From assembly GCA_041737385.1 (NCBI GenBank), contig JBGSRU010000005.1, positions 128-64,127 on the forward strand: 64,000 nt of DNA, read 5' to 3'. Source of the DNA: Candidatus Saccharimonadales bacterium (GTDB lineage: Bacteria; Patescibacteriota; Saccharimonadia; Saccharimonadales; SZUA-47). This document shows, one piece after another, positions 1 to 64,000 of this stretch. Made by a program: the position numbers and the translations under genes. Position 1 is the stretch's first letter. The number at the start of each line of letters is the position of its first letter. The notes under the pieces were generated by a model. It ran no database searches and had not been told where the DNA came from. It worked only from the letters and a program-made list of their open reading frames with translations.

Positions 1-1569
1 ATCACGCTCACCAATACTGGTCGTATATAAGTGCTGATTTATTGCAGGCGCGTAGAGTCTATAGACCGGAAGGTCAGATGTAATAGATGAACCCTGCCAA
101 GACACACCTTCGTAATTATAGCCGGCTGTAATAAGATTGTCACGCTCTTGTAAATCTGTTGTCCAGAAGTGGGCGTAAGTTTGGGGGATGTAAAACCTAT
201 ATACAAGCTGTCTACCTGCAGGCGGAGCAGTCTCTTGCCGTATGTGACTAATTGAATTGAACGCAACTCCTTCGTCCGCAAATCCCCAGTTATTGATGGC
301 TGCTGCTCGATCAGTAGCGCCTTTTACCCAAATATGCTCATTGCTTGCAGATTTATATAGACGATAGACAGGGAATCCACTGTTGCTGCTAGCAGGATCT
401 GCATAAAAATCTATACCTTGTCCTCCAAAACCATTTGCAGACAAATAGTCGTATTCTAGCTTGCTAGTGGTGATTAGTGATCCACCGTTTGGTTTAGTTA
501 AACGGTAAACAGGTAGGTTTCCAGCTAGAGCTGTAGCATTACCAAAGAATGGGCTCCAAATATAATCATAGCCACTACCAGCTACTAATGAATCTCTGAC
601 GTTGACTTGAGATGTGAAATGCGACTGTCCATTCGGATTACGCAACATCCAAATACAGGCGCGAGTCGTGTTGGTAGCTTCACTGCAGCCCGGTAGATCA
701 ACTGCTACTGTAGTGCCAAACCAATCGTTAAACATTCGCCAAAAATTTCGATTTCCGTATGCGCTGCAGCCATCGCCAGTGCCATATAGATTGTCTAAAG
801 CTGCTTGGTTGGGTCGGTAGGGGGTATAGATGTAGAGACTTGCAGTTGCCTGATTAGCAATAAATATATTTGAAGTGCCACAGGCGCTATTTGGATGGTA
901 TAGAATGGTATTGTTTCTGTTTGCTTTATAGTTGTAGGTGTTTGGGTTTGCTGCGTAACGTCTGTAAGCTTTCGCGGCATTATATACTTGGTTGAAAAAT
1001 CCAAAGTACTCGCTATCACAGTTTGCAGAGTTATTAGGGCCAGAATCTGGGCATGCATAACCCATCGCAGTACTGTACTGTATAGGCCACGGCCATGTAT
1101 CAGTTATTAAGCTTTGTTCTTTTTGTAGCATTACAATGAGCACTTGAGGGTTAATGCCGCAGGCCTGGGCTGCATCCCAAATAATTTGTGCAGCGGATTT
1201 TGTGCCTCCACTAATTGAGTTTTTGCATAAATCACTGCCACCATTCGTTACTGTCGGTACGCTTTGAATGTAATCTTTAAGGCAAGTATAGGGAGGTAAC
1301 GGTTTACTGTTTGCCGCAGCCCATTGTGCTCTTGTTTGGGTGGAGTTATGCATTTGTGTGCCATTTGTGTCACATACCGGCAGTTTAGAATTCAAAAATT
1401 GCTGAATTTGCTCGGCAGACATCGATTGTGAGTTGTAGAAAATAGTATCATCTATGATCCTTCCAGGGTTGAACTGACTGCCTGAAAGCGCTGAAACGGG
1501 CTGTTGATATAGTGAAATACTGCTGAAAATAAAACTAAAAATTAAAACAAAAGATATAAATTTACGCAT
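1..1569 (-). CDS. secreted protein, C-terminus cut by the window edge; conserved N-terminal domain plus at least 4 DUF5648-like repeats
   Basis: Absent from the ORF track because it runs off the edge. Hand translation from the ATG at 1569-1567 gives MRKFISFVLIFSFIFSSISLYQQ (signal peptide), then FNPGRIIDD and LIVMLQKEQSLITDTWPW. I spot-checked about 12 separate 60-nt blocks spread across the ORF and found no stop codon in them; the rest was not verified. C-terminal repeats follow the pattern PVYRLY..H(F/L)(W/Y)TT..ERD, e.g. nt 60-1 = RLYAPAINQHLYTTSIGERD. Confidence 0.75.
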   Translation of the reverse strand, partial: MRKFISFVLIFSFIFSSISLYQQPVSALSGSQFNPGRIIDDTIFYNSQSMSAEQIQQFLNSKLPVCDTNGTQMHNSTQTRAQWAAANSKPLPPYTCLKDYIQSVPTVTNGGSDLCKNSISGGTKSAAQIIWDAAQACGINPQVLIVMLQKEQSLITDTWPWPIQYSTAMGYACPDSGPNNSANCDSEYFGFFNQVYNAAKAYRRYAANPNTYNYKANRNNTILYHPNSACGTSNIFIANQATASLYIYTPYRPNQAALDNLYGTGDGCSAYGNRNFWRMFNDWFGTTVAVDLPGCSEATNTTRACIWMLRNPNGQSHFTSQVNVRDSLVAGSGYDYIWSPFFGNATALAGNLPVYRLTKPNGGSLITTSKLEYDYLSANGFGGQGIDFYADPASSNSGFPVYRLYKSASNEHIWVKGATDRAAAINNWGFADEGVAFNSISHIRQETAPPAGRQLVYRFYIPQTYAHFWTTDLQERDNLITAGYNYEGVSWQGSSITSDLPVYRLYAPAINQHLYTTSIGERD

Positions 1570-1571
1570 AT

Positions 1572-2171
1572 CTATTTGATCTCCAGTTCAGTTGATTGAA
1601 TACCGGTGTATGAACCGCTTTTATAGGCTACTTCAAGTTCCCACATACCGGCATTTATGAATTCTGTGCGGTCTACAGTAAGAGTCACGCATGGAGTGCT
1701 CGAAGCATCGGCGTTTGCAGGTGTTTGTTTTTCAAGTCTAGCAGATCCTTTAGTGAAGGTGAAGGTGCATGTTCCGTCTTCTATAACGTTCGGTGCGAAC
1801 GCGCGTACTTCTATTTCGTTTCCGTATTGAGAGGCATCTGTAATGACTACATTAGTATTGTTTGAGCCACCACTAGCGCTACCACTCGTTGCGTCATTCT
1901 GCTCAATTATTCCGGTTTTATCGCTGTTGTCTATAATTTTATCTTTTTGTTCATCACCGGCGTTTTTTTCCTCTTCAGTGGGCGGGCTATACTTTATTTC
2001 TTCAGCGACCTCTGTAGCAGTACTACCAAATATATCTGTTCTGTCAGTGATTTCAAAAAAAAGTAGAATAGCAACAAAACTAATAATTACCAATGCTAAT
2101 ATGTACCAAACTTTTTTCATTGGTTGCCTCGATGTAGCAATTCTAGAAGTGTTCTTATATGTTTTTTTCAT
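1572..2171 (-). CDS. membrane-anchored hypothetical protein
   Basis: 199-aa ORF. An internal start at 2120 (MKKVWYILALVIISFVAILLFF) gives an N-terminal TM anchor. The rest is acidic and Ser/Thr-rich. No family recognised. Confidence 0.55.
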   Translation of the reverse strand: MKKTYKNTSRIATSRQPMKKVWYILALVIISFVAILLFFEITDRTDIFGSTATEVAEEIKYSPPTEEEKNAGDEQKDKIIDNSDKTGIIEQNDATSGSASGGSNNTNVVITDASQYGNEIEVRAFAPNVIEDGTCTFTFTKGSARLEKQTPANADASSTPCVTLTVDRTEFINAGMWELEVAYKSGSYTGIQSTELEIK

Positions 2172-2219
2172 TTTTTATTTTGAAATATTATTTCGTTTGT
2201 ATAGTACCATATGTGCTAG

Positions 2220-3539
2220 CTATTGTCCATACCAATATTGTGCAATCATACCTATTCCTGCAACTGGGTTTGGGGTAGTGTCCCAGTCGAGTCCTGGAGG
2301 GATTCCGCTTGCTGTTCCTGTTATTGAGAAATTTGCACCATTTTGAGGCTGACCATTGGTATTTGTTGCTGTAAGACCATAAAAGTTGAAGTCACTAGTA
2401 TTCCATGAACCATTAAGTCCACATTCATTAGGACAGTTTTGCCCAACAGCTATCTGAACATTATTTACCGTACTGTTTACACTGTCTCCGTTAAGTCGGG
2501 CATTGCCCTCTGCATTGAAGAACAACCTAGGAATTAGTTCTAGGGACACGTTAGCTATCGGGGTTGCTCCGGCATAAAAGACAGCGACATTTTCGTTTTT
2601 CCACCATTTTAGAGTTACCGGTAGGGGACCATTACTTGCCGGAGCTAAGTATTGATAAGTAAAATTGCCATTTTGGACTCTTTGCCAGATATACCAAGGC
2701 TGTCCTTGAGATTCAGGTGATGCAGAATCAGTCTGTATGCCAACTGCAATTGCATTGTTTGATGCATCGTGTGCGTTTATATACGATGAGTGTCCTGTAC
2801 CGGTGCCAGACTCCGTTAGCGTTGCTGAATATGTAAAATACGGGCTTGAAGAAGGAATGATTATTGGATCTGCTACTACAGAACCAGGGGAGAAAGTTAT
2901 ACCATTGAAGGTAGTATCTACAATATCGCCTGTATTTCTACCTGCAGCTAAAAACGACACTGAAGGCCCAGCTGCCATTGATACAGGATAAGGGCCTAAA
3001 CTCACTTGATTGTCTATTCGTACAGTAATGCCAGATGGTGTCCATGTAAACGTAAAGAGATGAGAAGTACCAGTTATAGCATTTGCCGGCCAATAACCTC
3101 CTACTGGTATCCCCGCACCAGCTCCTTCGATCATGATAGTGGTGCTGTTTGGTGATACTCCAGGATCTTTGATTAGTCCAATAGCAATAAAATTACCCGG
3201 ATCATTCCAGAATTGTACCAATCCCTTGTAGCCTGTACCAGAACCATAAGAGCAAGCGCCTGGACAATATGTTCCTTTAAGTACAACATTGAGTGTACCG
3301 TATGAAGATGCACGATTGTTTATTGTTGAGCCGGATTGATAGTTTACGCCCCCAGTACCCCATGCTCCTGATGTGGTTCTACGCCCCCATGCATGGGTAG
3401 TGTCATTGTAGGTACCGTTAGTTGCATACAAACCGGCGTCCCAACTATAAGGAGACAGCTTTGTTGTGTCGGCACTTGCATTGTTGACCATCATTAGAGT
3501 GATGAAAATAATGAAGAATACTTTAATGAGTGCTTTCAT
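2220..3539 (-). CDS. secreted hypothetical protein, G/T/S/N/W/Y-rich and probably beta-rich surface protein
   Basis: The ORF spans 2220-3602. The likely start is the ATG at 3539 (MKALIKVFFIIFITLMMVNNASA, a signal peptide). No family recognised. Confidence 0.6.
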   Translation of the reverse strand: MKALIKVFFIIFITLMMVNNASADTTKLSPYSWDAGLYATNGTYNDTTHAWGRRTTSGAWGTGGVNYQSGSTINNRASSYGTLNVVLKGTYCPGACSYGSGTGYKGLVQFWNDPGNFIAIGLIKDPGVSPNSTTIMIEGAGAGIPVGGYWPANAITGTSHLFTFTWTPSGITVRIDNQVSLGPYPVSMAAGPSVSFLAAGRNTGDIVDTTFNGITFSPGSVVADPIIIPSSSPYFTYSATLTESGTGTGHSSYINAHDASNNAIAVGIQTDSASPESQGQPWYIWQRVQNGNFTYQYLAPASNGPLPVTLKWWKNENVAVFYAGATPIANVSLELIPRLFFNAEGNARLNGDSVNSTVNNVQIAVGQNCPNECGLNGSWNTSDFNFYGLTATNTNGQPQNGANFSITGTASGIPPGLDWDTTPNPVAGIGMIAQYWYGQ

Positions 3540-3698
3540 AGAGAGTGTTTTTGTTTTGTTTAGCATAAGCATAATTATACAATAAGCTCTTGATAAGAGC
3601 AAGTATTAACATATTTCTGTGCAGTATGTTAGATAGTCATATCTCTGAAAACTATGATGATTTTAGCCGGGGATAATTAATGCTACTTTTTTACCCAT

Positions 3699-3836
3699 TT
3701 AACTAGAAAGGTACTCCCCGTAACCGGATTTTTTAAGTGGCTCTGCTAGTTCATTCAGTGCATCATCAGTAATAAACTTTTGTTCGTGTGCTATCTTTTC
3801 TGGGCTACCTATGATTTTGCCGGTTCTTTTCTGCAT
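3699..3836 (-). pseudogene. duplicated 3' fragment of rfbA (45 codons)
   Basis: Translates to [45 protein letters not shown]. The intact RmlA C-terminus (6153-6287) reads [44 protein letters not shown]. The DNA block ctgggct(a/t)cctatgattttgccggttcttttctgca is nearly identical in both copies. Confidence 0.75.
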
Positions 3837-3981
3837 ATTATTCATGTGTCTATCATTATACACAGTTTATGGAAGTAAATTGCACGCTGTGGCTGGATAA
3901 CTATCTACAAATGGTTACTATATCGTACTGGGGTTTCGCTTAACCTTAGCGTGTTTAAATAATGGAAGTTTACAGTTGGCT

Positions 3982-4008
3982 GTTTACAGTAAACTACATA
4001 GTGTAAAC
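3982..4008. promoter_or_regulatory. 27-bp palindromic site GTTTACA-N13-TGTAAAC, copy 1
   Basis: gtttacagtaaactacatagtgtaaac. A second copy with identical arms and spacing lies at 6067-6093. An extra half-site gtttacag is at 3968-3975. Confidence 0.4.
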
Positions 4009-4048
4009 TATAAATTTTTCACATCCGTAGTCTAGTAAAAGAGGTAAA

Positions 4049-4105
4049 ACAAAAACTCGTCCAAATAAGTGTAGCATAAGCACAAAAACTCGTCCAAATA
4101 AGTGT
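4049..4105 (+). repeat. two perfect 24-bp direct repeats (acaaaaactcgtccaaataagtgt) with 33-bp period, overlapping the promoter of the AAA ATPase gene
   Basis: Copies at 4049-4072 and 4082-4105. The second abuts an extended -10 (TGgTATACT, 4105-4113). An AAGGA SD follows, then the ATG at 4131. Confidence 0.8.
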
Positions 4106-4130
4106 GGTATACTCACATAAAGGACGCTTT

Positions 4131-5429
4131 ATGTATAGGTATAAAATTGAAGATCTAAAAAAGTGGAAGCACAAGTCTGACCGTAAACCACTTGTTATAA
4201 GGGGTGCAAGACAGGTTGGTAAAACCTGGCTTGTTCAAGAGTTCGGCAAATCTGAATATGAAAAAATCGCCTATGTGAATTTTGATGGTAATCCTCGCAT
4301 GAAAAAGTTATTTGAACAAGATATGGACATAGACAGGATAGTGCGGGGACTAAAAGCTGAGACTAATGTAGATATAACGCACGAGAGCACTCTAATCATA
4401 TTAGACGAAGTGCAAGAGGTGCCCCAAGCAATAACGGCACTCAAATATTTTTATGAAAATGAACCAGAATATCATGTTATTGTTGCAGGCAGTTTACTCG
4501 GTGTAGCATTGCACGAAGGTGCGTCGTTTCCTGTGGGTAAAGTAGACTTTTTGGACTTGCGACCATTGAGCTTTAGAGAGTTTTTGTTGGCCCAAAATAT
4601 GACGGCATTAGTAGATGCACTTCTTACGAAAGACTATAAATTATTATCTACTTTTAGAACAAAATTGATTGATTTATTAAAGACCTACTACTTTGTAGGT
4701 GGCATGCCAGAAGCAGTTAGTAAATATATTGTCACTGGGTCGTGGAGTGACGTTCGCCAGATTCAGAAAAACATACTCGACGCTTATGAACAGGACTTTA
4801 GCAAACATGCACCACTTAATGTTGTGCCAAGAATACGACAAGTTTGGAGTACTATCCCTGAGCAGCTTGCAAAAGAGAATAAAAAGTTCGTTTATGGGTT
4901 GCTCCGTGAGGGTGCACGTGCGAAGGACTATGAGCTGGCACTCATGTGGTTGGAAGATACTGGTTTGATTTATCGTATCGGACGTATAGATACACCGAGA
5001 ATACCGCTCAAAGCTTATCAAAGCTATACGGCATTCAAAATATATGCTCTTGATGTTGGCCTGCTAACTGCAATGACAGGGATAACAGCACAGACACTAT
5101 TAGAGGGAAGTGCGATATTCACTGAGTTCAAAGGAGCATTGACAGAGCAATATGTACTTCAGGAGCTTGAGAGCACTGATAAAGGCGGTGTATTCTATTG
5201 GGCTATGGATGAAGGGTCAAGTGCTGAAGTTGATTTCATAGTACAGGTTTCTGACAGAGTCATACCAATAGAAGTGAAGGCAGAAGAAAACCTGCAGAGT
5301 AAAAGTTTGCGTGTATATGCAGACAAGTACTCTCCTGAGGTAGCGATTAGAGCTTCCATGTCTGATTATCGTGACGAAGGTTGGCTTAGGAATGTACCAC
5401 TTTATATGATTTCATCTACAGATTTATAA
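4131..5429 (+). CDS. AAA-family ATPase with DUF4143-type C-terminal domain
   Basis: Walker A motif GARQVGKTW and Walker B motif LIILDEVQ. Length and layout are typical of AAA_14 plus DUF4143 proteins. I chose the ATG at 4131 (SD aaggac) over the track start at 4104. Confidence 0.8.
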   Translation: MYRYKIEDLKKWKHKSDRKPLVIRGARQVGKTWLVQEFGKSEYEKIAYVNFDGNPRMKKLFEQDMDIDRIVRGLKAETNVDITHESTLIILDEVQEVPQAITALKYFYENEPEYHVIVAGSLLGVALHEGASFPVGKVDFLDLRPLSFREFLLAQNMTALVDALLTKDYKLLSTFRTKLIDLLKTYYFVGGMPEAVSKYIVTGSWSDVRQIQKNILDAYEQDFSKHAPLNVVPRIRQVWSTIPEQLAKENKKFVYGLLREGARAKDYELALMWLEDTGLIYRIGRIDTPRIPLKAYQSYTAFKIYALDVGLLTAMTGITAQTLLEGSAIFTEFKGALTEQYVLQELESTDKGGVFYWAMDEGSSAEVDFIVQVSDRVIPIEVKAEENLQSKSLRVYADKYSPEVAIRASMSDYRDEGWLRNVPLYMISSTDL

Positions 5430-5481
5430 ATAGATGAAAAATTTATAATATCTTCCTCGGCTGGATTCTTTAAGCTGATTT

Positions 5482-5889
5482 TTATGCTAATATCTCTACT
5501 AAAACTAATTGCGGTACACGAGTAAAGTCTTTATCAAGAGTTAATAGTTTTCCGCCGTTTTGAATGCAGGCCGATGCAATCCATAGGTCATTATGAGATA
5601 GGCTGATTCCGCTTTTTCTGCAACTTGCGGTAATATCTGCATATATTATAGCTGTGCCTTGGTTTGGCTCTAGAAGCTTTAGTCCAAATGTTTGTTTAAA
5701 TAGTTCGTAATTCTGTATATTTTCTACTTGTTTTGATCCAAAAGAAAAGCCAAAGCGCATTTCTGCATCAACAGTAAGCGGAACAAGTAGGGATGTGTAG
5801 CTTAGAGTGGATAGGGTTTTTAATAAATTGCTGTTATTGCTTTTGTCTAATAGTACTGATAAAGCCGAAGTGTCAAATACTAAGGTCAC
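5482..5889 (-). CDS. PIN-domain toxin (VapC-like)
   Basis: N-terminal VFDTSAL and C-terminal LLTLDKDF, which look like PIN acidic motifs. GTG start. Confidence 0.75.
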   Translation of the reverse strand: MTLVFDTSALSVLLDKSNNSNLLKTLSTLSYTSLLVPLTVDAEMRFGFSFGSKQVENIQNYELFKQTFGLKLLEPNQGTAIIYADITASCRKSGISLSHNDLWIASACIQNGGKLLTLDKDFTRVPQLVLVEILA

Positions 5890-6001
5890 GTTCGTCTCGT
5901 TTCTGCTTTTCTAATGAGGCTTTGTCCATCCAGGATACTGCTTCGTTGACTGCCTGAATGTCTTCACTAGAAATAGGGTGTTCGTCTATGAATTGCTTCA
6001 T
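5873..6001 (-). CDS. candidate cognate antitoxin (small ORF, start uncertain)
   Basis: Hand translation gives MKQFIDEHPISSEDIQAVNEAVSWMDKASLEKQKRDERDLSI*. It overlaps the PIN start by 17 nt. The frame stays open upstream (..TISTRVNKYIFNQERFLA) without a canonical start codon. Confidence 0.35.
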   Translation of the reverse strand: MKQFIDEHPISSEDIQAVNEAVSWMDKASLEKQKRDERDLSI

Positions 6002-6066
6002 TGCAAGGAAGCGTTCCTGGTTGAATATATACTTATTAACGCGAGTGCTAATGGTTACATTTATTT

Positions 6067-6093
6067 GTTTACAGTAAGCTGCCCAGTGTAAAC
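6067..6093. promoter_or_regulatory. 27-bp palindromic site GTTTACA-N13-TGTAAAC, copy 2
   Basis: gtttacagtaagctgcccagtgtaaac, upstream of the PIN/antitoxin pair on the minus strand. Confidence 0.4.
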
Positions 6094-6152
6094 AACTAAG
6101 AAAAACTAGAAAATAATTTAAGAAGCCTAAATGGCGATATTTCCCCGGTTGC

Positions 6153-7001
6153 TTAAATGAGGTATTTGCCGTAACCGGATTTTATTAGCGGTTCTGCTAG
6201 TTCTGCTAGTTTTTCTTTCGAGATATAACCTTGCTGACTAGCGATTTTTTCTGGGCTTCCTATGATTTTGCCGGTTCTTTTCTGCAGTACACGGACATAA
6301 TCAGTTGCATCACTTAAACTATCTATTGTCCCCGTATCGAGCCATACATCGCCTTCGTCTAGCGTCGTGACCTTTAGCTTGCCCCTATTGAGGTACTCTT
6401 CGTTAATCGAAGTAATCTCTAGCTCTCCGCGTTCGCTTGGCGTTATGTTCTTCGCTATTTCTATGACGTCATTGTCGTAGAAATATAAGCCGACTACTGC
6501 ATAGTTTGATTTAGGGTTCGCTGGCTTTTCCTCGATAGAAATAGCGGTATTGTTGCTGTCAAATTCTACTACTCCGTAGCGCTCAGGATCAGAAACGCGG
6601 TAGGCAAACACAATGCTTCCATCTGGATCTGTGCAGGTCTTTAACGATTCGTCGAGCAATGCGCCGTGGAAGATGTTGTCACCTAGTACTAGCGCTACTT
6701 TATCATCACCTATGAATTCCTCACCGATAATAAAGGCCTGAGCGAGTCCATCCGACGACGGTTGCATGGCGTATGAAAGTGAAATGCCCCACTGAGACCC
6801 ATCGCCAAGTAAGTTTTGGAATTGTTGCTGGTCGTGTGGAGTCGTAATAATGAGGATATCTTTTATACCCGCTTGCATAAGAGTGGTGAGCGGATAATAG
6901 ACCATTGGCTTGTCGTAAATAGGAATTAGTTGCTTTGATATCGCTTTTGTAATTGGGTGCAGCCGTGTACCACTACCACCGGCTAGAATAATGCCTTTCA
7001 A
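6153..7001 (-). CDS. rfbA: glucose-1-phosphate thymidylyltransferase (RmlA)
   Basis: [28 protein letters not shown] and LGDNIF. The TTG start at 7001 has AAGGAG 6 nt upstream. The track start at 7019 adds 6 codons. Confidence 0.93.
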
Positions 7002-7171
7002 TGTAAACTCCTTGTTCAAACTATAGTTTAACAGAGGTGTTTGATATTTAATAGATGATATCTGATATTTGAGAGGAGCTTGAAGCTACAACTATATTAA
7101 TTATCAAGTATCAGAAATTAAGTATTCTGAAGCGTTATGTAGGTTTTTTAGTTGTTCCTACCCATAACTTA

Positions 7172-7200
7172 TTGACATATGCATGCATGCATGCTAAGAT
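7172..7200 (+). promoter_or_regulatory. sigma70-type promoter TTGACA-17-TAAGAT with an (ATGC)n palindromic spacer; leaderless start
   Basis: ttgaca(7172-7177), spacer tatgcatgcatgcatgc, then taagat(7195-7200). Six nt later comes the ATG at 7207. Confidence 0.55.
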
Positions 7201-7206
7201 GTATGC

Positions 7207-7482
7207 ATGAGTACAAAACAATACACAATAAGAAATATCCCGCAGCCAGTCGACAGGTATTTGCGAAAGCGGGCTAAAATTAGCGGTAAATCGCTCAACC
7301 AAGTAATTATTGATGAATTATCTGAAAGTGCAGGTGTTAATAAAACAAGTTTAGTCGATTCACTTGATTGGTTTTTTGGCTCTAATACTATTGGCGATGA
7401 CGTACTACAGGCGCTGGAAGAAGATGACAAAATACAAAAAGAATTGACTCGAAAGCAGTGGGAACTTGATGATCTTAATTGA
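7207..7482 (+). CDS. antitoxin, ribbon-helix-helix type (VapB/FitA-like)
   Basis: The N-terminus YTIRNIPQPVDRYLRKRAKISGKSLNQVIIDEL resembles an RHH fold. It overlaps the downstream PIN gene. Confidence 0.65.
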   Translation: MSTKQYTIRNIPQPVDRYLRKRAKISGKSLNQVIIDELSESAGVNKTSLVDSLDWFFGSNTIGDDVLQALEEDDKIQKELTRKQWELDDLN

Positions 7483-7870
7483 TATTAATGTCTACAGTAG
7501 ATCTAATATTGGGGATGTAATTGCTATAAACATTATGAAACAAGCCAGTCGGATATTGATACCTAGTGTTGTTATTGGTGAACTGAAGGCAGGTTTTTTG
7601 GGTGGGAATAAACTTGAATTAAATAATGAAGTACTTGATAAATTTTTAACAGATTCGAAAGTCGAAATTGTCGATAGCTCAATAAAAACGACAAATTATT
7701 ACGCAGAGCTTACACTCCATGCTCGAAAATGTGGTAAGGCTTTATCTAATAATGACGTGTGGATTGCAGCTATTGCGAGGGAAAATGATTGCAGGCTAGT
7801 CACGTTTGACAAAGATTTTGAGGTGTTTTCTGAGCTGTTTGGGGATAATTTACTTATTTTGAGTTTATAG
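7469..7870 (+). CDS. PIN-domain toxin (VapC-like)
   Basis: LIDINVY, NDVWIAAIA and LVTFDKDF motifs. Paralogous to 5482-5889. Confidence 0.8.
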   Translation: MILIDINVYSRSNIGDVIAINIMKQASRILIPSVVIGELKAGFLGGNKLELNNEVLDKFLTDSKVEIVDSSIKTTNYYAELTLHARKCGKALSNNDVWIAAIARENDCRLVTFDKDFEVFSELFGDNLLILSL

Positions 7871-8002
7871 CCACCCCAAAGCAAAATAACCATTTTGTAC
7901 TGCCCTGACTGGTCAAAAGATCTGTTTTATTTCGCACCATATCTACGGATATGCTTTGTCTTAAGAACAAACTTTTTGTATCAGCCATCATCAGTCCAAA
8001 AT

Positions 8003-8968
8003 TTAGGACATTTTATTTGGGGTGGCTATTGAGACGTGGTTTTCTATATACTCCGCAAGCTGGTTTTTCCAGTCAGTGCTAACGAAGCCTGTTGACTGAA
8101 TTTTATCTAATGATAATGTGCTGTTTAGTGGACGAGGAGCGATATTTTCTTTACCTTTGTAGTACTCTTCTGTGGTTGTGTTTGTGACAGTAAGATCATC
8201 TCTACCTGCAAGCTTGTAAATTTCACGAGTAATATCTGCCCAGCTGGCAGACTCTCCGTCGTTACTGACATTGTAGGTACCGTAAGGAAACGCAGTTTCC
8301 ATATTTGATATTTGAGGTTTGATATCTGAAGGTTTAGCTCCGAACAGTAGGTGGTCGATGGCTCTGACGAGTTCGGAAGTGAAGGTAAGGCGCCCGACTT
8401 GATCATGGACTACAGTTGGAGATATGTCTTTATCCGCTAGGTCTAGCATTATTCTGACAAAGTTTTTGCCCTCACCAATTACCCAGCTGGTTCTTAGTAT
8501 GTAAAATTTAGGAGCGAGACTCACAATAATGTCTCCGGCTGCTTTAGATGCCCCATAGACTGATAAGGGAGCAAACAGCTCGCCTTCGGTGTGTGTTTCT
8601 GCGCTGCCATCAAACACATAATCACTCGAAATATGTAGCAGTGTCATATCATGTTGTGCGCTGACTGCCACCAAGTTGGCCACTGCATCAGCGTTTACTG
8701 ACCAAGCAGCTCTTCGGCCTTCAGGCGTTTCAGCTCCATCGACGTTCGTATAAGCAGCTGCATTAATCAAAATCTCTATTGCGGACCAGTCAAAATTCTC
8801 AACAGAGGCTTTGTCGGTGATATCTAGCTCTTTAATATCGGCGAACTGTGCGTTGGGATATTTGTCGCGGAGTGCTACACCTAATTGTCCGTTAGCGCCA
8901 ACTATAAAGATAGCTGAGCTATCTAAGGGCTGAGGCTTGATATTTGATATTTGAGGAGTATTGCTCAT
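8003..8968 (-). CDS. rfbD: dTDP-4-dehydrorhamnose reductase (RmlD)
   Basis: IFIVGANGQLG Rossmann motif, AAAYTNVD, and YGASKAAGD (the YxxxK motif). Confidence 0.88.
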   Translation of the reverse strand: MSNTPQISNIKPQPLDSSAIFIVGANGQLGVALRDKYPNAQFADIKELDITDKASVENFDWSAIEILINAAAYTNVDGAETPEGRRAAWSVNADAVANLVAVSAQHDMTLLHISSDYVFDGSAETHTEGELFAPLSVYGASKAAGDIIVSLAPKFYILRTSWVIGEGKNFVRIMLDLADKDISPTVVHDQVGRLTFTSELVRAIDHLLFGAKPSDIKPQISNMETAFPYGTYNVSNDGESASWADITREIYKLAGRDDLTVTNTTTEEYYKGKENIAPRPLNSTLSLDKIQSTGFVSTDWKNQLAEYIENHVSIATPNKMS

Positions 8969-9541
8969 TTATACTTTCATCGGTTTAATATCTTTTAGCA
9001 TAGGGTGGCTTTTATCGCGGTCTGACATGGTGCTGTCTTCAAGTGGAATTGGCCAGTTGATCGAAAGATCCGGATCTGCAATATTCACAAAGCAGTACTC
9101 ATCGTAATTGTCTGATCTCCAATGGTCACTCGTGCTATATACATAGTAGGTATCATCTTCTAGTACCTGAAAGGAGTTTGCTATGCCTTTGGGTAGGTAT
9201 ACAGCAGAGGTGTTGGTTAGAGTTGCAGTAAATACCGTACCAAACGTGGGTCCTTCGCGTAAATCTACGTAAGCGACATATGCGCTTCCTTTCATAACTG
9301 AAATATACTTTTCCCACGGTTCAGCGTGCAAACCACGTACGACACCTCGCTCTTTGTTATATGAAACATTATTCTGAACGATTTTAAAGTCAGCAGGCAG
9401 TCCAGCTTTAACAAGCTTCTCTTGCTGGAATTTTTCTTGAAACCAACCACGTTCGTCACTAGGGTATTCAATATCAAAAAGCAACAATCCGGGGATTGGA
9501 GTCTCACGTGCTGTGAAAGTTGTAGTTGGAACGCTCGCCAT
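8969..9541 (-). CDS. rfbC: dTDP-4-dehydrorhamnose 3,5-epimerase (RmlC)
   Basis: RGWFQE and VVRGLHAEPW motifs, cupin length. Abuts rfbD. Confidence 0.88.
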   Translation of the reverse strand: MASVPTTTFTARETPIPGLLLFDIEYPSDERGWFQEKFQQEKLVKAGLPADFKIVQNNVSYNKERGVVRGLHAEPWEKYISVMKGSAYVAYVDLREGPTFGTVFTATLTNTSAVYLPKGIANSFQVLEDDTYYVYSTSDHWRSDNYDEYCFVNIADPDLSINWPIPLEDSTMSDRDKSHPMLKDIKPMKV

Positions 9542-9671
9542 TAGCTACCAGTATAGCTTAACGACCGAGGTTTTTATACTTCGCTACTATGAGACACCTG
9601 CAGGCAGGTTTCTATCGCGCCAGACTTGGAATAAATCCAAGAGTGGACTGCTCTTCCCACACAAGGAAAGA

Positions 9672-10679
<1,008 letters not shown>

Positions 10680-10759
10680 CTACTACTTTAAAGAGTTGCG
10701 TTACTATTGTTAAATTCTATTTCCACTAACTGAGTTGAAAATACAACAATTGGCTTAAC

Positions 10760-12109
10760 CTATGCTGCTGCTAATAGCTCAACTACCTTACTGCGAATTA
10801 TGGCAAGTTCTTCTTCATTGTCAGCTTCTACGTTTAAGCGGAGAAGCGGTTCAGTGTTGCTAGGGCGGACGTTAAACCAACCAGTATCAAGGAATACGGT
10901 TAATCCATCTAGCTCATCTTGTTTGTTGTCTTTATAGATATCTTTCAGGCTGTCCATAGTTGCTTGTTTATCTGAAACCTCAAAATTGGTTTCTGTCGCT
11001 TGTGCGTATGCTTCGCGGTGTGGACGAGCTAGCTCGCTTAATGATTTGCCTGAGGCGCTGAGTATTGATAGCCCTATGACTGCAGCTATGAGACCAGAAT
11101 CAGCGTAAAAGTTATCCTTAAAGTAGTAGTGGCCACTGTGTTCTCCAGCAAAAATAGCTTGGTGGGTTCGCATGTCGGCTTTAATAAAACTATGTCCGAC
11201 TTTCGTTCGGATTGAAGTACCGCCGCTTTTTTCGACTGCATCGTGTGCGGCTTTACCACATATAGCGTTGCATAGAATTGTTGCACCTGGTGATTTGGCT
11301 AGAAAGTATTCTGCCAGTAGTGCGGTCATGATTGTGCCGGATAGTGGTTCGCCGGTTTCGTCGAGCAGCACTGCGCGGTCACCGTCACCGTCAAATGCGA
11401 CACCTGCATCGTAGTGAGTCGTGTTCATCTCTTTTTGTAGATCAACCAAGTTCTCTGGTACCAACGGATTGGCGATATGGTTAGGGAAGGTGCCGTCAGG
11501 CGTGAAATACATTTCTTTTACCTCAAAAGGTACAAATGGTTCGAGCTCTGGAAAAATCGCACCAGCCATACCATTACCAGCGTCCACAGCAATCTTTAAA
11601 GGCTTTAATGCCTTTACATCAACGAAGGACAATACGTGCGTTATCCAATCCTCTACAACGTTTTTCTGCTGAATAGTTCCTTTTGTGTCAGCTGCCGTAA
11701 ACTGGTTATCAACGCACGCTTGTTTGATTTCCAAGAGTCCAGATTCAATACCAATAGGCTTCGCTTCTTCTCGGCACATTTTAATACCATTGTATTCGCC
11801 TGGGTTATGACTGGCGGTAATCATAGCGCCTCCTGCAAGCTCGTGCTTGCCAACTGCAAAGTAAATCATATCTGACGTCACTTGACCAATGTTAATTACA
11901 TCTCTCCCTTGAAGTAGCAAGCCTTCAATCAACGCGTTTGCGAGCTCTACTGAGTCAGGGCGCATGTCATATCCAACCGCAACAGGTCCATCAACGGGCA
12001 GCCAGTCACCTAGTGCCCTACCTATAAGATGCGCAACTTCATTAGTGAGATCAACCCCAACCCTACCCCGAACATCATAAGCTAAAAATATAGAATCAAG
12101 TGATGACAT
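10760..12109 (-). CDS. phosphoglucomutase/phosphomannomutase family protein
   Basis: Active-site loop TASHNPGEYNGIK, metal loop FDGDGDR, and GEHSGH. Confidence 0.9.
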   Translation of the reverse strand: MSSLDSIFLAYDVRGRVGVDLTNEVAHLIGRALGDWLPVDGPVAVGYDMRPDSVELANALIEGLLLQGRDVINIGQVTSDMIYFAVGKHELAGGAMITASHNPGEYNGIKMCREEAKPIGIESGLLEIKQACVDNQFTAADTKGTIQQKNVVEDWITHVLSFVDVKALKPLKIAVDAGNGMAGAIFPELEPFVPFEVKEMYFTPDGTFPNHIANPLVPENLVDLQKEMNTTHYDAGVAFDGDGDRAVLLDETGEPLSGTIMTALLAEYFLAKSPGATILCNAICGKAAHDAVEKSGGTSIRTKVGHSFIKADMRTHQAIFAGEHSGHYYFKDNFYADSGLIAAVIGLSILSASGKSLSELARPHREAYAQATETNFEVSDKQATMDSLKDIYKDNKQDELDGLTVFLDTGWFNVRPSNTEPLLRLNVEADNEEELAIIRSKVVELLAAA

Positions 12110-12168
12110 GAAAAACTCCTGTTTAGTTTCAGTATTTAGTATAACGTGAAATCTGATAACATGTAGGA

Positions 12169-12621
12169 ATGAAAAGAGTAATAGTTAGCGGATATTTTAA
12201 CCCATTACACGGTGGACATCTGGATATGATAGAAGCAGCCAGACTGTACGGAGACTATCTTATAGTGGTTATTAACAATGATAAAGCCCAGATGATCAAA
12301 AAAGGTAAAGTAATTTTAGATGAGAAAAACCGGATGCGTTTAATGCGCTCATTACGACTTGTCGATGAGGTAGTTTTATCAATTGATGAAGATTTAGGAC
12401 AAGCGAGAACATTACGTGAAATTCGTGGAATGTATCCAAATGATGAGCTTATTTTCTGTAATGGTGGTGATAGGGACCCGAATAAGCACGCGTTACCCGA
12501 AACAGAGACTCAAGCCTGTATTGACTGTAAAATAGTAACAGTATTTGGAGTTGGGAGTCATGAGGTTGAAAAGCGTGACTCTTCCTCCCGCATAAACCAA
12601 GAAACCGGCCACGAGGACTAA
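12169..12621 (+). CDS. cytidylyltransferase-like nucleotidyltransferase (HxGH family)
   Basis: VSGYFNPLHGGHLDMI is an (H/T)xGH motif. 150 aa. Confidence 0.7.
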   Translation: MKRVIVSGYFNPLHGGHLDMIEAARLYGDYLIVVINNDKAQMIKKGKVILDEKNRMRLMRSLRLVDEVVLSIDEDLGQARTLREIRGMYPNDELIFCNGGDRDPNKHALPETETQACIDCKIVTVFGVGSHEVEKRDSSSRINQETGHED

Positions 12622-12624
12622 AGA

Positions 12625-14448
12625 CTATTCAACTGTAACTGATTTAGCTAGGTTGCGCGGTTTGTCGATGTCACGCTCAAGATTTTTTGCCGCGTAATAG
12701 GCAAAAAGAAATGCCGGCAAGACGCCGATTATTGGCTGAAGTGGTTCAGGAACTTTTGGCACGACGATGATGTCATCTGCAATTTTGGCGGCTTCTGAGT
12801 TTTCATCATCGACTACAGCGATTATTTTGCCACCCCGAGTGCTGATCTCTTGCATGTTCGATGCTGATTTCTCAGCGATATCGCTGCTCATCGCAAAAGC
12901 AAAGGTCGGGAATGATTCATCTATTAGGGCAAGCGGACCGTGTTTCATTTCTCCCCCTGCGAAGCCCTCTGCGTGGATATAGCTGATTTCTTTCAGCTTG
13001 AGCGCGCCTTCAAGTGCAAGCGGGAAGCTATAACGACGACCGATATAGAGGAAGTCTCTATACTCACTGTATTTCTCGGCAAGTTTTTTGATTTTGTCAC
13101 TACTCCTTAGAACTGCTTCCATTTTCTGTGGTAGTGCGTCAAGCTCATCTATCAATGATTCGTAGTGTGGGTATGTTTTGGACAAATAAAGTGAAATCAA
13201 CAGTAATATGGTCGTCTGCGATACAAAGGCTTTGGTGCTGGCAACGGCTTTTTCTGGGCCTGCGTGACAGTAGACACCGGCATCCGTCATGCGAGCGAGG
13301 GTAGAGCCGGGTGCATTGACAATACCGAGCGTCAGGATGCCACTACCTTTGAGCTTCTTAAGCGCGGCAATCGTGTCAGCTGTTTCTCCAGACTGAGAAA
13401 TAACCAAGACAGCGGTACTACGGCTCAGTGGCTCGTTACGGTAACGGAACTCACTCGCTTGCTGTACTTCTACAGGGATACCAGCGATTTCTTCTAGCAA
13501 ATATTCGCCGACAAGTCCGGCATAATAACTTGTGCCGCAAGCGATGATAACAATGCGCTCTATAAAGCGCAGTTGGTCTTCTACGAGCTCTAAACCACCG
13601 AGTTTGATGAGTTTCTCCTCAACACGCAGCCGTCCAAGCATAGACGCTCTAACCGTTGCTGGTGTTTGAGCTATTTCTTTGCTCATGAAGTCTTCATGGC
13701 CATCGAGGCCACTGTCAGCTTCTTCGACTTCAATCGCTTCGGTGGCGCGTTCAATTGCTTTTTTTGTCTCTATGTCATGTATTTTGTAGCCATCTTGGGT
13801 GAGAATTGCCATCTCGCCGTCTTCTAGGAACACGACATCTTGCGTCGTACTCGCTATTGGCAAGGCGTCTGATCCAAGTAATATTTCGTCGTCAGCTACA
13901 CCTATAGCGAGCGGACTTGAAAGCTTCGCTGCGTATAGTTTCTCTGGTTCATGAGTCGTTACCATGGCAAGCGCATATGCACCACGGAGCATGAGTAGGG
14001 CGGTCTGGAATGCAGCAGTTACGTTTTTGGTTTTGCCGTAGTGATATGCGATAAGGTTTGGTACAACCTCAGTGTCAGTGTCTGAGTAAAAAGTATAGCC
14101 TTGGTTTTCTAAGAATAAACGAAGCGCTTCGTAGTTTTCAATAATTCCGTTATGGACTACATAGAATTCTTCACTCTGGTCCCAGTGTGGGTGTGCGTTT
14201 TTATGAATGACGCCACCGTGAGTTGCCCAACGAGTATGACCGATGCCTAGACTTCCGACGTGAGGATTTGAGCCCTCTTCTTTACGTAATTGCTCGACTC
14301 GACCGACTACCTTGGTCGCTCTAATTGCATTGCCTTCGAGCGTTGCGATGCCAGCTGAATCGTAGCCACGATATTCTAAGGTTTCGAGTCCATCAATCAA
14401 GTATTCTTTTGCGCTTTTTCTGCCTACGTATCCAACAATTCCGCACAT
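12625..14448 (-). CDS. glmS: glutamine--fructose-6-phosphate aminotransferase
   Basis: MCGIVGYVG N-terminal nucleophile, two SIS domains, and C-terminal NLAKSVTVE. Confidence 0.97.
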   Translation of the reverse strand: MCGIVGYVGRKSAKEYLIDGLETLEYRGYDSAGIATLEGNAIRATKVVGRVEQLRKEEGSNPHVGSLGIGHTRWATHGGVIHKNAHPHWDQSEEFYVVHNGIIENYEALRLFLENQGYTFYSDTDTEVVPNLIAYHYGKTKNVTAAFQTALLMLRGAYALAMVTTHEPEKLYAAKLSSPLAIGVADDEILLGSDALPIASTTQDVVFLEDGEMAILTQDGYKIHDIETKKAIERATEAIEVEEADSGLDGHEDFMSKEIAQTPATVRASMLGRLRVEEKLIKLGGLELVEDQLRFIERIVIIACGTSYYAGLVGEYLLEEIAGIPVEVQQASEFRYRNEPLSRSTAVLVISQSGETADTIAALKKLKGSGILTLGIVNAPGSTLARMTDAGVYCHAGPEKAVASTKAFVSQTTILLLISLYLSKTYPHYESLIDELDALPQKMEAVLRSSDKIKKLAEKYSEYRDFLYIGRRYSFPLALEGALKLKEISYIHAEGFAGGEMKHGPLALIDESFPTFAFAMSSDIAEKSASNMQEISTRGGKIIAVVDDENSEAAKIADDIIVVPKVPEPLQPIIGVLPAFLFAYYAAKNLERDIDKPRNLAKSVTVE

Positions 14449-14585
14449 AAGTAATTACATCCTTTTTTAGTTGCAGAGGAGAGTATGCGCTGTTCGAGTA
14501 GATTTTAAAATGTTTAATTTACATCAATTGGTAGAAATATCTATATCTTATAGAGGTAGAAAACTGGAAAATGAGCGGCATTTGT

Positions 14586-15725
14586 TTATACAAATTTTAC
14601 AACGATATCATGAACCGATTCTCTAAATGCTTCAGCGGAGAATTTCTCAGCATTTTCTATAACGGTAGCGCGGTTGTAGAGCTTGTAGTTGAAAGACTTA
14701 ATGGCATCCGCCAGGCAAGCGACCGTCTGCTTGTCAAAGAACTCTCCAGTCTCACCCTCGATGACCGTATCGAGCGATCCACCAGCACGGTAGGCAATAA
14801 CTGGTATGCCGGCTGCTTGAGCTTCAACCGCAACAATACCGAAATCTTCTTCGTTGGGGAAGATAAATGCTTCAGCGCGAGAGATATGCCGTACCATCTC
14901 ATCATCTGAGACATTTGTTTTGAAGGTAATAGTCGGTCCCGCCATGCGCTTTAGTCGTTCGTGTTCTGGGCCATTACCGATAACCATGAGTTGAGATCTT
15001 GTTTCGTTGCAGGCTTGAATTGCGAGATCGAAGCGCTTGTGCTGAACCTGCCGGCCGAAAATGACAAAACCCTTTCTCTCCTGCCGACCATCGTTACTAA
15101 ATCTGCCAATGTCAGCCGGGGGATAGAGTAATTCACTTTCTCGGCCATAAAACTTTTTAATTCGACCTTGAACGGCGGTAGATATCGCGTACATGTGATC
15201 TGGCCGTTTACTGGCCATAAGGTCCCAGCGTTTTGCATAAGGAAGCAGTAGTCTGAGCCCAAGTCGCCAGATAGGGTTGAGCCCCCCTGAGCCATCTTTT
15301 TGTAAATATTCATCTGACTTTATCCAGTAGTAGAGCGTCGGCGTGTTGCACATGTTGATATGGACACCGTCTGGTGCGCGAACTGCTTTGGCCTCTGCGC
15401 CTGAGTTGGAGATAACAATATCGTAGCCCTTTAATTTCAGATTGCCGAAATACCACTGTCTTGGCAGGGTTAAAAGCTGGTGTTTTCTTAGGAACTTAGG
15501 GAGGTTTTGAAACCAAGCGGTTCTTACATCAGCGTTTTTAAACAGGGGCATCGCGGACGGCTCGTAAGTTGACGTATAGATGGGTGCATCAGGAAACATT
15601 CGGTGTAATTCTAAAATAACTCGTTCAGCTCCGGCCATGTTGGTGAGCCAGTCTGAGACTATAGCGATTTTTAAATCGCTATAGTCTAGAGTTGAGGAAA
15701 GAGAGTTGAGGTTTGAGGTTTTCAT
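14586..15725 (-). CDS. glycosyltransferase family 4 (GT-B)
   Basis: C-terminal EDFGIVAVEAQAAGIPVIA is an E(x7)E-type motif. Confidence 0.85.
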   Translation of the reverse strand: MKTSNLNSLSSTLDYSDLKIAIVSDWLTNMAGAERVILELHRMFPDAPIYTSTYEPSAMPLFKNADVRTAWFQNLPKFLRKHQLLTLPRQWYFGNLKLKGYDIVISNSGAEAKAVRAPDGVHINMCNTPTLYYWIKSDEYLQKDGSGGLNPIWRLGLRLLLPYAKRWDLMASKRPDHMYAISTAVQGRIKKFYGRESELLYPPADIGRFSNDGRQERKGFVIFGRQVQHKRFDLAIQACNETRSQLMVIGNGPEHERLKRMAGPTITFKTNVSDDEMVRHISRAEAFIFPNEEDFGIVAVEAQAAGIPVIAYRAGGSLDTVIEGETGEFFDKQTVACLADAIKSFNYKLYNRATVIENAEKFSAEAFRESVHDIVVKFV

Positions 15726-16084
15726 GTCCTTAAAACTTTCATAAGTGCATTTAATTGTTTTTGTATAGACTCTACGCTTTTTATTAAAGCTTCAGTATCA
15801 TCATTTGTACAGAACTCTAAGGCAACCGACAAATATAAGAAGCTTTTTGTCTCAAGAAGCGAACCATATGCAATCGTGTAGAAATGGTGCTTGTCTTTTT
15901 TCGAATATCTACCATATCCTTCAGCAAAATTAGCGCTTACTGAATTTACGGATCGTTTTATCTGTGCAGTTAAGCCGAACTGTTCATTATTTGGAAATGA
16001 CTTTACTAGTAAATATACGTTTTTAGATAGAGCTAATGAATCTTTCCATATCTCAGCATCCTCAAACCTCATAATTGCAGCCAT
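15722..16084 (-). CDS. four-helix-bundle protein (23S rRNA intervening-sequence / Avd-like family)
   Basis: The pattern FRFEDxEIW..A, FP..E...L..Q..RS..S...NIAEG resembles TIGR02436-type proteins. It overlaps the GT4 start by 4 nt. Confidence 0.7.
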   Translation of the reverse strand: MAAIMRFEDAEIWKDSLALSKNVYLLVKSFPNNEQFGLTAQIKRSVNSVSANFAEGYGRYSKKDKHHFYTIAYGSLLETKSFLYLSVALEFCTNDDTEALIKSVESIQKQLNALMKVLRT

Positions 16085-16114
16085 TCTTGCTCCTCAAAAA
16101 TCATTCCTTATGCC

Positions 16115-17551
16115 TCACTTAGCGCCGACGCGCCGCAGTACTATGACGATTGTCTTTGCTAAGATGACGAGATCCATCCAGAAACTCCAGTTCTGGGCAT
16201 AGTACATATCAAGTTTGCGTCGTTCATCGAAACTAATATTGCGTCTACCTGATACAACAGCAAGCCCTGTTAAGCCCGGCTTAACGCTTAATATGACGCT
16301 TCGTTTAGAAAATTGCTTCATTTCTTCGGGGACGAGCGGTCTCGGTCCTACTAAACTAATATCGCCTCTTATAACGTTGAACAGTTGCGGAAGCTCATCA
16401 AGACTGGTCCTTCGTAAGAATTCTCCAAACCGGCTGATACGAGGGTCATTGTCTATAAAATCACCGTTTGCGCGGTACTCTGTCGCAAGCGACGGATTGC
16501 CCATTTTTTCAAAAGCTTGTTCGGGGCTAAGTCGGTGGTAGGTGTGTTTATGGGTTCTGAATTTGAAGAGTCCAATTTTGTTCTGAAATCGTGATACACG
16601 ATACTGTCTGTATACCACGTCTCCTCCGTCGAAGATGCGTAAATATGCCCAGATCAGTCCCATGATAGGAAGGGATACTACGATAAAAAGACAGCCAGCG
16701 GCTATGTCAAATAGACGTTTAGCAATCCGCCCCCAACCGACAAGAGCGGTTTGGTGCACTGCAACTGTTGGAATGCCCTCAAACAAGCTAACATCGATGT
16801 TTCCAACGAAGAGACGACTGTTGCCGGGCACAAAACGATAGGCTATATGACGTTCTTGTGCGAACGCGAGGATTTCATCGTTGCGTTCTTGGTTGGCGAA
16901 CAGCTCAGTCTGCACAATGCTGTGAATGTTTGCTGCATCAATCTTCTTCGCAGCTTCAGCAAAATTACTAAACTGTATACTATCGTCAACATTTTCATAG
17001 ACTTTTCTCATATCGCCAATCACTGCGATGACTTTATAGCCGAGGTGCGGGTGCATAAGTGTCCCTGCGAGCTCATCAGTGATGTCAGTAGCGCCAACAA
17101 GCATGACGTTGTTGATACCTATGCCGTAGCGGAACAATAGTCGTTTTATGGCTCGGGCAACAGTGCGGAACAGAAGTGTAAGCAAAAATGCGAATATGAA
17201 CCCATATGCGGTGACGAGTCGAGCAGGGAAAACGGCTCGGTTTAAGATGTACTCACAACCGATCAAAAACAAAATACCTATAAAAGATCCCACCAACAAC
17301 ATAGAAAACTCTCTAAATCGGTTTTCGTAAACGTATGAACGGTAGAGTCCGAGAAGAGCATATATAATCAACCAAAATACAAGTAGTGCTGCAACAACAC
17401 CTATGTAACCAATTGCAGAAATTGGTTCCAGAACCGGCTTCTCTGCGAGCTTAACTCGAACAATGTAGGCAAGAGTAAATGCGAGAACAAGTCCAAAGAA
17501 ATCACTTATTATCAAAATAAAACTATATAGAATATTTATTGAGTGCTTCAT
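16115..17551 (-). CDS. polyprenyl-phosphate glycosyl-1-phosphate transferase (WbaP/exopolysaccharide sugar transferase family)
   Basis: Multiple N-terminal TM segments. The C-terminal bacterial sugar transferase domain shows DELPQLFNVIRGDISLVGPRP. The likely start is the ATG at 17551 (MKHSINIL). Confidence 0.85.
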   Translation of the reverse strand: MKHSINILYSFILIISDFFGLVLAFTLAYIVRVKLAEKPVLEPISAIGYIGVVAALLVFWLIIYALLGLYRSYVYENRFREFSMLLVGSFIGILFLIGCEYILNRAVFPARLVTAYGFIFAFLLTLLFRTVARAIKRLLFRYGIGINNVMLVGATDITDELAGTLMHPHLGYKVIAVIGDMRKVYENVDDSIQFSNFAEAAKKIDAANIHSIVQTELFANQERNDEILAFAQERHIAYRFVPGNSRLFVGNIDVSLFEGIPTVAVHQTALVGWGRIAKRLFDIAAGCLFIVVSLPIMGLIWAYLRIFDGGDVVYRQYRVSRFQNKIGLFKFRTHKHTYHRLSPEQAFEKMGNPSLATEYRANGDFIDNDPRISRFGEFLRRTSLDELPQLFNVIRGDISLVGPRPLVPEEMKQFSKRSVILSVKPGLTGLAVVSGRRNISFDERRKLDMYYAQNWSFWMDLVILAKTIVIVLRRVGAK

Positions 17552-17597
17552 CTTAACTTTGATTGTATCACCGATGTAGCAAGAAATCCTGGGTATT

Positions 17598-18365
17598 CTA
17601 TTTTTTGACGGCGACAATAGTGAACGCTTCTGAATATTGAGTAGGAAAAAACGGATGGATAATTAACTGCGATAGACGCCACAAAAAATGCATTGGAAAG
17701 AAAAAACTAAAGTATGAAACAAAATAGTATGGTTTAAGCAGCTCAATTTCTAAATCATTTTCTATACATAAATTTGTGATACTTTTTGGGGTGCATTTAT
17801 CGTAATACGCAGGAAAGCCTTGTGCGTGTTGAGTTTCAGGGAAAATTTTATACAAAACTAACTTCTTTAGATTTTCTGGTAAAAGTTTGTTCAGATGGGC
17901 GAAAATACTGTTTCTACAAGGGATAAATAATGCAGCTTTTCCGCCTTTTTTGAGTGATTTTGATATAGCGTTTATTGCGCTTGGAGTGTCTTTTACGTGT
18001 TCTAAAACTGCTTTGCATATAACTAAATTTGCTTCTGGTTTTTTAGGGTTAAATCCAGCGATATCAGAGACAACTACTTTATCGTAAGAATTTGGCGGTG
18101 CTTGAGCTAGCTCGGACTCATCAATGTCTATGCCAACTGTTTTAAGGTTTAGTTGGCTTTTTTGACTTGCAGTAATGAATGGTATTTTTCCACCACCTAC
18201 ATCGTAAATTGTGTAGTTTATCTGAGGTAGGTTTGGTGCTATTTTGGTCTCAAAATCGGATAGTCCATCAATAGAGAATTTCTTGGTTAAAAAAACTCTG
18301 TCGAACCAATAACTAATATCTTGATTAAATTTTATAAATTTATTCTTACTCACTCTACAAACCAA
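17598..18365 (-). CDS. class I SAM-dependent methyltransferase
   Basis: IYDVGGG (motif I) and LKKGGKAALFIP (post-II/III). The start is ambiguous: TTG at 18365 or GTG at 18353. Confidence 0.65.
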   Translation of the reverse strand: MVCRVSKNKFIKFNQDISYWFDRVFLTKKFSIDGLSDFETKIAPNLPQINYTIYDVGGGKIPFITASQKSQLNLKTVGIDIDESELAQAPPNSYDKVVVSDIAGFNPKKPEANLVICKAVLEHVKDTPSAINAISKSLKKGGKAALFIPCRNSIFAHLNKLLPENLKKLVLYKIFPETQHAQGFPAYYDKCTPKSITNLCIENDLEIELLKPYYFVSYFSFFFPMHFLWRLSQLIIHPFFPTQYSEAFTIVAVKK

Positions 18366-18469
18366 TATAACATCGTTTTGTGCATTCTCTATGTGTAAAT
18401 CACCTATTAATTGCTATTTATTTCGTAGTAATTTACTATAAAAGCATAAACAAAATACGTACAAATATT

Positions 18470-18925
18470 ATGACCAAGAAAACGACTAAAAAGAAAAACT
18501 CAAAGACCAAAAAGCTGATTATCCAGTTTGGTGAATACATGTTCACTGGTGGTGTCTGGTTTTGGAGTGGTTACATCCTCATTGTGTTACTTGATGATCA
18601 TATTGGGTTATTCGCAGCTAACCTCGTCGGTAATAGTGTCGGATTGACGCTTAATTTTATATTAGAACGATATTGGGTGTTTCGTACAAAGAAGTCGGCT
18701 AAACTGGGCGTGATCGCCAAGCGTTATGTGATCTATACAGTTTTGAATGCATTCTTGTTGAACTATTTTATATTACTTGGACTTCGAGATTATGCGGGCA
18801 TAAAACCAGAAATCGGGCAGTTTATAGCTAGTGGGTTCTTCACGGTGTGGAATTATTTTTGGTATAAGCTGTGGGTATTTAAAGATAACGACAAAAAACC
18901 AAGGAGGACGCGACATTATGCGTAG
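18470..18925 (+). CDS. GtrA-family membrane protein
   Basis: Four TM segments. F..Y.FTGGV N-terminal and RYWVF motifs. Start chosen at the ATG at 18470. Confidence 0.7.
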   Translation: MTKKTTKKKNSKTKKLIIQFGEYMFTGGVWFWSGYILIVLLDDHIGLFAANLVGNSVGLTLNFILERYWVFRTKKSAKLGVIAKRYVIYTVLNAFLLNYFILLGLRDYAGIKPEIGQFIASGFFTVWNYFWYKLWVFKDNDKKPRRTRHYA

Positions 18926-19018
18926 AGCTACACGAATAAATGATAAAAAATATTTGATAATTGATAAGGAAAAGGTAACAACAGATAACAGCAGTAACTA
19001 TTCAAGGAGAGAAGTGTA

Positions 19019-19432
19019 ATGACTACTCGTCCGACCAAAAAACAACACGAGTTACTGGCTTATCTACGTGAATTTATCGCTGAACATGGCTATTCGCCAA
19101 GTTACCGTGAGATTATGAAGGGCTGCAACTATACGTCTGTCGCAACTGTTGCTTTACATGTTAAGAATCTGATAGCGAGAGGCCATGTAGTAAAGCGAGA
19201 TAAATCTGCACGATCGCTTGAAGTTGTGAAAGGTATTGAAGAAAGTGCAACTGCTAAAAGCAACCACAAACATGAACTCGTCAAAGAGATTGAAGCTCGT
19301 TTCTCTGCATTGGAAAAGACGCTAGAACAAGACGTGTTGGACGAGATTTATGTGCTTGTTGGTGCGCTGAAAATTCTCGGTCACCGAGAAATTGCTCTGG
19401 TCTATATTGGTAAGATTAACGCGTTAACTTAA
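19019..19432 (+). CDS. LexA-type winged-helix DNA-binding protein without S24 peptidase domain
   Basis: LT.KQ.ELL.YL..FI.EHGYSPSYREI is typical of the LexA N-terminal domain. The C-terminal 70 aa are helical with no Ser/Lys peptidase motifs. Confidence 0.6.
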   Translation: MTTRPTKKQHELLAYLREFIAEHGYSPSYREIMKGCNYTSVATVALHVKNLIARGHVVKRDKSARSLEVVKGIEESATAKSNHKHELVKEIEARFSALEKTLEQDVLDEIYVLVGALKILGHREIALVYIGKINALT

Positions 19433-19478
19433 AACATTTAACAGAAAGCAGACTAAAGTTTTAGCTTAAGAAGTAAGA

Positions 19479-19487
19479 TGGTATAAT
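19479..19487 (+). promoter_or_regulatory. extended -10 (TGgTATAAT) upstream of the giant gene
   Basis: gatggtataatcac. An AGAGGA SD sits 5 nt before the ATG at 19512. Confidence 0.4.
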
Positions 19488-19511
19488 CACTCTATAGAAA
19501 TAAGAGGATAG

Positions 19512-22500
19512 ATGCACATAAGACAGGGGTCTCGTCATGGTATACGAGGGTTACTTCAGGTCGTTAGGCCTGTATTTTTGATGCTGAAAAAGTTTTATTT
19601 TTCTCTATTATTTTTCGCGTGTTTTTACTTAGAGCTATATAGTGCGCGCTTATTCGCTCGTTTTGTTGTTTTGAGTGTCGCTCTGCTCCGCTTTCTTCAT
19701 AGTAAAACAGTGAGAAGGTTGGATGAACGACTTACTCGTCGCAGTAACCCATATCGAAAGTGGAGCAGTTGGCGGTTTTCACAGCCACTCCAGAAACTAA
19801 CACTTGGAGTATATAGTTTGCTAATTGGGACGCTGCTGTTCTCGCAGCTACAAACAATACTCGCGGCGCCTGATCTGCTCGATATCTGGAACTTCGCAAC
19901 CCCTGCTAACTACACAATAGATAACGGGTTGCAGACAAACGGTACAAGTCTAGAAATGAAACCGCAGAATTACGTAAGCGACGCAAATACAGCTGCACTA
20001 TTTCACTTTGATGAGTCATCTGGTGTCTCGGCTGTCGATAGCTCGAGTAACGGCAATAACGGTACGATCAACAATAGTTCGTTTGTTGGTGGTCAGTTAT
20101 TCAACGGGTTAGAGCTTAACAACACAAATGATTATGTGTCAGTACCCGATTCCACATCTATTTCACTCAACCAGCAGAACAGTTTAGAAGCTTGGACAAA
20201 ATTAAGCACTAGTTTTGATTCGACAAATCACGACAGACGGCAGTCAATTATAGACAAAGGTGATTATCAGCTCTATTATGACAACGAAACTGGAAAAATT
20301 ACTTATGAGTTAGCTAACGGATCGTCAAATACGTGGAATCAAGAAGCAGGGAATGGGGTACAGAATAGCTGGACAACTAGTAGTAGTAGAACGGTGACTT
20401 CAAGTGCGGCAATAGGGTCCAGTGTGTATGTTGGCCTAGGAAATCAAACAACTGACGCGGCAGTCTGGCGATGGGACGGAGGCGTATGGACTCGAATCGG
20501 TGGCGACGGACTCAATAATTCTTGGCAGTCACAGACATACGAAGATGTTTACTCGATGACGACCGACGGTACGAACCTGTATGTTGGACTTGGCGTCACT
20601 GCTGGAGACGGTGAAGTGTGGATGTGGAACGGTGCAACGTGGACCAAAATCGGCGGTGACGGTATAAATAACGGCTGGCAGGTGAGTACGTTTGAAACGA
20701 TCTGGGCGCTTGATTATTTTGGTGGAACTTTGTACGCGGGCCTTGGCTCTAGCGCAAACGACGGCGAAGTTTGGTCGTGGAATGGCACAACCTGGACCAA
20801 AATCGGCGGCGATAGCCTAAACTCTGGCTGGACAACTAATTATGAAATAGCAGGAACACTTACAAATGATGGCACAAACCTGTATGCAGGCTTGGGGGTC
20901 AGTACGGGCGACGCTGAAATCTGGCGCTGGAACGGTACTGTGTGGACCAAAATCGGCGGCGACGGCCTAAATACCAGCTGGAATACTAGCTATGAAACAG
21001 TACGTACACTTAAGTACTTTTCCGGAACATTGTACGCTGGTCTCGGTGACAGTGCTGGAGACGCCGAAATCTGGACCTGGAACGGTACTGCTTGGTCACA
21101 AATCGGCGGCGACGGCTTAAGTGGAAGTTGGGCCACAAACTACGAAGGTGTTTATGCAATAGGAACTGACGGAACTAACATTTATGCCGGTCTTGGTACG
21201 GGTAATGGTGACGGCGAAGTATGGCGGTTAAGCGCAGGAGTGTGGTCACAAATCGGCGGCGACGGCTTAAGCGCTGGCTGGTCTACTAATGAGGGCGATG
21301 TAGTTCAGACGTTAGTAAATATTGGATCTACCGTGTATGCGGGAACGTACGATACTGGCGGCGGTGGCTATTTGTCTTCTTGGAATGGCACAACATGGAC
21401 AAGGCTAGGTGGCCAATATGTAAATAAAAGCTGGGGATTTTTCGGTCAAGGAACCGTGGAGGTTATGCAGGCGGCGGGTGAATACTTGTACGCTGGTATG
21501 GGCAATACGCTTGGGTCGGCCCAGGTGTGGCGATTTGATGGAGCAAACTGGGAGCTAGTGGGTGGACAAGGTGTAAACAGCAGTTGGAGCGAAAACACTT
21601 ATGAAACTATAACTAGTATGAGTTCCCATAATGGTAATTTGTACGCCGGCCTTGGTAACAGCGCGAATGACGGCGAAGTTTGGATGTGGAACGGCACAAA
21701 TTGGACCAAAATCGGTGGCGACAGCCTAAACTCTGGCTGGACCACAAACTTCGAAGAAGTGAATGCACTGGCTTCGTATAATGGTAATTTGTACGCCGGC
21801 CTTGGTAACAGCGCGAATGACGGCGAAGTTTGGATGTGGAACGGCACAAATTGGACCAAAATCGGTGGCGACAGCCTAAACTCTGGCTGGACCACAAACT
21901 ATGAACGAGTAAGCTCTCTAGGAGTATTTAATGGCCAGCTTGTAGCTGGTCTCGGTGCAAGTGCGGGAGACGCTGAGGTTTGGACCTGGAACGGTACTGT
22001 GTGGACCAAAATCGGTGGCGACAGCCTAAACTCTGGCTGGACCACAAACTATGAACAAGTTGAAGCGATAATTCCATACAATAATAGCTTGCTTGTAAGT
22101 TTAGGAAATACAGCCGGAGACGCTGAAGTCTGGTCCTGGAACGGTACAGTATGGACTAAAATAGGCGGCGATGATTTGAACGGTAGCTGGACAGATGGTA
22201 CATATGAAAGAGCCAGAACTCTAGCTGTGTATAACGGTGATGTTTACGCCGGTCTAGGCAGTTCTAGTGGTGACGGTGAGGTATGGAGATATCGAGATAA
22301 TTCGTGGACAAAGTTGGCGGGAAATAATGTAAATGGTTCCTGGTCAAACACGATAGAAGAAGTCGAGGCGTTTAGCGCTTATAAAGGCAAGCTCTATGCT
22401 GGTACGGGTAATACCGCAAATGCCGACGGGGCTGTTTGGAGCATCGGCAATAATGGGTTTTTGCAGTCAACTACTAGTAGTTTCGACACAAGCTGGAGAC

Positions 22501-25500
22501 ATATCGCTGCAACCTATGACGGTGTAACGATGAAATTGTTTGTGAACGGTGTCCAAGAATCAGCAACTTCTAAGTCCCTAACTTTGCCGGACAGTAATCG
22601 TCCGCTATTAATCGGGAATGGGTACGGAGGACGCGAATATGGTAAACCGTTGGCGAGCTTTGAAGGAATACTAGACGAAGTACGAATTAGTAACATTGCT
22701 CGCTCCAGCTTTATATCTAAGCCATATTCTCAGAGCCCCCAAGTGGTCTCGCCTACCACATCTGTGAGAAAAATCGGGGTTGAGCAGTGGGACTCATTTG
22801 TTGCGAACGAAACAGCAAATGGCGGCTCAATACGGTATCGTTTATCAAACAATGGCGGCGCTAGCTGGCAGTTCTGGAATGGCGCAAACTGGGTAGCGTC
22901 TAGTTCTCTAGCAGAGTCAAATCCTCAAGCTATCATTAGTGCAAATGTGGCAGAATTTCCTGTAACTTTTGATGGTTTCCTTTGGCAGGCAATTCTGCAG
23001 AGCGATGGAAACCAAAATGTAACCTTGAACAATCTTACTTTGCAGTCAACTTCTGATACAACCTCGCCGACAACTAATGCAGCAAATATTGTTGCCACCA
23101 AAACAAACGGGGGCAGTGCGCTGGCATCAAACGGCTGGACTAATAGTGGCTCTCCAAAATTCACTTGGGATCCAGGTATCGATAGCGGATCTGGAATTCT
23201 TGGCTACTGCGCTTATTTGGGGCTAGATAATTCAGCCGATCCCGTAACAACTGCAGGGTTGCTTGGAGTATCATCAGTAGCAACCGGCGGAAACTGTCAG
23301 TTTATTGTTTCTGGTGAACAGTTGGATACAGCGACGGCAGGGTACCTTTCCAGCCCACTTACGACTTCATCTGCGCCTTACTATTTGACGCTAAAAGCGA
23401 TAGATAAAGGCGGAAATATTTCAAGCACATCAGAACAATTTTTCTTCAGGTTCGATAATACGCCGCCAAGTAATCCTAGTTTTGTAAGCGCACCGTCTGG
23501 ATTCGTAAATGATAAAGCCGTAACCCTAACCTGGCCTACAGCTGGTGGTAGTGCCCCACAGGACGCCAACTCGGGACTTGCTGGACTGCAATATAACATC
23601 GCTAATACGGGATGGTATGGAGATATTCATAGTGGTACCGGCGATGCTTCAGATCTTTTGATAAACGACGGCAGTTATACGATGCAAGATCCACCTGATT
23701 TTACCAATTTAGTCGATGGTATTAACAATGTAACTTTCAGAACGTGGGATGTTGCTGGTAACGTGACAATAAACTATACGACTGCGACGATTAAGCTAAA
23801 CACTTCTGGGGCTCCGTCAGAACCGCAGAATCTGCAAGCATCACCGCCTACAAATGTTGTTAACGCTTTTAGTTATAGTTGGAATGCGCCGGCTTCGTTT
23901 ATTGGTGATAGCAATAATATTCAGTACTGCTATACGGTCAACACCATCCCGACTAGTGGTTCATGTACCTTTACTAGTGGTGGTGTTACGTCACTTGGAT
24001 CAGGTCCATATGCTACTCAACCGGGAGTGAACACGTTGTACGTTGTCGCTCGTGATGAGTCAAACAACATTAACTATGCGAGTTTTAGTTCAGTAAACTT
24101 TACTGCCAATACGCCATCACCAGGAATTCCACTGAACGTAGATATTGTCGATGTTTCGATTAAAGTCACGAATAACTGGCGTTTAGCTTTAACGTGGGAA
24201 GAGCCGACGAATACGGGTGCGGGCATAGCAAGTTACAAAATCTATCGCTCAACAGACAATACAAGCTTTTCTCAAATTGGTAGCAGCTCAAGCACCACTT
24301 ATATTGATGCTGGATTGTCCCAGCAACGCTACTATTACTACGTTATTGGTTGTGATAGTACTAATAATTGTGGTGCAGATTCTGCTCGTATTAACGAACT
24401 GCCAACTGGCAAATTCACCTCGCCAGCTAGTCTGACTGCAGATCCTGTCGTTACAAATGTCACCACTAAAAAAGCGCTAATAAGCTGGAGTACTGATAGG
24501 CCAAGTGATTCAAGAATCGCAATCGGTACGACAAGCGGTACGTATAGCTCAGCTGAAGTTGCGAACTCTGAGCAGCTCACCGCTCACAATATCCAACTCG
24601 ATAATCTGAGTGCGGCAACAACGTATTACTACGTTGCAAAATGGACTGATGAGGATGGAAATATTGGTGCTAGCCAAGAGTACACGTTTATTACTGCTCC
24701 GGCTCCAACAATTAAAGAAGTATCGGTGCTTAAAACTACACTTAACAACTCCCTGATTCAATTTACCTCACGTAACGCAGCAAAAGTCGATCTAGTTTAT
24801 GGCAAGTCAGAATCTTTCGGTGGTGTCGTCAGCGTCAATACGTCAATCGAAGAATCTACCTATAGTGTTGATCTCAACTTACTTGATGATGGTGCAAAAT
24901 ACCTATTTAAAATCGTATCGTACGACAGTGAAGGTAATAGTTATGATGGTAATATATTCTCGTTCTCAACACCTCCTCGTCCACGCATAAATAATCTCCG
25001 CTTCCAGCCAATTGACGGTGAGCCAACAAGTACCCAGAGCGTCACTTGGCAGACAAATGTCCCGTCAACTACCAGTATCACCTACGGTAAAATTGATACT
25101 ACTGGTACTGTTTCACAAGAGAATGTTCTGGTTACAAATCACGAAATAGTTATCAGGAATCTACAAGACGATAGCGACTATTTCTTGGTTGCACAAAGTC
25201 GTGACGGTGATGGTAATCTAGCTATCTCAGACAGACAAGTATTTAGAACTGCCTTGGATACGAGACCACCGAAAATTAGTGATATCGTCATAGAAACATC
25301 TATCAGAGGGACAGGTGCAGAGGCCAGAGGCCAAGTAATTGTATCGTGGCGAACTGATGAGCCAGCCACCAGTCAAGTCGCCTATAGCGAAGGAAGCAAC
25401 GCAGTGTCTTTCAACAATAGAACTTCTGAAGGCAGCGGACTCGGTACTGAACATATTGTTATCGTGTCTGACTTACCAACTTCGCGAGTTTATAGCATCC

Positions 25501-25628
25501 AACCTATTGCGAAAGATCGTTCTAGTAATGAGGGCAGTGGTGAAGTGCAGACAGCAATCATAGGAAGAGCATCTGACAGCGTACTCACTATAATATTGAC
25601 AACTTTGCAGAGAGTATTTGGGTTTTAA
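19512..25628 (+). CDS. giant surface protein: N-terminal TM, split LamG domain enclosing about 13 propeller-type repeats, then multiple FN3/Ig-like domains
   Basis: 2038-aa ORF. LamG_3 N-half ALFHFDESSG..DSSSNGNNGT..DYVSVPDS..LEAWTKL. About 13 repeats of the form YAGLG...GDxEVWxWNGxxWTKIGGDxLNxxW. LamG C-half SWRHIAATYDGVTMKLFVNG...GILDEVRISNIARS. FN3-like segments, e.g. ISWSTDRPSDSRIAIG..TTYYYV. Confidence 0.85.
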   Translation: MHIRQGSRHGIRGLLQVVRPVFLMLKKFYFSLLFFACFYLELYSARLFARFVVLSVALLRFLHSKTVRRLDERLTRRSNPYRKWSSWRFSQPLQKLTLGVYSLLIGTLLFSQLQTILAAPDLLDIWNFATPANYTIDNGLQTNGTSLEMKPQNYVSDANTAALFHFDESSGVSAVDSSSNGNNGTINNSSFVGGQLFNGLELNNTNDYVSVPDSTSISLNQQNSLEAWTKLSTSFDSTNHDRRQSIIDKGDYQLYYDNETGKITYELANGSSNTWNQEAGNGVQNSWTTSSSRTVTSSAAIGSSVYVGLGNQTTDAAVWRWDGGVWTRIGGDGLNNSWQSQTYEDVYSMTTDGTNLYVGLGVTAGDGEVWMWNGATWTKIGGDGINNGWQVSTFETIWALDYFGGTLYAGLGSSANDGEVWSWNGTTWTKIGGDSLNSGWTTNYEIAGTLTNDGTNLYAGLGVSTGDAEIWRWNGTVWTKIGGDGLNTSWNTSYETVRTLKYFSGTLYAGLGDSAGDAEIWTWNGTAWSQIGGDGLSGSWATNYEGVYAIGTDGTNIYAGLGTGNGDGEVWRLSAGVWSQIGGDGLSAGWSTNEGDVVQTLVNIGSTVYAGTYDTGGGGYLSSWNGTTWTRLGGQYVNKSWGFFGQGTVEVMQAAGEYLYAGMGNTLGSAQVWRFDGANWELVGGQGVNSSWSENTYETITSMSSHNGNLYAGLGNSANDGEVWMWNGTNWTKIGGDSLNSGWTTNFEEVNALASYNGNLYAGLGNSANDGEVWMWNGTNWTKIGGDSLNSGWTTNYERVSSLGVFNGQLVAGLGASAGDAEVWTWNGTVWTKIGGDSLNSGWTTNYEQVEAIIPYNNSLLVSLGNTAGDAEVWSWNGTVWTKIGGDDLNGSWTDGTYERARTLAVYNGDVYAGLGSSSGDGEVWRYRDNSWTKLAGNNVNGSWSNTIEEVEAFSAYKGKLYAGTGNTANADGAVWSIGNNGFLQSTTSSFDTSWRHIAATYDGVTMKLFVNGVQESATSKSLTLPDSNRPLLIGNGYGGREYGKPLASFEGILDEVRISNIARSSFISKPYSQSPQVVSPTTSVRKIGVEQWDSFVANETANGGSIRYRLSNNGGASWQFWNGANWVASSSLAESNPQAIISANVAEFPVTFDGFLWQAILQSDGNQNVTLNNLTLQSTSDTTSPTTNAANIVATKTNGGSALASNGWTNSGSPKFTWDPGIDSGSGILGYCAYLGLDNSADPVTTAGLLGVSSVATGGNCQFIVSGEQLDTATAGYLSSPLTTSSAPYYLTLKAIDKGGNISSTSEQFFFRFDNTPPSNPSFVSAPSGFVNDKAVTLTWPTAGGSAPQDANSGLAGLQYNIANTGWYGDIHSGTGDASDLLINDGSYTMQDPPDFTNLVDGINNVTFRTWDVAGNVTINYTTATIKLNTSGAPSEPQNLQASPPTNVVNAFSYSWNAPASFIGDSNNIQYCYTVNTIPTSGSCTFTSGGVTSLGSGPYATQPGVNTLYVVARDESNNINYASFSSVNFTANTPSPGIPLNVDIVDVSIKVTNNWRLALTWEEPTNTGAGIASYKIYRSTDNTSFSQIGSSSSTTYIDAGLSQQRYYYYVIGCDSTNNCGADSARINELPTGKFTSPASLTADPVVTNVTTKKALISWSTDRPSDSRIAIGTTSGTYSSAEVANSEQLTAHNIQLDNLSAATTYYYVAKWTDEDGNIGASQEYTFITAPAPTIKEVSVLKTTLNNSLIQFTSRNAAKVDLVYGKSESFGGVVSVNTSIEESTYSVDLNLLDDGAKYLFKIVSYDSEGNSYDGNIFSFSTPPRPRINNLRFQPIDGEPTSTQSVTWQTNVPSTTSITYGKIDTTGTVSQENVLVTNHEIVIRNLQDDSDYFLVAQSRDGDGNLAISDRQVFRTALDTRPPKISDIVIETSIRGTGAEARGQVIVSWRTDEPATSQVAYSEGSNAVSFNNRTSEGSGLGTEHIVIVSDLPTSRVYSIQPIAKDRSSNEGSGEVQTAIIGRASDSVLTIILTTLQRVFGF
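20364..22467 (+). repeat. in-frame array of about 13 repeats of about 47-50 codons each (blade-like)
   Basis: The W.WNG..W..IGGD motif recurs 13 times in the translation. Confidence 0.85.
21628..21900 (+). repeat. perfect 123-bp direct duplication with 150-bp period, inside the repeat array
   Basis: 21628-21750 is identical to 21778-21900 (ataatggtaatttgtacgccggccttggtaacagcgcgaatgacggcgaagtttggatgtggaacggcacaaattggaccaaaatcggtggcgacagcctaaactctggctggaccacaaact). The 3' about 50 bp recur again near 22003-22050. Confidence 0.95.
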
Positions 25629-25631
25629 CAT

Positions 25632-26417
25632 ATGAATAGTGTTTTAAAAATATCAAACGTTGCACAAGAGTTTTTATCAGGAGATGATGAACTACAAGTA
25701 TTGAACAACGTTAAGTTTGATATAAAAGAGCAAACCTTCACTATCATATTTGGTCAGTCTGGCAGTGGAAAATCTACTATGCTCAATATACTTTCTGGTT
25801 TACAAAGACCAACTAGTGGTACAGTAACATTCCAAGACCGAAAGCTGTATGAGCTATCCAAAGACGAGCTCGCTAGGTTTCGTGCTGAGAAAATTGGCAT
25901 CGTTTATCAGACAAATTATTGGGTAAAAAGTCTCAGTGTTTTAGAGAACGTTTCCTTGCCGTTATATTTCCTCGGCTATTCACGCGCAAAAGCAGAGCCA
26001 AAGGCCAGAAAAGCACTCGAGCAAGTGGGTATGTTGTCATATGCGAATCGCCAGCCATTTTTCCTTTCAGGCGGTGAGCAACAGCGTGTTGCTTTTGCTC
26101 GGGCAATTATCAATGATCCCGAGCTACTGATAGCAGATGAACCAACTGGGAATCTTGATACCAAAAACGGCGATAAAATAATAAATCTTTTACGTGAGTA
26201 TATAGCTGAGCGCAAAGGCACTGTCATTATGGTGACGCATAACATGGAGTACTTGCCTCTCGCTGATCATCTACTACACATCCAAGACGGTAAAGTGCAA
26301 GATCTGAAAGCTACCAGCTATCAGGCTATGACGAAAGAATTGATGAACGACATGAAGGGGCGTATAGATGCACTTGCGATGTCGACAAAACACTCGAAAC
26401 AAGGAAAGAATACGTAA
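25632..26417 (+). CDS. ABC transporter ATP-binding protein (MacB/LolD-like)
   Basis: GQSGSGKST Walker A, LSGGEQQRVAFARA signature, LLIADEPTGNLD Walker B. Starts 4 nt after the giant gene's stop. Confidence 0.9.
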   Translation: MNSVLKISNVAQEFLSGDDELQVLNNVKFDIKEQTFTIIFGQSGSGKSTMLNILSGLQRPTSGTVTFQDRKLYELSKDELARFRAEKIGIVYQTNYWVKSLSVLENVSLPLYFLGYSRAKAEPKARKALEQVGMLSYANRQPFFLSGGEQQRVAFARAIINDPELLIADEPTGNLDTKNGDKIINLLREYIAERKGTVIMVTHNMEYLPLADHLLHIQDGKVQDLKATSYQAMTKELMNDMKGRIDALAMSTKHSKQGKNT

Positions 26418-27637
26418 TGGCGCTTTTTAATTCTATGACGAAAAGAAGAACGATAAGCCTAACAATGTTGCTCTATATTGCACGCCAGAATTTGCTGTCT
26501 AAAAAGTTGCGTACGAGCCTTACGCTTAGCGGTGTCATCATTGGTATCGGCGCAATATTTTTTCTATTATCTTTTGGGCTTGGTTTGCAGAAAATTGTCA
26601 CTGATGAAATAGTTGGCAACCAATCAATTAAATCAATAGATGTTAGTAGCCCAAACTCAGCATTGTTGCTACTTAATCAAGATTCACTTAATAAGTTTGT
26701 AGAACTTCCAAATGTCGACGCTGCTGGTGGATCATTTTTGCTTCCAGGTGTGGTCCAAGTTAAAGGGAGTGAAGTAGACGCAGTTACTTACGGAGTTGAT
26801 CAACAATACCAATCAATTAGTAATTTTACAGCTTCAATTGGTCGTCTGTTGCTTGATGAAGATAACCGGCAAGTGGTGGTTAACACTTCCTTACTTGAAA
26901 CTATTGGGCTTAGTAATGACGAGTTTGTACTAGGCACGATTCTCACTCTGCAAATTCCGTTTAAAACCGCACTTGGCCCACAGGAAATAGATGAGGAATT
27001 TGAGATTGTCGGTATCATTAACTCTGGAGCAGGTAGTGAAGTGCTTATACCGGCACACGTTTTGCAAGCAGCTGGAGCAGATACATTTTCTCAAGTGAAA
27101 ATTATCGTAAACAATAATGATAATGTGGGGGGCATACGCTCACAAGTTGAAGCACTTGGGTTTGAAACAGTCTCTCCAATAGATACTATTGAACAGATCA
27201 ACCAAATATTCCGCTACTTTAACATTATACTCGGAGGATTTGGAGCAATTGGCATGATTGTTGCGATACTTGGTATGTTTAACACGCTGACCATTTCATT
27301 ATTAGAACGAACGAAAGAAATTGGTTTGATGATAGCGCTTGGTGCAAAAAGTCGAGATATGAAACAGCTGTTTGTTCTAGAAGCTTTAATTTTGTCTATT
27401 TCTGGAGCAGTAATTGGTATTATTTTGGCATTAATTACTGGGGGAGTGTTTAACACACTTACAAATCAATATGCAAAAGCCAGAGGTGTTACAGATTCGT
27501 TTAACTTATTTTCAACACCTTGGTGGCTTACGACTGGAGTGATTGTTTTTATGGCATCAATAGGGCTGTTAGTGGTGTATTTTCCAGCACGCAGAGCGGA
27601 GCATATTAGCCCTATTGAAGCTTTGCGCCGTGAATAA
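26417..27637 (+). CDS. ABC transporter permease, FtsX/MacB type
   Basis: N-terminal TM, a large extracytoplasmic domain, and a C-terminal FtsX-like three-TM bundle (ERTKEIGLMIALGA). Overlaps the ATPase stop. Confidence 0.85.
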   Translation: MALFNSMTKRRTISLTMLLYIARQNLLSKKLRTSLTLSGVIIGIGAIFFLLSFGLGLQKIVTDEIVGNQSIKSIDVSSPNSALLLLNQDSLNKFVELPNVDAAGGSFLLPGVVQVKGSEVDAVTYGVDQQYQSISNFTASIGRLLLDEDNRQVVVNTSLLETIGLSNDEFVLGTILTLQIPFKTALGPQEIDEEFEIVGIINSGAGSEVLIPAHVLQAAGADTFSQVKIIVNNNDNVGGIRSQVEALGFETVSPIDTIEQINQIFRYFNIILGGFGAIGMIVAILGMFNTLTISLLERTKEIGLMIALGAKSRDMKQLFVLEALILSISGAVIGIILALITGGVFNTLTNQYAKARGVTDSFNLFSTPWWLTTGVIVFMASIGLLVVYFPARRAEHISPIEALRRE

Positions 27638-27679
27638 GTTTTATAGCTAAAATAATCACGAGAAGCTACACTAACAGCT

Positions 27680-28408
27680 ATGAACCGTATTCCTGCATCA
27701 GTATTGCGTAGACGTCGGACAGTTATTATTGGTTTGTTGAGTCTTCTTTTGTTGCTTATTGGTACTAGCCCGGGCAGTATATCGAAGCAGAAATCTGTTG
27801 ATGATCCGCAGTCCGCTGTTCTGTCCGACTCTATTAATACAGAACAAGCGGTAGATGCTCTTGATGAACTGGAGGTGAAAGGTCGCGCGTCTAAAGCTGG
27901 TTATGCGCGCGACGAGTTTGGTTCGGGCTGGGCATCGATTGATGGTTGTGACACACGAAATATTATTCTTAAAGACATGATGAGTGAAGTTGTTTTATCT
28001 GATGATAGCTGTATCGTTTTGAGGGGCACACTGCAAGATCTATATACCGGAGAAGTTATAGATTTTGTCCGTGGCAGTACAACTAGCGATAAAGTGCAGA
28101 TTGACCATGTTGTGGCGCTCAGTGATTCATGGCAAAAGGGTGCTCAGCAGTTAGACTTCTCTGAACGGGTGGTGCTAGCCAACGATCCGCTTAATCTTCT
28201 GGCAGTCGATGGACCAGCTAATCAGCAGAAAGGCGATAGTGATGCAGCCAGTTGGCTACCACCCAATAAAGCCTATCGTTGCCGTTACGTCGCTCGGCAA
28301 ATTTCGGTAAAGCGAAAGTATAGGTTGTGGATAACTGACGCAGAAAAGTCTGCAATGAAACGAGTATTAAACGGGTGCGGAGAACAGGTGTTGCCGGTTG
28401 AAACGTAA
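27680..28408 (+). CDS. secreted/anchored DUF1524-type HNH nuclease
   Basis: Signal/anchor RRRRTVIIGLLSLLLLLIG. Nuclease motif QIDHVVALSDSW...NLLAVDGPANQQKGDSDAASWLP. Confidence 0.7.
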   Translation: MNRIPASVLRRRRTVIIGLLSLLLLLIGTSPGSISKQKSVDDPQSAVLSDSINTEQAVDALDELEVKGRASKAGYARDEFGSGWASIDGCDTRNIILKDMMSEVVLSDDSCIVLRGTLQDLYTGEVIDFVRGSTTSDKVQIDHVVALSDSWQKGAQQLDFSERVVLANDPLNLLAVDGPANQQKGDSDAASWLPPNKAYRCRYVARQISVKRKYRLWITDAEKSAMKRVLNGCGEQVLPVET

Positions 28409-29834
28409 GATTCATATATCATGGCTGGTCGCTAGCTTAAGCGTAGGGTTACTATTGGGTGTATTTGGTGCGCTCTACACCACAAACTTTTCTGGCAACG
28501 AGTGGGCGGTCTTGTCGATGTGCATTGGAACAATTGGGGTTATGAGGCGTGATCCTAGTGCCGTTGTGCTAGTTTTAGTTGCCGGACTGTTACTCGGGCT
28601 TTGGAGAGGAGGCAACGAAATTAACGCACAAAAGGGCTACGTAGAATTTTACGGCAGCACTGTAGTACTGCAAGGCATAGTCAGAGAGGATCCTAGTTAT
28701 GATGTTGATGGTGACTTGCGAATGCGTCTCAAAGAGGTTGTTGTTGACGGAAAGAACACTCCGGGTGATGTGTGGGTTTCACTGCGAGAGCGGGTGGTTA
28801 TTAAGAGATCAGACAGCATTATCGTTGAAGGGCAGCTATCAAAAGGCTTTGGTACTATTCCAGCAGCTTTGTATCGCGCTCGTGTGCAAAAAATCGAAAG
28901 ACAAGCGTTCTCGGACGTCGGTCGGGAGACACGTGATGAGTTTGCAGAAGGTATTCGTGAAGGCGTACAAGAACCAGAAGCGTCGCTTGGAAGTGGGTTT
29001 TTGCTTGGCCAAAAAACCGCACTACCAGAAAAATTAGACCAAGAATTGAGGCTACTTGGGTTGACGCATATTGTCGTAGCAAGTGGCTATAACCTCAGTA
29101 TTTTGGTGCGATTTGCACGTCGTTTGTTTGCAAAAGTTTCTCGTTTTACTGCGCTGTCTCTATCAGGTCTTCTGGTGTTTGGGTTCGCAAATATTACTGG
29201 GTTTAGCCCTAGCATGAGTCGCGCTGCATTAATTACTTCTCTCAGCTTGCTAGCTTGGTACTTTGGTCGTAAATTTCACCCGCTTGTGCTGTTGCCATTT
29301 TCGGCTGCAATAACGGTATATATTACTCCTTCATACGCGTGGGGAGATATTGGATGGCTGCTTTCTTTTATGTCATTTATTGGAGTCATTATGCTATCTC
29401 CGCTTATTCATAGTTACTTTTGGGGTGATAAGAAAGCAGGTAATATACGTCAGGTTTTCATCGAAACCATGTCAGCACAACTACTCACTCTTCCCATTAT
29501 TGCTTTTGTATTTGGTCAATATTCGCCTCTCGCTTTACTAGCGAACCTTCTGATATTGCCACTGATTCCTATCGCAATGTTACTAACATTTATAGCAGGG
29601 ATCTGTGGATTATTGTTACCCTCAGCTGCATCTATGGTGGGCTGGCCCGCAGAAGTAGTCATGAGATACATGACTTCGGTTGTTGATATTCTTGCTCAGC
29701 AGCCATCTGCAACGAGTGAGGTGAAGTTTAGCATAACTAGTGTTTTGATTTTTTATGTTGTTCTTGTCGGAGCTATGGTTTACCTATGGCGTCGGACTCA
29801 TTATGAGTTTAGAGACTACAACATCATAGAGTAG
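28398..29834 (+). CDS. comEC: ComEC/Rec2 DNA internalisation channel, short form (DUF4131 plus competence domain, no metallo-beta-lactamase domain)
   Basis: LGLTHIVVASGYNLSIL and multiple TM segments. The 478 aa end without an HxHxDH motif. The TTG start overlaps the nuclease gene by 11 nt. Confidence 0.8.
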   Translation: MKRKIHISWLVASLSVGLLLGVFGALYTTNFSGNEWAVLSMCIGTIGVMRRDPSAVVLVLVAGLLLGLWRGGNEINAQKGYVEFYGSTVVLQGIVREDPSYDVDGDLRMRLKEVVVDGKNTPGDVWVSLRERVVIKRSDSIIVEGQLSKGFGTIPAALYRARVQKIERQAFSDVGRETRDEFAEGIREGVQEPEASLGSGFLLGQKTALPEKLDQELRLLGLTHIVVASGYNLSILVRFARRLFAKVSRFTALSLSGLLVFGFANITGFSPSMSRAALITSLSLLAWYFGRKFHPLVLLPFSAAITVYITPSYAWGDIGWLLSFMSFIGVIMLSPLIHSYFWGDKKAGNIRQVFIETMSAQLLTLPIIAFVFGQYSPLALLANLLILPLIPIAMLLTFIAGICGLLLPSAASMVGWPAEVVMRYMTSVVDILAQQPSATSEVKFSITSVLIFYVVLVGAMVYLWRRTHYEFRDYNIIE

Positions 29835-29897
29835 TCTAATTTGTAATTATTGTAAAATATGTTCTGCAAAGGTCAGACCTCCGCAGAGGAAATTAAT

Positions 29898-29926
29898 TTG
29901 ACATAATGTTGCATCAGAGAGATACT
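29898..29926 (+). promoter_or_regulatory. candidate promoter TTGACA-17-GATACT
   Basis: ttgacataatgttgcatcagagagatact, 25 nt upstream of the GTG at 29951. Confidence 0.35.
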
Positions 29927-29950
29927 AACAAACATAAGCGAGGTTAACGT

Positions 29951-31594
29951 GTGAAGATTTTGCTGACTATGCTATTTTTGGCTATCTCAATGCATCCTAT
30001 GGCCTATGCTAATGCAGAAGAAATCACACTATTACAACCTTCAGAAATGATTATCTTTCAGGTTAAAACTGAAGGAAATAGTGCAGCTGAAGAATACATG
30101 CTCCTCTACAATCAGTCACCAACTGCTGTAGACATGATGGGGTGGTGTCTTTCATACACGACGGCAGGTGATAACCCAAGCACTGCATTATCAGAAATAT
30201 GTATCGATGGTGAATTCTTAGTTCTCGCTGGAGAGTTTGTGTCATTTGGTACCAATGAGTTCGTCGCAGCTACTGGATACTCGGTAGATTTTCTATTCGT
30301 TGGAGGGATGAACGCAACGGGTGGTCATATGAGGCTATTTGATATGAGCGAACAGGAAGTTGATAAAGTTGGGTGGGGAACCGCAGTCGCTCCAGAGCTC
30401 TCCACAAGTTTAGTCGCGCCAGCTAAACACAACAAACAACAAACACTAAGCCGTCATCTGAATGCATCCGAACTCGATACAAACGACAATTTTAATGACT
30501 TCACTAGCCGTGATATTTTGTACCAGTGTCCAGTTAGTAAGATGCTGCTCTCGGCTGATTATTTTGTTGATAAATCAGGGCTGTGTATGAAAAGATTTTG
30601 TCCAAATCTGATTGATTCTACTCTCGAAGCCCCAGATGGATACTACAAGCCAGATGGCCAAGAAAACTGTGAGTTGTTACCAGTTGCACTTGAAAACGCA
30701 GTATTGTTTATAACGGAAATATATCCAAATGCTCCGAGCAGTGATGATGGCAAAGAGTTTATAGAGCTTTATAATCCTAACGATAGGACTATTTCACTGA
30801 CAGGCTACACGTTACAACTTGGACCTGATTTTACGAAACAGTTTATTTTCAGTGGTGGCGACATAAAACCGAATGAGTACATTATTTTTTCAGATACAAT
30901 CACGGGAATAGTGTTACCAAACTCAACTGGTCAAAAAATTCGTCTAATTGCACCTGACAGCACGATAGTTTCAGACTCAACGAGTTATTCAAACGCGCAA
31001 GACGATGAATCATGGTCGCTAGTGGAAGACCAATGGATTTGGACAAATCAAATAACTCCAGCCGCTGCAAATAAGCCGTTTCTTGTCCCCGCTGTTGATG
31101 AAGTTGAGGGTGTAACAAGCATACTCGCGCCATGTCCTGCTGGTAAGTTTAGAAATCCAGACACTAACAGATGTAAAACACTAGAAACAGCGGTTTCTTT
31201 GCTTGCCCCATGTGACGAGGATGAATTTAGAAATCCTGAGACTAATCGATGCAACAAAGTTAGTGCTTCGTCAGCATCTCTCACACCGTGTAAAGTCGGA
31301 CAGGTCAGGAATCCTGAAACTAATCGTTGTCGTGCAGTAGAGTCTTCAAGTAGTCTCCAGCCGTGTGAAGAGGGTGAAGAACGTAACGCGGAGACAAATC
31401 GCTGTCGTAAAGTTTCTGTGCTTGGAGCTACGGATGATCTATTAAATGGTGTTCAAGATGTTGAAGCAGAGACTTCAGCTGGCCAACTAAACATACCAAT
31501 GATTACGGCGGTACTTGGTGCTACAATCGGCTACATTGTATATGAATGGCGTGTTGAAATCAGTAGATACTTTAGATTTAGAAAAACTCTTTAG
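29951..31594 (+). CDS. lamin-tail-domain (LTD) protein with two LTDs, four Cys-bracketed repeats and a C-terminal TM anchor
   Basis: Signal peptide. LTD motifs EEYMLLYNQS..VDMMGWCL and ITEIYPNAP..GKEFIELYNPNDRTISLTGYTL. Four copies of PCxxxxxRN(P/A)(D/E)TNRC (nt 31125-31410). Hydrophobic C-terminus plus a basic tail. Confidence 0.8.
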   Translation: MKILLTMLFLAISMHPMAYANAEEITLLQPSEMIIFQVKTEGNSAAEEYMLLYNQSPTAVDMMGWCLSYTTAGDNPSTALSEICIDGEFLVLAGEFVSFGTNEFVAATGYSVDFLFVGGMNATGGHMRLFDMSEQEVDKVGWGTAVAPELSTSLVAPAKHNKQQTLSRHLNASELDTNDNFNDFTSRDILYQCPVSKMLLSADYFVDKSGLCMKRFCPNLIDSTLEAPDGYYKPDGQENCELLPVALENAVLFITEIYPNAPSSDDGKEFIELYNPNDRTISLTGYTLQLGPDFTKQFIFSGGDIKPNEYIIFSDTITGIVLPNSTGQKIRLIAPDSTIVSDSTSYSNAQDDESWSLVEDQWIWTNQITPAAANKPFLVPAVDEVEGVTSILAPCPAGKFRNPDTNRCKTLETAVSLLAPCDEDEFRNPETNRCNKVSASSASLTPCKVGQVRNPETNRCRAVESSSSLQPCEEGEERNAETNRCRKVSVLGATDDLLNGVQDVEAETSAGQLNIPMITAVLGATIGYIVYEWRVEISRYFRFRKTL

Positions 31595-31631
31595 TATAAA
31601 AAACAAATATAGTATATAATAAATATTAATA

Positions 31632-32108
31632 ATGACAAGTAATTTAGGATTTGAGTTTGACGGTATCGGCAAACGGCTACAGCAGATAGTGCCTACTGAA
31701 GGTGTGCCAACTTTTAAATTTGGTGACGCTGAAATCACTGTCAGCTTCAAGAATCCTACAGCCGAACATAGAAGAGTGAAAGCTACTGCACAGTTAGGAC
31801 CCAAGGCGCTGGGAGGGTTTGAGCTGATGGTAGGATTGGGCGACACGTTAACTGAGTTATTTCCTGATGGAGCCCACTTTTATTTAACAACTGGAGTCAC
31901 CGGCACGGCTCTTGATATAGGCCGAAGTCAAGAAAGAATACTTTTTTCAGCTGCAAGTTGGTGGGATAAAATAGCGTTGATGGGACCTGCGGAACATGGG
32001 GCTACCCTTACAGAACAGCAAATGGATAGATTGATGACTGAACAAACGGCGCTGATGGCAGCTGAAAGAGTTTTGTCATTAGTGTATAGGGCGCTAGAGG
32101 TGAATTGA
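31632..32108 (+). CDS. hypothetical protein (paralog 1)
   Basis: 158-aa ORF. No family recognised. Paralogous to 32109-32540. Confidence 0.5.
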   Translation: MTSNLGFEFDGIGKRLQQIVPTEGVPTFKFGDAEITVSFKNPTAEHRRVKATAQLGPKALGGFELMVGLGDTLTELFPDGAHFYLTTGVTGTALDIGRSQERILFSAASWWDKIALMGPAEHGATLTEQQMDRLMTEQTALMAAERVLSLVYRALEVN

Positions 32109-32171
32109 GCGGGCAGAGTTGGTGATTTAGGAGTAGAGTTCGTTGGAGTAGGTGAATAATTACTACAAGTT

Positions 32172-32540
32172 GTGCCTAAACAGGGCATTCCCTCAATTCA
32201 GTTTGACGAAGCTGCTACTCGCGCTGAATGGAAAATTCGTGGTGAACGAAAAGTTGTTGAATCGTCGATCTGGTTAGGTTCAGAGACTTTGTCAGGATTG
32301 GATATGATGCTTGGTCTAAAAGACGGAATGATAACTCTTTTCCCAGAGGGAGCGCATCTTATTGTGGCTGTTGGTATTGGGGTTACACAAGGACTGGTTC
32401 TAGAAGATGACCAAGGTAGAAGACTGTATAGTGCGTATAACTCAGGCTCTTTTTTACTAATTCAAGAGTCAGACTTGGCACACGGTATCCTTTCACCTGA
32501 ACAGACAGAGTTATTGGTGGAGCAGAGAACTGCACTATGA
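32172..32540 (+). CDS. hypothetical protein (paralog 2), N-terminally disrupted and possibly a pseudogene
   Basis: Same frame as paralog 1. Homology extends upstream to about 32124, but the original start is lost and there is an in-frame TAA at 32157-32159. The only usable start is the GTG at 32172, which has no SD. Confidence 0.4.
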   Translation: MPKQGIPSIQFDEAATRAEWKIRGERKVVESSIWLGSETLSGLDMMLGLKDGMITLFPEGAHLIVAVGIGVTQGLVLEDDQGRRLYSAYNSGSFLLIQESDLAHGILSPEQTELLVEQRTAL

Positions 32541-32628
32541 TGTGCTGAAAGTGTGTTGGGTATTTCTCAAAGAGCTGCGACAGGAATCTAGTAGAAATAC
32601 TCACTACTTCTCTGTACAATAACAGCTA

Positions 32629-33609
32629 ATGATTGTAGACATTTTAATTCTTGTGGTGGCTCTAGTGGTTATTATTCAGTCTGCTGATTGGTTCCTCGGC
32701 GCGGCTGAGAAGGTTGGCGTCACGCTACGACTGCCACCTTTTATTCTCGGAGTTATTTTAGTTGGGTTTGGTACAAGCTTGCCGGAACTCGCAACGTCAA
32801 TTGCTGCTGTGATAGACGGTGTAGACACGGTGACTATCGCTAACGTAGCTGGATCAAACATAGCGAACGTGTTCGTTATCGTGGGACTAAGCACTATAGC
32901 GCTCGGTACTATTCGTTTTAACAAGAACTTAATCGATTTAGATCTACCACTTCTCGCTGGTGTCACCGCACTGTTTGGCCTGATGATAATTGACGGTGTT
33001 CTCACCAGAACTGACGGATTAATTTTGCTTTTTGGATTTGCTGGATACATACTCTATTCTCTTGGTTACAAAGATAACGACAAAGAGCACCATAAAGGGT
33101 TGCTTCGAATGATAGCTTCCCTCTCAAAAGGATCGCAAAGAAAAGTAGAGTCTGGACAAAATTTGATAGGTCCGTTTACAGTGGTAATCCTTATCGGTTC
33201 AGTGGTTTCGCTTGCGGTAAGCTCGAAGTTTGCAATCGACAGCTTACTCAGAATAGTTGAGCGAGTGGATGTTGGTGTCGGCGTCTTGAGTTTCTTCGCT
33301 CTCGCTATTGGTACCTCGTTACCTGAGCTTGTCGTATCTATTAAAGCTTTAAGAAAAGGTCAAGGCGATTTAGTAGTAGGTAATATTATTGGATCATCTA
33401 TGTTTAACATTCTTCTAATCGGAGGTGTTGCCAGTGTTTTGAAGCCTCAAATCATTGATATGGCTATTGTCGGGTATGTGATAGCGGGATTAGGCTTGTC
33501 AGTTTTCTTGCTAACTGCTGGCAGTATTTCCAAGCGAATACATATATGGGAAGGTTTCATTTATGTATTGATCTACCTTACCTTAGCAAATAAAATTATA
33601 GGAGCTTAA
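32629..33609 (+). CDS. Ca2+/Na+ antiporter (CaCA family, YrbG-like)
   Basis: Two alpha-repeat motifs, GTSLPELATSI and GTSLPELVVSI, and about 10 TM segments. Confidence 0.85.
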   Translation: MIVDILILVVALVVIIQSADWFLGAAEKVGVTLRLPPFILGVILVGFGTSLPELATSIAAVIDGVDTVTIANVAGSNIANVFVIVGLSTIALGTIRFNKNLIDLDLPLLAGVTALFGLMIIDGVLTRTDGLILLFGFAGYILYSLGYKDNDKEHHKGLLRMIASLSKGSQRKVESGQNLIGPFTVVILIGSVVSLAVSSKFAIDSLLRIVERVDVGVGVLSFFALAIGTSLPELVVSIKALRKGQGDLVVGNIIGSSMFNILLIGGVASVLKPQIIDMAIVGYVIAGLGLSVFLLTAGSISKRIHIWEGFIYVLIYLTLANKIIGA

Positions 33610-33617
33610 AAAGCGCC

Positions 33618-34505
33618 ATGGCTTCCAATGAAGAAGTCGCACTGGTTGTTAACCAAGATGCGAGTAAAGTTGGTTCAAAAATGAAAGTTCTGCGCAAGCT
33701 TGCCAAGCAGCACAAACTGAGATTAAAACTATGTGATGGTCCTGATCTAGACTATACGCTTAGACAAATTCTAGAGAATAAAGACTTAAAAAAACTTATT
33801 ATAGGAGGCGGCGACGGAAGTGTGCGACTTGCCGCGAGCCTCGCGCGCCGCAAAAATCCTCGGTTGCAGATTGCAATTTTACCGGTAGGTACTGCTAATT
33901 TTTATGCAAAGTCACTGGGTGTTCCGAGAAGTCTAGCTAAAGCTTTCACAATTGCTCTCGGGAATGAAACAGAAAAACGTCATTTGTGCCAAGCAAATAA
34001 AAAAGAATTTCTTATTGGAGTGAACATTGGGGTGACATCTCGAATGTTTGGTGAGGTGACCGACGATGAAAAGCAGCGTTTTGGAAGAATTGCCTATTTT
34101 AGGGGGGTCTTTCGAATTTTGCTGAGATCAATGCCGCCGGATGTTACGATTCAAACTAACGGTAGAACATATAACTATTCAAGTACAGAGCTCGTTGTCT
34201 TAAACCAAAACCCACACGGACCATTACATCTTTTACCAGAAGTTCATGGGTCTGAGCCCTATTTTGAGATTATTACCTACGGACTTGGAAAATCAAAACT
34301 CTCGCCTTTATTTGCAGTCGTCATTTTTGCGCTGACACTTGGTCATAACCAGAAATATTTAAAGCGCATCAAAGCGACAAAAGCGACAATTACCGCAAGT
34401 AAAAAACAGCCAATTGCTATTGACGGAGATAGTCTTGGAAAAACACCTTTGCAGGTGGAGATTATAAAACAACCTGTTATTTTTATGAGGGCAGCACGCC
34501 GCTAA
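33618..34505 (+). CDS. diacylglycerol/lipid kinase family protein (YegS-like)
   Basis: GGGDGSV and PVGTANFYA motifs of the DAGK catalytic domain. Confidence 0.8.
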   Translation: MASNEEVALVVNQDASKVGSKMKVLRKLAKQHKLRLKLCDGPDLDYTLRQILENKDLKKLIIGGGDGSVRLAASLARRKNPRLQIAILPVGTANFYAKSLGVPRSLAKAFTIALGNETEKRHLCQANKKEFLIGVNIGVTSRMFGEVTDDEKQRFGRIAYFRGVFRILLRSMPPDVTIQTNGRTYNYSSTELVVLNQNPHGPLHLLPEVHGSEPYFEIITYGLGKSKLSPLFAVVIFALTLGHNQKYLKRIKATKATITASKKQPIAIDGDSLGKTPLQVEIIKQPVIFMRAARR

Positions 34506-35269
34506 TTTTGTGCTTTATCAACAACCTTTCGGATAATGAAGCGGGGAGCTAGACGCGGCAGTACGAGTGCTGCTATCTTGTTCTTGAATGTGTGGACTGC
34601 GACAACCTTACCCTTTTTTAAAGCATCGTAGCCATACGCCGCAACTTGTTTTGGTGTCGGCAAATTACCACTAAATATACCTGACTTTGTTGCTCCAGCT
34701 GTCTCTGCAAAATGTGTTTTCGTGGGGCCTGGGCATAGAGCGGTTACCGAGACTCCACTAGTAGATAGTTCTTGAGCTAGGGCTTCGGTAAAACTTAGCA
34801 CGTAAGCCTTGGTTGCATAATAAGTAGCCATACCCGGTCCTGGAATGAAACCAGCAATGCTCGCCACATTTAAGATTTTGCCTGAGCCATTACGAGACAT
34901 ACTCTGTGCGGCCAACTGGCTTAGTCTCGTGAGTGTTGTGATGTTTAAGTTGATCATGTTTTCTAGTTTTTTCCAGTCTGCGTCTACTAGTCGTGCAAGA
35001 TCACCAAAACCGGCGTTATTAATAAGAACATCGACTTGTTTTTTGCGTGTTGCGTCCCATACTTTGTCTGCCGCACCAACCGCGTTTAGATCAATCACTA
35101 AGATTTCTGCAGAAATAGAATACTCCGATTCAAGTTGTTTTGCGGCTTCTTGTAATTCTTGTCTGTCACGAGCTACTAGTAGTAGATCATACTGATCAGC
35201 AGCTAGAAGTGTTGCGAATTCTCGCCCAATACCACCTGAAGCTCCTGTCACGACTGCATATTTTTTCAT
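34502..35269 (-). CDS. SDR-family oxidoreductase
   Basis: VTGASGGIG, NNAG and YYATKAY motifs. Confidence 0.85.
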   Translation of the reverse strand: MKKYAVVTGASGGIGREFATLLAADQYDLLLVARDRQELQEAAKQLESEYSISAEILVIDLNAVGAADKVWDATRKKQVDVLINNAGFGDLARLVDADWKKLENMINLNITTLTRLSQLAAQSMSRNGSGKILNVASIAGFIPGPGMATYYATKAYVLSFTEALAQELSTSGVSVTALCPGPTKTHFAETAGATKSGIFSGNLPTPKQVAAYGYDALKKGKVVAVHTFKNKIAALVLPRLAPRFIIRKVVDKAQN

Positions 35270-35366
35270 AGATTACTCCTTCTGTTTATTCTACAGTGCC
35301 TGCTAAGAACATTTATAACGATATAGTTATAGCTAGGCTCAGAGCAGTTAATGATAAAATAGAGTC

Positions 35367-35615
35367 ATGATATTACTGTTTCATATATTAATTTCGTTTC
35401 TTAGTATCGCCTCATTAATAGCTGGTATCTTCGTAGGAGGACGCTACAAAGCATATGCTCAAAGTGTATTTTTACCTTCCGCAAGCCTGGTTGTTATTAG
35501 TGGCTTTGGGCTCGTTTTACAGGGAGCAAGTATCACCCATGCTTGCGTTAGTGGTACGCTGACACTAGCAACACTTTTTGCGCTCAGAGGCGTTCTGGTT
35601 ACGCAGAAATTGTAG
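35367..35615 (+). CDS. small membrane protein, hypothetical
   Basis: 82 aa with three hydrophobic segments. Confidence 0.4.
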   Translation: MILLFHILISFLSIASLIAGIFVGGRYKAYAQSVFLPSASLVVISGFGLVLQGASITHACVSGTLTLATLFALRGVLVTQKL

Positions 35616-35659
35616 TCTAACTTTACTGTTACAATGGAGTTGTAAAAGGAGTAAGTCAC

Positions 35660-36391
35660 ATGTCAAATTTCGAGGGATTAACAGCAGTATTTATTAACTG
35701 TTCAATCAAAAAAGACAAAACTGGGTCGCATACACAGTTACTTATGAATCGTGCCTCTGGGATTATGGAGACGGAAGGGGTTTTGGTTGAGCATATTTAT
35801 GCACTTGATCATGATATTGCTTTCGGTATGGTAAAAGATGGTTCAAAAGAAACCCCTAGTCAAAAAGACGAGTGGCCGGAAATTCAAAAGAAGGTTCTTG
35901 AAGCAGACATTTTAGTTATTGGTACGCCTATTTGGTTGGGTGTAAAATCATCAGTCGCTACTCTAGTAGTTGAAAGGCTTTACGCCTACAGCGGCGATCA
36001 CAACGACAAAGACCAATATGCCTATTACGGAAAAGTAGGCGGTTGCATAATCACCGGCAACGAAGACGGCGCTAAGCACTGCGCAATGGATATATTGTAT
36101 GCATTGAGCCATATTGGATATACGGTACCGCCGCAAGCTGACTGTGCATGGCTTGGTGAAGCTGGACCTGGTCCAAGTTATGGTGATATTGAGTGGGCGG
36201 GTAAAAAACTCGATGCACCAGCAGGCTATGATAATGACTTTACTAATCGTAACACCACATTTATGGCCTGGAACCTTATGCATGCTGCAAAAATACTAAA
36301 AGACGCCGGAGGCTTTCCGGCAAAGGGCAATACTGGCAAAGATTGGGAGCATGTGACCAACGCGAAATCAGTTAATCCTGAATATCGATAG
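35660..36391 (+). CDS. flavodoxin-like NAD(P)H-dependent FMN reductase family protein
   Basis: INCSIKK..SHT and ADILVIGTPIWLG motifs. Confidence 0.7.
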   Translation: MSNFEGLTAVFINCSIKKDKTGSHTQLLMNRASGIMETEGVLVEHIYALDHDIAFGMVKDGSKETPSQKDEWPEIQKKVLEADILVIGTPIWLGVKSSVATLVVERLYAYSGDHNDKDQYAYYGKVGGCIITGNEDGAKHCAMDILYALSHIGYTVPPQADCAWLGEAGPGPSYGDIEWAGKKLDAPAGYDNDFTNRNTTFMAWNLMHAAKILKDAGGFPAKGNTGKDWEHVTNAKSVNPEYR

Positions 36392-36406
36392 TAGTACAAC
36401 TTGCTG

Positions 36407-37216
36407 TTATTGTGCGTTTTTATTTTTAAACAAACGGGAAGCAACAGGAACTGCGATAAGCAGTATAAGCAAGCTCCAGGCTATAGCTTTCCAGCCATAA
36501 TCACCAATCGGTGTACCGAGAAACAAAGCTCTAACTGATTCAACAACTTGTGTAATAGGCTGGTTCTCGGCAAATAGTTTTAGATATTTACCCATTCCTT
36601 CAGTTGGTGTAAATGCGCTTGAGGCGAAAGTGAGAGGAAATATAATAACAAATGTTAGCCACTGCACTGCTTCAACGCTTTTCGCTAGGACTCCAATTAT
36701 TGCGGAAAGCCACGAGAAGGCAAAGGTGAACAGAAGAAGAATGCCAATAATTTGCCCCCATTCTAGAAAATTCGCTTCGGGCCGAAAGCCAATAATGTAT
36801 CCAGAAACAAGCATAACGATCGTTGAAATGGTGTTACGAAAAATATCCGACACAACATGTCCATTTAGTACAGCCAGATTTGACATTGGAAGACTGCGAA
36901 AACGATCAACTATACCTTTCTGCATATCATTGGTAACAGCGATTGCGGTGGTTGTTGAACCGAACGCTACCGTCTGCACAATGATACCTGCCATTAAGAA
37001 GTTTATATAACTGACGCCTTCTGGTAAAGCTTGCTCAATTGATCCACCAAATACTGAAGCGAATAACACAAGAAACATAATCGGCTGGAAGAATGCACCT
37101 AGTAGCTGATCTGTATTGCGTAAAATATGTGTGCTACTGCGCTTTATCATTAGATAAGAATCGTTCAAGAACGCGCCTACTTTAGAACGCTTTTCAAACA
37201 CCAGTGTCACTGCCAT
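36407..37216 (-). CDS. ABC-2 type transporter permease (DrrB-like)
   Basis: Six TM segments. Length and position next to a DrrA-like ATPase. Confidence 0.8.
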   Translation of the reverse strand: MAVTLVFEKRSKVGAFLNDSYLMIKRSSTHILRNTDQLLGAFFQPIMFLVLFASVFGGSIEQALPEGVSYINFLMAGIIVQTVAFGSTTTAIAVTNDMQKGIVDRFRSLPMSNLAVLNGHVVSDIFRNTISTIVMLVSGYIIGFRPEANFLEWGQIIGILLLFTFAFSWLSAIIGVLAKSVEAVQWLTFVIIFPLTFASSAFTPTEGMGKYLKLFAENQPITQVVESVRALFLGTPIGDYGWKAIAWSLLILLIAVPVASRLFKNKNAQ

Positions 37217-38169
37217 TACATGGACTCCTTTCTTGTATCTGTTTTGTCTGTTAAGGTAAGGAAAACGTCATCAAGTGTTGGCTTATGTATGTCCATAGAA
37301 GCAATCACCAGATTCTTTTTATCGAGCGTGTCGAGTATCTGTCGAACATCTGAACCCGTTCCACCGATAAGAAGTGTTAGTTGTAAGTTCTCCCTATCTG
37401 TAAGTGCGACCTTTTTACCAAGTGATTCTGCTGCCTGACTCAATAGTTTGCTAGTTTTGAACGTCAGCACGAGTCGATCTTTGCCAACTTTGCTTTTGAG
37501 TTCTTTGGCTGATCCCTCTGCAACGACTTTGCCGCCGTCAATAAGGATAATATTATCTGCAAGCTGGTCTGCTTCTTCGAGGTATTGTGTCGTCAGTAGA
37601 ATCGTTGCGCCGTTTTCTTTAAGTTTATTAATGATGTCCCACATCACAAGCCTTGATCGAGGGTCTAATCCTGTTGTTGGTTCGTCCAAGAAAATAATTG
37701 GAGGGGTTGCGATAAGACTTACGGCGAGATCTAGTCGGCGTCTCATGCCACCTGAGTAAGTTTTGACTGGACGATCAGCCGCGTCGACAAGATCAAATTC
37801 CTCAAGTAGTTCAAGTGCACGATCAATAGCACTTTTTTTCGTCAGTCGGTAGAGTCGCCCCATCATAATCAGATTTTCGCGACCAGTAAGCAACTCATCA
37901 ACTGCTGCTGATTGGCCTGTGAGCCCAATAAGCGAACGAACCGCTTCTGCATTTTTAGCGACATCATGCCCGTCTATATTCACCACTCCATTATCAGGTG
38001 ACAGTAACGTGCTTAGTATTCGTACTATTGTAGTTTTACCGGCGCCGTTTGGCCCGAGCAATGCAAGCATGCTTCCTCTTGGAACGCTAAAGGATACCCC
38101 CCGAAGGACATGGTTATCTGCGTATGACTTTTGTAAATTTTTAACTTCTATTGCAATAGTATTATCCAT
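37216..38169 (-). CDS. ABC transporter ATP-binding protein (DrrA-like)
   Basis: GPNGAGKTT, YSGGMRRRLDLA and IIFLDEPTTGLD motifs. Confidence 0.9.
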   Translation of the reverse strand: MDNTIAIEVKNLQKSYADNHVLRGVSFSVPRGSMLALLGPNGAGKTTIVRILSTLLSPDNGVVNIDGHDVAKNAEAVRSLIGLTGQSAAVDELLTGRENLIMMGRLYRLTKKSAIDRALELLEEFDLVDAADRPVKTYSGGMRRRLDLAVSLIATPPIIFLDEPTTGLDPRSRLVMWDIINKLKENGATILLTTQYLEEADQLADNIILIDGGKVVAEGSAKELKSKVGKDRLVLTFKTSKLLSQAAESLGKKVALTDRENLQLTLLIGGTGSDVRQILDTLDKKNLVIASMDIHKPTLDDVFLTLTDKTDTRKESM

Positions 38170-38213
38170 AACTCCAGTATAACTCCTCTGCTAACTACCT
38201 TGTTGCTAAACTG

Positions 38214-39200
38214 TTACTTTTTTGTTCCTGGTCTGAAATGTCTTAGCGCTTGACCGGCGTCACCAACAGCAATGTCACCCGATAGGTAGTACATATCATT
38301 AAGCCTATCGGCAATACCTACGAGCTTAAACAAAGCTTTGATATTCATGGCGCTGCATACTCTTTTTGCGAGAGCGACACCCTGCTCGGTACCCATAAAA
38401 GATCGGTGCATCACACTAGTCGGCTGTACGCCGTAACCTTGCTTTAGTGCAATGAGTAGTGCTGCTGTTGATGCCCAAGAAGCTGGATTAACAAAATCAG
38501 CAATTTCTATAGCTTTATTCTGCAAACTTAGTGGATCACTGTAGTCTGCCCACCGCACGGTGACGGAGATATCAGTATGTTGGCCACCTTTGGGGTGAAA
38601 TCGTTTCGTTTCTACTTGTACCTCTTCTGGAACAATTTCATCCATTCCAAAGCCGTGTGCAAGCCTCGTTGTGACGAGCCCCGCCCGAATAAGCGACACA
38701 GGAATACCCCTAACATCGTTTGCATCGTCCAGCTCATCTAGAAGCCGGTAGCCTTTTTCAGCAAGATCATAGTATGTACGACAAAATTCCTTATTATCAT
38801 AAAGTGATGAGTCAGCAATAAGCTGCCGCGCAAGGTTGTCTATGCCGCGCACCACTTCCACTGCATTAATATTTGTTTCACTTAACACTTCAACACAAGA
38901 ATCGGGAAGGCCATTAATAGTTTCAACGCTTGGACCATCATAGGTTCCAATTAGACCGGATAAGCTCCCACCAAAATTAATGACATGATCAACGTCAGTA
39001 GGACCGTGAAAATCTAGTGGATCTCTGACGAAATTGGTCACATCAATACGACTACCAGAAGGAGCACTTGTTATCGTGATGTCATGCCCATCAAACAAAA
39101 CATGTTCCGTAGCTTGCGGCTCTAGTTCGGAAAAAGCAATAGTAGGGATTTCAGAAAGGTTAATCATTAGATCGATAATAGCATTTTGTGGAGTTTTCAC
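38214..39200 (-). CDS. hypothetical protein; the C-terminal half resembles a phosphoribosyltransferase (UPRT-like) fold
   Basis: VSLIRAGL and DFVNPASWASTAALLIALKQ resemble UPRT motifs. This is weak, motif-level evidence only. Confidence 0.35.
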   Translation of the reverse strand: MKTPQNAIIDLMINLSEIPTIAFSELEPQATEHVLFDGHDITITSAPSGSRIDVTNFVRDPLDFHGPTDVDHVINFGGSLSGLIGTYDGPSVETINGLPDSCVEVLSETNINAVEVVRGIDNLARQLIADSSLYDNKEFCRTYYDLAEKGYRLLDELDDANDVRGIPVSLIRAGLVTTRLAHGFGMDEIVPEEVQVETKRFHPKGGQHTDISVTVRWADYSDPLSLQNKAIEIADFVNPASWASTAALLIALKQGYGVQPTSVMHRSFMGTEQGVALAKRVCSAMNIKALFKLVGIADRLNDMYYLSGDIAVGDAGQALRHFRPGTKK

Positions 39201-39315
39201 AAGCTTAAGCGAGATACGGCTAACTTGATTAATTAATCAGCTTATGGCTATAATACAGGTTAAAGAAAGCTTAATTTAAACAATAGCTCGCATAAAAAAC
39301 GAGAAAAGGGCGTAT

Positions 39316-40926
39316 ATGATTAAAAAGAAACATTTTTTGTTCACATGGTTAGCTATGGTAGCTGCATTTGTAGTATCACTATTGTTACTTAGTTTATCTA
39401 CCCAAGCTCAGTCGTCGTCAAGCTTTATTACGACATGGAAAACAGATAATCCGGGCGGCTCGGGAAGAAATCAGATTACGATACCAGTTAACGAGAACGA
39501 AGACTATGACTATACAGTTGAGTGGGGTGACGGCCAGTCTGATGCTGGAGTAGGCGGAACAATAACGCACACATACGCGGTGCCCGGCGTCTATACAGTA
39601 AAAATACAGGGGACATTTCCTAGAATACAGTTTTCAAATATGGGAGACAAATACAAGATTCTATCAGTCGAGCAGTGGGGTGATATCGTCTGGTCGTCAG
39701 CAGAATCAGCGTTTGATGGTGCGAGCAATTTGGTAATCAACGCTGTAGACGCACCAAATCTCTCACAAGTTCGGAATGCTTCTTATATGTTCAGAAATGC
39801 AAAGTCGGTTAACGGAGGATTTGAAAATTGGAATACAGGCTCTATTCAAGTGTTCTCTCGTATGTTCTCAGGCGCAACTTCTTTTAACGGTAATATCTCA
39901 TCGTGGAATATGTCGCAAGCATTTAATACAGAGTATATGTTCAGTCAAGCTATTGCGTTCAACCAGAATATTAACGCATGGAACATGGAAAATATTGGTG
40001 TTATGCGCGGCATGTTTTCAGGGGCAATATCGTTTAACCAGACTGTAGATAGCTGGAATTTGAGTCGTGTATTCAATGTAGAAGATGTTTTTAGAAACGC
40101 AGCTTCTTACGACAAATCATTTGGTAATTGGAACATCGGTTCTATCCAGTATATAAATGGTCTCCTAAGTGGGGCTTCACTATCAACTGATCAATATGAC
40201 ATCATGCTGCAGACGTGGAGGCAAAACCAAACAGCACGAAACCTCGTTATAAATGCTGGCAGAAGTACATACTGTCAGAGTTCAGAGGCGCGTGACTATC
40301 TTATCAACACGTTAGGATGGACAATCACTGATGGCGGTGCAGATAATGTTTTCTGTGGTGCCGTTGAGGTTAACTTCATTGGCGTGCCATATATAGAAGA
40401 GAGTGTACCAGTTAATACATTTATCAGTGAGCTTACTGTCTCTGCATCTATAAATGGTGATTTTACGCTTTCGTTAAACTGTAGTAACGGCTCTCCCGAC
40501 ACGAGCTTCTTCACACTGCGAGATAATAAACTATATACAAATGCCTTGTTCGATTACGAAAACCCTCTAGATGAGAATACAGATAACTCCTATGAGATAT
40601 GTATACTAGTGTCAAACAGTACAGGCCAGAGTGCTGAAAAGTATGTTCTTGTAGCAGTTGGTGATATAGATGATAACGGCCAAAATTTTAGTGGCCCAGT
40701 CACTGGGAATAACGGTTCTCAGCAAAATGGTAACCAGGGACAGACACTTGGTGGTCAAACAGAAAACAATGCTGGCGAGGGTGGTCGTGTGCTTGGTGCA
40801 GTTTTGGCAGCAACAGGAGCTGCAGTTGGACTGCTTGGAATTTATATCGGATTACTTTTGAGTGGTGTAACTATATTTGGTTTTCCTAAAAGAAAGCTGC
40901 CAGAAAAACTGCGCCTAAGAAAATAG
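39316..40926 (+). CDS. BspA-type surface protein (DUF285 repeats) with cadherin-like region and sortase-type C-terminal signal
   Basis: Signal peptide. FITTWKTDNPG...ITIP..YTVEWGDG. Repeated F..A.SFN..IS.WN. C-terminal LAATG followed by a hydrophobic stretch and a KRK..RLRK tail. Confidence 0.75.
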   Translation: MIKKKHFLFTWLAMVAAFVVSLLLLSLSTQAQSSSSFITTWKTDNPGGSGRNQITIPVNENEDYDYTVEWGDGQSDAGVGGTITHTYAVPGVYTVKIQGTFPRIQFSNMGDKYKILSVEQWGDIVWSSAESAFDGASNLVINAVDAPNLSQVRNASYMFRNAKSVNGGFENWNTGSIQVFSRMFSGATSFNGNISSWNMSQAFNTEYMFSQAIAFNQNINAWNMENIGVMRGMFSGAISFNQTVDSWNLSRVFNVEDVFRNAASYDKSFGNWNIGSIQYINGLLSGASLSTDQYDIMLQTWRQNQTARNLVINAGRSTYCQSSEARDYLINTLGWTITDGGADNVFCGAVEVNFIGVPYIEESVPVNTFISELTVSASINGDFTLSLNCSNGSPDTSFFTLRDNKLYTNALFDYENPLDENTDNSYEICILVSNSTGQSAEKYVLVAVGDIDDNGQNFSGPVTGNNGSQQNGNQGQTLGGQTENNAGEGGRVLGAVLAATGAAVGLLGIYIGLLLSGVTIFGFPKRKLPEKLRLRK

Positions 40927-40932
40927 TTATAT

Positions 40933-41265
40933 TTAATCTTGCTCGTTTTTATGCTTAATGCGTTTCGTGATGTTATCACTGAGCTGATGCTCCTGCGTTG
41001 ATAAGTACTTTGATCCAATACTAGTAAGCGCTGTGATAACGACGCCAACGCCTATAAGAATATATACCGCTGTAAAGATGCGTGAACTATCGGTCGTTGG
41101 ATGAATATCACCATAGCCAACTGTAGTTAATGTGGCTACTGAAAAATAAAAACTTTCTGCCCAAGACCAATCTTCTAGCAACCTAAAAGCCCACGTTCCG
41201 AATCCAATAAGCGCAGCTATGGAGAATACTGCGGATAAAACTGAAGTGCGTACTTTTGGAAACAT
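40933..41265 (-). CDS. two-TM potassium channel
   Basis: Selectivity filter TTVGYGD between two TM helices. Confidence 0.8.
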   Translation of the reverse strand: MFPKVRTSVLSAVFSIAALIGFGTWAFRLLEDWSWAESFYFSVATLTTVGYGDIHPTTDSSRIFTAVYILIGVGVVITALTSIGSKYLSTQEHQLSDNITKRIKHKNEQD

Positions 41266-41289
41266 ACTTATAGTTTACAGTACGCGTAG

Positions 41290-42063
41290 TTACTTGTTCG
41301 TAAAACGACCTTTTAAGCTGAAATCACTAGGGATAATATATATTGGTGAATTGTTTGACGATAGATCATGGCTATAGGCAAAACCGTCTTGGTTATATTT
41401 CTTCACGTCATTTGGATCATTGATTTTGTTATCTATACACCATCGGGCTAGAGAACCTCTTCCGTATTTCGCAAACAAACCTTTTTCTTTGATGCCATCT
41501 TTTGTTTTCTGCATAAAGCGCGGAGTGATTATTTGCGCATCTTCAGATAGGTGTGGAGTAATCGCTTTCGTGTATTCAGGGCTCGCACACATGAGGAGTA
41601 TTTGACCGTCAACATATTGCGCTAAATCGTTTCCCCAGAAACCGTATAGAGTTTGGTTTTTCTTTGGAGAAAAGGGAAGCTTCATTTCTAGTCGGTACGG
41701 CTGAACTTCGTCAAGAGGTCGCAACAGCCCATACAATCCACTTAGAATAAGTATGTGTTTTTGAGCGTATGGAATGTCATCTTTTTGCAATGAGTAGGCA
41801 TTAATCCCATTATAAAGATCACCACCATACATCCACAACGCGGCTCTTTTTTTGGCTACGTTCCACGACTGAAACCGCTCATAATTTAGTTCAGCTAAGA
41901 CGTCACTGATTTGCAGCGTTTTTTTTAACTTTTTCTGGTTTAGGGTTTGAAGTTTTGCTACCAATAGATCAGTTTTATCAGAAAAAAGCGGAGAAGACAT
42001 CGTGAGGTCATCTGGCTGACTCTGTTTCATAACAGACTTACTGGGTGATAGTAGTATGAGCAT
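41290..42063 (-). CDS. yaaA: YaaA/UPF0246 peroxide-stress family protein
   Basis: MLILLSPSKS N-terminus. YGLLRP and SLARWCI resemble family motifs. I prefer the ATG at 42063 over the TTG at 42075. Confidence 0.75.
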   Translation of the reverse strand: MLILLSPSKSVMKQSQPDDLTMSSPLFSDKTDLLVAKLQTLNQKKLKKTLQISDVLAELNYERFQSWNVAKKRAALWMYGGDLYNGINAYSLQKDDIPYAQKHILILSGLYGLLRPLDEVQPYRLEMKLPFSPKKNQTLYGFWGNDLAQYVDGQILLMCASPEYTKAITPHLSEDAQIITPRFMQKTKDGIKEKGLFAKYGRGSLARWCIDNKINDPNDVKKYNQDGFAYSHDLSSNNSPIYIIPSDFSLKGRFTNK

Positions 42064-42108
42064 TGGTAGCTTCAAGTATAGCGCTTCTATTGGATAGTTG
42101 TGAAAAGT

Positions 42109-42327
42109 CTATGAAGTGACTATTTTTTGCCAGCTACCCGTACCTGTTTGTTCGTAGGTCTGCTTAACTGCTGACCAAGCAATTCTATGAGCAATTCCTT
42201 TAGAATCAGGTTCGCTTTTGTGGTCTTCGAAAGCATTATTATAGGTACTCAAGTAAATCTCTTGCGCATGTAGCGGTAAATTATCTCCTACACCTTTTGG
42301 CAATGATTGCAGGTTTTTATATTTCAT
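42109..42327 (-). CDS. ChaB-family protein
   Basis: LPxHAQEIY..YNNAF and AHRIAWSAVKQ.Y motifs. Confidence 0.65.
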   Translation of the reverse strand: MKYKNLQSLPKGVGDNLPLHAQEIYLSTYNNAFEDHKSEPDSKGIAHRIAWSAVKQTYEQTGTGSWQKIVTS

Positions 42328-42328
42328 T

Positions 42329-42649
42329 CTATCTCCTTTTTTTTGCTACTTCTCTTTGTGGTGTCACTAGGTCGATGACGTAGAAAGCTAGTATACCAAT
42401 TATTGAGTACACCATTAACGCAAAAATTGTAGAAAATTCAATCACAAATCCGTCTAGGTTGGTCGTAGGGAAAATACCTCGGAATGGTCCTAAGATTTCT
42501 GCAGACGACTCGTATATCCAGTTTACAAATCCGTTACCTGTATTCGCTCCAAAAAGCTTTAATATAAAACGTAGCCCTAGTATCACTCCTACTATTGTTA
42601 ACATAAAATTTACAATTCCTTTTGCAAAATATTCTAAATCGTATTTCAT
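42329..42649 (-). CDS. YggT-like small membrane protein
   Basis: Two TM segments and a LRFILKLF..N motif. Tentative. Confidence 0.45.
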   Translation of the reverse strand: MKYDLEYFAKGIVNFMLTIVGVILGLRFILKLFGANTGNGFVNWIYESSAEILGPFRGIFPTTNLDGFVIEFSTIFALMVYSIIGILAFYVIDLVTPQREVAKKRR

Positions 42650-42939
42650 TATTCCATTCTCCTTGGTTTATCTACCGCTGATTCATTAATAAATTTTCGC
42701 CCGAGCCGTTGTTGCAGTTTCTCGACTACTCTAATTCTTCGAATTTTATTACGCTCTTTTCTTAGGCTGCGTTTAAGCTTCCGTTTTTCGTTTGATTCAG
42801 TAACTTTCTTGCGTGCAGTTTCAATAACAAAGTCAGATAGTCTCCTTCTTTTGTTTCGCCTTGAAGTGGAAATCTCGGGGCTTCTTTGATCCTCACTGTT
42901 ACGGTCAATGCTATCGATTCCTGTAGGTTGCGATTCCAT
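42649..42939 (-). CDS. highly basic hypothetical protein
   Basis: 96 aa, K/R-rich. Start and stop are coupled to neighbouring genes. Confidence 0.4.
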   Translation of the reverse strand: MESQPTGIDSIDRNSEDQRSPEISTSRRNKRRRLSDFVIETARKKVTESNEKRKLKRSLRKERNKIRRIRVVEKLQQRLGRKFINESAVDKPRRME

Positions 42940-42941
42940 AA

Positions 42942-43190
42942 TTATTTCGCTAGTTTACCGACAACAAATAGCGTTAGTGTTGCTCCGCCGACTGCGACCA
43001 AGAAACTATATAGGTTGAACCCAGTGATTCCAGTTCCACCAATTACGTTCGCAATAAATCCACCAACGAATGCTCCAACCATACCAAAAATGATATTTCC
43101 AACAATTCCTTGCTCTGCATTATTGCCCGCAATCATTGATGCTACCCATCCTGCAAGACCGCCAAATATGATAAATGATAGTAATCCCAT
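42942..43190 (-). CDS. GlsB/YeaQ/YmgE (transglycosylase-associated) stress membrane protein
   Basis: GLLSFIIFGGLAGWVA..I and glycine-zipper TM segments. Confidence 0.8.
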   Translation of the reverse strand: MGLLSFIIFGGLAGWVASMIAGNNAEQGIVGNIIFGMVGAFVGGFIANVIGGTGITGFNLYSFLVAVGGATLTLFVVGKLAK

Positions 43191-43297
43191 GTTGCTTATC
43201 TCCTTATAGTTAGTATCGTACTTATATCTTACCCCTAGTAAAAAAATAGTGCAGTTTTCTATATAACTTTCTCTGTGACATACTTACTACAAAGGAT

Positions 43298-43951
43298 ATG
43301 TTAGAAATGCAACAACCCATGGATATAGACCAAGTGTTTTCTGAGGCTCATTTGAGAAGCTATTCAAAGGGTCAGATTATGCTTTATCAAGGTGAAAAAA
43401 CGCAGCAGGTATTCCAGATTAGAAAAGGCTACGTAAAAGTATATGATATTACTTCCCATGGTTCAGAAAAACTAGTACTTATACTAGGGGAGAACGATAT
43501 CTTTCCGTTAGTTTGGACGTTTAGAAAATCTGATACAGTTCGCTACTTTTACGAGACACTAGATGATGCCGAGATCTGTGTAATTGACCGAGCGACGATG
43601 ATCAGTGGGATCAGGAAAAGCCATGAGCTTACGGTGCATTTACTAGAGTATTTTGCAGACAGGACGAGTGAACTGATGTATAGGATTGATTGCATTGAAG
43701 CATCGAGTGCAAAGCATAAAGTTGCGCAGGTGCTGATGTATTTAGCAAATTCTCACGGTGAAGAAATTGCAAACTGCACTTATAATATACGAATACCGAT
43801 GACGCATCAATCTGTTGCTGATATGGCGGGAATCAACAGAACAACCGCGAGCTTGCAGCTTAACGAACTTGAAGACGAAAAAATCTACAAGGACACTAAG
43901 AGTGGTTTTGTCATTCACACAGATAGAATACTGAAGTTTCTAGAGAATTAA
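43298..43951 (+). CDS. Crp/Fnr-family transcriptional regulator
   Basis: cNMP-binding beta-roll followed by a C-terminal HTH (THQSVADMAGINRTTASLQLNEL). Confidence 0.85.
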   Translation: MLEMQQPMDIDQVFSEAHLRSYSKGQIMLYQGEKTQQVFQIRKGYVKVYDITSHGSEKLVLILGENDIFPLVWTFRKSDTVRYFYETLDDAEICVIDRATMISGIRKSHELTVHLLEYFADRTSELMYRIDCIEASSAKHKVAQVLMYLANSHGEEIANCTYNIRIPMTHQSVADMAGINRTTASLQLNELEDEKIYKDTKSGFVIHTDRILKFLEN

Positions 43952-44601
43952 GCAACTAAACTGCGAATCACTTTGCCTGCTTCGTGCAGGCTTGCTACAA
44001 CAAATGCGGGATTTTCTGCTGTCGGTCTACTAGACGGAAGCTCTGGTCTAAAGTTTATTTCTACGAAATTAGCTGGTAAATGTTGATCGGGTTTATCATC
44101 TACCAAAACTCCAGTTTCGTGAGGGTGATTTAACTCTAAAAATTCCCTTTTTCTCTCCATTGTTGTAAAAACGGGAATAGTACCTAGTCTTCCATCGCCT
44201 AGTTGTGCTAATTTTGGCATAATTTTGGCTCTTTGATAACGCTTTTCGCCGAACGAGAGAATTCTAGGCTGAAACCCATCGTCTATCAGCTCAGTCATAA
44301 ATGAAACAGAATCTGGATATAAATAGTCGGTTTCCTTAAAAAGATCTTCTAATTTTCGCCACATTGGCTCTGGATCAAGTTCATAAGAGCGCATATGACC
44401 CTCAAAATCATAGCCACCAAGAGGACTAGGGTTCGTATTAACATCTATCACAACTTGTTCAAGGTGGACTCCAGAGGCTTCGGCAATCATTGCACTTAAG
44501 TGATCAATGTTTCTTGTTGTATCACCGAGCGTCCAGTCCCAATCGATATAAACTGCTAATTGTTCCGGTGATGCGACTTTCTGAGGGATTTGAACATTCA
44601 T
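43948..44601 (-). CDS. HAD-like hydrolase (tentative)
   Basis: DWDWT looks like HAD motif I (DxDxT). The start is reassigned to the ATG at 44601, which sits 6 nt downstream of TGTGTTATAAT (leaderless geometry). Confidence 0.5.
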   Translation of the reverse strand: MNVQIPQKVASPEQLAVYIDWDWTLGDTTRNIDHLSAMIAEASGVHLEQVVIDVNTNPSPLGGYDFEGHMRSYELDPEPMWRKLEDLFKETDYLYPDSVSFMTELIDDGFQPRILSFGEKRYQRAKIMPKLAQLGDGRLGTIPVFTTMERKREFLELNHPHETGVLVDDKPDQHLPANFVEINFRPELPSSRPTAENPAFVVASLHEAGKVIRSLVA

Positions 44602-44697
44602 AATATTATTATAACACATAATTGTATTAATTAAAATGCTAATCCTGTTAATTTTCGCTTGATTTGTTTGCATTAATCACAGAAATTAAACACTAAT

Positions 44698-44853
44698 ATG
44701 AGTAATGAATTTTCTTTATTTAAAAATAGTTTCAATGAGCCAACGAAAGAACGGTTATTTGATGTATGTAAAATCATGAATGATTGCTTACCTAATGCAT
44801 ATGAGAAAATTGCTTACGGTGTACCAACGATCTATAACAAAAATGGTTCATAA
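44698..44853 (+). pseudogene. truncated DUF1801/YdhG-like gene fragment (51 codons)
   Basis: Hand translation gives MSNEFSLFKNSFNEPTKERLFDVCKIMNDCLPNAYEKIAYGVPTIYNKNGS*. This looks like the N-terminal half of a protein of about 120 aa. Tentative. Confidence 0.35.
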
Positions 44854-44937
44854 ATTAGCAATAAATACGTAGGATCCGATAGCATTTATGGTGATGAATC
44901 AGATACACTACGCTAAAAGGCAAGTATAAGGTGCAGC

Positions 44938-45246
44938 CTACGGCTTAACTTTATCTATGAGGACTTTTTGCTGCCAATCGCTTGGTTTTTTGTCAGATCG
45001 ATGTATGCAACCAACCCAACAACATGGTCGCCGCTTTCCTTCTTGTAGCTCCTCGACAGTTCTTTGAACCCTTCGTGCTCTTGTTTTTTCCTGCTTTGCA
45101 TTTTCAACCCAACAGATAAATTCATTGCGAGCTAGTGTAGTGATATCTTCCCAAAGTAGTAAAACCTCTTCGCTGCTTTTTAACGCTTTGCGCAAATCTT
45201 CAGGAAGTTTGTGTGCAGTACCCTCTGATATTTTTTGTGTAGACAT
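44938..45246 (-). CDS. YdeI/OmpD-associated (OmdA) family protein
   Basis: LP.DL..AL.......W..LT...R.EFI.WV..AK..ETR.RR pattern. Confidence 0.65.
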   Translation of the reverse strand: MSTQKISEGTAHKLPEDLRKALKSSEEVLLLWEDITTLARNEFICWVENAKQEKTRARRVQRTVEELQEGKRRPCCWVGCIHRSDKKPSDWQQKVLIDKVKP

Positions 45247-45431
45247 ATTGGTACTATCTCATACACCCTAAACTTAGTCTATTGAACCAGTGTAGATACT
45301 ACAGGTTATCTCAGTTTTGGCGTACAAGATAGCTATCAGCGGAAGATGCTAGCATTCACATACGTTAAGACTGTTTATATAATATAATTCTAGTTCTGAA
45401 ACGCGACTATCAAAAATATAATTCGTCCATT

Positions 45432-45863
45432 TTATATGTGTAATGGTTGCGCACTCAAGCATTTTTGACAGTGACCGCGTAGCTCAATAGAGTGTTGTGT
45501 TAGCTTGAAACCTTCATTTACTTCTAGTTCGTGGAGATTGTTTTCTAGCTTGCTACTATTGACGCTTGTTGTTTCAGCACAAATTATGCAAGTGAAATGA
45601 TGATGATGTGGCGAGAAAGCTTCGCTGAGCTCTATACTGCTTTTGAATCCAGACCACACACGCTGTACGATACCAACTTTTTCAAACAGGTCTATGGTGC
45701 GGTATATGCTCACTTTGTCAACTTCATGCAATTGAGTAGCAAGCTGGGTTGTCGTTATCGGGTGGTCTATCGCGAGTAATGCTTCAAATATTTTTACACG
45801 TGGCTTCGTCACACTGTGATTGTTGGCGATAAGTAGATTTTTGAATCTTTTTACATGTTCCAT
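45432..45863 (-). CDS. Fur-family metalloregulator (Zur/PerR-like)
   Basis: Winged helix, an HHHHF.C..C motif and a C-terminal CQKC (structural Zn site). Confidence 0.85.
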   Translation of the reverse strand: MEHVKRFKNLLIANNHSVTKPRVKIFEALLAIDHPITTTQLATQLHEVDKVSIYRTIDLFEKVGIVQRVWSGFKSSIELSEAFSPHHHHFTCIICAETTSVNSSKLENNLHELEVNEGFKLTQHSIELRGHCQKCLSAQPLHI

Positions 45864-45880
45864 GTTTCAAAATATATCAT

Positions 45881-45901
45881 TATTGCAACTAATTTGCAAT
45901 A
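45881..45901. promoter_or_regulatory. inverted repeat TATTGCAA-N5-TTGCAATA in the Fur-divergent intergenic region (candidate Fur-family box)
   Basis: tattgcaactaatttgcaata, AT-rich. Lies between the fur-like start (45863) and the downstream plus-strand gene. Confidence 0.45.
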
Positions 45902-45902
45902 A

Positions 45903-46742
45903 ATGCATACAACATGGTTATATGGACGAATGAAAACAATTGAATTAAATCAAATAGCAGACACAGGTAAAGCTTTTCAAGCAAAAGCTGCTGCTGAGTT
46001 TGGAGCTAATGAAACAGCTCCGAGTATCATTATAGCTACGAAACAAGAACTATTTGTCGCAGGATTAACTGGCGTCGGAGCTAGTGAAAGAATGCCTGGC
46101 TCAAGAATTATCCCTATTGCACAAAACCTGGCTAGGCTTTCTGCAAATCCTGGCCGTGTGTTTGGCGTCATGAGAGACAAGAGTCTATTCCCGGCAGTTG
46201 TCACAAACCGCAGCACTAGCGATAAGCTTCACCTTACCTATTTGGCGGGGGTGGAAGACGTGCTTGACCCAGCTAATCCAGCACTTACAGATACACAAAA
46301 AGCACTACTTATAAAAACTAAAGCCTTGCAAGATCCCCGTCTCGGCACTCACGCTGCTGACGGTAATGGAGTTGGCGGCGAGTTTGGACATCAACAGCTT
46401 GGTATGATTGGTGTCCTTAACCCTAAACTGCTGTCGGGCGCTCATCCTGTGCATGGGTGGACAGAATCTGGAGGTGGCATAGCTGGTGCGGTGACGAATC
46501 CGACTAATGGGTCTTTGTACGACGTTACGTTACGCGACGGGGTTCGTGAAATACGCGAACCATCTGTCATTCTTACAGAAGGCGTATTAATTGATCATAA
46601 GGCATTTCACGAAGTTGATACTTTTGAGCTTGGTGCAACACCGCAAGAATTTGCTGCAGGGCTAGGAGTGATTGCTCTCGGATCTAGGCTGGGCAGCAGT
46701 AATGTTGAGGCACGCGCGATGGAGGCATTAAAGCATTTATGA
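45903..46742 (+). CDS. hypothetical protein (His/Gly-rich central region)
   Basis: 279-aa ORF with an alternative start at 45933 (MKTIELNQ). No family recognised. Confidence 0.5.
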   Translation: MHTTWLYGRMKTIELNQIADTGKAFQAKAAAEFGANETAPSIIIATKQELFVAGLTGVGASERMPGSRIIPIAQNLARLSANPGRVFGVMRDKSLFPAVVTNRSTSDKLHLTYLAGVEDVLDPANPALTDTQKALLIKTKALQDPRLGTHAADGNGVGGEFGHQQLGMIGVLNPKLLSGAHPVHGWTESGGGIAGAVTNPTNGSLYDVTLRDGVREIREPSVILTEGVLIDHKAFHEVDTFELGATPQEFAAGLGVIALGSRLGSSNVEARAMEALKHL

Positions 46743-47137
46743 TTATGAACCCTGAACATATTATAGATCCATTCGAACAGATACATCCAGCCGAGGAACT
46801 ATCAATGGAAGTGGCAGGATTTCTCGGCACACTTGATGATTTGTTTGAAGAGTTTAAGGGAGCTGCACCTGACCGTCGTAAAGACGAAGAGATTATGCAG
46901 ATGGTGAGAGGTGTTCATGACCAAGCCTCAGAATACTATTCTGTAGAAAATATTCAGATTCTTTCGTTGTTTGATCAAGTTTCTTTGCGCTTAGGTGAGA
47001 TGGCATGTAACCATGATCATTTTAGGCAGTCGCTTGAAGAGCACGGTGGACTGTCGTATGGTGGTATTGATGATCATAGTGACCACAACCATATCGACGA
47101 TGACGACAAAAAGAAGAAAAAGAAAAAGAAGAAATAA
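46739..47137 (+). CDS. acidic His-rich protein with poly-Lys tail
   Basis: ..CNHDHF..EEHGG..DDHSDHNHIDDDDKKKKKKKKK*. Overlaps the upstream stop by 4 nt. Confidence 0.5.
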   Translation: MIMNPEHIIDPFEQIHPAEELSMEVAGFLGTLDDLFEEFKGAAPDRRKDEEIMQMVRGVHDQASEYYSVENIQILSLFDQVSLRLGEMACNHDHFRQSLEEHGGLSYGGIDDHSDHNHIDDDDKKKKKKKKK

Positions 47138-48568
47138 CTACGGAAGCCAAACAAAGTTAATGCCCAAAAATTCTTCTAGCAATTCACCTTTAGCAACATC
47201 TATTAATTTCTGGTTGGTTTCTTTGCAAGCGCTTCTTTCGCCAATATCATCAAATCGACATTTTTCTGGGTTAGTTTGTACTGCAAGCAACGAATTATCG
47301 TAGCTTGGAGAAAAAGAACTGAGTGATTCGTTATTGTTGTTTGTCCAAAGTACTTCTTCTTCCCCATCCCAACTTGGGAGGAGGTTTATACTATTTTTCA
47401 CAGAATTTTGACTATATGATGAAATAGAATAAAATATTGTGTTAGTCTTTAGAATGACATTTTGTATATACCCATCGGTAATAAAATCAACAGCTGTTAC
47501 ATCTGAATTTTCAGTAGCGTAACGACTGAATCCGCCTGTGTCGCGAAACAATATTTCTGTAGTGTTCTCGTTGAACCCAAAAGATTCATTATGCGAGCCA
47601 ATTGGGATAGGCTCGTAGTCATTAAATGGATTAACAATATAAAAAACTTGTGATTCGTCCTGCACAAGCGCGACTTGTCCGTCAGTATCAAGCTGTAGCT
47701 CATAAGCTTTTAAAGGAGTATTTGGTTCTTTATTGAGCTGGAGAATCTCTTCGTTTTCAAGGTTAATGGAAAACACTCTATTAGCGTATATTTCGTAATA
47801 CTCAGAAGTCACTTTGTTATAATCTGGTACAACAGTAAACAATGCCGTTGCACTTCGTTTACTCAAAACTATTTTTGGAATTCTCCCATCCTGAGGCAGA
47901 TAAATCTGCTTTATAATTTTAGAAGTAGTGTCTATTGCGTACAAGTTGTCTTTTAATTCATCTTTAACGACAACTAGAGTATATGAACTATTTGCGACAA
48001 ACGATCTAATCTGAGGATAAGAAAAGATTATCTCTGGCTCTTTTCCAAGTTGTGCAATTTTTACATGATCATTAGCATCTGTTTCTGAAAACGATGAATC
48101 TATTGTAGGCCCGTAATTACGTTCCAAAAAAGCGTAACTAGGTACTTCAGTCTCAATTGTGTTTGTGTAAGCACTACGCATTTTTTTGCCTGACTTGTCT
48201 ATGATATCCGGAGATATATAGATCTCATACTTGGTATCATGCCGCAAATTATCGTTTAGCGTAATTAGTATACTCTGGGTAGTGGTCTGAGCAGTAAATG
48301 GAAGTTCAGGAGTGATTGATATGGATGATGAATAATCAGACTGCTCAAGCGGCCTATCAAAAACTATTCTAAAGGTACTATTTTGTGTTAAGGATGATTT
48401 TTCAATATCATCAATGAGCTCAATAAACCGTACTCTAGGACCGTGGTTGTAAAGAAACAATGAAGCGACGAAGATGCATCCGAAAAGAACCAAGCACAAA
48501 CTGATGATTGACCTCGTGTATGTATTAATTCGCATATGGATTTTTCGGCTGTTCAATTTTTGATACAT
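47138..48568 (-). CDS. membrane-anchored extracytoplasmic protein (Ig-like N-domain plus beta-rich domain)
   Basis: N-terminal TM segment. An SbsA/Big_5-like segment (FRIVFDRPL...ITP..). The last gene of the permease operon. Confidence 0.5.
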   Translation of the reverse strand: MYQKLNSRKIHMRINTYTRSIISLCLVLFGCIFVASLFLYNHGPRVRFIELIDDIEKSSLTQNSTFRIVFDRPLEQSDYSSSISITPELPFTAQTTTQSILITLNDNLRHDTKYEIYISPDIIDKSGKKMRSAYTNTIETEVPSYAFLERNYGPTIDSSFSETDANDHVKIAQLGKEPEIIFSYPQIRSFVANSSYTLVVVKDELKDNLYAIDTTSKIIKQIYLPQDGRIPKIVLSKRSATALFTVVPDYNKVTSEYYEIYANRVFSINLENEEILQLNKEPNTPLKAYELQLDTDGQVALVQDESQVFYIVNPFNDYEPIPIGSHNESFGFNENTTEILFRDTGGFSRYATENSDVTAVDFITDGYIQNVILKTNTIFYSISSYSQNSVKNSINLLPSWDGEEEVLWTNNNNESLSSFSPSYDNSLLAVQTNPEKCRFDDIGERSACKETNQKLIDVAKGELLEEFLGINFVWLP

Positions 48569-49229
48569 TGGTTGGTACGAGGACTAGTTCTTCGCCGTTA
48601 CTGGTATTCTGAACCATGAATTCACCCTCAATCTCAAGCCACTCATCTTCATTATATTGATTATTCCAGCCCTCTAACTTAACCGGAACACCAATAGGCT
48701 GCACATCAACTGCACAGCAAGTAAGAACGAAACGGGCAAGCCAGACAGTATCTTCGCCAAGTTTGGCATCATACAGAAACCCACTAATTTTTGCAGGCTT
48801 ATTTATGTAGTAGCTAGGATCGGTTTTAGTTGAAAGCAGCTGGCTCCAGTCTGCTAGTTTTAAGCCACGCGAAGAACCAGAAAAAAGACCACTTTTTGTA
48901 GATGAATTGACGATAGATCCAGCATCGGTCGATCGTTGAGATACTGTCGCAGATGTCAAAGATCGAGCTGGTAAAAGAACTGCAAACAATAATATTAGGC
49001 AGAGTGGTGCAATAGAGATAAGAGTACCAGAGTGGCTGTTGCTCTTGTGTTGTTTTAGATTAGTACTGTGAAAGCTTACCAACAACAGCGCGGCTACTGA
49101 CATGATAAGAGTAAATGCTATATATCGAGGATGTATGTATAGTCCCAATGATCCATTTGCGCCTAGATATAGAATGTAGACACTGCTTATGAGAAGCACA
49201 ACTGACTGGAGATTCTCCTTAAAACGCAT
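48525..49229 (-). CDS. TIGR03943/DUF1980-like membrane protein (partner of the DUF318 permease)
   Basis: Three N-terminal TM segments and a C-terminal soluble domain with FVLTCCAVD. Overlaps the permease gene. Confidence 0.55.
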   Translation of the reverse strand: MRFKENLQSVVLLISSVYILYLGANGSLGLYIHPRYIAFTLIMSVAALLLVSFHSTNLKQHKSNSHSGTLISIAPLCLILLFAVLLPARSLTSATVSQRSTDAGSIVNSSTKSGLFSGSSRGLKLADWSQLLSTKTDPSYYINKPAKISGFLYDAKLGEDTVWLARFVLTCCAVDVQPIGVPVKLEGWNNQYNEDEWLEIEGEFMVQNTSNGEELVLVPTNVSKIEQPKNPYAN

Positions 49230-50238
49230 ACGAAACCACCAGTCCCGCTATCATGCTTAATAGTAGCGCTAGAACACTAACTATAATAAGCAGCTGATTT
49301 TTAAATGTCGTTTTAAGTAGGGCAATCATCTTTATGTCAATCATTGGCCCAAACACCAAAAAGCTTACGATAGAGCCTGCAGTAAATGTGCTCGCAAATG
49401 ATAGGGCGAAAAATGCATCCACATTTGCACAAATTGAAACCACGAAAGCCAGTAGTAACATTGCCAGTATTGATAACACAACATTGCTACCAATGCTTAC
49501 TAGTAGATCTCTCGGAACAAATGTTTGTACGGTTCCTGCAACTAGTGCACCAAATCCTAGCATTTTAATCATTATAAAGGCCTCATGTGTGAACGATTCA
49601 CTAAGTTTTTTTATTCTTGTTCTGTCGTGCCGCTTTGTACTTTTAGGCTTCGGCATCTCGCATAGTGCAACAAAATCAGCGGTTAAAAACTCTTGCTCAT
49701 TTTTCTTTTTTGAAATTATAAATCCTATAAAGTTAGCAATCACTAACGTTGCTAGTATACGGGATACAACGATAGAACTATCATAACTGAATGCTGCCCA
49801 AGTAGACCAAATAGTTACTGGGTTCAACACGGGTGCCGACAAGAGAAAGGTAATAGCTTCTGAAGGTTTAAGACCTTGCACCATTAAAGATCTTGATAAC
49901 GGTACATTCCCACATTCACATACGGGGAACAAGAAACCAAGAAGCGATAGAGAGGCTCTCCTGAAAATACCTTTTTTTGGCAATATTTTTTCGAATGTAT
50001 GAGCTGGCACATAAACATTCACCACGCCCGCGAGCAGTGAGCCTAGTACAAGAAACGGAAACGCCTCAACAAAGATGCTAAGCGACAATGTTATAAAATC
50101 TTGAAGTTTATTTGGTAATTCAACACCTATTCTATTTGATAAGTACAAAACCGTTATTGTAAATAATACGGTAGCCACAAGTGTAAAATATTTTTTAGAA
50201 ATAGTAACTATAGGATGCGGAAATCTGTTTATTAGCAT
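49219..50238 (-). CDS. predicted permease, PF03773/DUF318 (ArsP-like) family
   Basis: Polytopic. CECGNVP motif. Confidence 0.7.
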   Translation of the reverse strand: MLINRFPHPIVTISKKYFTLVATVLFTITVLYLSNRIGVELPNKLQDFITLSLSIFVEAFPFLVLGSLLAGVVNVYVPAHTFEKILPKKGIFRRASLSLLGFLFPVCECGNVPLSRSLMVQGLKPSEAITFLLSAPVLNPVTIWSTWAAFSYDSSIVVSRILATLVIANFIGFIISKKKNEQEFLTADFVALCEMPKPKSTKRHDRTRIKKLSESFTHEAFIMIKMLGFGALVAGTVQTFVPRDLLVSIGSNVVLSILAMLLLAFVVSICANVDAFFALSFASTFTAGSIVSFLVFGPMIDIKMIALLKTTFKNQLLIIVSVLALLLSMIAGLVVSYAF

Positions 50239-50314
50239 ACTTATATTCTATAGTATGCACGAGCATTATATACAAAGCTCTTTCAAAGAATACAAATAAT
50301 AAGTACCACTTTAT

Positions 50315-51262
50315 TTAGTTGTTTATGCTTAGTCCGTTTTCGTACAAGTAAAGCAGAGCCCAATATGAGCTAAAGTCTTTTGCAGAGTTCATATTGCCCT
50401 TAGACATCATGCTTTTGGCGAAGACACATTGTCTGAAGGCGATGAATACTGTGACGTTTACGATATTTTCTCGCTCAATACTAGCTAAAGGTCTAATCAG
50501 CTCGTATTCTTCTAAGAATGCTTCGATGGATTCTTTGTTGGGTTTACCATCAGGAAATGCCCACGTAACTAAAATTATCGCAATATCTTGAAGTTGCCAG
50601 CTTACGCCTATCTCTTCGAAGTCTAATAGAGATACTGCTTCTTCTCCGTCAAATAAGACATTGCCTAGATTGATATCTCCATGGGTTATTCCGCGTGGCA
50701 GGTTTTTTACGAAGTCTGTGAATTTCGCTTCTTTGAACTTTTTGTAATAAATATCGACTAATTCTATGAGGCGTAATGAATCTTTGTCTATATCGGTGGG
50801 CTTATAATCTTCGACTCGATCGTACAGATTAAAAATATAATCTGTATCTAGTGTTATAGCTGTGCTTGGAGGATCGTATTCCAACTTATGGAACCTTGCA
50901 ACTAACTTAGCTAGAGATTTTATATGCTGTACTTCAATAGAAATATTATTTGCAGAATCACCCTCTAAGTATTTAGTGACAACTATTGGGGTACCATCGT
51001 TTTCTAGATAGTCGTGACCATCATTTGTTTGGACTAAGCGAGGAGCAGGATATTCAGTTGCTTCGGCGTACTTCAAAAAAGGTATCATTGAATTTATCTG
51101 GTTTTTGGTTTCAAAAAGACATATTCGGGCAATATACTTTTCGCTTCCATCAGAAAACACATAGTTATCATTAGATACACCACCTTTTAGCAAAGTTAGT
51201 TCTAATATTTTCTCAAATGGATAGCGCTCTATTAAAATTGATTTAATATCTATTTTTGTCAC
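50315..51262 (-). CDS. aminoglycoside/choline-kinase-type phosphotransferase (APH family)
   Basis: ITHGDINLGNVLF catalytic loop and LLDFEE motif. GTG start. Confidence 0.8.
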   Translation of the reverse strand: MTKIDIKSILIERYPFEKILELTLLKGGVSNDNYVFSDGSEKYIARICLFETKNQINSMIPFLKYAEATEYPAPRLVQTNDGHDYLENDGTPIVVTKYLEGDSANNISIEVQHIKSLAKLVARFHKLEYDPPSTAITLDTDYIFNLYDRVEDYKPTDIDKDSLRLIELVDIYYKKFKEAKFTDFVKNLPRGITHGDINLGNVLFDGEEAVSLLDFEEIGVSWQLQDIAIILVTWAFPDGKPNKESIEAFLEEYELIRPLASIERENIVNVTVFIAFRQCVFAKSMMSKGNMNSAKDFSSYWALLYLYENGLSINN

Positions 51263-51286
51263 TTAGAAATTATCTCATACAATGGC

Positions 51287-51362
51287 TTCAATTCTAATCT
51301 GGGTATTAAAAAGTCAGAACCGAATACCAGCTCTGACTTCATCTATCACAGCTTGGCTCACC
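51287..51362. repeat. junction repeat B1
   Basis: ttcaattctaatctgggtattaaaaagtcagaaccgaataccagctctgacttcatctatcacagcttggctcacc. By eye about 70 percent identical to B2. Read on the minus strand: GAGCCAAGC, then hairpin AGTCAGA/TCTGACT, then a T-run. Confidence 0.7.
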
Positions 51363-51417
51363 ATAATATAGAATGTCATAACCACGACTAAGCAGGGCTT
51401 AATTTTGAAACGTTGTT

Positions 51418-52338
51418 CTATATCGTAATAACTACACTTCCTTTTTTACGGCCAGAGTCAACGTAGTGGTTCGCTTCGACTATGTCATCAATATCAAATG
51501 TCTTTTCGATTGTTGCTACTAGTATGCCGCCGTCGAACATATCTGCAAGTTCTTCTAAGTCGGAAGATGATTCTTTTGCAACATCAAGACTATTAACAGT
51601 AATATACTTACCGTCCACGGCAATCAGATGAGATGCTGCTGATTTCGATATTTTTCCTACAGCATCAAAGACTACATCAAAAGAACCCTTAATATCCTTT
51701 AGGCCGGTTTTTTTGTAGTTATAAACTTTCGAAGCACCGAGTTTCTTTGTGAGATCCATTCCGTCCGGACCGCACACTGCTGTAACTTCGCCGCCAAGAT
51801 ACTTGGCGATTTGTACTGCAGATGTCCCAACCGCACCGGTTGAACCGTAGATTAATACTTTCTTATTCTTACTTACACCAGCTTTACGTAAAAAGTATAG
51901 TGCTGTATTACCGCCAAATGGCAAGGCACTAGCTTCTTCGAAGCTGGCTTTCTTTGGCTTGAGAGCAATTGCTCGCTTTTCAGGCAGGGCGCAATATTCT
52001 GCAAAAGCACCGAAGCTAAAGCCAGTCATGGCATATATTTCATCCCCAACTTTGAACCTGGTAACTTCATCGCCTACTTCAACAACTTCTCCTGCCATAA
52101 CGCTTCCTTGAATTCGTTTCGGCTTTTTGATTCCGACGAGTAAACGTATGACAATCTTGCTAACAAATCCTTTTGCTCCGCTGCCTGCATCTAGTGCACG
52201 CATACGAACGTCGCCAGAATTAAGTGATGCTGCCATTACTTTAATCAGAATTTCGTTACTTTTAGGCTTTGGTTTTGCAACGTCTTTCACACTAAGGACT
52301 TCAGGCCCGCCGTATCCTTTAGCTATAACTGCTTTCAT
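51418..52338 (-). CDS. medium-chain dehydrogenase/reductase (quinone oxidoreductase-like)
   Basis: VLIYGSTGAVGTSAVQIAK Rossmann motif and a GroES-like N-domain. Confidence 0.85.
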   Translation of the reverse strand: MKAVIAKGYGGPEVLSVKDVAKPKPKSNEILIKVMAASLNSGDVRMRALDAGSGAKGFVSKIVIRLLVGIKKPKRIQGSVMAGEVVEVGDEVTRFKVGDEIYAMTGFSFGAFAEYCALPEKRAIALKPKKASFEEASALPFGGNTALYFLRKAGVSKNKKVLIYGSTGAVGTSAVQIAKYLGGEVTAVCGPDGMDLTKKLGASKVYNYKKTGLKDIKGSFDVVFDAVGKISKSAASHLIAVDGKYITVNSLDVAKESSSDLEELADMFDGGILVATIEKTFDIDDIVEANHYVDSGRKKGSVVITI

Positions 52339-52348
52339 ATGATTTCTC

Positions 52349-53008
52349 CTAATTCACCCTTTTTAATAATCTATCTAGCGATTCCAGTATGAGCTCGAGT
52401 CCAAAGTGGAAATCTTGAATTCCATCATGCGTCCCATTGATAATAGAGAGCGACATGTTGTGCATGTAGGGATGGGTTTCTTTTGGTATAACCGGCAAGA
52501 ATTGTTTCGCTGCAGCTTTAAATTCAGATGGTTGCAAAGGAAAATTTTGGCTCTGCAAATTGAATCCATATATGTAACTATCAATAGTATTCCATGCATA
52601 GTCGGTCAGTTTGTAGGAGAAACCCGCACTTAAAAGGTAGCCGATTGTTGTATCGACATACTTCAGCATGTTTGGCCCTACATTAATACCAGCAACAAAC
52701 TCATGTGCTGCCCACGGATGCTGGATGAGTGTTGCTCTCATCAAGTCAGCACGCTTGCGCAATGCATCTTTCCAGTCGAAACAAGTTTCGAGCGAGGGGA
52801 TAGATGGTGTAACTTCGTCGACCATTTCAGCGATCAATTCATTTTTGTTTTTAATGTGGTGATAGAGTGACATCGCTTCTACGTCTAATTTATCGGCCAG
52901 TCTACGCATGGAGAGGTAAGATAAGCCGTACCCATCTGCTAATGCTATAGCCTCAGCAACTATTTTGCCACGTGATAACTTTGGGTTATTTTTTTGCTTG
53001 TCTTTCAT
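52349..53008 (-). CDS. TetR-family transcriptional regulator
   Basis: N-terminal HTH LSMRRLADKLDVEAMSLYHHIKNK. Confidence 0.85.
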   Translation of the reverse strand: MKDKQKNNPKLSRGKIVAEAIALADGYGLSYLSMRRLADKLDVEAMSLYHHIKNKNELIAEMVDEVTPSIPSLETCFDWKDALRKRADLMRATLIQHPWAAHEFVAGINVGPNMLKYVDTTIGYLLSAGFSYKLTDYAWNTIDSYIYGFNLQSQNFPLQPSEFKAAAKQFLPVIPKETHPYMHNMSLSIINGTHDGIQDFHFGLELILESLDRLLKRVN

Positions 53009-53080
53009 GAAAATATGTATTAACCTTACAGTGTAAGTCTAAACAATTACATATAAATTTGCAAGTACAAAGGAGTACAT

Positions 53081-53500
53081 ATGAAAGATAAACTGGATGA
53101 ACAAAAAGTAAATGTACGCGTAAAGCTAGCTGCATTGTGGACGAGTTTTATGTTTCTCTACATCTATGTAGATTATTTTGCCCTTTATATGCCAGGTAAG
53201 ATAGAAGATATCCTGAACGGGAGAGTGTTTACATTTGATATTACACAAGGATTTATCTTTACGGCACTCTTCTTAGCTATAATTCCGATGCTGATGATTT
53301 TCCTTTCTGTTGTTCTGCCAGCTAGAGCAAATCGAATAACAAATATAATCGTGGGCACGGCTCTTATCCCTTATATGTTGTTTAATTTGGCAGGAGAAGC
53401 TTGGCCACATATGATTTTGGCCGCTGTTGTAGAAGTCGCTCTCCTTGTACTAATTATCCGTTACGCATGGAGATGGCCAAGAGCTGGAAGTCCATCCTAA
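53081..53500 (+). CDS. four-TM membrane protein (DUF6326-like), divergent from the TetR gene
   Basis: VKLAALWTSFMFLYIYVDYF resembles the family's N-terminal motif. Tentative. Confidence 0.45.
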   Translation: MKDKLDEQKVNVRVKLAALWTSFMFLYIYVDYFALYMPGKIEDILNGRVFTFDITQGFIFTALFLAIIPMLMIFLSVVLPARANRITNIIVGTALIPYMLFNLAGEAWPHMILAAVVEVALLVLIIRYAWRWPRAGSPS

Positions 53501-53558
53501 TCAAAAAGCTCACCTAATCCTTGGGCTTGGATTACTCGCTGCAACAATATCCTTCGAT

Positions 53559-53633
53559 TTCAATTTCAGTCTGGGCCCAAAAAAATTATGACCGAATCAA
53601 AGTTCTGACTTCATCTATTACGGCTTTGCCATC
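53559..53633. repeat. junction repeat B2 (degenerate)
   Basis: ttcaatttcagtctgggcccaaaaaaattatgaccgaatcaaagttctgacttcatctattacggctttgccatc. Confidence 0.65.
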
Positions 53634-53660
53634 TAGAGCATGCCTCTTAGTCGCTTGTGT

Positions 53661-53686
53661 ACTATAGGGGTGGAGGACGTTCGAAC
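53661..53686. repeat. junction repeat fragment C1 (..GGAGGACGTTCGAAC)
   Basis: The gaggacgttcgaac block is shared with 56847-56860. A near-copy gaaggacgtttgaac lies at 54221-54235. Confidence 0.6.
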
Positions 53687-53691
53687 GAGTA

Positions 53692-54183
53692 TCACATCTT
53701 GACAATAGACCAGTTGCCCTCAATGCGTTTTAAAGTTAGTATTTTTTGAGAGTTGCTATTGAGCTTATATTGCACCACAGCGTTTCTATAGCCACCCTTT
53801 GTCCAAATAAAATCAGTAACATTACTTTTCTCATGAGATTGTACAAAAGTTTCTAGTTCATATTTTACTTCAAGCTTCGCATTTACGACTATCGGCTCAC
53901 CTTTATTGATGTCTCTAGCAGCATAATCACACTGCTTCGTAAAGTCTGAGTACACAGTAGGATTGGTAGAATGATTGGTGTATCTTGATGGTTCAGGGAA
54001 CAGGTACAACTTTCCATAGAATGAATGTACAAATTTTCGCTCGTTTTTCTGTAGATTATCAAATTCACTCTGAGATATTAGTTGCAAATTCCAACGTTTA
54101 ACTAGTTCACCTTTCTTGAAATTCCGACCTGCGTACAGTCCTTTGCCGTCTAGTTTACCTTTACCAATAGTTATGTCAGACAT
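53692..54183 (-). CDS. SET-domain protein (putative lysine methyltransferase)
   Basis: GKGLYAGRNFKKGELV, RYTNHSTNPTV (NHS-type motif), and DINKGEPIV. Confidence 0.6.
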   Translation of the reverse strand: MSDITIGKGKLDGKGLYAGRNFKKGELVKRWNLQLISQSEFDNLQKNERKFVHSFYGKLYLFPEPSRYTNHSTNPTVYSDFTKQCDYAARDINKGEPIVVNAKLEVKYELETFVQSHEKSNVTDFIWTKGGYRNAVVQYKLNSNSQKILTLKRIEGNWSIVKM

Positions 54184-54197
54184 ATTGGTAGTATAGT

Positions 54198-54235
54198 AAA
54201 AAACATTATATTTATATAGTGAAGGACGTTTGAAC
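54198..54235. repeat. junction repeat C2 (A-type hairpin joined directly to the GAAGGACGTTTGAAC block)
   Basis: aaaaaacattatatttatatagtgaaggacgtttgaac. 19 of 23 positions are identical to the A-type left arm. Confidence 0.6.
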
Positions 54236-54242
54236 TAAACTA

Positions 54243-54932
54243 TTAACCTACACTGGGTCTTTTAACAACTAAATCTAATTCTGGTTTGTCTTTTTGCAGA
54301 TTAACAATAATTTTTTCTACTAGGTAATCTGGCGACATAAAATTTGTAAAGTCTTCTGGTAACGCTTCATCGTGTAAGTGAGTTTTTGTACCACCTGGGT
54401 AAACAGACAGTATTTTTACTGGATTACTTTTATTTTCTGCTCGTAGAGCATCTATATACCCTCGAAGAGCCCATTTACTAGACGCATACAACTTTGCTCC
54501 AACAGACCTAGATGCATCGAGGGCAGCACTTGATAAAAGATTTAATATGTAACCTTCCTTCATATTTAATAATGCTGTTCTAGAACCAAGCACAGCACCG
54601 AAGAAATTTACATCAAACATCTCGTGTGCTCTGTTCATATCCAATAATACTGTTCTGGGAAATTTCATAAATAGGCCAGCACTATTTACCCAAATATCGA
54701 TATTGCCAAAAGTTTTAATGGTAAATTCTGCAAGGTCTCTTAAGCCCTGCTCATTACGAACGTCAACAACAAATGACTTAGCACCAATTTCTTTTGCTGC
54801 ATCATCAAGTGTTTTTTTAGTTCGGCTTGCAATAACTACGTTTGCACCCTCAGCAACTAAACTTTTTGCAAATTCCTTGCCTATGCCTTGGCTGCCGCCA
54901 ACCACAACGACAGTTTTATTATTTAAGTTCAT
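54243..54932 (-). CDS. SDR-family oxidoreductase
   Basis: VVVVGGSQGIG, NSAG and YASSKWA motifs. The start is reassigned to the ATG at 54932, 6 nt downstream of TATAAT. Confidence 0.85.
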   Translation of the reverse strand: MNLNNKTVVVVGGSQGIGKEFAKSLVAEGANVVIASRTKKTLDDAAKEIGAKSFVVDVRNEQGLRDLAEFTIKTFGNIDIWVNSAGLFMKFPRTVLLDMNRAHEMFDVNFFGAVLGSRTALLNMKEGYILNLLSSAALDASRSVGAKLYASSKWALRGYIDALRAENKSNPVKILSVYPGGTKTHLHDEALPEDFTNFMSPDYLVEKIIVNLQKDKPELDLVVKRPSVG

Positions 54933-54948
54933 AGAATAATTATAACCC

Positions 54949-54990
54949 AAACAAAAACACTATGTTTCTATAGTGCTTATGCTTGACTCC
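54949..54990. repeat. junction repeat A1 (left part)
   Basis: aaacaaaaacactatgtttctatagtgcttatgcttgactcc. On the minus strand it reads as hairpin CACTAT/ATAGTG plus TTTTTGTTT. Confidence 0.85.
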
Positions 54991-55240
54991 AGAGTGAGAT
55001 AGTCCAGTAGACTATTGCAAGGGGACACACTCTAGAAAACTTGTTTTCTAAGACGTGGTGACGAGGTCGCGGAACGTGACTGGATATAGGTCACACAACA
55101 AATCTGTGCGCCGAGTGTACTCGGGCAACATGCTTGTTATCGAACCTAGCGACCCACTGTCTTGCAAGGCAATCCAGGGTCACAGGTGAATCAGTCCCGA
55201 AAATAAACTAAAAACAGACCCTGATGGGTCTGGTCTTAGT
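54991..55240 (-). ncRNA. candidate structured RNA nested inside junction repeat A1 (about 250 nt, unknown class)
   Basis: No ORF. At least 6 local hairpins: agagtg/cactct, atagtc/gactat, tagaaaac/gttttcta, gtgac/gtcac, ccgag/ctcgg, cagaccc/gggtctg. Flanked by ttgactc and ttggctc. Confidence 0.3.
55198..55232 (-). terminator. rho-independent terminator downstream of the 356-aa gene
   Basis: On the minus strand: CAGACCC-ATCA-GGGTCTG followed by TTTTTAGTTTATTTT. Confidence 0.6.
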
Positions 55241-55270
55241 TTGGCTCGCAGTTGTGGACATGATGCGAAC
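55241..55270. repeat. junction repeat A1 (right part, hairpin H1)
   Basis: ttggctcgcagttgtggacatgatgcgaac matches A2 positions 56482-56510. Confidence 0.8.
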
Positions 55271-55318
55271 TGTGTAGATAGACTTTTTTATATTTTTTAT
55301 TTCATTCAAACCTTGTAG

Positions 55319-56389
55319 CTATTGTGTTTTATCGACTTCTTTCACGAATATCCATTCAGAATTAGTATCTGTACGAGTAAGATAGATCAGAGGAAATTCA
55401 GATAAACCATCCACACTATAATTTACTTCAACATTCTTATCATCCTTTTCCCACACAATCCTGGAAACCTTAACATCTGAGATGTTTTTAATAGACTCAA
55501 TTTTTGACACGATTGCGGCTTGCTGTTTCTTAGCTTCATTATAGCTCGCAATACTTACACAGTTTAGTCCATCAAAATTGTTTATGCCACTATGAGTAGC
55601 TTGGCATAACAAATACTGGTTCGTGTAGGTATTCTCGGAATAATACTCATTGTCTTCGGGAGCTATCAAATCTGAAAGAACGAAACCTTTACTTTTTATA
55701 TATTCTTCAATTTCAGCTTTGGTAACATCAGATGCTTGATAGCGAACCCCGAATAACTTCCTTATACTTAAAGGAAGTTCAGTAAGATATGCATTTCCGG
55801 GTTGTTCAGTTAAATATTCTGGATTAGGAAGAGATTCAGACCATTCTGTAAGACCTTGGATGGTTTCTTCGATAGAGCTCCAGCTAGTATCTGCGAGATT
55901 ATTCGATACATTTGTAGTTGTTTCTTTGTTCTCATCCACTGGTGTCAAAGCTACAATTGCAATTAAAAGTCCCACCAAAAATATCGCAGATAAAATTAAA
56001 CTTATCTTGAGCCATTTTCTGGATTTTTTCTGAAGATTATCCATCGAAGGATAACTATTATTCTTAGTTTTATCTTTAGCATAACCTATGTAGATAAAAA
56101 TAATACCTACAAAAAAAGGTATTAAGTATAAGTAATTTTGGGCTAAAAATATCATCGAACCAGATGTAATTGAAATCAAATAACCAATAATGTAGTACAT
56201 CCTTGCAGTACTAGATAACTTAACATTAGGAGGTTGCTGAGGTTGCTGAGGTTGCTGAGGTTGCTGAGGTTGCTGAGGTTGCTGAGGTTGCTGAGGTTGC
56301 TGAGTAACCTCAGTTTGCTGTGGAGGTGTACTGCTAGTCGTATTTATATTATCCTGTTGTTGATTATCTTCATTATTATCCATAAACAC
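55319..56389 (-). CDS. membrane protein with N-terminal Q/P-rich low-complexity region
   Basis: 356-aa ORF with (QQP)x8, several predicted TM segments (not counted) and a C-terminal soluble domain. No family recognised. Confidence 0.6.
   Translation of the reverse strand: MFMDNNEDNQQQDNINTTSSTPPQQTEVTQQPQQPQQPQQPQQPQQPQQPQQPPNVKLSSTARMYYIIGYLISITSGSMIFLAQNYLYLIPFFVGIIFIYIGYAKDKTKNNSYPSMDNLQKKSRKWLKISLILSAIFLVGLLIAIVALTPVDENKETTTNVSNNLADTSWSSIEETIQGLTEWSESLPNPEYLTEQPGNAYLTELPLSIRKLFGVRYQASDVTKAEIEEYIKSKGFVLSDLIAPEDNEYYSENTYTNQYLLCQATHSGINNFDGLNCVSIASYNEAKKQQAAIVSKIESIKNISDVKVSRIVWEKDDKNVEVNYSVDGLSEFPLIYLTRTDTNSEWIFVKEVDKTQ
56232..56303. repeat. perfect 9-bp tandem repeat (ggttgctga) x8 encoding (QQP)8
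   Basis: Read directly from the sequence. Confidence 0.95.
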
Positions 56390-56447
56390 TCCAGTTATTA
56401 TTTAAACTATAGCATTATAGAGATAAGTAGGGAATATATAGAGAGCA

Positions 56448-56510
56448 AAACAAAAACACTATGTTTCCATAGTGCTTATGCTTGGCTCGCAGTTGTAGAC
56501 ATGATGCGAA
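56448..56510. repeat. junction repeat A2 (uninterrupted form)
   Basis: aaacaaaaacactatgtttccatagtgcttatgcttggctcgcagttgtagacatgatgcgaa. Confidence 0.85.
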
Positions 56511-56548
56511 TTATTAAATAAAAAGCGATAGGGGATAGAGTCAAATTG

Positions 56549-56779
56549 CTACCAAGGTATAATTAGAGCAAAGAACCAGCTAATAGCGTCACCAATACTA
56601 TTTGAACCTTTTCTCATCATGAATGCACCCATTAACATAACTGCTAAGCCACCAATAATTCCTAGAATTTTGTAAAATAAAGTGAAATCATTTAGGACCG
56701 ATACAACAACTGCAAAAATTCCAACAATTACCAAAAAGAAACCCATAACTACAAGAAGTGCTTTTACAATTGTTTTCAT
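56549..56779 (-). CDS. small two/three-TM membrane protein
   Basis: 76 aa, hydrophobic. TGAGATAAT lies 6 nt upstream of the ATG. Confidence 0.5.
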   Translation of the reverse strand: MKTIVKALLVVMGFFLVIVGIFAVVVSVLNDFTLFYKILGIIGGLAVMLMGAFMMRKGSNSIGDAISWFFALIIPW

Positions 56780-56796
56780 ATAGCCATTATCTCACA

Positions 56797-56860
56797 AAAC
56801 AAAAACACTATGTTTCTATAGTGCTTATGCTTGGCTCTCTGCAGTTGAGGACGTTCGAAC
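56797..56860. repeat. junction repeat A3
   Basis: aaacaaaaacactatgtttctatagtgcttatgcttggctctctgcagttgaggacgttcgaac. Confidence 0.85.
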
Positions 56861-56910
56861 TAGTCTTTTTGACGATTCATTCTGTAAACTATAAGTGGTA
56901 TTATCGTATT

Positions 56911-57294
56911 ATGAACAAAAATATTCTTATTAAAATTCTTTCTTTGGTCATTTCGGTTATTGGAATTTTTATTGCACTGAAATTTGTATCTATAAGAGAC
57001 TATAAGTACATTATTATTGTTGGGAGTGGGTTGTTACCATTACTTGCCTTCAAGTCAAAAGAGCCAAAGGATTCTACAGATATTGAAAAGTCTGAGTTTT
57101 TAAAAAGCATTCTATTAGCTACGGTAATCTTTTTTAGCGGTTTAGGGTTTGTGTTTATCATAAGTTTTGCGTCTAATCTTGAGACCAAGTCAATTACTAG
57201 GGAGATTCCGTTCATAGTAGGGATGTTGGTAGTTTCATTGGCCACAATATTTATTATCACTAAAGCTATATACAGGTATTATAAGTCAAAATAG
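56911..57294 (+). CDS. four-TM membrane protein, hypothetical
   Basis: Start reassigned to the ATG at 56911 (MNKNILIKILSL), 6 nt after TGgTATTAT. The upstream part of the track ORF overlaps repeat A3. Confidence 0.5.
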   Translation: MNKNILIKILSLVISVIGIFIALKFVSIRDYKYIIIVGSGLLPLLAFKSKEPKDSTDIEKSEFLKSILLATVIFFSGLGFVFIISFASNLETKSITREIPFIVGMLVVSLATIFIITKAIYRYYKSK

Positions 57295-57314
57295 TTCTAT
57301 CTCCAGCTTGGGGT

Positions 57315-57370
57315 AAACAAAAACAGAAGCCTTACGACTTCTGTTATTTATAACGCTTATGCTTGGCTCC
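57315..57370. repeat. junction repeat A4 (left part; same flanks, different hairpin stem)
   Basis: aaacaaaaac-AGAAGccttacgaCTTCT-gttatttataacgcttatgcttggctcc. Confidence 0.8.
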
Positions 57371-57513
57371 GGAGACTGGATGGGAGGGACCTAATTCGCC
57401 TGTTTGTCGTAGTACGACAGGGAATTAGCGAACCAATTGCTACGCAATAATCTGGTTCGAGGCCAGAACTCGGAAGTAAATAAAATAGCCCCACAAATGT
57501 GAGGCAATTTATT
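57371..57513 (-). ncRNA. candidate structured RNA nested inside junction repeat A4 (about 140 nt, cloverleaf-like)
   Basis: Three hairpins closed by a stem: ctaattcgcctg..cagggaattag, ttgc-tac-gcaa, and tctgg-ttcgagg-ccaga. The terminal hairpin is fully paired only as minus-strand RNA (GCCUCACA/UGUGGGGC with a U-G pair). Confidence 0.3.
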
Positions 57514-57542
57514 TGGCTCGCACTGGCAAACGAACTGCGAAC
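57514..57542. repeat. junction repeat A4 (right part, hairpin H1 variant)
   Basis: ttggctcgcactggcaaacgaactgcgaac. It has the same TCGCA/TGCGA stem as A1b and A2 but a different loop. Confidence 0.75.
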
Positions 57543-57811
57543 GGCTAGTATGGACTACGACAAAAGCGAAGTTCGTAACATCAAGGGACTGCTACTTAGC
57601 GTGGCATAGCCCCCCTATGCCTTGACCTTTGATATTTCAGAAAGCTCGTAAACGCACATACTACCTAAAAATGTGTCGCTATCAAAAAATCATTTGTTTT
57701 CCGAAATAGCCCAACAACTACAACGCACTAACAGTGGTAGCTTTGTTGGGAATAATTGTTAGAAAAAGACGATATTTTCAGCACATACCCTTACGGCTGT
57801 AAAATAGAAAT

Positions 57812-58762
57812 ATGACAAAGCAGATAACAAAGAAACAGCACTTCGCACCACGCTTTTATTTCAAACGGTTTGCTGTTGATAATATGTTACAGACTTTAGA
57901 TATTCAAAAAGGCAAACTTATAAAAGCACGACCTTATAGCGGTGTTTGTTATGCCGACTTTTACTACGCTGTTGAAACTGGAAAAGAAGACGAAACAAGC
58001 CAAGTATTTGAACAGTATTTTAGCGACATTGAAGATAAGTTTGCCAAAGAGTATGACGCCATCGTTGACGCAATATGGAACTATCGCCCACTAACAGACC
58101 AGCAGTTAGATATTCTAGCGTGGTTTATGGCTTCCCTTTGGATTAGAAGTCCGCATATGCGAAGACAGGTAAACAAGACTATGGCTGATGGTATGAAGCA
58201 AATAACTACATTAATGGCTTCACACCCAAACTTTACCGAAGGGGCTAAAGAAGGTTTAGAAAAAGAGGGACATAAAGTATCTGATGAGCAGATTGAAAAC
58301 GCTAGAAAGACGCTTGAAAGTGGCGAGTATGAACTAACCTTTGAGAATAACATCAACCACCTAAATCTGATTGCACACTGTGAAGAGTTTCATAGGTGGT
58401 TTCTTATAAAAAAATGGCGGTTTTATTTAGCCAAAGGCTCAAAAAAGTTCATAACTACCGATACACCAGTGATTGAAGTATTCAATAAAACTGGTAAAAC
58501 AATGATTGAAAAAATGTACAGCAACCATATAGCCCAAAGACGACACTACTTTGCTTTGACACCCGAAATACTAATTGAGCTTATTGACCCTCTAACTCCT
58601 GGCAAGAAGCAAAAACGGCACGCACTATCAGACGATAGAGCGGTGATTGAAATAAACCGCCTACTTGTTATCTACTCAAAAGATTATGCCTACGCCAATG
58701 ACAAAGAGTATCTTGAAGATTTACTACAATTCTATACAGGCGTACCACAGGAAGTGATATAG
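57812..58762 (+). CDS. DUF4238-family protein (family of the single-gene anti-phage system Rst_DUF4238)
   Basis: The N-terminal KKQHFAPRFYFKRFA matches the H(Y/F)xP(Q/R)FYL(K/R)xF signature I recall for DUF4238. Size 316 aa. Confidence 0.6.
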   Translation: MTKQITKKQHFAPRFYFKRFAVDNMLQTLDIQKGKLIKARPYSGVCYADFYYAVETGKEDETSQVFEQYFSDIEDKFAKEYDAIVDAIWNYRPLTDQQLDILAWFMASLWIRSPHMRRQVNKTMADGMKQITTLMASHPNFTEGAKEGLEKEGHKVSDEQIENARKTLESGEYELTFENNINHLNLIAHCEEFHRWFLIKKWRFYLAKGSKKFITTDTPVIEVFNKTGKTMIEKMYSNHIAQRRHYFALTPEILIELIDPLTPGKKQKRHALSDDRAVIEINRLLVIYSKDYAYANDKEYLEDLLQFYTGVPQEVI

Positions 58763-58856
58763 GGGGGGGTAGTCGCCCCTTGTTCTAGCGTTTAGAGACT
58801 CCGCCGTGTATATACCTAATTTGTGGGAGCAGAAAAAACCAAGTGTTTTTCTATAC

Positions 58857-59609
58857 CTAGACTGACAACCTTTTGTCTTCGTATTCTTTCTGTTCAATCG
58901 CCTTTTGTTTTATCTTATCAAGTATGTCCCTCGGTCCAGATAGGTAGCTCTCAAACTCTTTAATGTTTGAGTCCTTAATCCAAAGCTGACCCTCGCCAAC
59001 ATTGCCCCTATGCTGACCTTTTGAGAAATACTTATTACTTTCAACATCGTGGCTAGAAAGCACCCAATACCTAATAGCGTCACGCCATACGCCGACCCAG
59101 ACAAAAACATCACAGTGTGCAGGTTTTATCTGCTGAAAGTTCATATCAAAACCGTGTGTAGAGTCGCTAGAAAGGGCTTTGTTAATAAGCGAGTCGCCAC
59201 TTTTTCTTTTGACAGCCCGTGAAGCTTTTACTTCAATGCGAACACCCTCATACCAAAAATCATAATCGCCTGCATAAGCGTCGTGGTAGTCTTTTGAGGG
59301 ACGCTTTAGCTCAGGTGCAAGCTCATTGAGGTGTCGTTGAGCCCACGTTTCGCCGAAAGTTCTAGGTGCTGTAATTTCAAAAATATACAGATACTTGTTT
59401 TTCTCAAGATAGGCATTTCTTATCTCAAGGTATTGGTCTAGGTTTAATATGTCTTCCGCAATCAAGTGGCTAATAACATACTCAAACTTGTTAAAAGGAA
59501 ACACAGAGTAAAGACTGTCTAGTGCTTCATCGCTCAAATCATACTTATCGCCACACTTGTCGTGTAACCTTTTAATTTCTGCCTTTAATTCTTCAATCAG
59601 TTGTTCCAT
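58857..59609 (-). CDS. putative type II restriction endonuclease (PD-(D/E)xK)
   Basis: GDYDFWYEGVRIEVKAS fits D..(11-13)..ExK. Overlaps the methylase stop by 17 nt. Confidence 0.45.
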   Translation of the reverse strand: MEQLIEELKAEIKRLHDKCGDKYDLSDEALDSLYSVFPFNKFEYVISHLIAEDILNLDQYLEIRNAYLEKNKYLYIFEITAPRTFGETWAQRHLNELAPELKRPSKDYHDAYAGDYDFWYEGVRIEVKASRAVKRKSGDSLINKALSSDSTHGFDMNFQQIKPAHCDVFVWVGVWRDAIRYWVLSSHDVESNKYFSKGQHRGNVGEGQLWIKDSNIKEFESYLSGPRDILDKIKQKAIEQKEYEDKRLSV

Positions 59610-61335
59610 ATACTTCCTTCTTTATACACTTTATCTCAATAGCACTTATCTTGTAATAGTTGTAGATAAAATCTTGTAGCTTTTTATCGTCTGTTTTTCC
59701 TAAAATAACGTCATCAACCATATTGCTAACAACCTTATCTGTCTTGCTGTCTATTTCAGGAAACGGTAGCTGTAACAAATTGCCTTTCAAGATTTTAATC
59801 TCACGAAATAGCTTCATATACAAATACTGATAAAGTTCGGAGTTAAGAAAAGCAGAAACAGACTTTACCGACATATTAGGCACGTTTGGAACTAGTATAT
59901 TTGCACTATTTAGAAAAAGGCTTGCCGAATCATCAACAGCGAAGACTAGTTTTTTAGAAATGAACTTATAGACAAGTTTTGGTTTTGCTCTGTAAATCTC
60001 GTCTTTGGCAACCTGTTGAAGTTGACTGCGGTCATATCTTATGTAGTACTTTGAAGGCTTCAAAGTATAAGGAGCAATTTCTTTACCTGTGTATATTTTT
60101 TCTAGGTCTTTCTTTGCTTCAAGATGAAGCTTCTCTTTATTGCTACCCGTAACAATCCCTAATGCCCAAATACTCTCACTCAAATCGTAACGCTTTTGTT
60201 CTAGAACCTTTTCTATGATTGACTCGTCTGTTGAGTCAGATAGTCGGAAGATATAGTTAGGGTTATCGCTATAAACTGCCTTTTCTACGCCCCACGAACG
60301 ATTAGCTACGTCAATTTCAACTTCACTTGAGTTGCCTGAATAGTTTGCCGTGAGTGCCACATACTTAGTAGTTACTCCGCTAAACAGGTCAGCGTACATT
60401 TTTATAGCAACTAAATCAGCTTTGGTCAGCAGATAATGACGAATATCTCTGTGAGTTTTTACATTAAGAATTGACTCGGGTAGCAGAAACCTTAATTGAC
60501 CAGATTTTTTCAATCGTCTGTGTGCTTCTACCAAGAAACAAGAAAATGTTTCCCCTGATATAATCTCAGGATAATTTTTTGTATTGGTTACTGAAGCACC
60601 CCAAGGTGGATTAGTAACTATATAGTCAAACTTTAGGTCTAAATCTTTTCCGTTAGAGCTAAGAAAGTCATCATTGAATATGTTGACGACCTTTGCCTTA
60701 GGAAACCTTAGAAAATAATTGAACTTAGCAATCATAACTGCGATAGGGTCAATGTCAGTTGCAAAGATATTTTCTGGCTTGATATTAGGTATGTTCAAGA
60801 GGTAAACAAGACTACCGCAACAAGGGTCTAATACTTTACTCGCCGATGTAAGTTTTATGTCTTCAACCATATCTCTCACGACACTCTTAGGCGTGTAGTA
60901 AGAGCCTTGGGCATTTTTGACACCCTCTTGTAATAGACATTGGTAAATTAAGCCCAGTAAATCACTTTCGTCTTTCGGAAAATCGTCTATATTCAAATCT
61001 TCAATAACTGAATACCCACAGTCGTCAAGAAACTTGCTAATCAAAGGGTTACTAGCTACATTTGAGTCTTTTACAATGCCGTTTAATGCTAATAGTTTTA
61101 CGCCAACTGAAAATAACACTTTACCTGTGTCGTCATACTTTTCAGCAAGCTTTTGAGTTATGTCTTCAATTTTCTTAATGTTCGGCTTGCTGTCAAAGTA
61201 CTCAACAGGAGTTATACGCTTTGTGGAAAGCCTTTTATTCGCCCTTGATACTAGCTTGCCTTCGGTTGTGTTTACCCCTAGCTTTTCCCAGTTTCTCTTC
61301 GTGGCTTCTGATACTTGGTTATTTGTTTTCGGCAT
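59593..61335 (-). CDS. N6-adenine DNA methyltransferase (gamma class, Eco57I/TaqI-like with C-terminal specificity domain)
   Basis: Motif I VLDPCCGS lies upstream of motif IV TNPPWG. Confidence 0.85.
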   Translation of the reverse strand: MPKTNNQVSEATKRNWEKLGVNTTEGKLVSRANKRLSTKRITPVEYFDSKPNIKKIEDITQKLAEKYDDTGKVLFSVGVKLLALNGIVKDSNVASNPLISKFLDDCGYSVIEDLNIDDFPKDESDLLGLIYQCLLQEGVKNAQGSYYTPKSVVRDMVEDIKLTSASKVLDPCCGSLVYLLNIPNIKPENIFATDIDPIAVMIAKFNYFLRFPKAKVVNIFNDDFLSSNGKDLDLKFDYIVTNPPWGASVTNTKNYPEIISGETFSCFLVEAHRRLKKSGQLRFLLPESILNVKTHRDIRHYLLTKADLVAIKMYADLFSGVTTKYVALTANYSGNSSEVEIDVANRSWGVEKAVYSDNPNYIFRLSDSTDESIIEKVLEQKRYDLSESIWALGIVTGSNKEKLHLEAKKDLEKIYTGKEIAPYTLKPSKYYIRYDRSQLQQVAKDEIYRAKPKLVYKFISKKLVFAVDDSASLFLNSANILVPNVPNMSVKSVSAFLNSELYQYLYMKLFREIKILKGNLLQLPFPEIDSKTDKVVSNMVDDVILGKTDDKKLQDFIYNYYKISAIEIKCIKKEVYGTTD

Positions 61336-61340
61336 ATTCC

Positions 61341-61529
61341 CTAATTACTTTTTTCAATAAACTTTATTAAATCGACTTTTTTGTATCGCATAGCCTTACG
61401 ACTACCTAGACGGAACGCCTTCAACGTGCCGTTTCTGTCCCAATTACGAAGCGTTGGTTGACTGACTTGTAGAAACTTGCTTGCTTGGGCGAGTGTCAGA
61501 TATTCAGGTTCGTCATTTTTAGCGTTCAT
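61341..61529 (-). CDS. excisionase/MerR-type HTH DNA-binding protein
   Basis: YLTLAQASKFLQVSQPTLRNWDRNG is an HTH_17-type motif. 62 aa. Confidence 0.7.
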   Translation of the reverse strand: MNAKNDEPEYLTLAQASKFLQVSQPTLRNWDRNGTLKAFRLGSRKAMRYKKVDLIKFIEKSN

Positions 61530-61548
61530 ACTACCAATATCATATAAT

Positions 61549-61572
61549 AAGTACTAAGTACTTGGAAGTACT
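61549..61572. promoter_or_regulatory. three AAGTACT repeats in a divergent promoter region
   Basis: aagtact at 61549, 61556 and 61566. TATAAT at 61544-61549. Confidence 0.4.
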
Positions 61573-61590
61573 AAGAAAAGACGTAGCGAA

Positions 61591-62340
61591 ATGGCAGATG
61601 ACAAAAGTAGTAAAGAAGTTTCACTAAACCTAGATGACCCAAAATATAGTAAGGGGTTGTCCGTTGACGAGTGGCAAAAACTTTCCAAGCAAAACCCTAC
61701 TACTCTAACGCCTTCACAACAAAAAACACTTACCCAAGCAAACGATAGTATTAGAGAAGCCACGAAAGGCATAAGCACCCAACTGGCAAGTATAGTAAAG
61801 GGTGTTTCAATGCCCGACATACGCTCACTTATGCCAGATATTCCAAAGTCGCCAGCCTTGTCTATTTCCAGCCTATCGTTACCACCGATTGAAACCTATC
61901 AGCCAAACTTTGATGATATAGACTTTACACCAGATACAACGATGGTTGATAACCAAATCAAACAGACCGCTTTATTAGAACGCCTGCTTGAAGTCCAAAG
62001 CCAACAGCAACAAAATAGCGATTTGATGAAACTGATTGAGCCACGTTATGACCGCAAGAAACGTGTTATCACGTTCGCCAATACTCAAACAAGGCTCGTT
62101 GCTGACAGCGATAATGAAATTATATGTAAAAAGTTATTTTGGGACGGACGCCCCGTAAGACGCCCTGTTGAAAAAGGCGACATTATGGAACTGCTAGGTA
62201 CTACTGACAAGAAGGCTTTCTATAACAAGGTTGCTTCCTTGAATAAACTCATTGAAAAAACGACAGGTGTTGATAAGCTATTTGATTTTGTTGATAAAAA
62301 ACTCTGGTTCAATACCAAATACGTAGAATTACCTCTGTAA
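61591..62340 (+). CDS. hypothetical protein
   Basis: 249-aa ORF. No family recognised. Confidence 0.5.
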   Translation: MADDKSSKEVSLNLDDPKYSKGLSVDEWQKLSKQNPTTLTPSQQKTLTQANDSIREATKGISTQLASIVKGVSMPDIRSLMPDIPKSPALSISSLSLPPIETYQPNFDDIDFTPDTTMVDNQIKQTALLERLLEVQSQQQQNSDLMKLIEPRYDRKKRVITFANTQTRLVADSDNEIICKKLFWDGRPVRRPVEKGDIMELLGTTDKKAFYNKVASLNKLIEKTTGVDKLFDFVDKKLWFNTKYVELPL

Positions 62341-62376
62341 GACGTCTGCGGACACCTACTTTCACATACTGGAAGT

Positions 62377-62541
62377 ATGGACAACCAAATAGAGCCAAAG
62401 CCAAATACAACCGTCATTGACGAGCCTGAATTGGTATTAGACGAAGACGAGCAGTTTCAACTCGCCAAGTTTCTTGACGCTCTTTTGGAAGCCGATATGA
62501 CCAATAAAAGTAACGAAAGGCAACGCAAGCAATGTTTGTAA
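62377..62541 (+). CDS. small acidic hypothetical protein (54 aa)
   Basis: Hand translation gives MDNQIEPKPNTTVIDEPELVLDEDEQFQLAKFLDALLEADMTNKSNERQRKQCL*. Below the track's cutoff. Confidence 0.3.
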   Translation: MDNQIEPKPNTTVIDEPELVLDEDEQFQLAKFLDALLEADMTNKSNERQRKQCL

Positions 62542-62831
62542 GTGAAGTCAGCGTAATGCCCGTCAAGCCAAACAATGGCTTGATAGCCATAGCCAGCGTT
62601 GTTATAAACGACTGTATCTACCTCAATTCTATTGCCGTTTATACCAAACTAGACGGCTCGTATCGCCTGCTTTACCCGACAAAACAAGTAGGTAATAAGT
62701 CGGTTGGTTATCACTACCCAATCAACCGACCAACTAGCAGGTTGATAGAAGACGCCGTGTTCAAAAAATGTAGCGAACTATTTCAAGGAAGTAACGATGA
62801 TAGACACGGTAAAAATACTTTTGACTTATAG
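62532..62831 (+). CDS. SpoVG-like protein
   Basis: VSEVSVMPVKPNNGLIAIASVVINDCIYLNSIAVY parallels the SpoVG N-terminus (..V.....G.L.A.ASI..D..F.V..I.V). Confidence 0.5.
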   Translation: MFVSEVSVMPVKPNNGLIAIASVVINDCIYLNSIAVYTKLDGSYRLLYPTKQVGNKSVGYHYPINRPTSRLIEDAVFKKCSELFQGSNDDRHGKNTFDL

Positions 62832-63921
62832 CAGTCAGCCAAAATGGGTAACGGAAGCCAAGCTATTCACTAACGTAGACGCAACTAAAGGCGTCTTCGT
62901 GGCATACAACAACCCAAGTAGTGCCTATAAGAAACTAGGCATTTACCAGCCACGCCTTACATATACCGAAAGACCAAGAGGTAGGCATATCAAGTCGTAT
63001 CAACTTGCCGTTGAGTTTTCCGCACCGAAGCTACTTTTCAGCAACAACTTCACGGAACTAACGGACGCCGACTTTGACGCCGTTATTGCCAAGCTGTCAG
63101 AAGTACTACGCACGACTTATGGCGTTTGGGTATTTCCGCACTTATTGACTAATGCCCAAGTGGGTAAAATAGACTACTCAAAAAACATCGTGTTTGATGA
63201 CCACACACCAGTTTCAACCATTACAGAAATACTGCGTAAAGCTGACATATCACGCCGTTACGATGTTCAGCATACCAACTTCAAGAATGGCGGACACGTC
63301 TATCACATACACACTAACAGCCTTGATATTGCCTTCTATGATAAGGTTGCCGATTTACGCCAAAACAAAGTCAGTGAAAAGCGTAGTTATGAAAAAGGTG
63401 GCTATACACAGTTGAGCCTACTAGACGAATTAGAAAAGCAAAAGACAGTCAGCGTTGCTCGTTTTGAGATACGACTAAATGGCGTTGCCAAACTACGCAA
63501 AGAACTAAAAGTTATTGGTGTTGATAGTACCGACATTACCTTTCGCACACTTTTCAAGACCGACATATCACGCAAGGTACTACTACGGCACTGGAAGAAC
63601 ATATTTGATGAACTGCCCAAAGCACCGTTTGCCGTATTAGACACTGCTGAACAAAACCTTATTTCGTATAAACAATCATACCCATACGCCAAGCCAGCCG
63701 AAACAGCCTTTGCTGTAATGCTCGCTATGATACGCAAAGACCACGATGACGAACGCTATGTTCGCAATGTCATAGAAGAATTGTTTGGTAAGCACACCTA
63801 CTACCGATACAAACGCAACGGACGCTCGCCACCTACCAAAACCCAACTCAAAACTTTACTACATATAGAAGCCACACTGACAGAAATGAAACCTGTGAGT
63901 ATTGACGACTATACGCTGTAA
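62797..63921 (+). CDS. replication initiation protein, Rep_trans / gene II-like (rolling-circle type)
   Basis: MIDTVKIL N-terminus. LDIAFYDK and ARFEIRL resemble the YDK and R.E.el motifs of Rep_trans. VYHIHT could be an HUH-like motif. Confidence 0.55.
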   Translation: MIDTVKILLTYSSQPKWVTEAKLFTNVDATKGVFVAYNNPSSAYKKLGIYQPRLTYTERPRGRHIKSYQLAVEFSAPKLLFSNNFTELTDADFDAVIAKLSEVLRTTYGVWVFPHLLTNAQVGKIDYSKNIVFDDHTPVSTITEILRKADISRRYDVQHTNFKNGGHVYHIHTNSLDIAFYDKVADLRQNKVSEKRSYEKGGYTQLSLLDELEKQKTVSVARFEIRLNGVAKLRKELKVIGVDSTDITFRTLFKTDISRKVLLRHWKNIFDELPKAPFAVLDTAEQNLISYKQSYPYAKPAETAFAVMLAMIRKDHDDERYVRNVIEELFGKHTYYRYKRNGRSPPTKTQLKTLLHIEATLTEMKPVSIDDYTL

Positions 63922-64000
63922 ATTATAAGGTATTAGTAGCAAATATCATCAAATATCACTATAATTCAACTATGAAAAGGAATAGCCACTATGAAAAACG

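Follow-up and report, generated by a model that had tools for sequence, protein, structure and literature searches.

A structured insert in a tRNA-Asn junction of a Saccharimonadales genome is a partly decayed copy of a modular palindromic tRNA-linked element

The window analysed here, a 64,000-nucleotide stretch of a Candidatus Saccharimonadales genome, ends approximately 1.5 kb before the tRNA-Asn gene of this genome (L002 8697-8771, at about 65.5 kb in window coordinates), which is overlapped by the gene for a 516-aa serine recombinase. From about 51.3 kb to this tRNA gene the DNA is a stack of tRNA-Asn-end junctions, separated from one another by small cargo genes. The junction repeats are remnants of the tRNA-Asn end, its trailer and its terminator, stacked 3' of the tRNA-Asn gene; the left repeat half (AACACTATGTTTCYATAGTGCTTATGCTTG) occurs at 54956, 56455 and 56804, and the right half (TTGGCTCGCAGTTGT) at 55241 and 56482. 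The two halves are contiguous in junction A2, whereas in junction A1 they are split by an insert of 251 bp (54990-55240), bordered on the plus strand by TTGACTC (54983-54989) and TTGGCTC (55241-55247). Junction A4 (57312-57541) is likewise interrupted, by about 143 bp, and its insert is a shorter relative of the one in A1.

The sole reading frame in the A1 insert is a 44-codon GTG frame (55055-55189) that is not credible as an ORF. Folding of 54950-55300 gave z = -6.1 for the minus strand, with none of 100 shuffles as stable, and z = -2.9 against the shuffle control for the plus strand; the minus strand is the orientation of relevance for the insert. Its boundaries, the ORF check and the fold z-scores bear out the preliminary description of a discrete, non-coding, structured sequence between two repeat halves. 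The proposed kinship with the A4 insert also holds, with true collinearity over a terminator and the beginning of the unit set out below, albeit with unlike terminator stems (CAGACCC/GGGTCTG in A1 versus GCCTCACA/TGTGGGGC in A4). What looked like a 7-bp duplication around the insert is not a target-site duplication left by a transposon: TTGGCTC is the reverse complement of GAGCCAA, the tRNA-Asn end plus one A, a core common to every junction of the array. The parts of the A1 unit and the neighbouring junctions are as follows, with the basis of each in brackets.

55248..55269, minus strand: right half of junction A1, TTCGCATCATGTCCACAACTGC, a T-loop-like (TTCG...) half-site abutting the core
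55241..55247, minus strand: proximal core GAGCCAA (plus strand TTGGCTC), the tRNA-Asn 3' terminus (..GGA-G-CCA) plus A (ten MAG loci with intact tRNA-Asn)
55206..55241, minus strand: terminator hairpin T1, AACTAAGAC-CAGACCC-ATCA-GGGTCTG-TTTTTAGTT, which opens the unit (terminator scan, fold)
55178..55199, minus strand: antisense arm CGGGACTGATTCACCTGTGACC, matching the final third of tRNA-Asn (CGGAGACTGGATTCGAACCAGCGACC) as a degenerate reverse complement (alignment to tRNA-Asn)
55157..55177, minus strand: apical hairpin CTG-GA-TTGC-CTT-GCAA-GA-CAG, at the centre of the palindrome and specific to the family (fold)
55140..55154, minus strand: sense copy of tRNA-Asn ~44-58, GGTCGCTAGGTTCGA; tRNA, GGTCGCTGGTTCGA (alignment to tRNA-Asn)
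55097..55138, minus strand: conserved hairpin H2, AACAAGCATGTTGCCCGAG-TACA-CTCGGCGCACAGATTTGTT, placed at the T-loop position (covariance model, covariation)
55070..55085, minus strand: unit tail, a degenerate, decayed copy of tRNA-Asn 59-72, ATCCAGTCACGTTCCG; intact, ATCCAGTCTCCGGAGCCA (alignment to tRNA-Asn)
54990..55069, minus strand: distal ~80 nt, forming small hairpins at 55030-55052 and 54999-55015, with 3' end CTCTGGAGTCA (fold)
54983..54989, minus strand: distal core GAGTCAA (plus strand TTGACTC), one mismatch to GAGCCAA (sequence)
54947..54982, minus strand: native tRNA-Asn trailer GCATAAGC, then terminator CACTATAGAAACATAGTG + TTTTTGTTT, the left half of A1 (trailer shared with MAGs)
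56446..56510, minus strand: junction A2, uninterrupted, with half-site, GAGCCAA, trailer and terminator (repeat search)
56795..56861, minus strand: junction A3, AGTTCGAACGTCCTCAACTGCAGA-GAGCCAA-GCATAAGC and terminator (repeat search)
57363..57513, minus strand: A4 unit, a variant of the A1 module (alignment to tRNA-Asn, fold)
57478-57513, minus strand: terminator of the A4 unit (stem sequence unlike that of A1)
57452-57476, minus strand: antisense arm of the A4 unit (alignment to tRNA-Asn)
57435-57451, minus strand: apical hairpin of the A4 unit (fold)
57429-57434, minus strand: GGTTCG of the A4 unit (sequence)
57391-57428, minus strand: H2 of the A4 unit, differing from that of A1 (sequence)
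57363-57381, minus strand: exact tRNA-Asn 3' 18-mer plus A in the A4 unit (sequence match)

We interpret the half-site at 55248..55269 as attP-type, derived from the element of an earlier insertion; similar half-sites lie at A2 (56489-56510) and at 57520-57541, the latter adjoining a large-serine-recombinase island. The trailer GCATAAGC is also found 3' of intact tRNA-Asn genes in many Saccharibacteria MAGs. The distal 80 nt of the A1 insert, for which canonical units have no counterpart and the covariance model no match, are probably debris of a second trailer and unit.

The A1 unit contains the last third of tRNA-Asn only, in both orientations and with no cloverleaf, and ARAGORN found no tRNA or tmRNA gene in the 64-kb window. 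Rfam 15, whose families include group I/II introns and omega/HEARO-type RNAs, returned no match at gathering score for the whole window, and at E <= 10 only a 9.9-bit chance match outside the insert; among canonical units in eight other loci it identified the neighbouring tRNAs only. The insert is therefore not RNase P, SRP, 6S or tmRNA, to none of which it could be matched by eye, and it matches no known family. It is not unique: homologous units occur at about 60 other loci. We found no description of a tRNA-linked palindromic module in literature searches, and the family appears to be new.

A covariance model built from these ~60 loci matched the window once, at 55088-55156 on the minus strand (57 bits, E = 5e-13). 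The loci carrying the H2 pattern are genuine metagenome loci from Saccharibacteria and many uncultured bacteria, and the units, which are ORF-less and about 130-170 bp in size, have their parts in one order: first a terminator, then the last third of the neighbouring tRNA (~44-76) in antisense, a family-specific apical hairpin (CYGRCAGC-TTT-GCTGRCRG at this position in other units), a sense copy of 44-58 ending in the T-loop GGTTCG, H2, and a sense copy of 59-76 ending in ..CCA. Behind the unit come the tRNA's own trailer and its terminator, both native, and elsewhere the unit stands directly behind an intact tRNA gene; the locus therefore resembles an insertion with an 18-20-bp direct repeat running from T-loop to CCA. 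For 39 non-redundant units a tRNA was present on the same strand within 330 nt upstream, mostly at a distance of 80-120 nt, and 15 tRNA kinds were represented. The unit tail, at the distal border of the inserted DNA, equals the 3' end of the upstream tRNA in most of these 39 loci, and A4 has the exact 18-mer of tRNA-Asn.

Both occupied and empty sites were seen for tRNA-Asn. Among genomes, the pattern ATARYGCTTATGCTTGRCTC was found at 51 loci, of which about 45 have Saccharibacteria/Saccharimonadales or Patescibacteria in their titles, and in ten of the 51 (MAGs) it lies directly 3' of an intact tRNA-Asn ending in GAGCCA. These ten loci are empty sites; filled sites (L095, L111, L158, L165 and others) have the conserved trailer AGCATAAGC after the second copy. 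Units also occur in tandem arrays (L181, L204, L195), and cargo blocks of 1.7-6.5 kb, free of integrase genes, lie between tRNA and unit.

H2 is a conserved hairpin of about 42 nt. Its helix is paired in 97% of cells, compared with 25-45% in slid registers, and five pairs show double changes over 92 cells (equalled by none of 500 shuffles), with pairs 21-24/62-65 lying entirely outside the search pattern. One G.U pair is invariant (54/55). Given this covariation and the invariant G.U, it is the tRNA-sense strand that folds, and the model scores 57-85 bits on the sense strand versus 20-25 bits on the antisense strand. H2 of the A1 unit has the GCCCGAG-loop-CTCGGCGCAYAGAT core and the covarying lower stem of the family, with AACAA/TTGTT as a compensatory variant of the latter. 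Variant H2 types are present in A4, L111 and L216.

The arms, in turn, follow the local tRNA. Across the family, the antisense arm matched its own tRNA better than other tRNAs (11.9 versus 7.8, p = 2e-15), as did the sense copy of 44-58 (9.2 versus 6.8, p = 4e-9), and the A1 and A4 arms both align to the tRNA-Asn of this genome, with antisense and sense copies flanking the apical hairpin. One H2 subtype adjoins many tRNA types, and the arms therefore change faster than H2. A modest gain over cross-unit controls was seen for a closing helix, formed by the 5' segment and the tail (p = 2e-4), and for hairpin 1 in its outer stem (p = 1.5e-3), the closing-helix duplex energies being slightly better on the antisense strand; both tests are weakly positive, and our conclusions do not rest on either.

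Together, these features show that the A1 insert is a partly decayed copy of a modular palindromic tRNA-linked element. Canonical units lie 80-120 nt 3' of a cognate tRNA that is intact and keep their 59-76 tail whole; neither the A1 nor the A4 unit is so placed. The A1 unit lies about 10 kb from the tRNA-Asn gene, behind a protein gene, and its tail is degenerate (ATCCAGTCACGTTCCG); it is therefore a displaced, decaying member, and may be dead. The A4 unit retains an exact tail, with an 8-kb island between it and tRNA-Asn. We infer that the A4 unit is the native tRNA-proximal unit, displaced by the large-serine-recombinase island inserting at GAGCC|AA, and that the A1 unit, which has the same half-site alongside, is older and in decay. 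The large serine recombinase on L002 is the only recombinase nearby, and its junctions are of a different type from those of the units.

Searches for a linked mobility gene or a vehicle were consistently negative. Pfam detected no recombinase (including tyrosine recombinases), TnpB or reverse transcriptase among 39 scanned ORFs of the window, and we found no recombinase in the cargo blocks between tRNA and unit, no recurrent protein family (integrase, TnpB or other) within 4 kb of units, and no recombinase tied to them. Nothing in the phage and plasmid collections searched by BLAST matched the A1 insert. The 86 matches of a junction 15-mer to viral contigs were all chance, inside coding sequence (e.g. 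ribonucleotide reductase), and the exact H2 pattern matched 2.9 million viral contigs only twice, both times by chance in GC-rich coding sequence. With no true copy of H2 in viral contigs, a phage vehicle is unsupported. Neither an excised circle nor a demonstrably recent insertion of a unit was seen.

Our tentatively preferred reading, to which we give slightly less than even weight, is that the unit serves insertions at tRNA genes that lack an integrase as their attachment-site module, possibly in the form of a folded single strand. A fold on the sense strand only, arms that copy the target and the lack of a linked recombinase fit a folded single-strand site. The crossover would fall between H2 and position 59, such that the incoming copy would restore the tRNA and the host's own 3' end would be moved to the far side. 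The acting form would most likely be DNA, a single strand folded so that its stem mimics the duplex T-arm/acceptor region of the target tRNA gene, and recombination would take place in trans, as for an integron attC or the attP hairpin of CTX phage. The T-loop-to-CCA boundary of the repeat is the classic crossover block of site-specific integrases. However, arms that evolve faster than H2 are hard to explain for a classical tRNA-dedicated element, which counts against an attachment module, and a strand-specific fold with a G.U pair suits RNA equally, which counts against single-stranded DNA in particular.

The main competing explanation, somewhat unlikely in our view, is a structured tRNA trailer: read-through of the upstream terminator would turn the unit into a functional RNA. 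The antisense arm of this RNA could then pair with the cognate tRNA or its precursor, or the hairpins could recruit a protein, with the 3' tail (tRNA 59-76) as a specificity or guide segment. The compensatory changes, the invariant G.U pair and the much higher model scores on the tRNA-sense strand would all be expected of such an RNA, as would the stability of single units (fold z-scores of -3.3 to -5.8). In addition, the unit is always co-oriented with, and just 3' of, a strongly transcribed tRNA gene, and has its own terminator behind it. Yet it lacks a promoter of its own and is directly preceded by a strong terminator, and no known RNA family matches it. Presence/absence polymorphism at one tRNA, tandem arrays and enclosed cargo are traits of insertions rather than of a housekeeping RNA, and the A1 copy sits far from its tRNA, behind a protein gene.

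Alternatively, the insert could be an inert scar, the attL/attR debris of ordinary integrase-driven island accretion at tRNA-Asn, with hairpins that are merely terminators. This is improbable, and at the level of the family the reading is disfavoured. Junctions made of tRNA-Asn ends have clearly accreted in the surrounding array, a serine-recombinase island is present at the tRNA, and the tail and distal 80 nt of A1 are degenerate, all as a scar would have it. Scars, however, would keep neither an H2 that is maintained with covariation at ~60 loci and 15 tRNAs nor an antisense arm that follows the local tRNA, and H2 has no trailing T-run and is thus not a terminator.

We consider it equally improbable that the unit is a MITE moved by a transposase encoded elsewhere, with the arms as terminal inverted repeats (TGG...CCA) and the 18-bp tRNA-end repeat as a long target-site duplication. 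Small size, the absence of ORFs, arms that are inverted copies, and multiple and tandem occurrence are all MITE-like. Nevertheless, the arm sequence varies with each tRNA, and a single transposase could not recognise such ends; canonical copies are also few (one in the 64-kb window, and in 3 of ~50 Saccharibacteria loci), and the boundary of the repeat is that of site-specific integrases.

The preliminary description had further proposed an independent transcript between two terminators. A stand-alone gene for a small RNA on the minus strand, lying between terminator-like hairpins at 55232-55215 and ~54977-54954, would account for these hairpins and for the strong fold, although the terminator scan called the first only, the second being placed by fold and by homology to the called terminator of A2. 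This explanation is very improbable: no promoter-like site was called at 55300-55200 on the minus strand, the unit starts right at the T-run of the upstream terminator, which leaves no promoter space, and the first of the two "terminators" opens every unit of the family and is part of the tRNA or junction that precedes it.

Other candidates were rejected, namely a group I intron (no model match, insert too small), a TnpB/Cas12-type guide RNA with the tRNA tail as guide (effector absent, and the genome's own tRNA gene would be the target), a retroelement primer-binding site (the 18-nt boundary at 58/59 is suggestive, but reverse transcriptase is absent and the antisense copy is longer than 18 nt), a dif/Xer site (resemblance limited to 7 nt, GCGCATA) and a casposon-type long target duplication (which leaves the antisense copy unexplained).

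As a putative attachment-site module, the unit shares features with several known systems. Like the islands of tyrosine integrases (T-loop crossover, attL/attR), it uses the tRNA 3' end as its site, has a T-loop-to-CCA repeat and an incoming copy that would restore the tRNA, and shows tandem accretion with cargo between repeats. Unlike these islands, it has an integrase neither in nor beside the inserted segment, can be as small as ~130-170 bp, and has in addition two conserved hairpins, of which one lies exactly at the presumed crossover, and a copy of the tRNA end in antisense. The attC sites of integron gene cassettes are recombination sites of folded single strands (PMC4792948). The module similarly keeps its structure while arm sequence varies, folds strand-specifically, has no recombinase within the cassette, and forms same-orientation arrays including cargo-only and ORF-less members. 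In contrast to integrons, however, the GTTRRRY/RYYYAAC core boxes of attC were not seen on either strand of the unit on reading the sequence, IntI and attI were not found, the arms copy the target tRNA, and the array is anchored on a tRNA gene.

A further parallel is the attP(+) forked hairpin of CTX phage, which the Xer recombinases of the host use (IMEX elements; PMC3442271). Here too, two inverted target-like copies on one strand can fold to a duplex that mimics the target, recombinases would be encoded elsewhere, and tandem arrays form; the unit differs in that its target is a tRNA end rather than dif, phage genes are absent, and true copies are absent from viral contigs. REPINs are REP doublets that form hairpins and are mobilised in trans by RAYT transposases. 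They resemble the unit as short, ORF-less long hairpins of two inverted copies that are intergenic, often terminator-like and mobilised by a protein encoded elsewhere, but their arms have one genome-wide sequence whereas those of the unit follow the local tRNA, and the unit is strictly linked to tRNA 3' ends and carries H2 and the apical hairpin as extra conserved modules. Group I introns occur in the genes for tRNA-Asn and tRNA-Asp of Patescibacteria (PMC13011429), and thus share hosts and a gene (tRNA-Asn) with the unit, which in contrast lies after the tRNA rather than within it, matches no group I model and is too small for such a ribozyme. In one related locus (L111) an intron and a unit occur together.

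At the level of the phylum, we can sketch a wider and more speculative scenario, less probable than not and further from established than the attachment module itself, in which Patescibacteria would gain genes in an integron-like manner, with tRNA genes as the anchor. The end of each cassette (many are empty, some hold cargo) would be a hairpin of folded single strand whose stem copies the T-arm/acceptor duplex of the target and whose H2 marks the crossover, and a recombinase encoded elsewhere would join this mimic to the T-loop of the real tRNA gene. Recombination sites of this kind would form a new class, and single-stranded DNA taken up by these naturally competent cells may supply them.

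For the locus itself, what looked like an insert in a repeat becomes a readable record of stacked insertions at tRNA-Asn. The module also explains why short-read assemblies break here. An exact-protein look-up for empty or filled sister loci recovered only two contigs, both from one sample (SRR28170464), and both end at junction repeats. The covariance model can be used to annotate such sites in other genomes. Saccharibacteria and their relatives have tiny genomes with few recognisable mobile elements, and how they gain genes is therefore poorly understood. A module that delimits DNA added behind no fewer than 15 kinds of tRNA gene, often with accessory genes and with no integrase, points to a general, so far unannotated route of gene gain in these bacteria, or else to a new class of tRNA-linked structured RNA.

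The preliminary description placed the repeat copies correctly: the left half, AACACTATGTTTCYATAGTGCTTATGCTTG, lies at 54956, 56455 and 56804 and the right half, TTGGCTCGCAGTTGT, at 55241 and 56482, and the halves abut in A2 (56446-56510), are held apart in A1 by 54990-55240 (251 bp, edges TTGACTC and TTGGCTC) and are split in A4 at the same point by ~143 bp. Its account of the A1 insert as structured and free of any credible ORF also held; the minus strand of the insert folded far better than shuffled sequences (z = -6.1), and the plus strand did so by a smaller margin (z = -2.9). Rfam returned zero matches to the insert at the gathering score or E<=10, and ARAGORN found neither a tRNA nor a tmRNA. 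The proposed 7-bp duplication, however, proved to be a core common to tRNA-Asn-end junctions rather than a transposon footprint.

The junction repeat was traced to tRNA-Asn by scanning ATARYGCTTATGCTTGRCTC against one genome per species (51 loci, ~45 titled Saccharibacteria/Saccharimonadales or Patescibacteria). A complete tRNA-Asn(GTT) gene, in reverse complement, directly precedes the motif in ten of these loci, and GAGCCA on the window minus strand is therefore the tRNA-Asn end (..GGA-G-CCA). This tRNA has AGCATAAGC + hairpin + TTTTTGTTT for its conserved trailer and terminator. Six loci (L089, L091, L098, L101, L109, L112) have a second type of pseudo-tRNA-Asn segment before GAGCCAAGC (..GTGTCYCATTTGTAGC..CTGTTAA..AGTTCGTGACCTGTATGGG), which keeps the Asn anticodon loop and suggests a different element family at the same tRNA end.

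The tRNA-Asn of this genome is a minus-strand gene a short way past the window end (~65.50-65.57 kb in window coordinates; 8697-8771 of L002, a contig reaching past the window end). On the opposite strand, a gene for a 516-aa large serine recombinase, likewise outside the window, overlaps the tRNA's 3' end with its last codons. An ~8 kb island (window 57542-64000 and beyond, L002 742-8771) sits at GAGCC|AA of tRNA-Asn and holds, from the tRNA, the recombinase, HTH_17, an Eco57I/TaqI-type N6 methylase and DUF4238. The minus-strand order is tRNA-Asn, GAGCC|AA core, 8-kb island, half-site (right half of the repeat) TTCGCAGTTCGTTTGCCAGTGC, GAGCCAA, A4 insert, GAGCCAA and native trailer; with the island taken out, the A4 insert lies directly 3' of tRNA-Asn, matching the layout of other genomes. 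After A4 follow A3, A2 and A1, each comprising half-site, GAGCCAA and trailer/terminator, with one small gene between. Degenerate remnants with another trailer (..GGTGAGCCAAGC-TGTGATAGATGA + terminator) occur at 51287-51359 (the junction at 51351-51359) and 53559-53690, one having an A3-like half-site (GTTCGAACGTCCTCCAC), so the stacked array extends back to ~51.3 kb and encloses ADH, TetR, DUF6326, SET and SDR genes. The entire interval from ~51.3 kb to tRNA-Asn is therefore an accretion zone for tRNA-Asn-end junctions. L001 and L002, short-read Logan contigs (SRR28170464) whose encoded proteins are identical to those of the window, each stop exactly at a junction repeat (about window 54978 and 56804); these repeats therefore break assemblies.

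Other repeats in the window include nine tandem copies of GAGGTTGCT (56230-56310) encoding a Q/P-rich repeat close to the N-terminal end of what is predicted to be a membrane protein (354-aa minus-strand ORF, 55319-56383). Nine to ten tandem 150-nt repeats (20487-22190; W-N-G-x-x-W-x-K-I-G-G-D) lie in a 2038-aa ORF (19512-25628), together with a Laminin_G_3 and a purple-acid-phosphatase N domain. The 3' end of a nucleotidyl-transferase gene (6153-7019) has a non-coding duplicate 2.45 kb off (3709-3835 vs 6160-6286, 84-93% identical), with short repeats nearby (3970-4114, 6055-6093).

The A1 insert contains a tRNA-linked unit whose parts, in tRNA numbering, include a conserved ~42-nt hairpin at the T-loop position (H2).

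Features of the A1 copy, all on the minus strand
55248-55269, minus: half-site
55241-55247, minus: core GAGCCAA
55206-55241, minus: terminator
55178-55199, minus: antisense arm, CGG-GACT-GATTC--ACCTGTGACC vs CGGAGACTGGATTCGAACCAGCGACC
55157-55177, minus: apical hairpin
55140-55154, minus: sense copy of positions 44-58, GGTCGCTAGGTTCGA
55097-55138, minus: H2
55070-55085, minus: degenerate tail, ATCCAGTCACGTTCCG
54990-55069, minus: ~80 nt unmatched, with two small hairpins
54983-54989, minus: core GAGTCAA
54947-54982, minus: trailer and terminator

By model search this is the sole canonical H2 in the window, and its 57 bits is the bottom score among full-length units; over ~50 Saccharibacteria loci, the model found canonical H2 in L095 and L117 only. 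A4 has the layout of A1 with a different H2 and a tail that is the exact tRNA-Asn 18-mer. The A1 copy is a displaced, decaying family member. In L095, a Saccharimonadales MAG, tRNA-Asn is followed by a terminator, ~100 nt containing GTTGCCCGAG..CTCGGCGCACAGATT (shared with A1), TCCGGCCTCCGGAGCCAAG, which repeats the end of that tRNA, and the AGCATAAGC trailer.

Searching metagenomes with GCCCGAGN{3,8}CTCGGCGCAYAGAT gave 77 loci, ~60 of them genuine and the remainder chance matches in GC-rich coding sequence; 2.9 million viral contigs yielded two chance matches and nothing else. ARAGORN placed a same-strand tRNA <=330 nt upstream of 39 non-redundant units, mostly at 80-120 nt, covering Asn, Arg (two anticodons), Lys, Glu, Pro, Met, Ile, Trp, Ser, Val, Ala, Tyr, Gln and Asp. 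Beyond the hairpin, the unit repeats the 3' end of its upstream tRNA, starting just past the T-loop and running through CCA and a further 1-3 A. The family is broader than the search pattern, given that other H2 types occur in A4, in L111 and in parts of both L197 and L216. A single H2 subtype was found behind many different tRNAs; the arms are therefore renewed faster than H2 diverges. Units stand in tandem in three loci (L181, L204, L195), where the model search added more divergent copies. In L111 (5080-5530), a Saccharimonadales MAG, a group I intron scoring 102 bits in Rfam splits tRNA-Asn, which ARAGORN misses, with an HNH-like ORF (..CANCHREIH) just upstream; it fits the position-35/36 introns recently described in tRNA genes of Patescibacteria (PMC13011429).

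Selection on the unit's fold acts on one strand. Across 55 distinct aligned units, pairing in the 18-pair H2 helix reached 97%, vs 25-45% with the partner slid by 1-3 columns. Double-sided changes affect five pairs (92 cells; reached by 0/500 shuffles; pair 22-64 is AU 25, GC 19, UA 10), and four of the five lie wholly outside the search pattern and so constitute independent evidence; the search itself fixes the upper half of H2, which was excluded from inference. An invariant G.U occupies one pair (54/55) and would be an A-C mismatch on the opposite strand, and sense copies score 57-85 bits vs 20-25 for antisense copies under a model derived from the alignment, whose short calibration leaves E-values rough. 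Covariation, the G.U pair and these scores together identify the tRNA-sense strand as the folding strand.

The 5' half of the unit contains a degenerate reverse complement of its own tRNA's last third (local alignment 11.9 vs 7.8 for other tRNAs, sd 1.9, p = 2e-15), and the segment ahead of H2 repeats positions ~44-58 in sense orientation (9.2 vs 6.8, p = 4e-9). These copies make the unit a long imperfect palindrome of that last third, centred on a family-specific apical hairpin (CYGRCAGC-TTT-GCTGRCRG); H2 interrupts the sense arm precisely at the T-loop (GGTTCG | H2 | RTCC...). Single-unit folds are three-armed (z = -3.3 to -5.8). Direct tests were modestly positive for the closing helix (p = 2e-4) and the outer stem of hairpin 1 (p = 1.5e-3), which we therefore consider likely but not proven.

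Units are gained and lost at tRNA ends: the tRNA-Asn site is empty in ten loci and filled in several others, where the conserved trailer comes after the second copy. They also delimit inserted DNA, with or without cargo. The tRNA-to-unit gap reaches 1.7-6.6 kb in four loci, and the genes in the longest are ordinary cargo (methyltransferase, phosphoribosyltransferase, Ham1, F420 ligase, NUDIX), none of them a recombinase; no protein family recurs <=4 kb from units, and the unit has no recombinase linked to it. Our tentative preference, held at slightly less than even confidence, is that the unit is the attachment-site module of integrase-less insertions at tRNA genes, possibly acting as a folded single strand. 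The main competing explanation, which we consider less likely, is a predicted read-through tRNA-trailer RNA that takes tRNA specificity from the antisense arm or tail. The unit lacks its own promoter: it begins right at the T-run of the terminator in front of it. The faster renewal of the arms is a difficulty for both readings. Set against a MITE, the unit does have inverted arms, but the sequence of these arms varies with the tRNA, and the 64-kb window holds one canonical copy. The unit belongs to no Rfam family and is neither tRNA nor intron, lacks the defining boxes of an integron cassette, and is not a classical integrase island because an integrase is absent. Our literature search found no published description of the unit; the only related paper (PMC13011429) deals with group I introns that interrupt these tRNA genes.

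As an attachment module, the unit most resembles att-site repeats at tRNA genes in its way of working, and REPINs in its in-trans economy. Its hairpin-site features, and the proposed logic of a folded-strand target mimic, are those of integron attC sites, recombined as a folded single strand (PMC4792948), and of the attP hairpin of CTX phage, on which the Xer recombinases of the host act (PMC3442271). A circular element would carry 44-58, H2, 59-76, terminator, any cargo, antisense arm and apical hairpin, and if it crossed over with a tRNA gene's T-loop at the point separating H2 from position 59, exactly the observed order would result: the incoming 59-76 would complete the tRNA, and the host 59-76 and trailer would be left after H2. 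The arms can pair with each other, so a single strand, once folded, would offer a duplex version of the T-arm/acceptor region of the tRNA gene. The descriptive part of this account is nearly certain, and its single-strand recombination part is less likely than not.

Follow-up and report, generated by a model that had tools for sequence, protein, structure and literature searches.

Positions 57300-57545 (minus strand) of the window, the 64,000-nt stretch of Saccharibacterium (TM7) DNA analyzed here, probably hold a non-coding recombination-site cassette that sits in a stack of junctions for site-specific recombination on the downstream side of a tRNA-Asn(GUU) gene. The genomes of Saccharibacteria and of other CPR bacteria are tiny, and little is understood about gene gain and loss in them. 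Here, in many species, one tRNA gene serves as the landing site of highly varied cargo, through stereotyped junctions whose geometry points to large serine recombinases. Compared across genomes, the 143-nt unit at the center of this report is an independent non-coding cassette, present also in other genomes that lack an island at this place.

The unit is delimited by GCTTGGCTC (57361-57369) and a second TTGGCTC (57513-57519), with exactly 143 nt between them (57370-57512; Table 1). A first-pass annotation of this DNA had described an insert between gcttggctc and ttggctc that folds into hairpins closed by a stem; the sequence bears out the insert, apart from earlier coordinates that were one base off in two places, and all of the hairpins and the closing stem are present. 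The hairpin beside the plus-strand arm is, as that annotation also said, fully paired only as minus-strand RNA, where it has a U.G pair and is followed by TATTTTATTT; a terminator scan likewise called this hairpin (57488-57505) on the minus strand only. The 143 nt are rightly termed an insert because the window holds unsplit copies of the surrounding repeat (56446-56511 and 56795-56860) and a second copy (54947-55270) in which about 250 nt interrupt the repeat at the matching point. In the tRNA sense, the cassette consists of the core, the short trailer ATAAATT, the terminator (57505-57488 plus the T-run) and the 112-nt module (57475-57364); beyond it lies the trailer at 57300-57362, which is the left half of what the first-pass annotation called the junction repeat.

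Table 1. Features of the window and related modules elsewhere (coordinates are those of the window; L numbers denote loci)
Feature	Position	Strand	Basis or remark
Trailer of tRNA-Asn (GCATAAGC...), terminator hairpin 57322-57345 and TTTTTGTTT run	57300..57362	-	minus-strand terminator call
Exact 19-bp copy of tRNA-Asn 3' end (ATCCAGTCTCCGGAGCCA plus A)	57363..57381	-	includes 7-bp core GAGCCAA (57363-57369)
112-nt structured module, three-way junction	57364..57475	-	fold; same architecture elsewhere
Arm TCTGG-TTCGAGG-CCAGA	57451-57467	+	followed by ACTCGGA
Earlier 'T arm' plus ACTCGGA: inverted, diverged copy of T-arm/acceptor 3' half-site	57451..57475	+	read from sequence
Cassette's own trailer (ATAAATT), Rho-independent-type terminator (hairpin 57488-57505) and T-run (57478-57487)	57478..57512	-	terminator scan
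Second 7-bp core GAGCCAA (plus strand TTGGCTC), island/cassette junction	57513..57519	-	sequence
23-nt class A half-site GTTCGCAGTTCGTTTGCCAGTGC, proposed attP-type arm at far end of island	57520..57542	-	
Non-coding end of island, with hairpin 57603-57621 and chance 27-codon frame 57526-57609 overlapping the half-site	57543..57811	.	homology to other islands
Body of ~8.0-kb island: DUF4238, 250-aa ORF, N6 DNA methylase, HTH_17, 249-aa and 374-aa ORFs	57812..64000	+	
Unsplit junction (half-site, core, trailer/terminator) between two coding cassettes	56446..56511	-	'empty' comparison for 143-nt insert
Unsplit junction, half-site variant GTTCGAACGTCCTCAACTGCAGA	56795..56860	-	repeat comparison
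Older, decayed copy of the 57300-57545 arrangement	54947..55270	-	z = -5.9 fold; terminator scan
Junction most distant from the tRNA within the window: class B half-site GTTATGACATTCTATATTATGGT (51360-51382), core 51353-51359, variant trailer/terminator	51287..51382	-	
Related modules	L020, L021, L007a, L007b, L043, L036, L037, L047, L063a, L063b, L063c, decayed window copy 54990-55205		

The tRNA gene on which this arrangement is anchored lies past the end of the window. An exact-protein look-up with the DUF4238 gene (57812-58762) matched a public contig, L001, that is identical to the window over 56804-64000 (a 7197-nt overlap) and extends 4.8 kb beyond it. On its minus strand this contig has an intact tRNA-Asn(GUU) (L001 8697-8771, equivalent to window 65500-65574), which was found, at 67.6 bits, by the same tools (ARAGORN and Rfam) that were negative on the window. 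Positions 57363-57381 repeat without mismatch the final 18 nt of this tRNA and one further base (ATCCAGTCTCCGGAGCCAA), forming a 19/19 direct repeat with L001 8696-8714 that is the sole significant match of tRNA-Asn in the window; 8 kb separates the gene from the 143-bp unit. From this copy it follows that the closing-stem strand tccggag is the displaced 3' strand of the tRNA-Asn acceptor and that the tRNA sense at this site is the minus strand. The plus-strand T-arm of the first-pass annotation is present as a hairpin but not as a T-arm: in it the half-site is repeated in inverted and diverged form, with its GTT 18 nt from a pseudo-core, GAAGTAA.

That this DNA is a tRNA, a plus-sense tRNA pseudogene or a gene of tmRNA type, perhaps permuted, whose 27-codon tag ends in VA-stop is extremely improbable. 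Such a reading has in its favor the T-arm-like plus-strand hairpin with its TTCGAGG loop, together with a frame (GCA AAC GAA ... GTG GCA TAG, 57526-57609) that starts ANE..., finishes ...SVA-TAG and has its stop inside the hairpin 57603-57621. Against it, ARAGORN, with permuted forms included, found no tRNA or tmRNA anywhere in the window, and Rfam gave nothing at gathering thresholds and, across 57200-57900 at E <= 10, two chance matches only, neither of them tRNA-like or tmRNA-like (no RF00005); within the reach of these tools, a tRNA, a tmRNA or another known RNA family is ruled out. The frame begins within the half-site 57520-57542 and otherwise covers island-end DNA that is missing from a related island (L051): homology of 57543-57811 to other DUF4238/LSR islands extends from 57811 no further than about 57641 (CATAGGGGGG marks this limit in L051), and L051 has neither the 27-codon frame nor the 3' arm of its hairpin. 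The frame and its stop in a hairpin are real features of the sequence; they are not conserved, and we reject the tmRNA reading.

The first-pass annotation had also suggested a tRNA-like or tmRNA-like attachment-site remnant at the edge of an integrated element. Its tmRNA part does not hold, but its tRNA part is supported by a tRNA 3'-end repeat on the far side of the element, by an intact tRNA on the near side and by a site-specific recombinase gene beside the tRNA-proximal junction. This gene starts at 63991, runs beyond the window and overlaps the 3' end of tRNA-Asn; it encodes a large serine recombinase (LSR) of 516 aa (L001 7188-8738) with the domains Resolvase, Recombinase and Zn_ribbon_recom. 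The island that it belongs to lies between the tRNA and the 143-bp unit, with the 7-bp core on both sides (57513-57519 and window-equivalent 65499-65505). Islands running from DUF4238 to an LSR are common in Saccharibacteria, and a recombinase is found beside the tRNA-proximal junction in L051, L056 and L061 as well. Their LSR end adjoins tRNA-Asn in L051/L053, tRNA-Pro in L056/L057 and tRNA-Gly in L061, and the type of LSR differs accordingly; because the adjoining tRNA follows the LSR type, we take the LSR to be the integrase. Exact-protein look-ups for an island-free version from the strain itself gave the same sample or nothing, and yielded no circular form and no polymorphic empty site; the contigs come from a single sample.

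The module does not belong to the end of this island. In L051, whose related island also lies at tRNA-Asn, direct repeats of 8 bp or more are lacking and the far end of the island bears no module; elsewhere the module occurs alone beside tRNA-Asn. This rules out the module as the terminus of the 8-kb island and indicates that the 19-bp repeat belongs to the cassette rather than to the island. (Absence of a long direct repeat, as in L051, is what is expected for an LSR.)

One genome per species was scanned for the left half of the repeat, the trailer, giving 49 loci, almost all from Candidatus Saccharibacteria; as the loci were retrieved via the trailer sequence itself, its apparent invariance is partly a selection effect. 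In at least 9 of the 49 (L003, L008, L012, L019, L020, L023, L031, L032 and L048), GAGCCAAGCATAAGC, the hairpin and TTTTTGTTT directly continue an intact tRNA-Asn, which identifies the left half of the repeat as trailer plus terminator of tRNA-Asn in its empty-site form; the empty site that had been sought in related genomes is found in these loci. In the remaining loci the trailer is preceded by a few classes of half-sites of about 18-24 nt, starting GTTCG, GTTAT or GTTGCG. Under a looser definition we count about 110 unique junctions in about 50 loci from many species, several of which hold four to six within 8 kb, all of the form half-site, GAGCCAA, trailer plus terminator; those in the window are at 51353, 54983, 55241, 56482, 56831, 57363 and 57513. 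Intervals between junctions hold one or a few genes, functionally very diverse; among them are restriction-modification genes and genes for enzymes and membrane proteins. By this layout, the series of junctions are cassette arrays anchored on tRNA-Asn, a system of which we found no description in the literature searched on Saccharibacteria. The terminator is usually followed by a TATACT/TATAAT box and, 6-8 nt after this box, by an ATG.

The geometry of the half-sites suggests which kind of enzyme built these arrays. The distance from GTT to the core is bimodal: 18 nt in 21 cases (the tRNAs and class C) and 23 or 24 nt in 57 cases (classes A and B). In serine integrases the motif bound by the zinc-ribbon domain lies 5 bp nearer the center in attB than in attP (PMC3783163), and the shift of GTT between our two types of half-site agrees with this rule. 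We read the tRNA 3' half as an attB-type half-site because its GTT is 18 nt from the core, against 23-24 nt elsewhere, and we infer that the half-sites at 57520-57542, 55248-55270, 56489-56511, 56838-56860 (all class A, a class also found in many other loci) and 51360-51382 are of attP type.

The module itself folds more stably than shuffled sequence. Its 112-nt core reaches -34.8 kcal/mol (z = -3.3; 0 of 200 shuffles were as stable), and the whole 281-nt stretch has z = -1.8 on the plus strand and -2.6 on the minus strand. In the minimum-free-energy fold, the closing helix is formed by the 5' arm UUCCGAGUUCUGG and the tRNA-copy 3' arm, a 19-nt strand identical to the T-stem/acceptor/GCCA strand of tRNA-Asn. 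Because the 5' arm is an imperfect inverted copy of this 3' arm, the module folds as a three-way junction, with two hairpins emerging from the closing helix: P3 (CGAACCA with UGGUUCG, cap AUUGC-GUA-GCAAU) and P4 (CUAAUUCCCUGUCG...CGACAAACAGGCGAAUUAG).

We identified about 12 related modules, in at least four subfamilies and different species, with inverted arms of the same kind; the three-way junction recurs in L020, L021, L043, L047, L063 and the window copy at 54990-55205, and every related module opens with an equivalent trailer and terminator. The module stands alone, directly 3' of tRNA-Asn, in L007 (19-bp repeat), L021 (20-bp repeat) and L063 (16-bp repeat), and inside arrays in L020, L043, L047 and L063. 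Modules adjacent to a tRNA match that of their host exactly over 16-20 nt, in four hosts with differing tRNA sequences. Helices change while pairing is kept: the position of the P3 cap is occupied by five different helix sequences among the modules, and the base of P4 is CUAAUU/AAUUAG in the window versus CUGAUG/CAUCAG in L063b. The arms of one module also pair better with each other than with those of other modules (mean -12.8 versus -9.3 kcal/mol), the own partner ranking first in four of eight cases. Since the arm pair of L063c mismatches the host tRNA, the unit appears to travel whole. The changes in the cap and P4 helices, the better fit of arms from one module and the arm pair of L063c are evidence for selection on pairing. 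Other ways of enlarging or aligning the family were less informative: helices were misaligned when RNAalifold was run on three modules aligned with MAFFT, a duplex-energy scan for more modules was noisy, real tRNAs dominating its matches, and a metagenome scan with the P3/cap sequence returned a single contig, L063.

These comparisons bear directly on the idea that the module is a functionless scar, that is, partial tRNA copies and element-end leftovers from successive integrations and deletions at a tRNA-Asn hot spot, its fold a by-product of the near-palindromic TCCGGA acceptor and GGTTCGAACC T-arm sequences. The acceptor TCCGGA is indeed a palindrome in itself, decayed versions exist at 54947-55270 and in L063b, and partial tRNAs between tandem elements, along with degenerate remnants, are usual in tRNA-anchored islands (bioRxiv 10.1101/2020.12.28.424599). 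Leftovers would not, however, be expected to give about a dozen modules from at least four subfamilies and different species that all agree in three-way junction, order of parts and leading terminator, nor compensatory changes, arm pairs that are mutually matched within each module and, in L063c, an arm pair that differs from the host tRNA. A pure scar is on these grounds quite unlikely.

The module might instead be expressed as a small RNA that mimics the acceptor/T-arm minihelix of a tRNA, with a helix of about 12 bp, a U1-A72 start and a single-stranded G-CCA end. Such an RNA would come from transcription that reads through from tRNA-Asn, with tRNA-end enzymes doing the processing, and might be a decoy or substrate for an enzyme that recognizes the tRNA-Asn acceptor end. 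Consistent with this, the closing helix and 3' GCCA tail are kept in the window, L020, L021, L063 and L047 while the arms co-vary, compensatory changes occur in the cap and P4 helices, the module is always in tRNA orientation and often directly behind the tRNA, and the hairpin upstream of it makes a good terminator in the tRNA sense but not in the other. A terminator stands between tRNA and module, however, and a promoter/terminator scan of the interval between the flanking terminators found no promoter-like site. The fold is about as stable in the antisense as in the sense orientation, with G.U pairs that carry no strand signal (choosing a strand by G.U pairs is thereby ruled out); the module has no Rfam or ARAGORN match and no anticodon-like loop, and its decayed copies persist in the arrays as do other cassette junctions. 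We consider an expressed minihelix mimic fairly unlikely. Because the two strands fold equally well and the module lies between terminators, with no promoter-like site in front of it, we favor a role at the level of DNA, in which the module would act as two inverted tRNA-like half-sites.

The recombination-site cassette that we consider probable would work as follows. Recombination would take place in or beside the core, which corresponds to the discriminator G, CCA and one further A; the tRNA 3' half would be the attB-type half-site and the 23-24-nt sites would be of attP type; new units would enter beside the tRNA, and older ones would be pushed outward and decay. The module may be kept because both of its arms are half-sites for recombinase recognition that imitate the tRNA 3' half, and because it also gives the tRNA a terminator; it would move, or once have moved, in trans as a non-autonomous cassette. 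In the simplest history for the window, the cassette first came to lie beside the tRNA, and the 8.0-kb island then entered between tRNA and cassette at the core; entry at this point would account for TTGGCTC on both sides of the island and of the cassette.

Several observations sit uneasily with this scheme. The trailer side of the orphan cassettes looks attB-type rather than attP-type, which the canonical rules for serine integrases forbid. The P4 hairpin displaces GGTTCG in the direct arm of the module, so that the duplex arm is not a complete half-site. The match of 16-20 nt to the host tRNA is unexplained if crossover stays within the 7-bp core. Recombinases are also rare near the arrays: in a Pfam census of the loci, a Resolvase domain was found in only 2 of 122 large ORFs, and no integrase family was among the recurrent families.

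The closest known concept is the tRNA-anchored island built by successive integrations, of the tycheposon type. Tycheposons of Prochlorococcus integrate at tRNA 3' ends via tyrosine or large serine recombinases; later arrivals displace earlier ones outward, partial tRNAs separate tandem elements and degenerate remnants accumulate (bioRxiv 10.1101/2020.12.28.424599). In contrast to these, the present host belongs to the CPR bacteria, the majority of units are cassettes that hold a single gene or are non-coding and have no recombinase, the junctions share a fixed 7-bp core with a conserved trailer/terminator, and there is a palindromic module that imitates the tRNA 3' half, which is absent from the description of tycheposons; host lineage, dominance of recombinase-less mini-cassettes, core-plus-trailer junction and palindromic module together set the arrays apart from tycheposons. 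With the large serine integrases (A118/LI, Bxb1 and phiC31; PMC3783163) they share a recombinase gene at the tRNA-proximal end and a distal motif 5 bp nearer the center in the host-type (18 nt) than in the element-type site (23-24 nt), the implied site sizes of about 43 bp and about 53 bp also being like those of serine integrases. Unlike a canonical integrase site, an orphan cassette would pair an attP-type arm with an attB-type arm, a site that canonical integrases would not recombine with attB.

The arrays resemble integrons in that mostly promoterless-looking small cassettes, non-coding ones among them, are lined up at one anchor with recurrent junctions, and the module resembles attC in being an imperfect palindrome whose arms rebuild a copy of the target site. 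They differ in their core (GAGCCAA, not GTTRRRY), in their anchor (a tRNA gene, not attI), in the mixed orientation of the cassettes and in that no IntI tyrosine recombinase was seen. An integron attC proper was ruled out by inspection, which found no GTTRRRY/RYYYAAC (R''/L''-L'/R') pairs or hairpins at the junctions of coding cassettes. As a short, non-coding, non-autonomous unit with att-type repeats, inverted terminal arms and many copies in subfamilies, the module is also like MITEs and CIMEs; unlike them, it is restricted to a single specific site per genome (the tRNA-Asn array), has a terminal inverted repeat that is the target, and has no cognate transposase. Its imperfectly inverted arms are flanked by copies of the core, its copies are confined to tRNA-Asn arrays, and its arm is the target sequence. 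A bolder proposal, which we put forward only tentatively and hold to be possible rather than probable, is that Saccharibacteria possess an integron-like array on the 3' end of tRNA-Asn, driven by serine recombinases, with palindromic non-coding cassettes of a new class, imitating the tRNA acceptor/T-arm, that act either as folded attC-like sites or as expressed minihelix-like RNAs. If the involvement of large serine recombinases is confirmed, the site and its enzymes would offer natural tools for DNA insertion in Saccharibacteria and other CPR bacteria, which are hard to engineer, and attachment-site modules would gain a new kind in the palindromic non-coding cassette.

The window itself contains a second, decayed example of the arrangement, at 54947-55270 and thus farther from the tRNA than the first. 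It comprises a class A half-site (55248-55270), the core (55241-55247), a terminator (55215-55232), a decayed module, and a degenerate copy of the tRNA 3' end with the core GAGTCAA (54983-54989) and trailer (54947-54982); it holds GGGTCGCTAGGTTCGAT, which agrees with tRNA-Asn at 15 of 16 positions with one inserted A, and ATCCAGTC. An intact relative of this copy is found in L047.

At the cassette junctions, each composed of a half-site, the 7-bp core GAGCCAA and a trailer with its terminator, a TATACT or TATAAT box is usual 3' of the trailer terminator (TTTTTGTTT). The cassette ATG lies just 6-8 nt past this box, with no Shine-Dalgarno sequence; the cassette genes may be expressed from a junction promoter as leaderless mRNAs. 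At the far end of the DUF4238/large serine recombinase (LSR) island, a promoter-like site (TTGATA-16-TAGTAT) is directed outward from the island end, to a half-site and terminator, with a predicted transcript of about 160 nt (the count of promoter-like sites in this region barely exceeds shuffled expectation). At the other side of the island, in L001, the comparison locus that extends beyond the window, the serine recombinase ORF and tRNA-Asn lie on opposite strands and share sequence: roughly the final 14 codons of the ORF run into the 3' part of the tRNA, an overlap also seen in L051.

Coordinates of features in the window and in the comparison loci (L numbers)
Feature	Window	Comparison locus	Strand
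Serine recombinase ORF	63991-65541 (equivalent)	L001 7188-8738	
tRNA-Asn	65500-65574 (equivalent)	L001 8697-8771	
Junctions with TATACT/TATAAT box	54932-54960, 56779-56800	L010, L019, L034, L036, L045	
Promoter-like site	57658-57685		minus
Terminator faced by the promoter-like site	57488-57505		
ORF of 356 aa	55319-56389		minus
9-nt tandem repeats	56230-56310		
ORF of 2038 aa	19512-25628		
150-nt repeats	20487-22190		
TetR/zinc-dehydrogenase pair	51418-53008	L030	
OLD-family ATPase/TOPRIM and UvrD-like helicase		L056-L060 (e.g. L057 14158-17779)	
Reverse-transcriptase ORF		L002 5259-6833	
Class C units		L013 6075-6270; L002, L004, L009, L022, L025, L027, L041, L042	minus sense (L013)
Inverted tRNA 3' end		L021 329-400	

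Among the relatives of this DUF4238/LSR island, those at tRNA-Pro encode an OLD-family ATPase/TOPRIM protein along with a UvrD-like helicase, a Gabija-like pair, and restriction-modification genes are present in others; the family seems to move defence systems around. In another species, the tRNA-Asn array holds a counterpart of the window array's TetR and zinc-dehydrogenase genes, with 75-79% identity between the proteins; species apparently share multi-gene cassettes.

A second kind of non-coding unit, which we call class C, ends in ...CTGTTAA-AGTTCGTGACCTGTATGGG-GAGCCAA and contains the anticodon-loop-like CTGTTAA and a T-arm-like hairpin, with attB-type (18-nt) spacing. The L013 example is a cassette of 195 nt immediately 3' of tRNA-Asn. 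One Saccharibacteria locus, L002, has a reverse-transcriptase (RVT_1) ORF at a distance of about 5 kb from its class C junction. In L021, the module's tRNA-end copy and terminator are followed by an inverted copy of the tRNA 3' end (GTATGGCTCCCGGGGTCGGATT), which suggests a second module or a tRNA fragment, oppositely oriented.

Two window ORFs contain repeats. The 356-aa ORF, without a Pfam family, includes about nine tandem copies of GAGGTTGCT, an in-frame tripeptide repeat that could allow length variation. The 2038-aa ORF has about ten 50-aa repeats with a motif resembling W-N-G-T-x-W-T-K-I-G-G-D, where local GC rises to 0.49.
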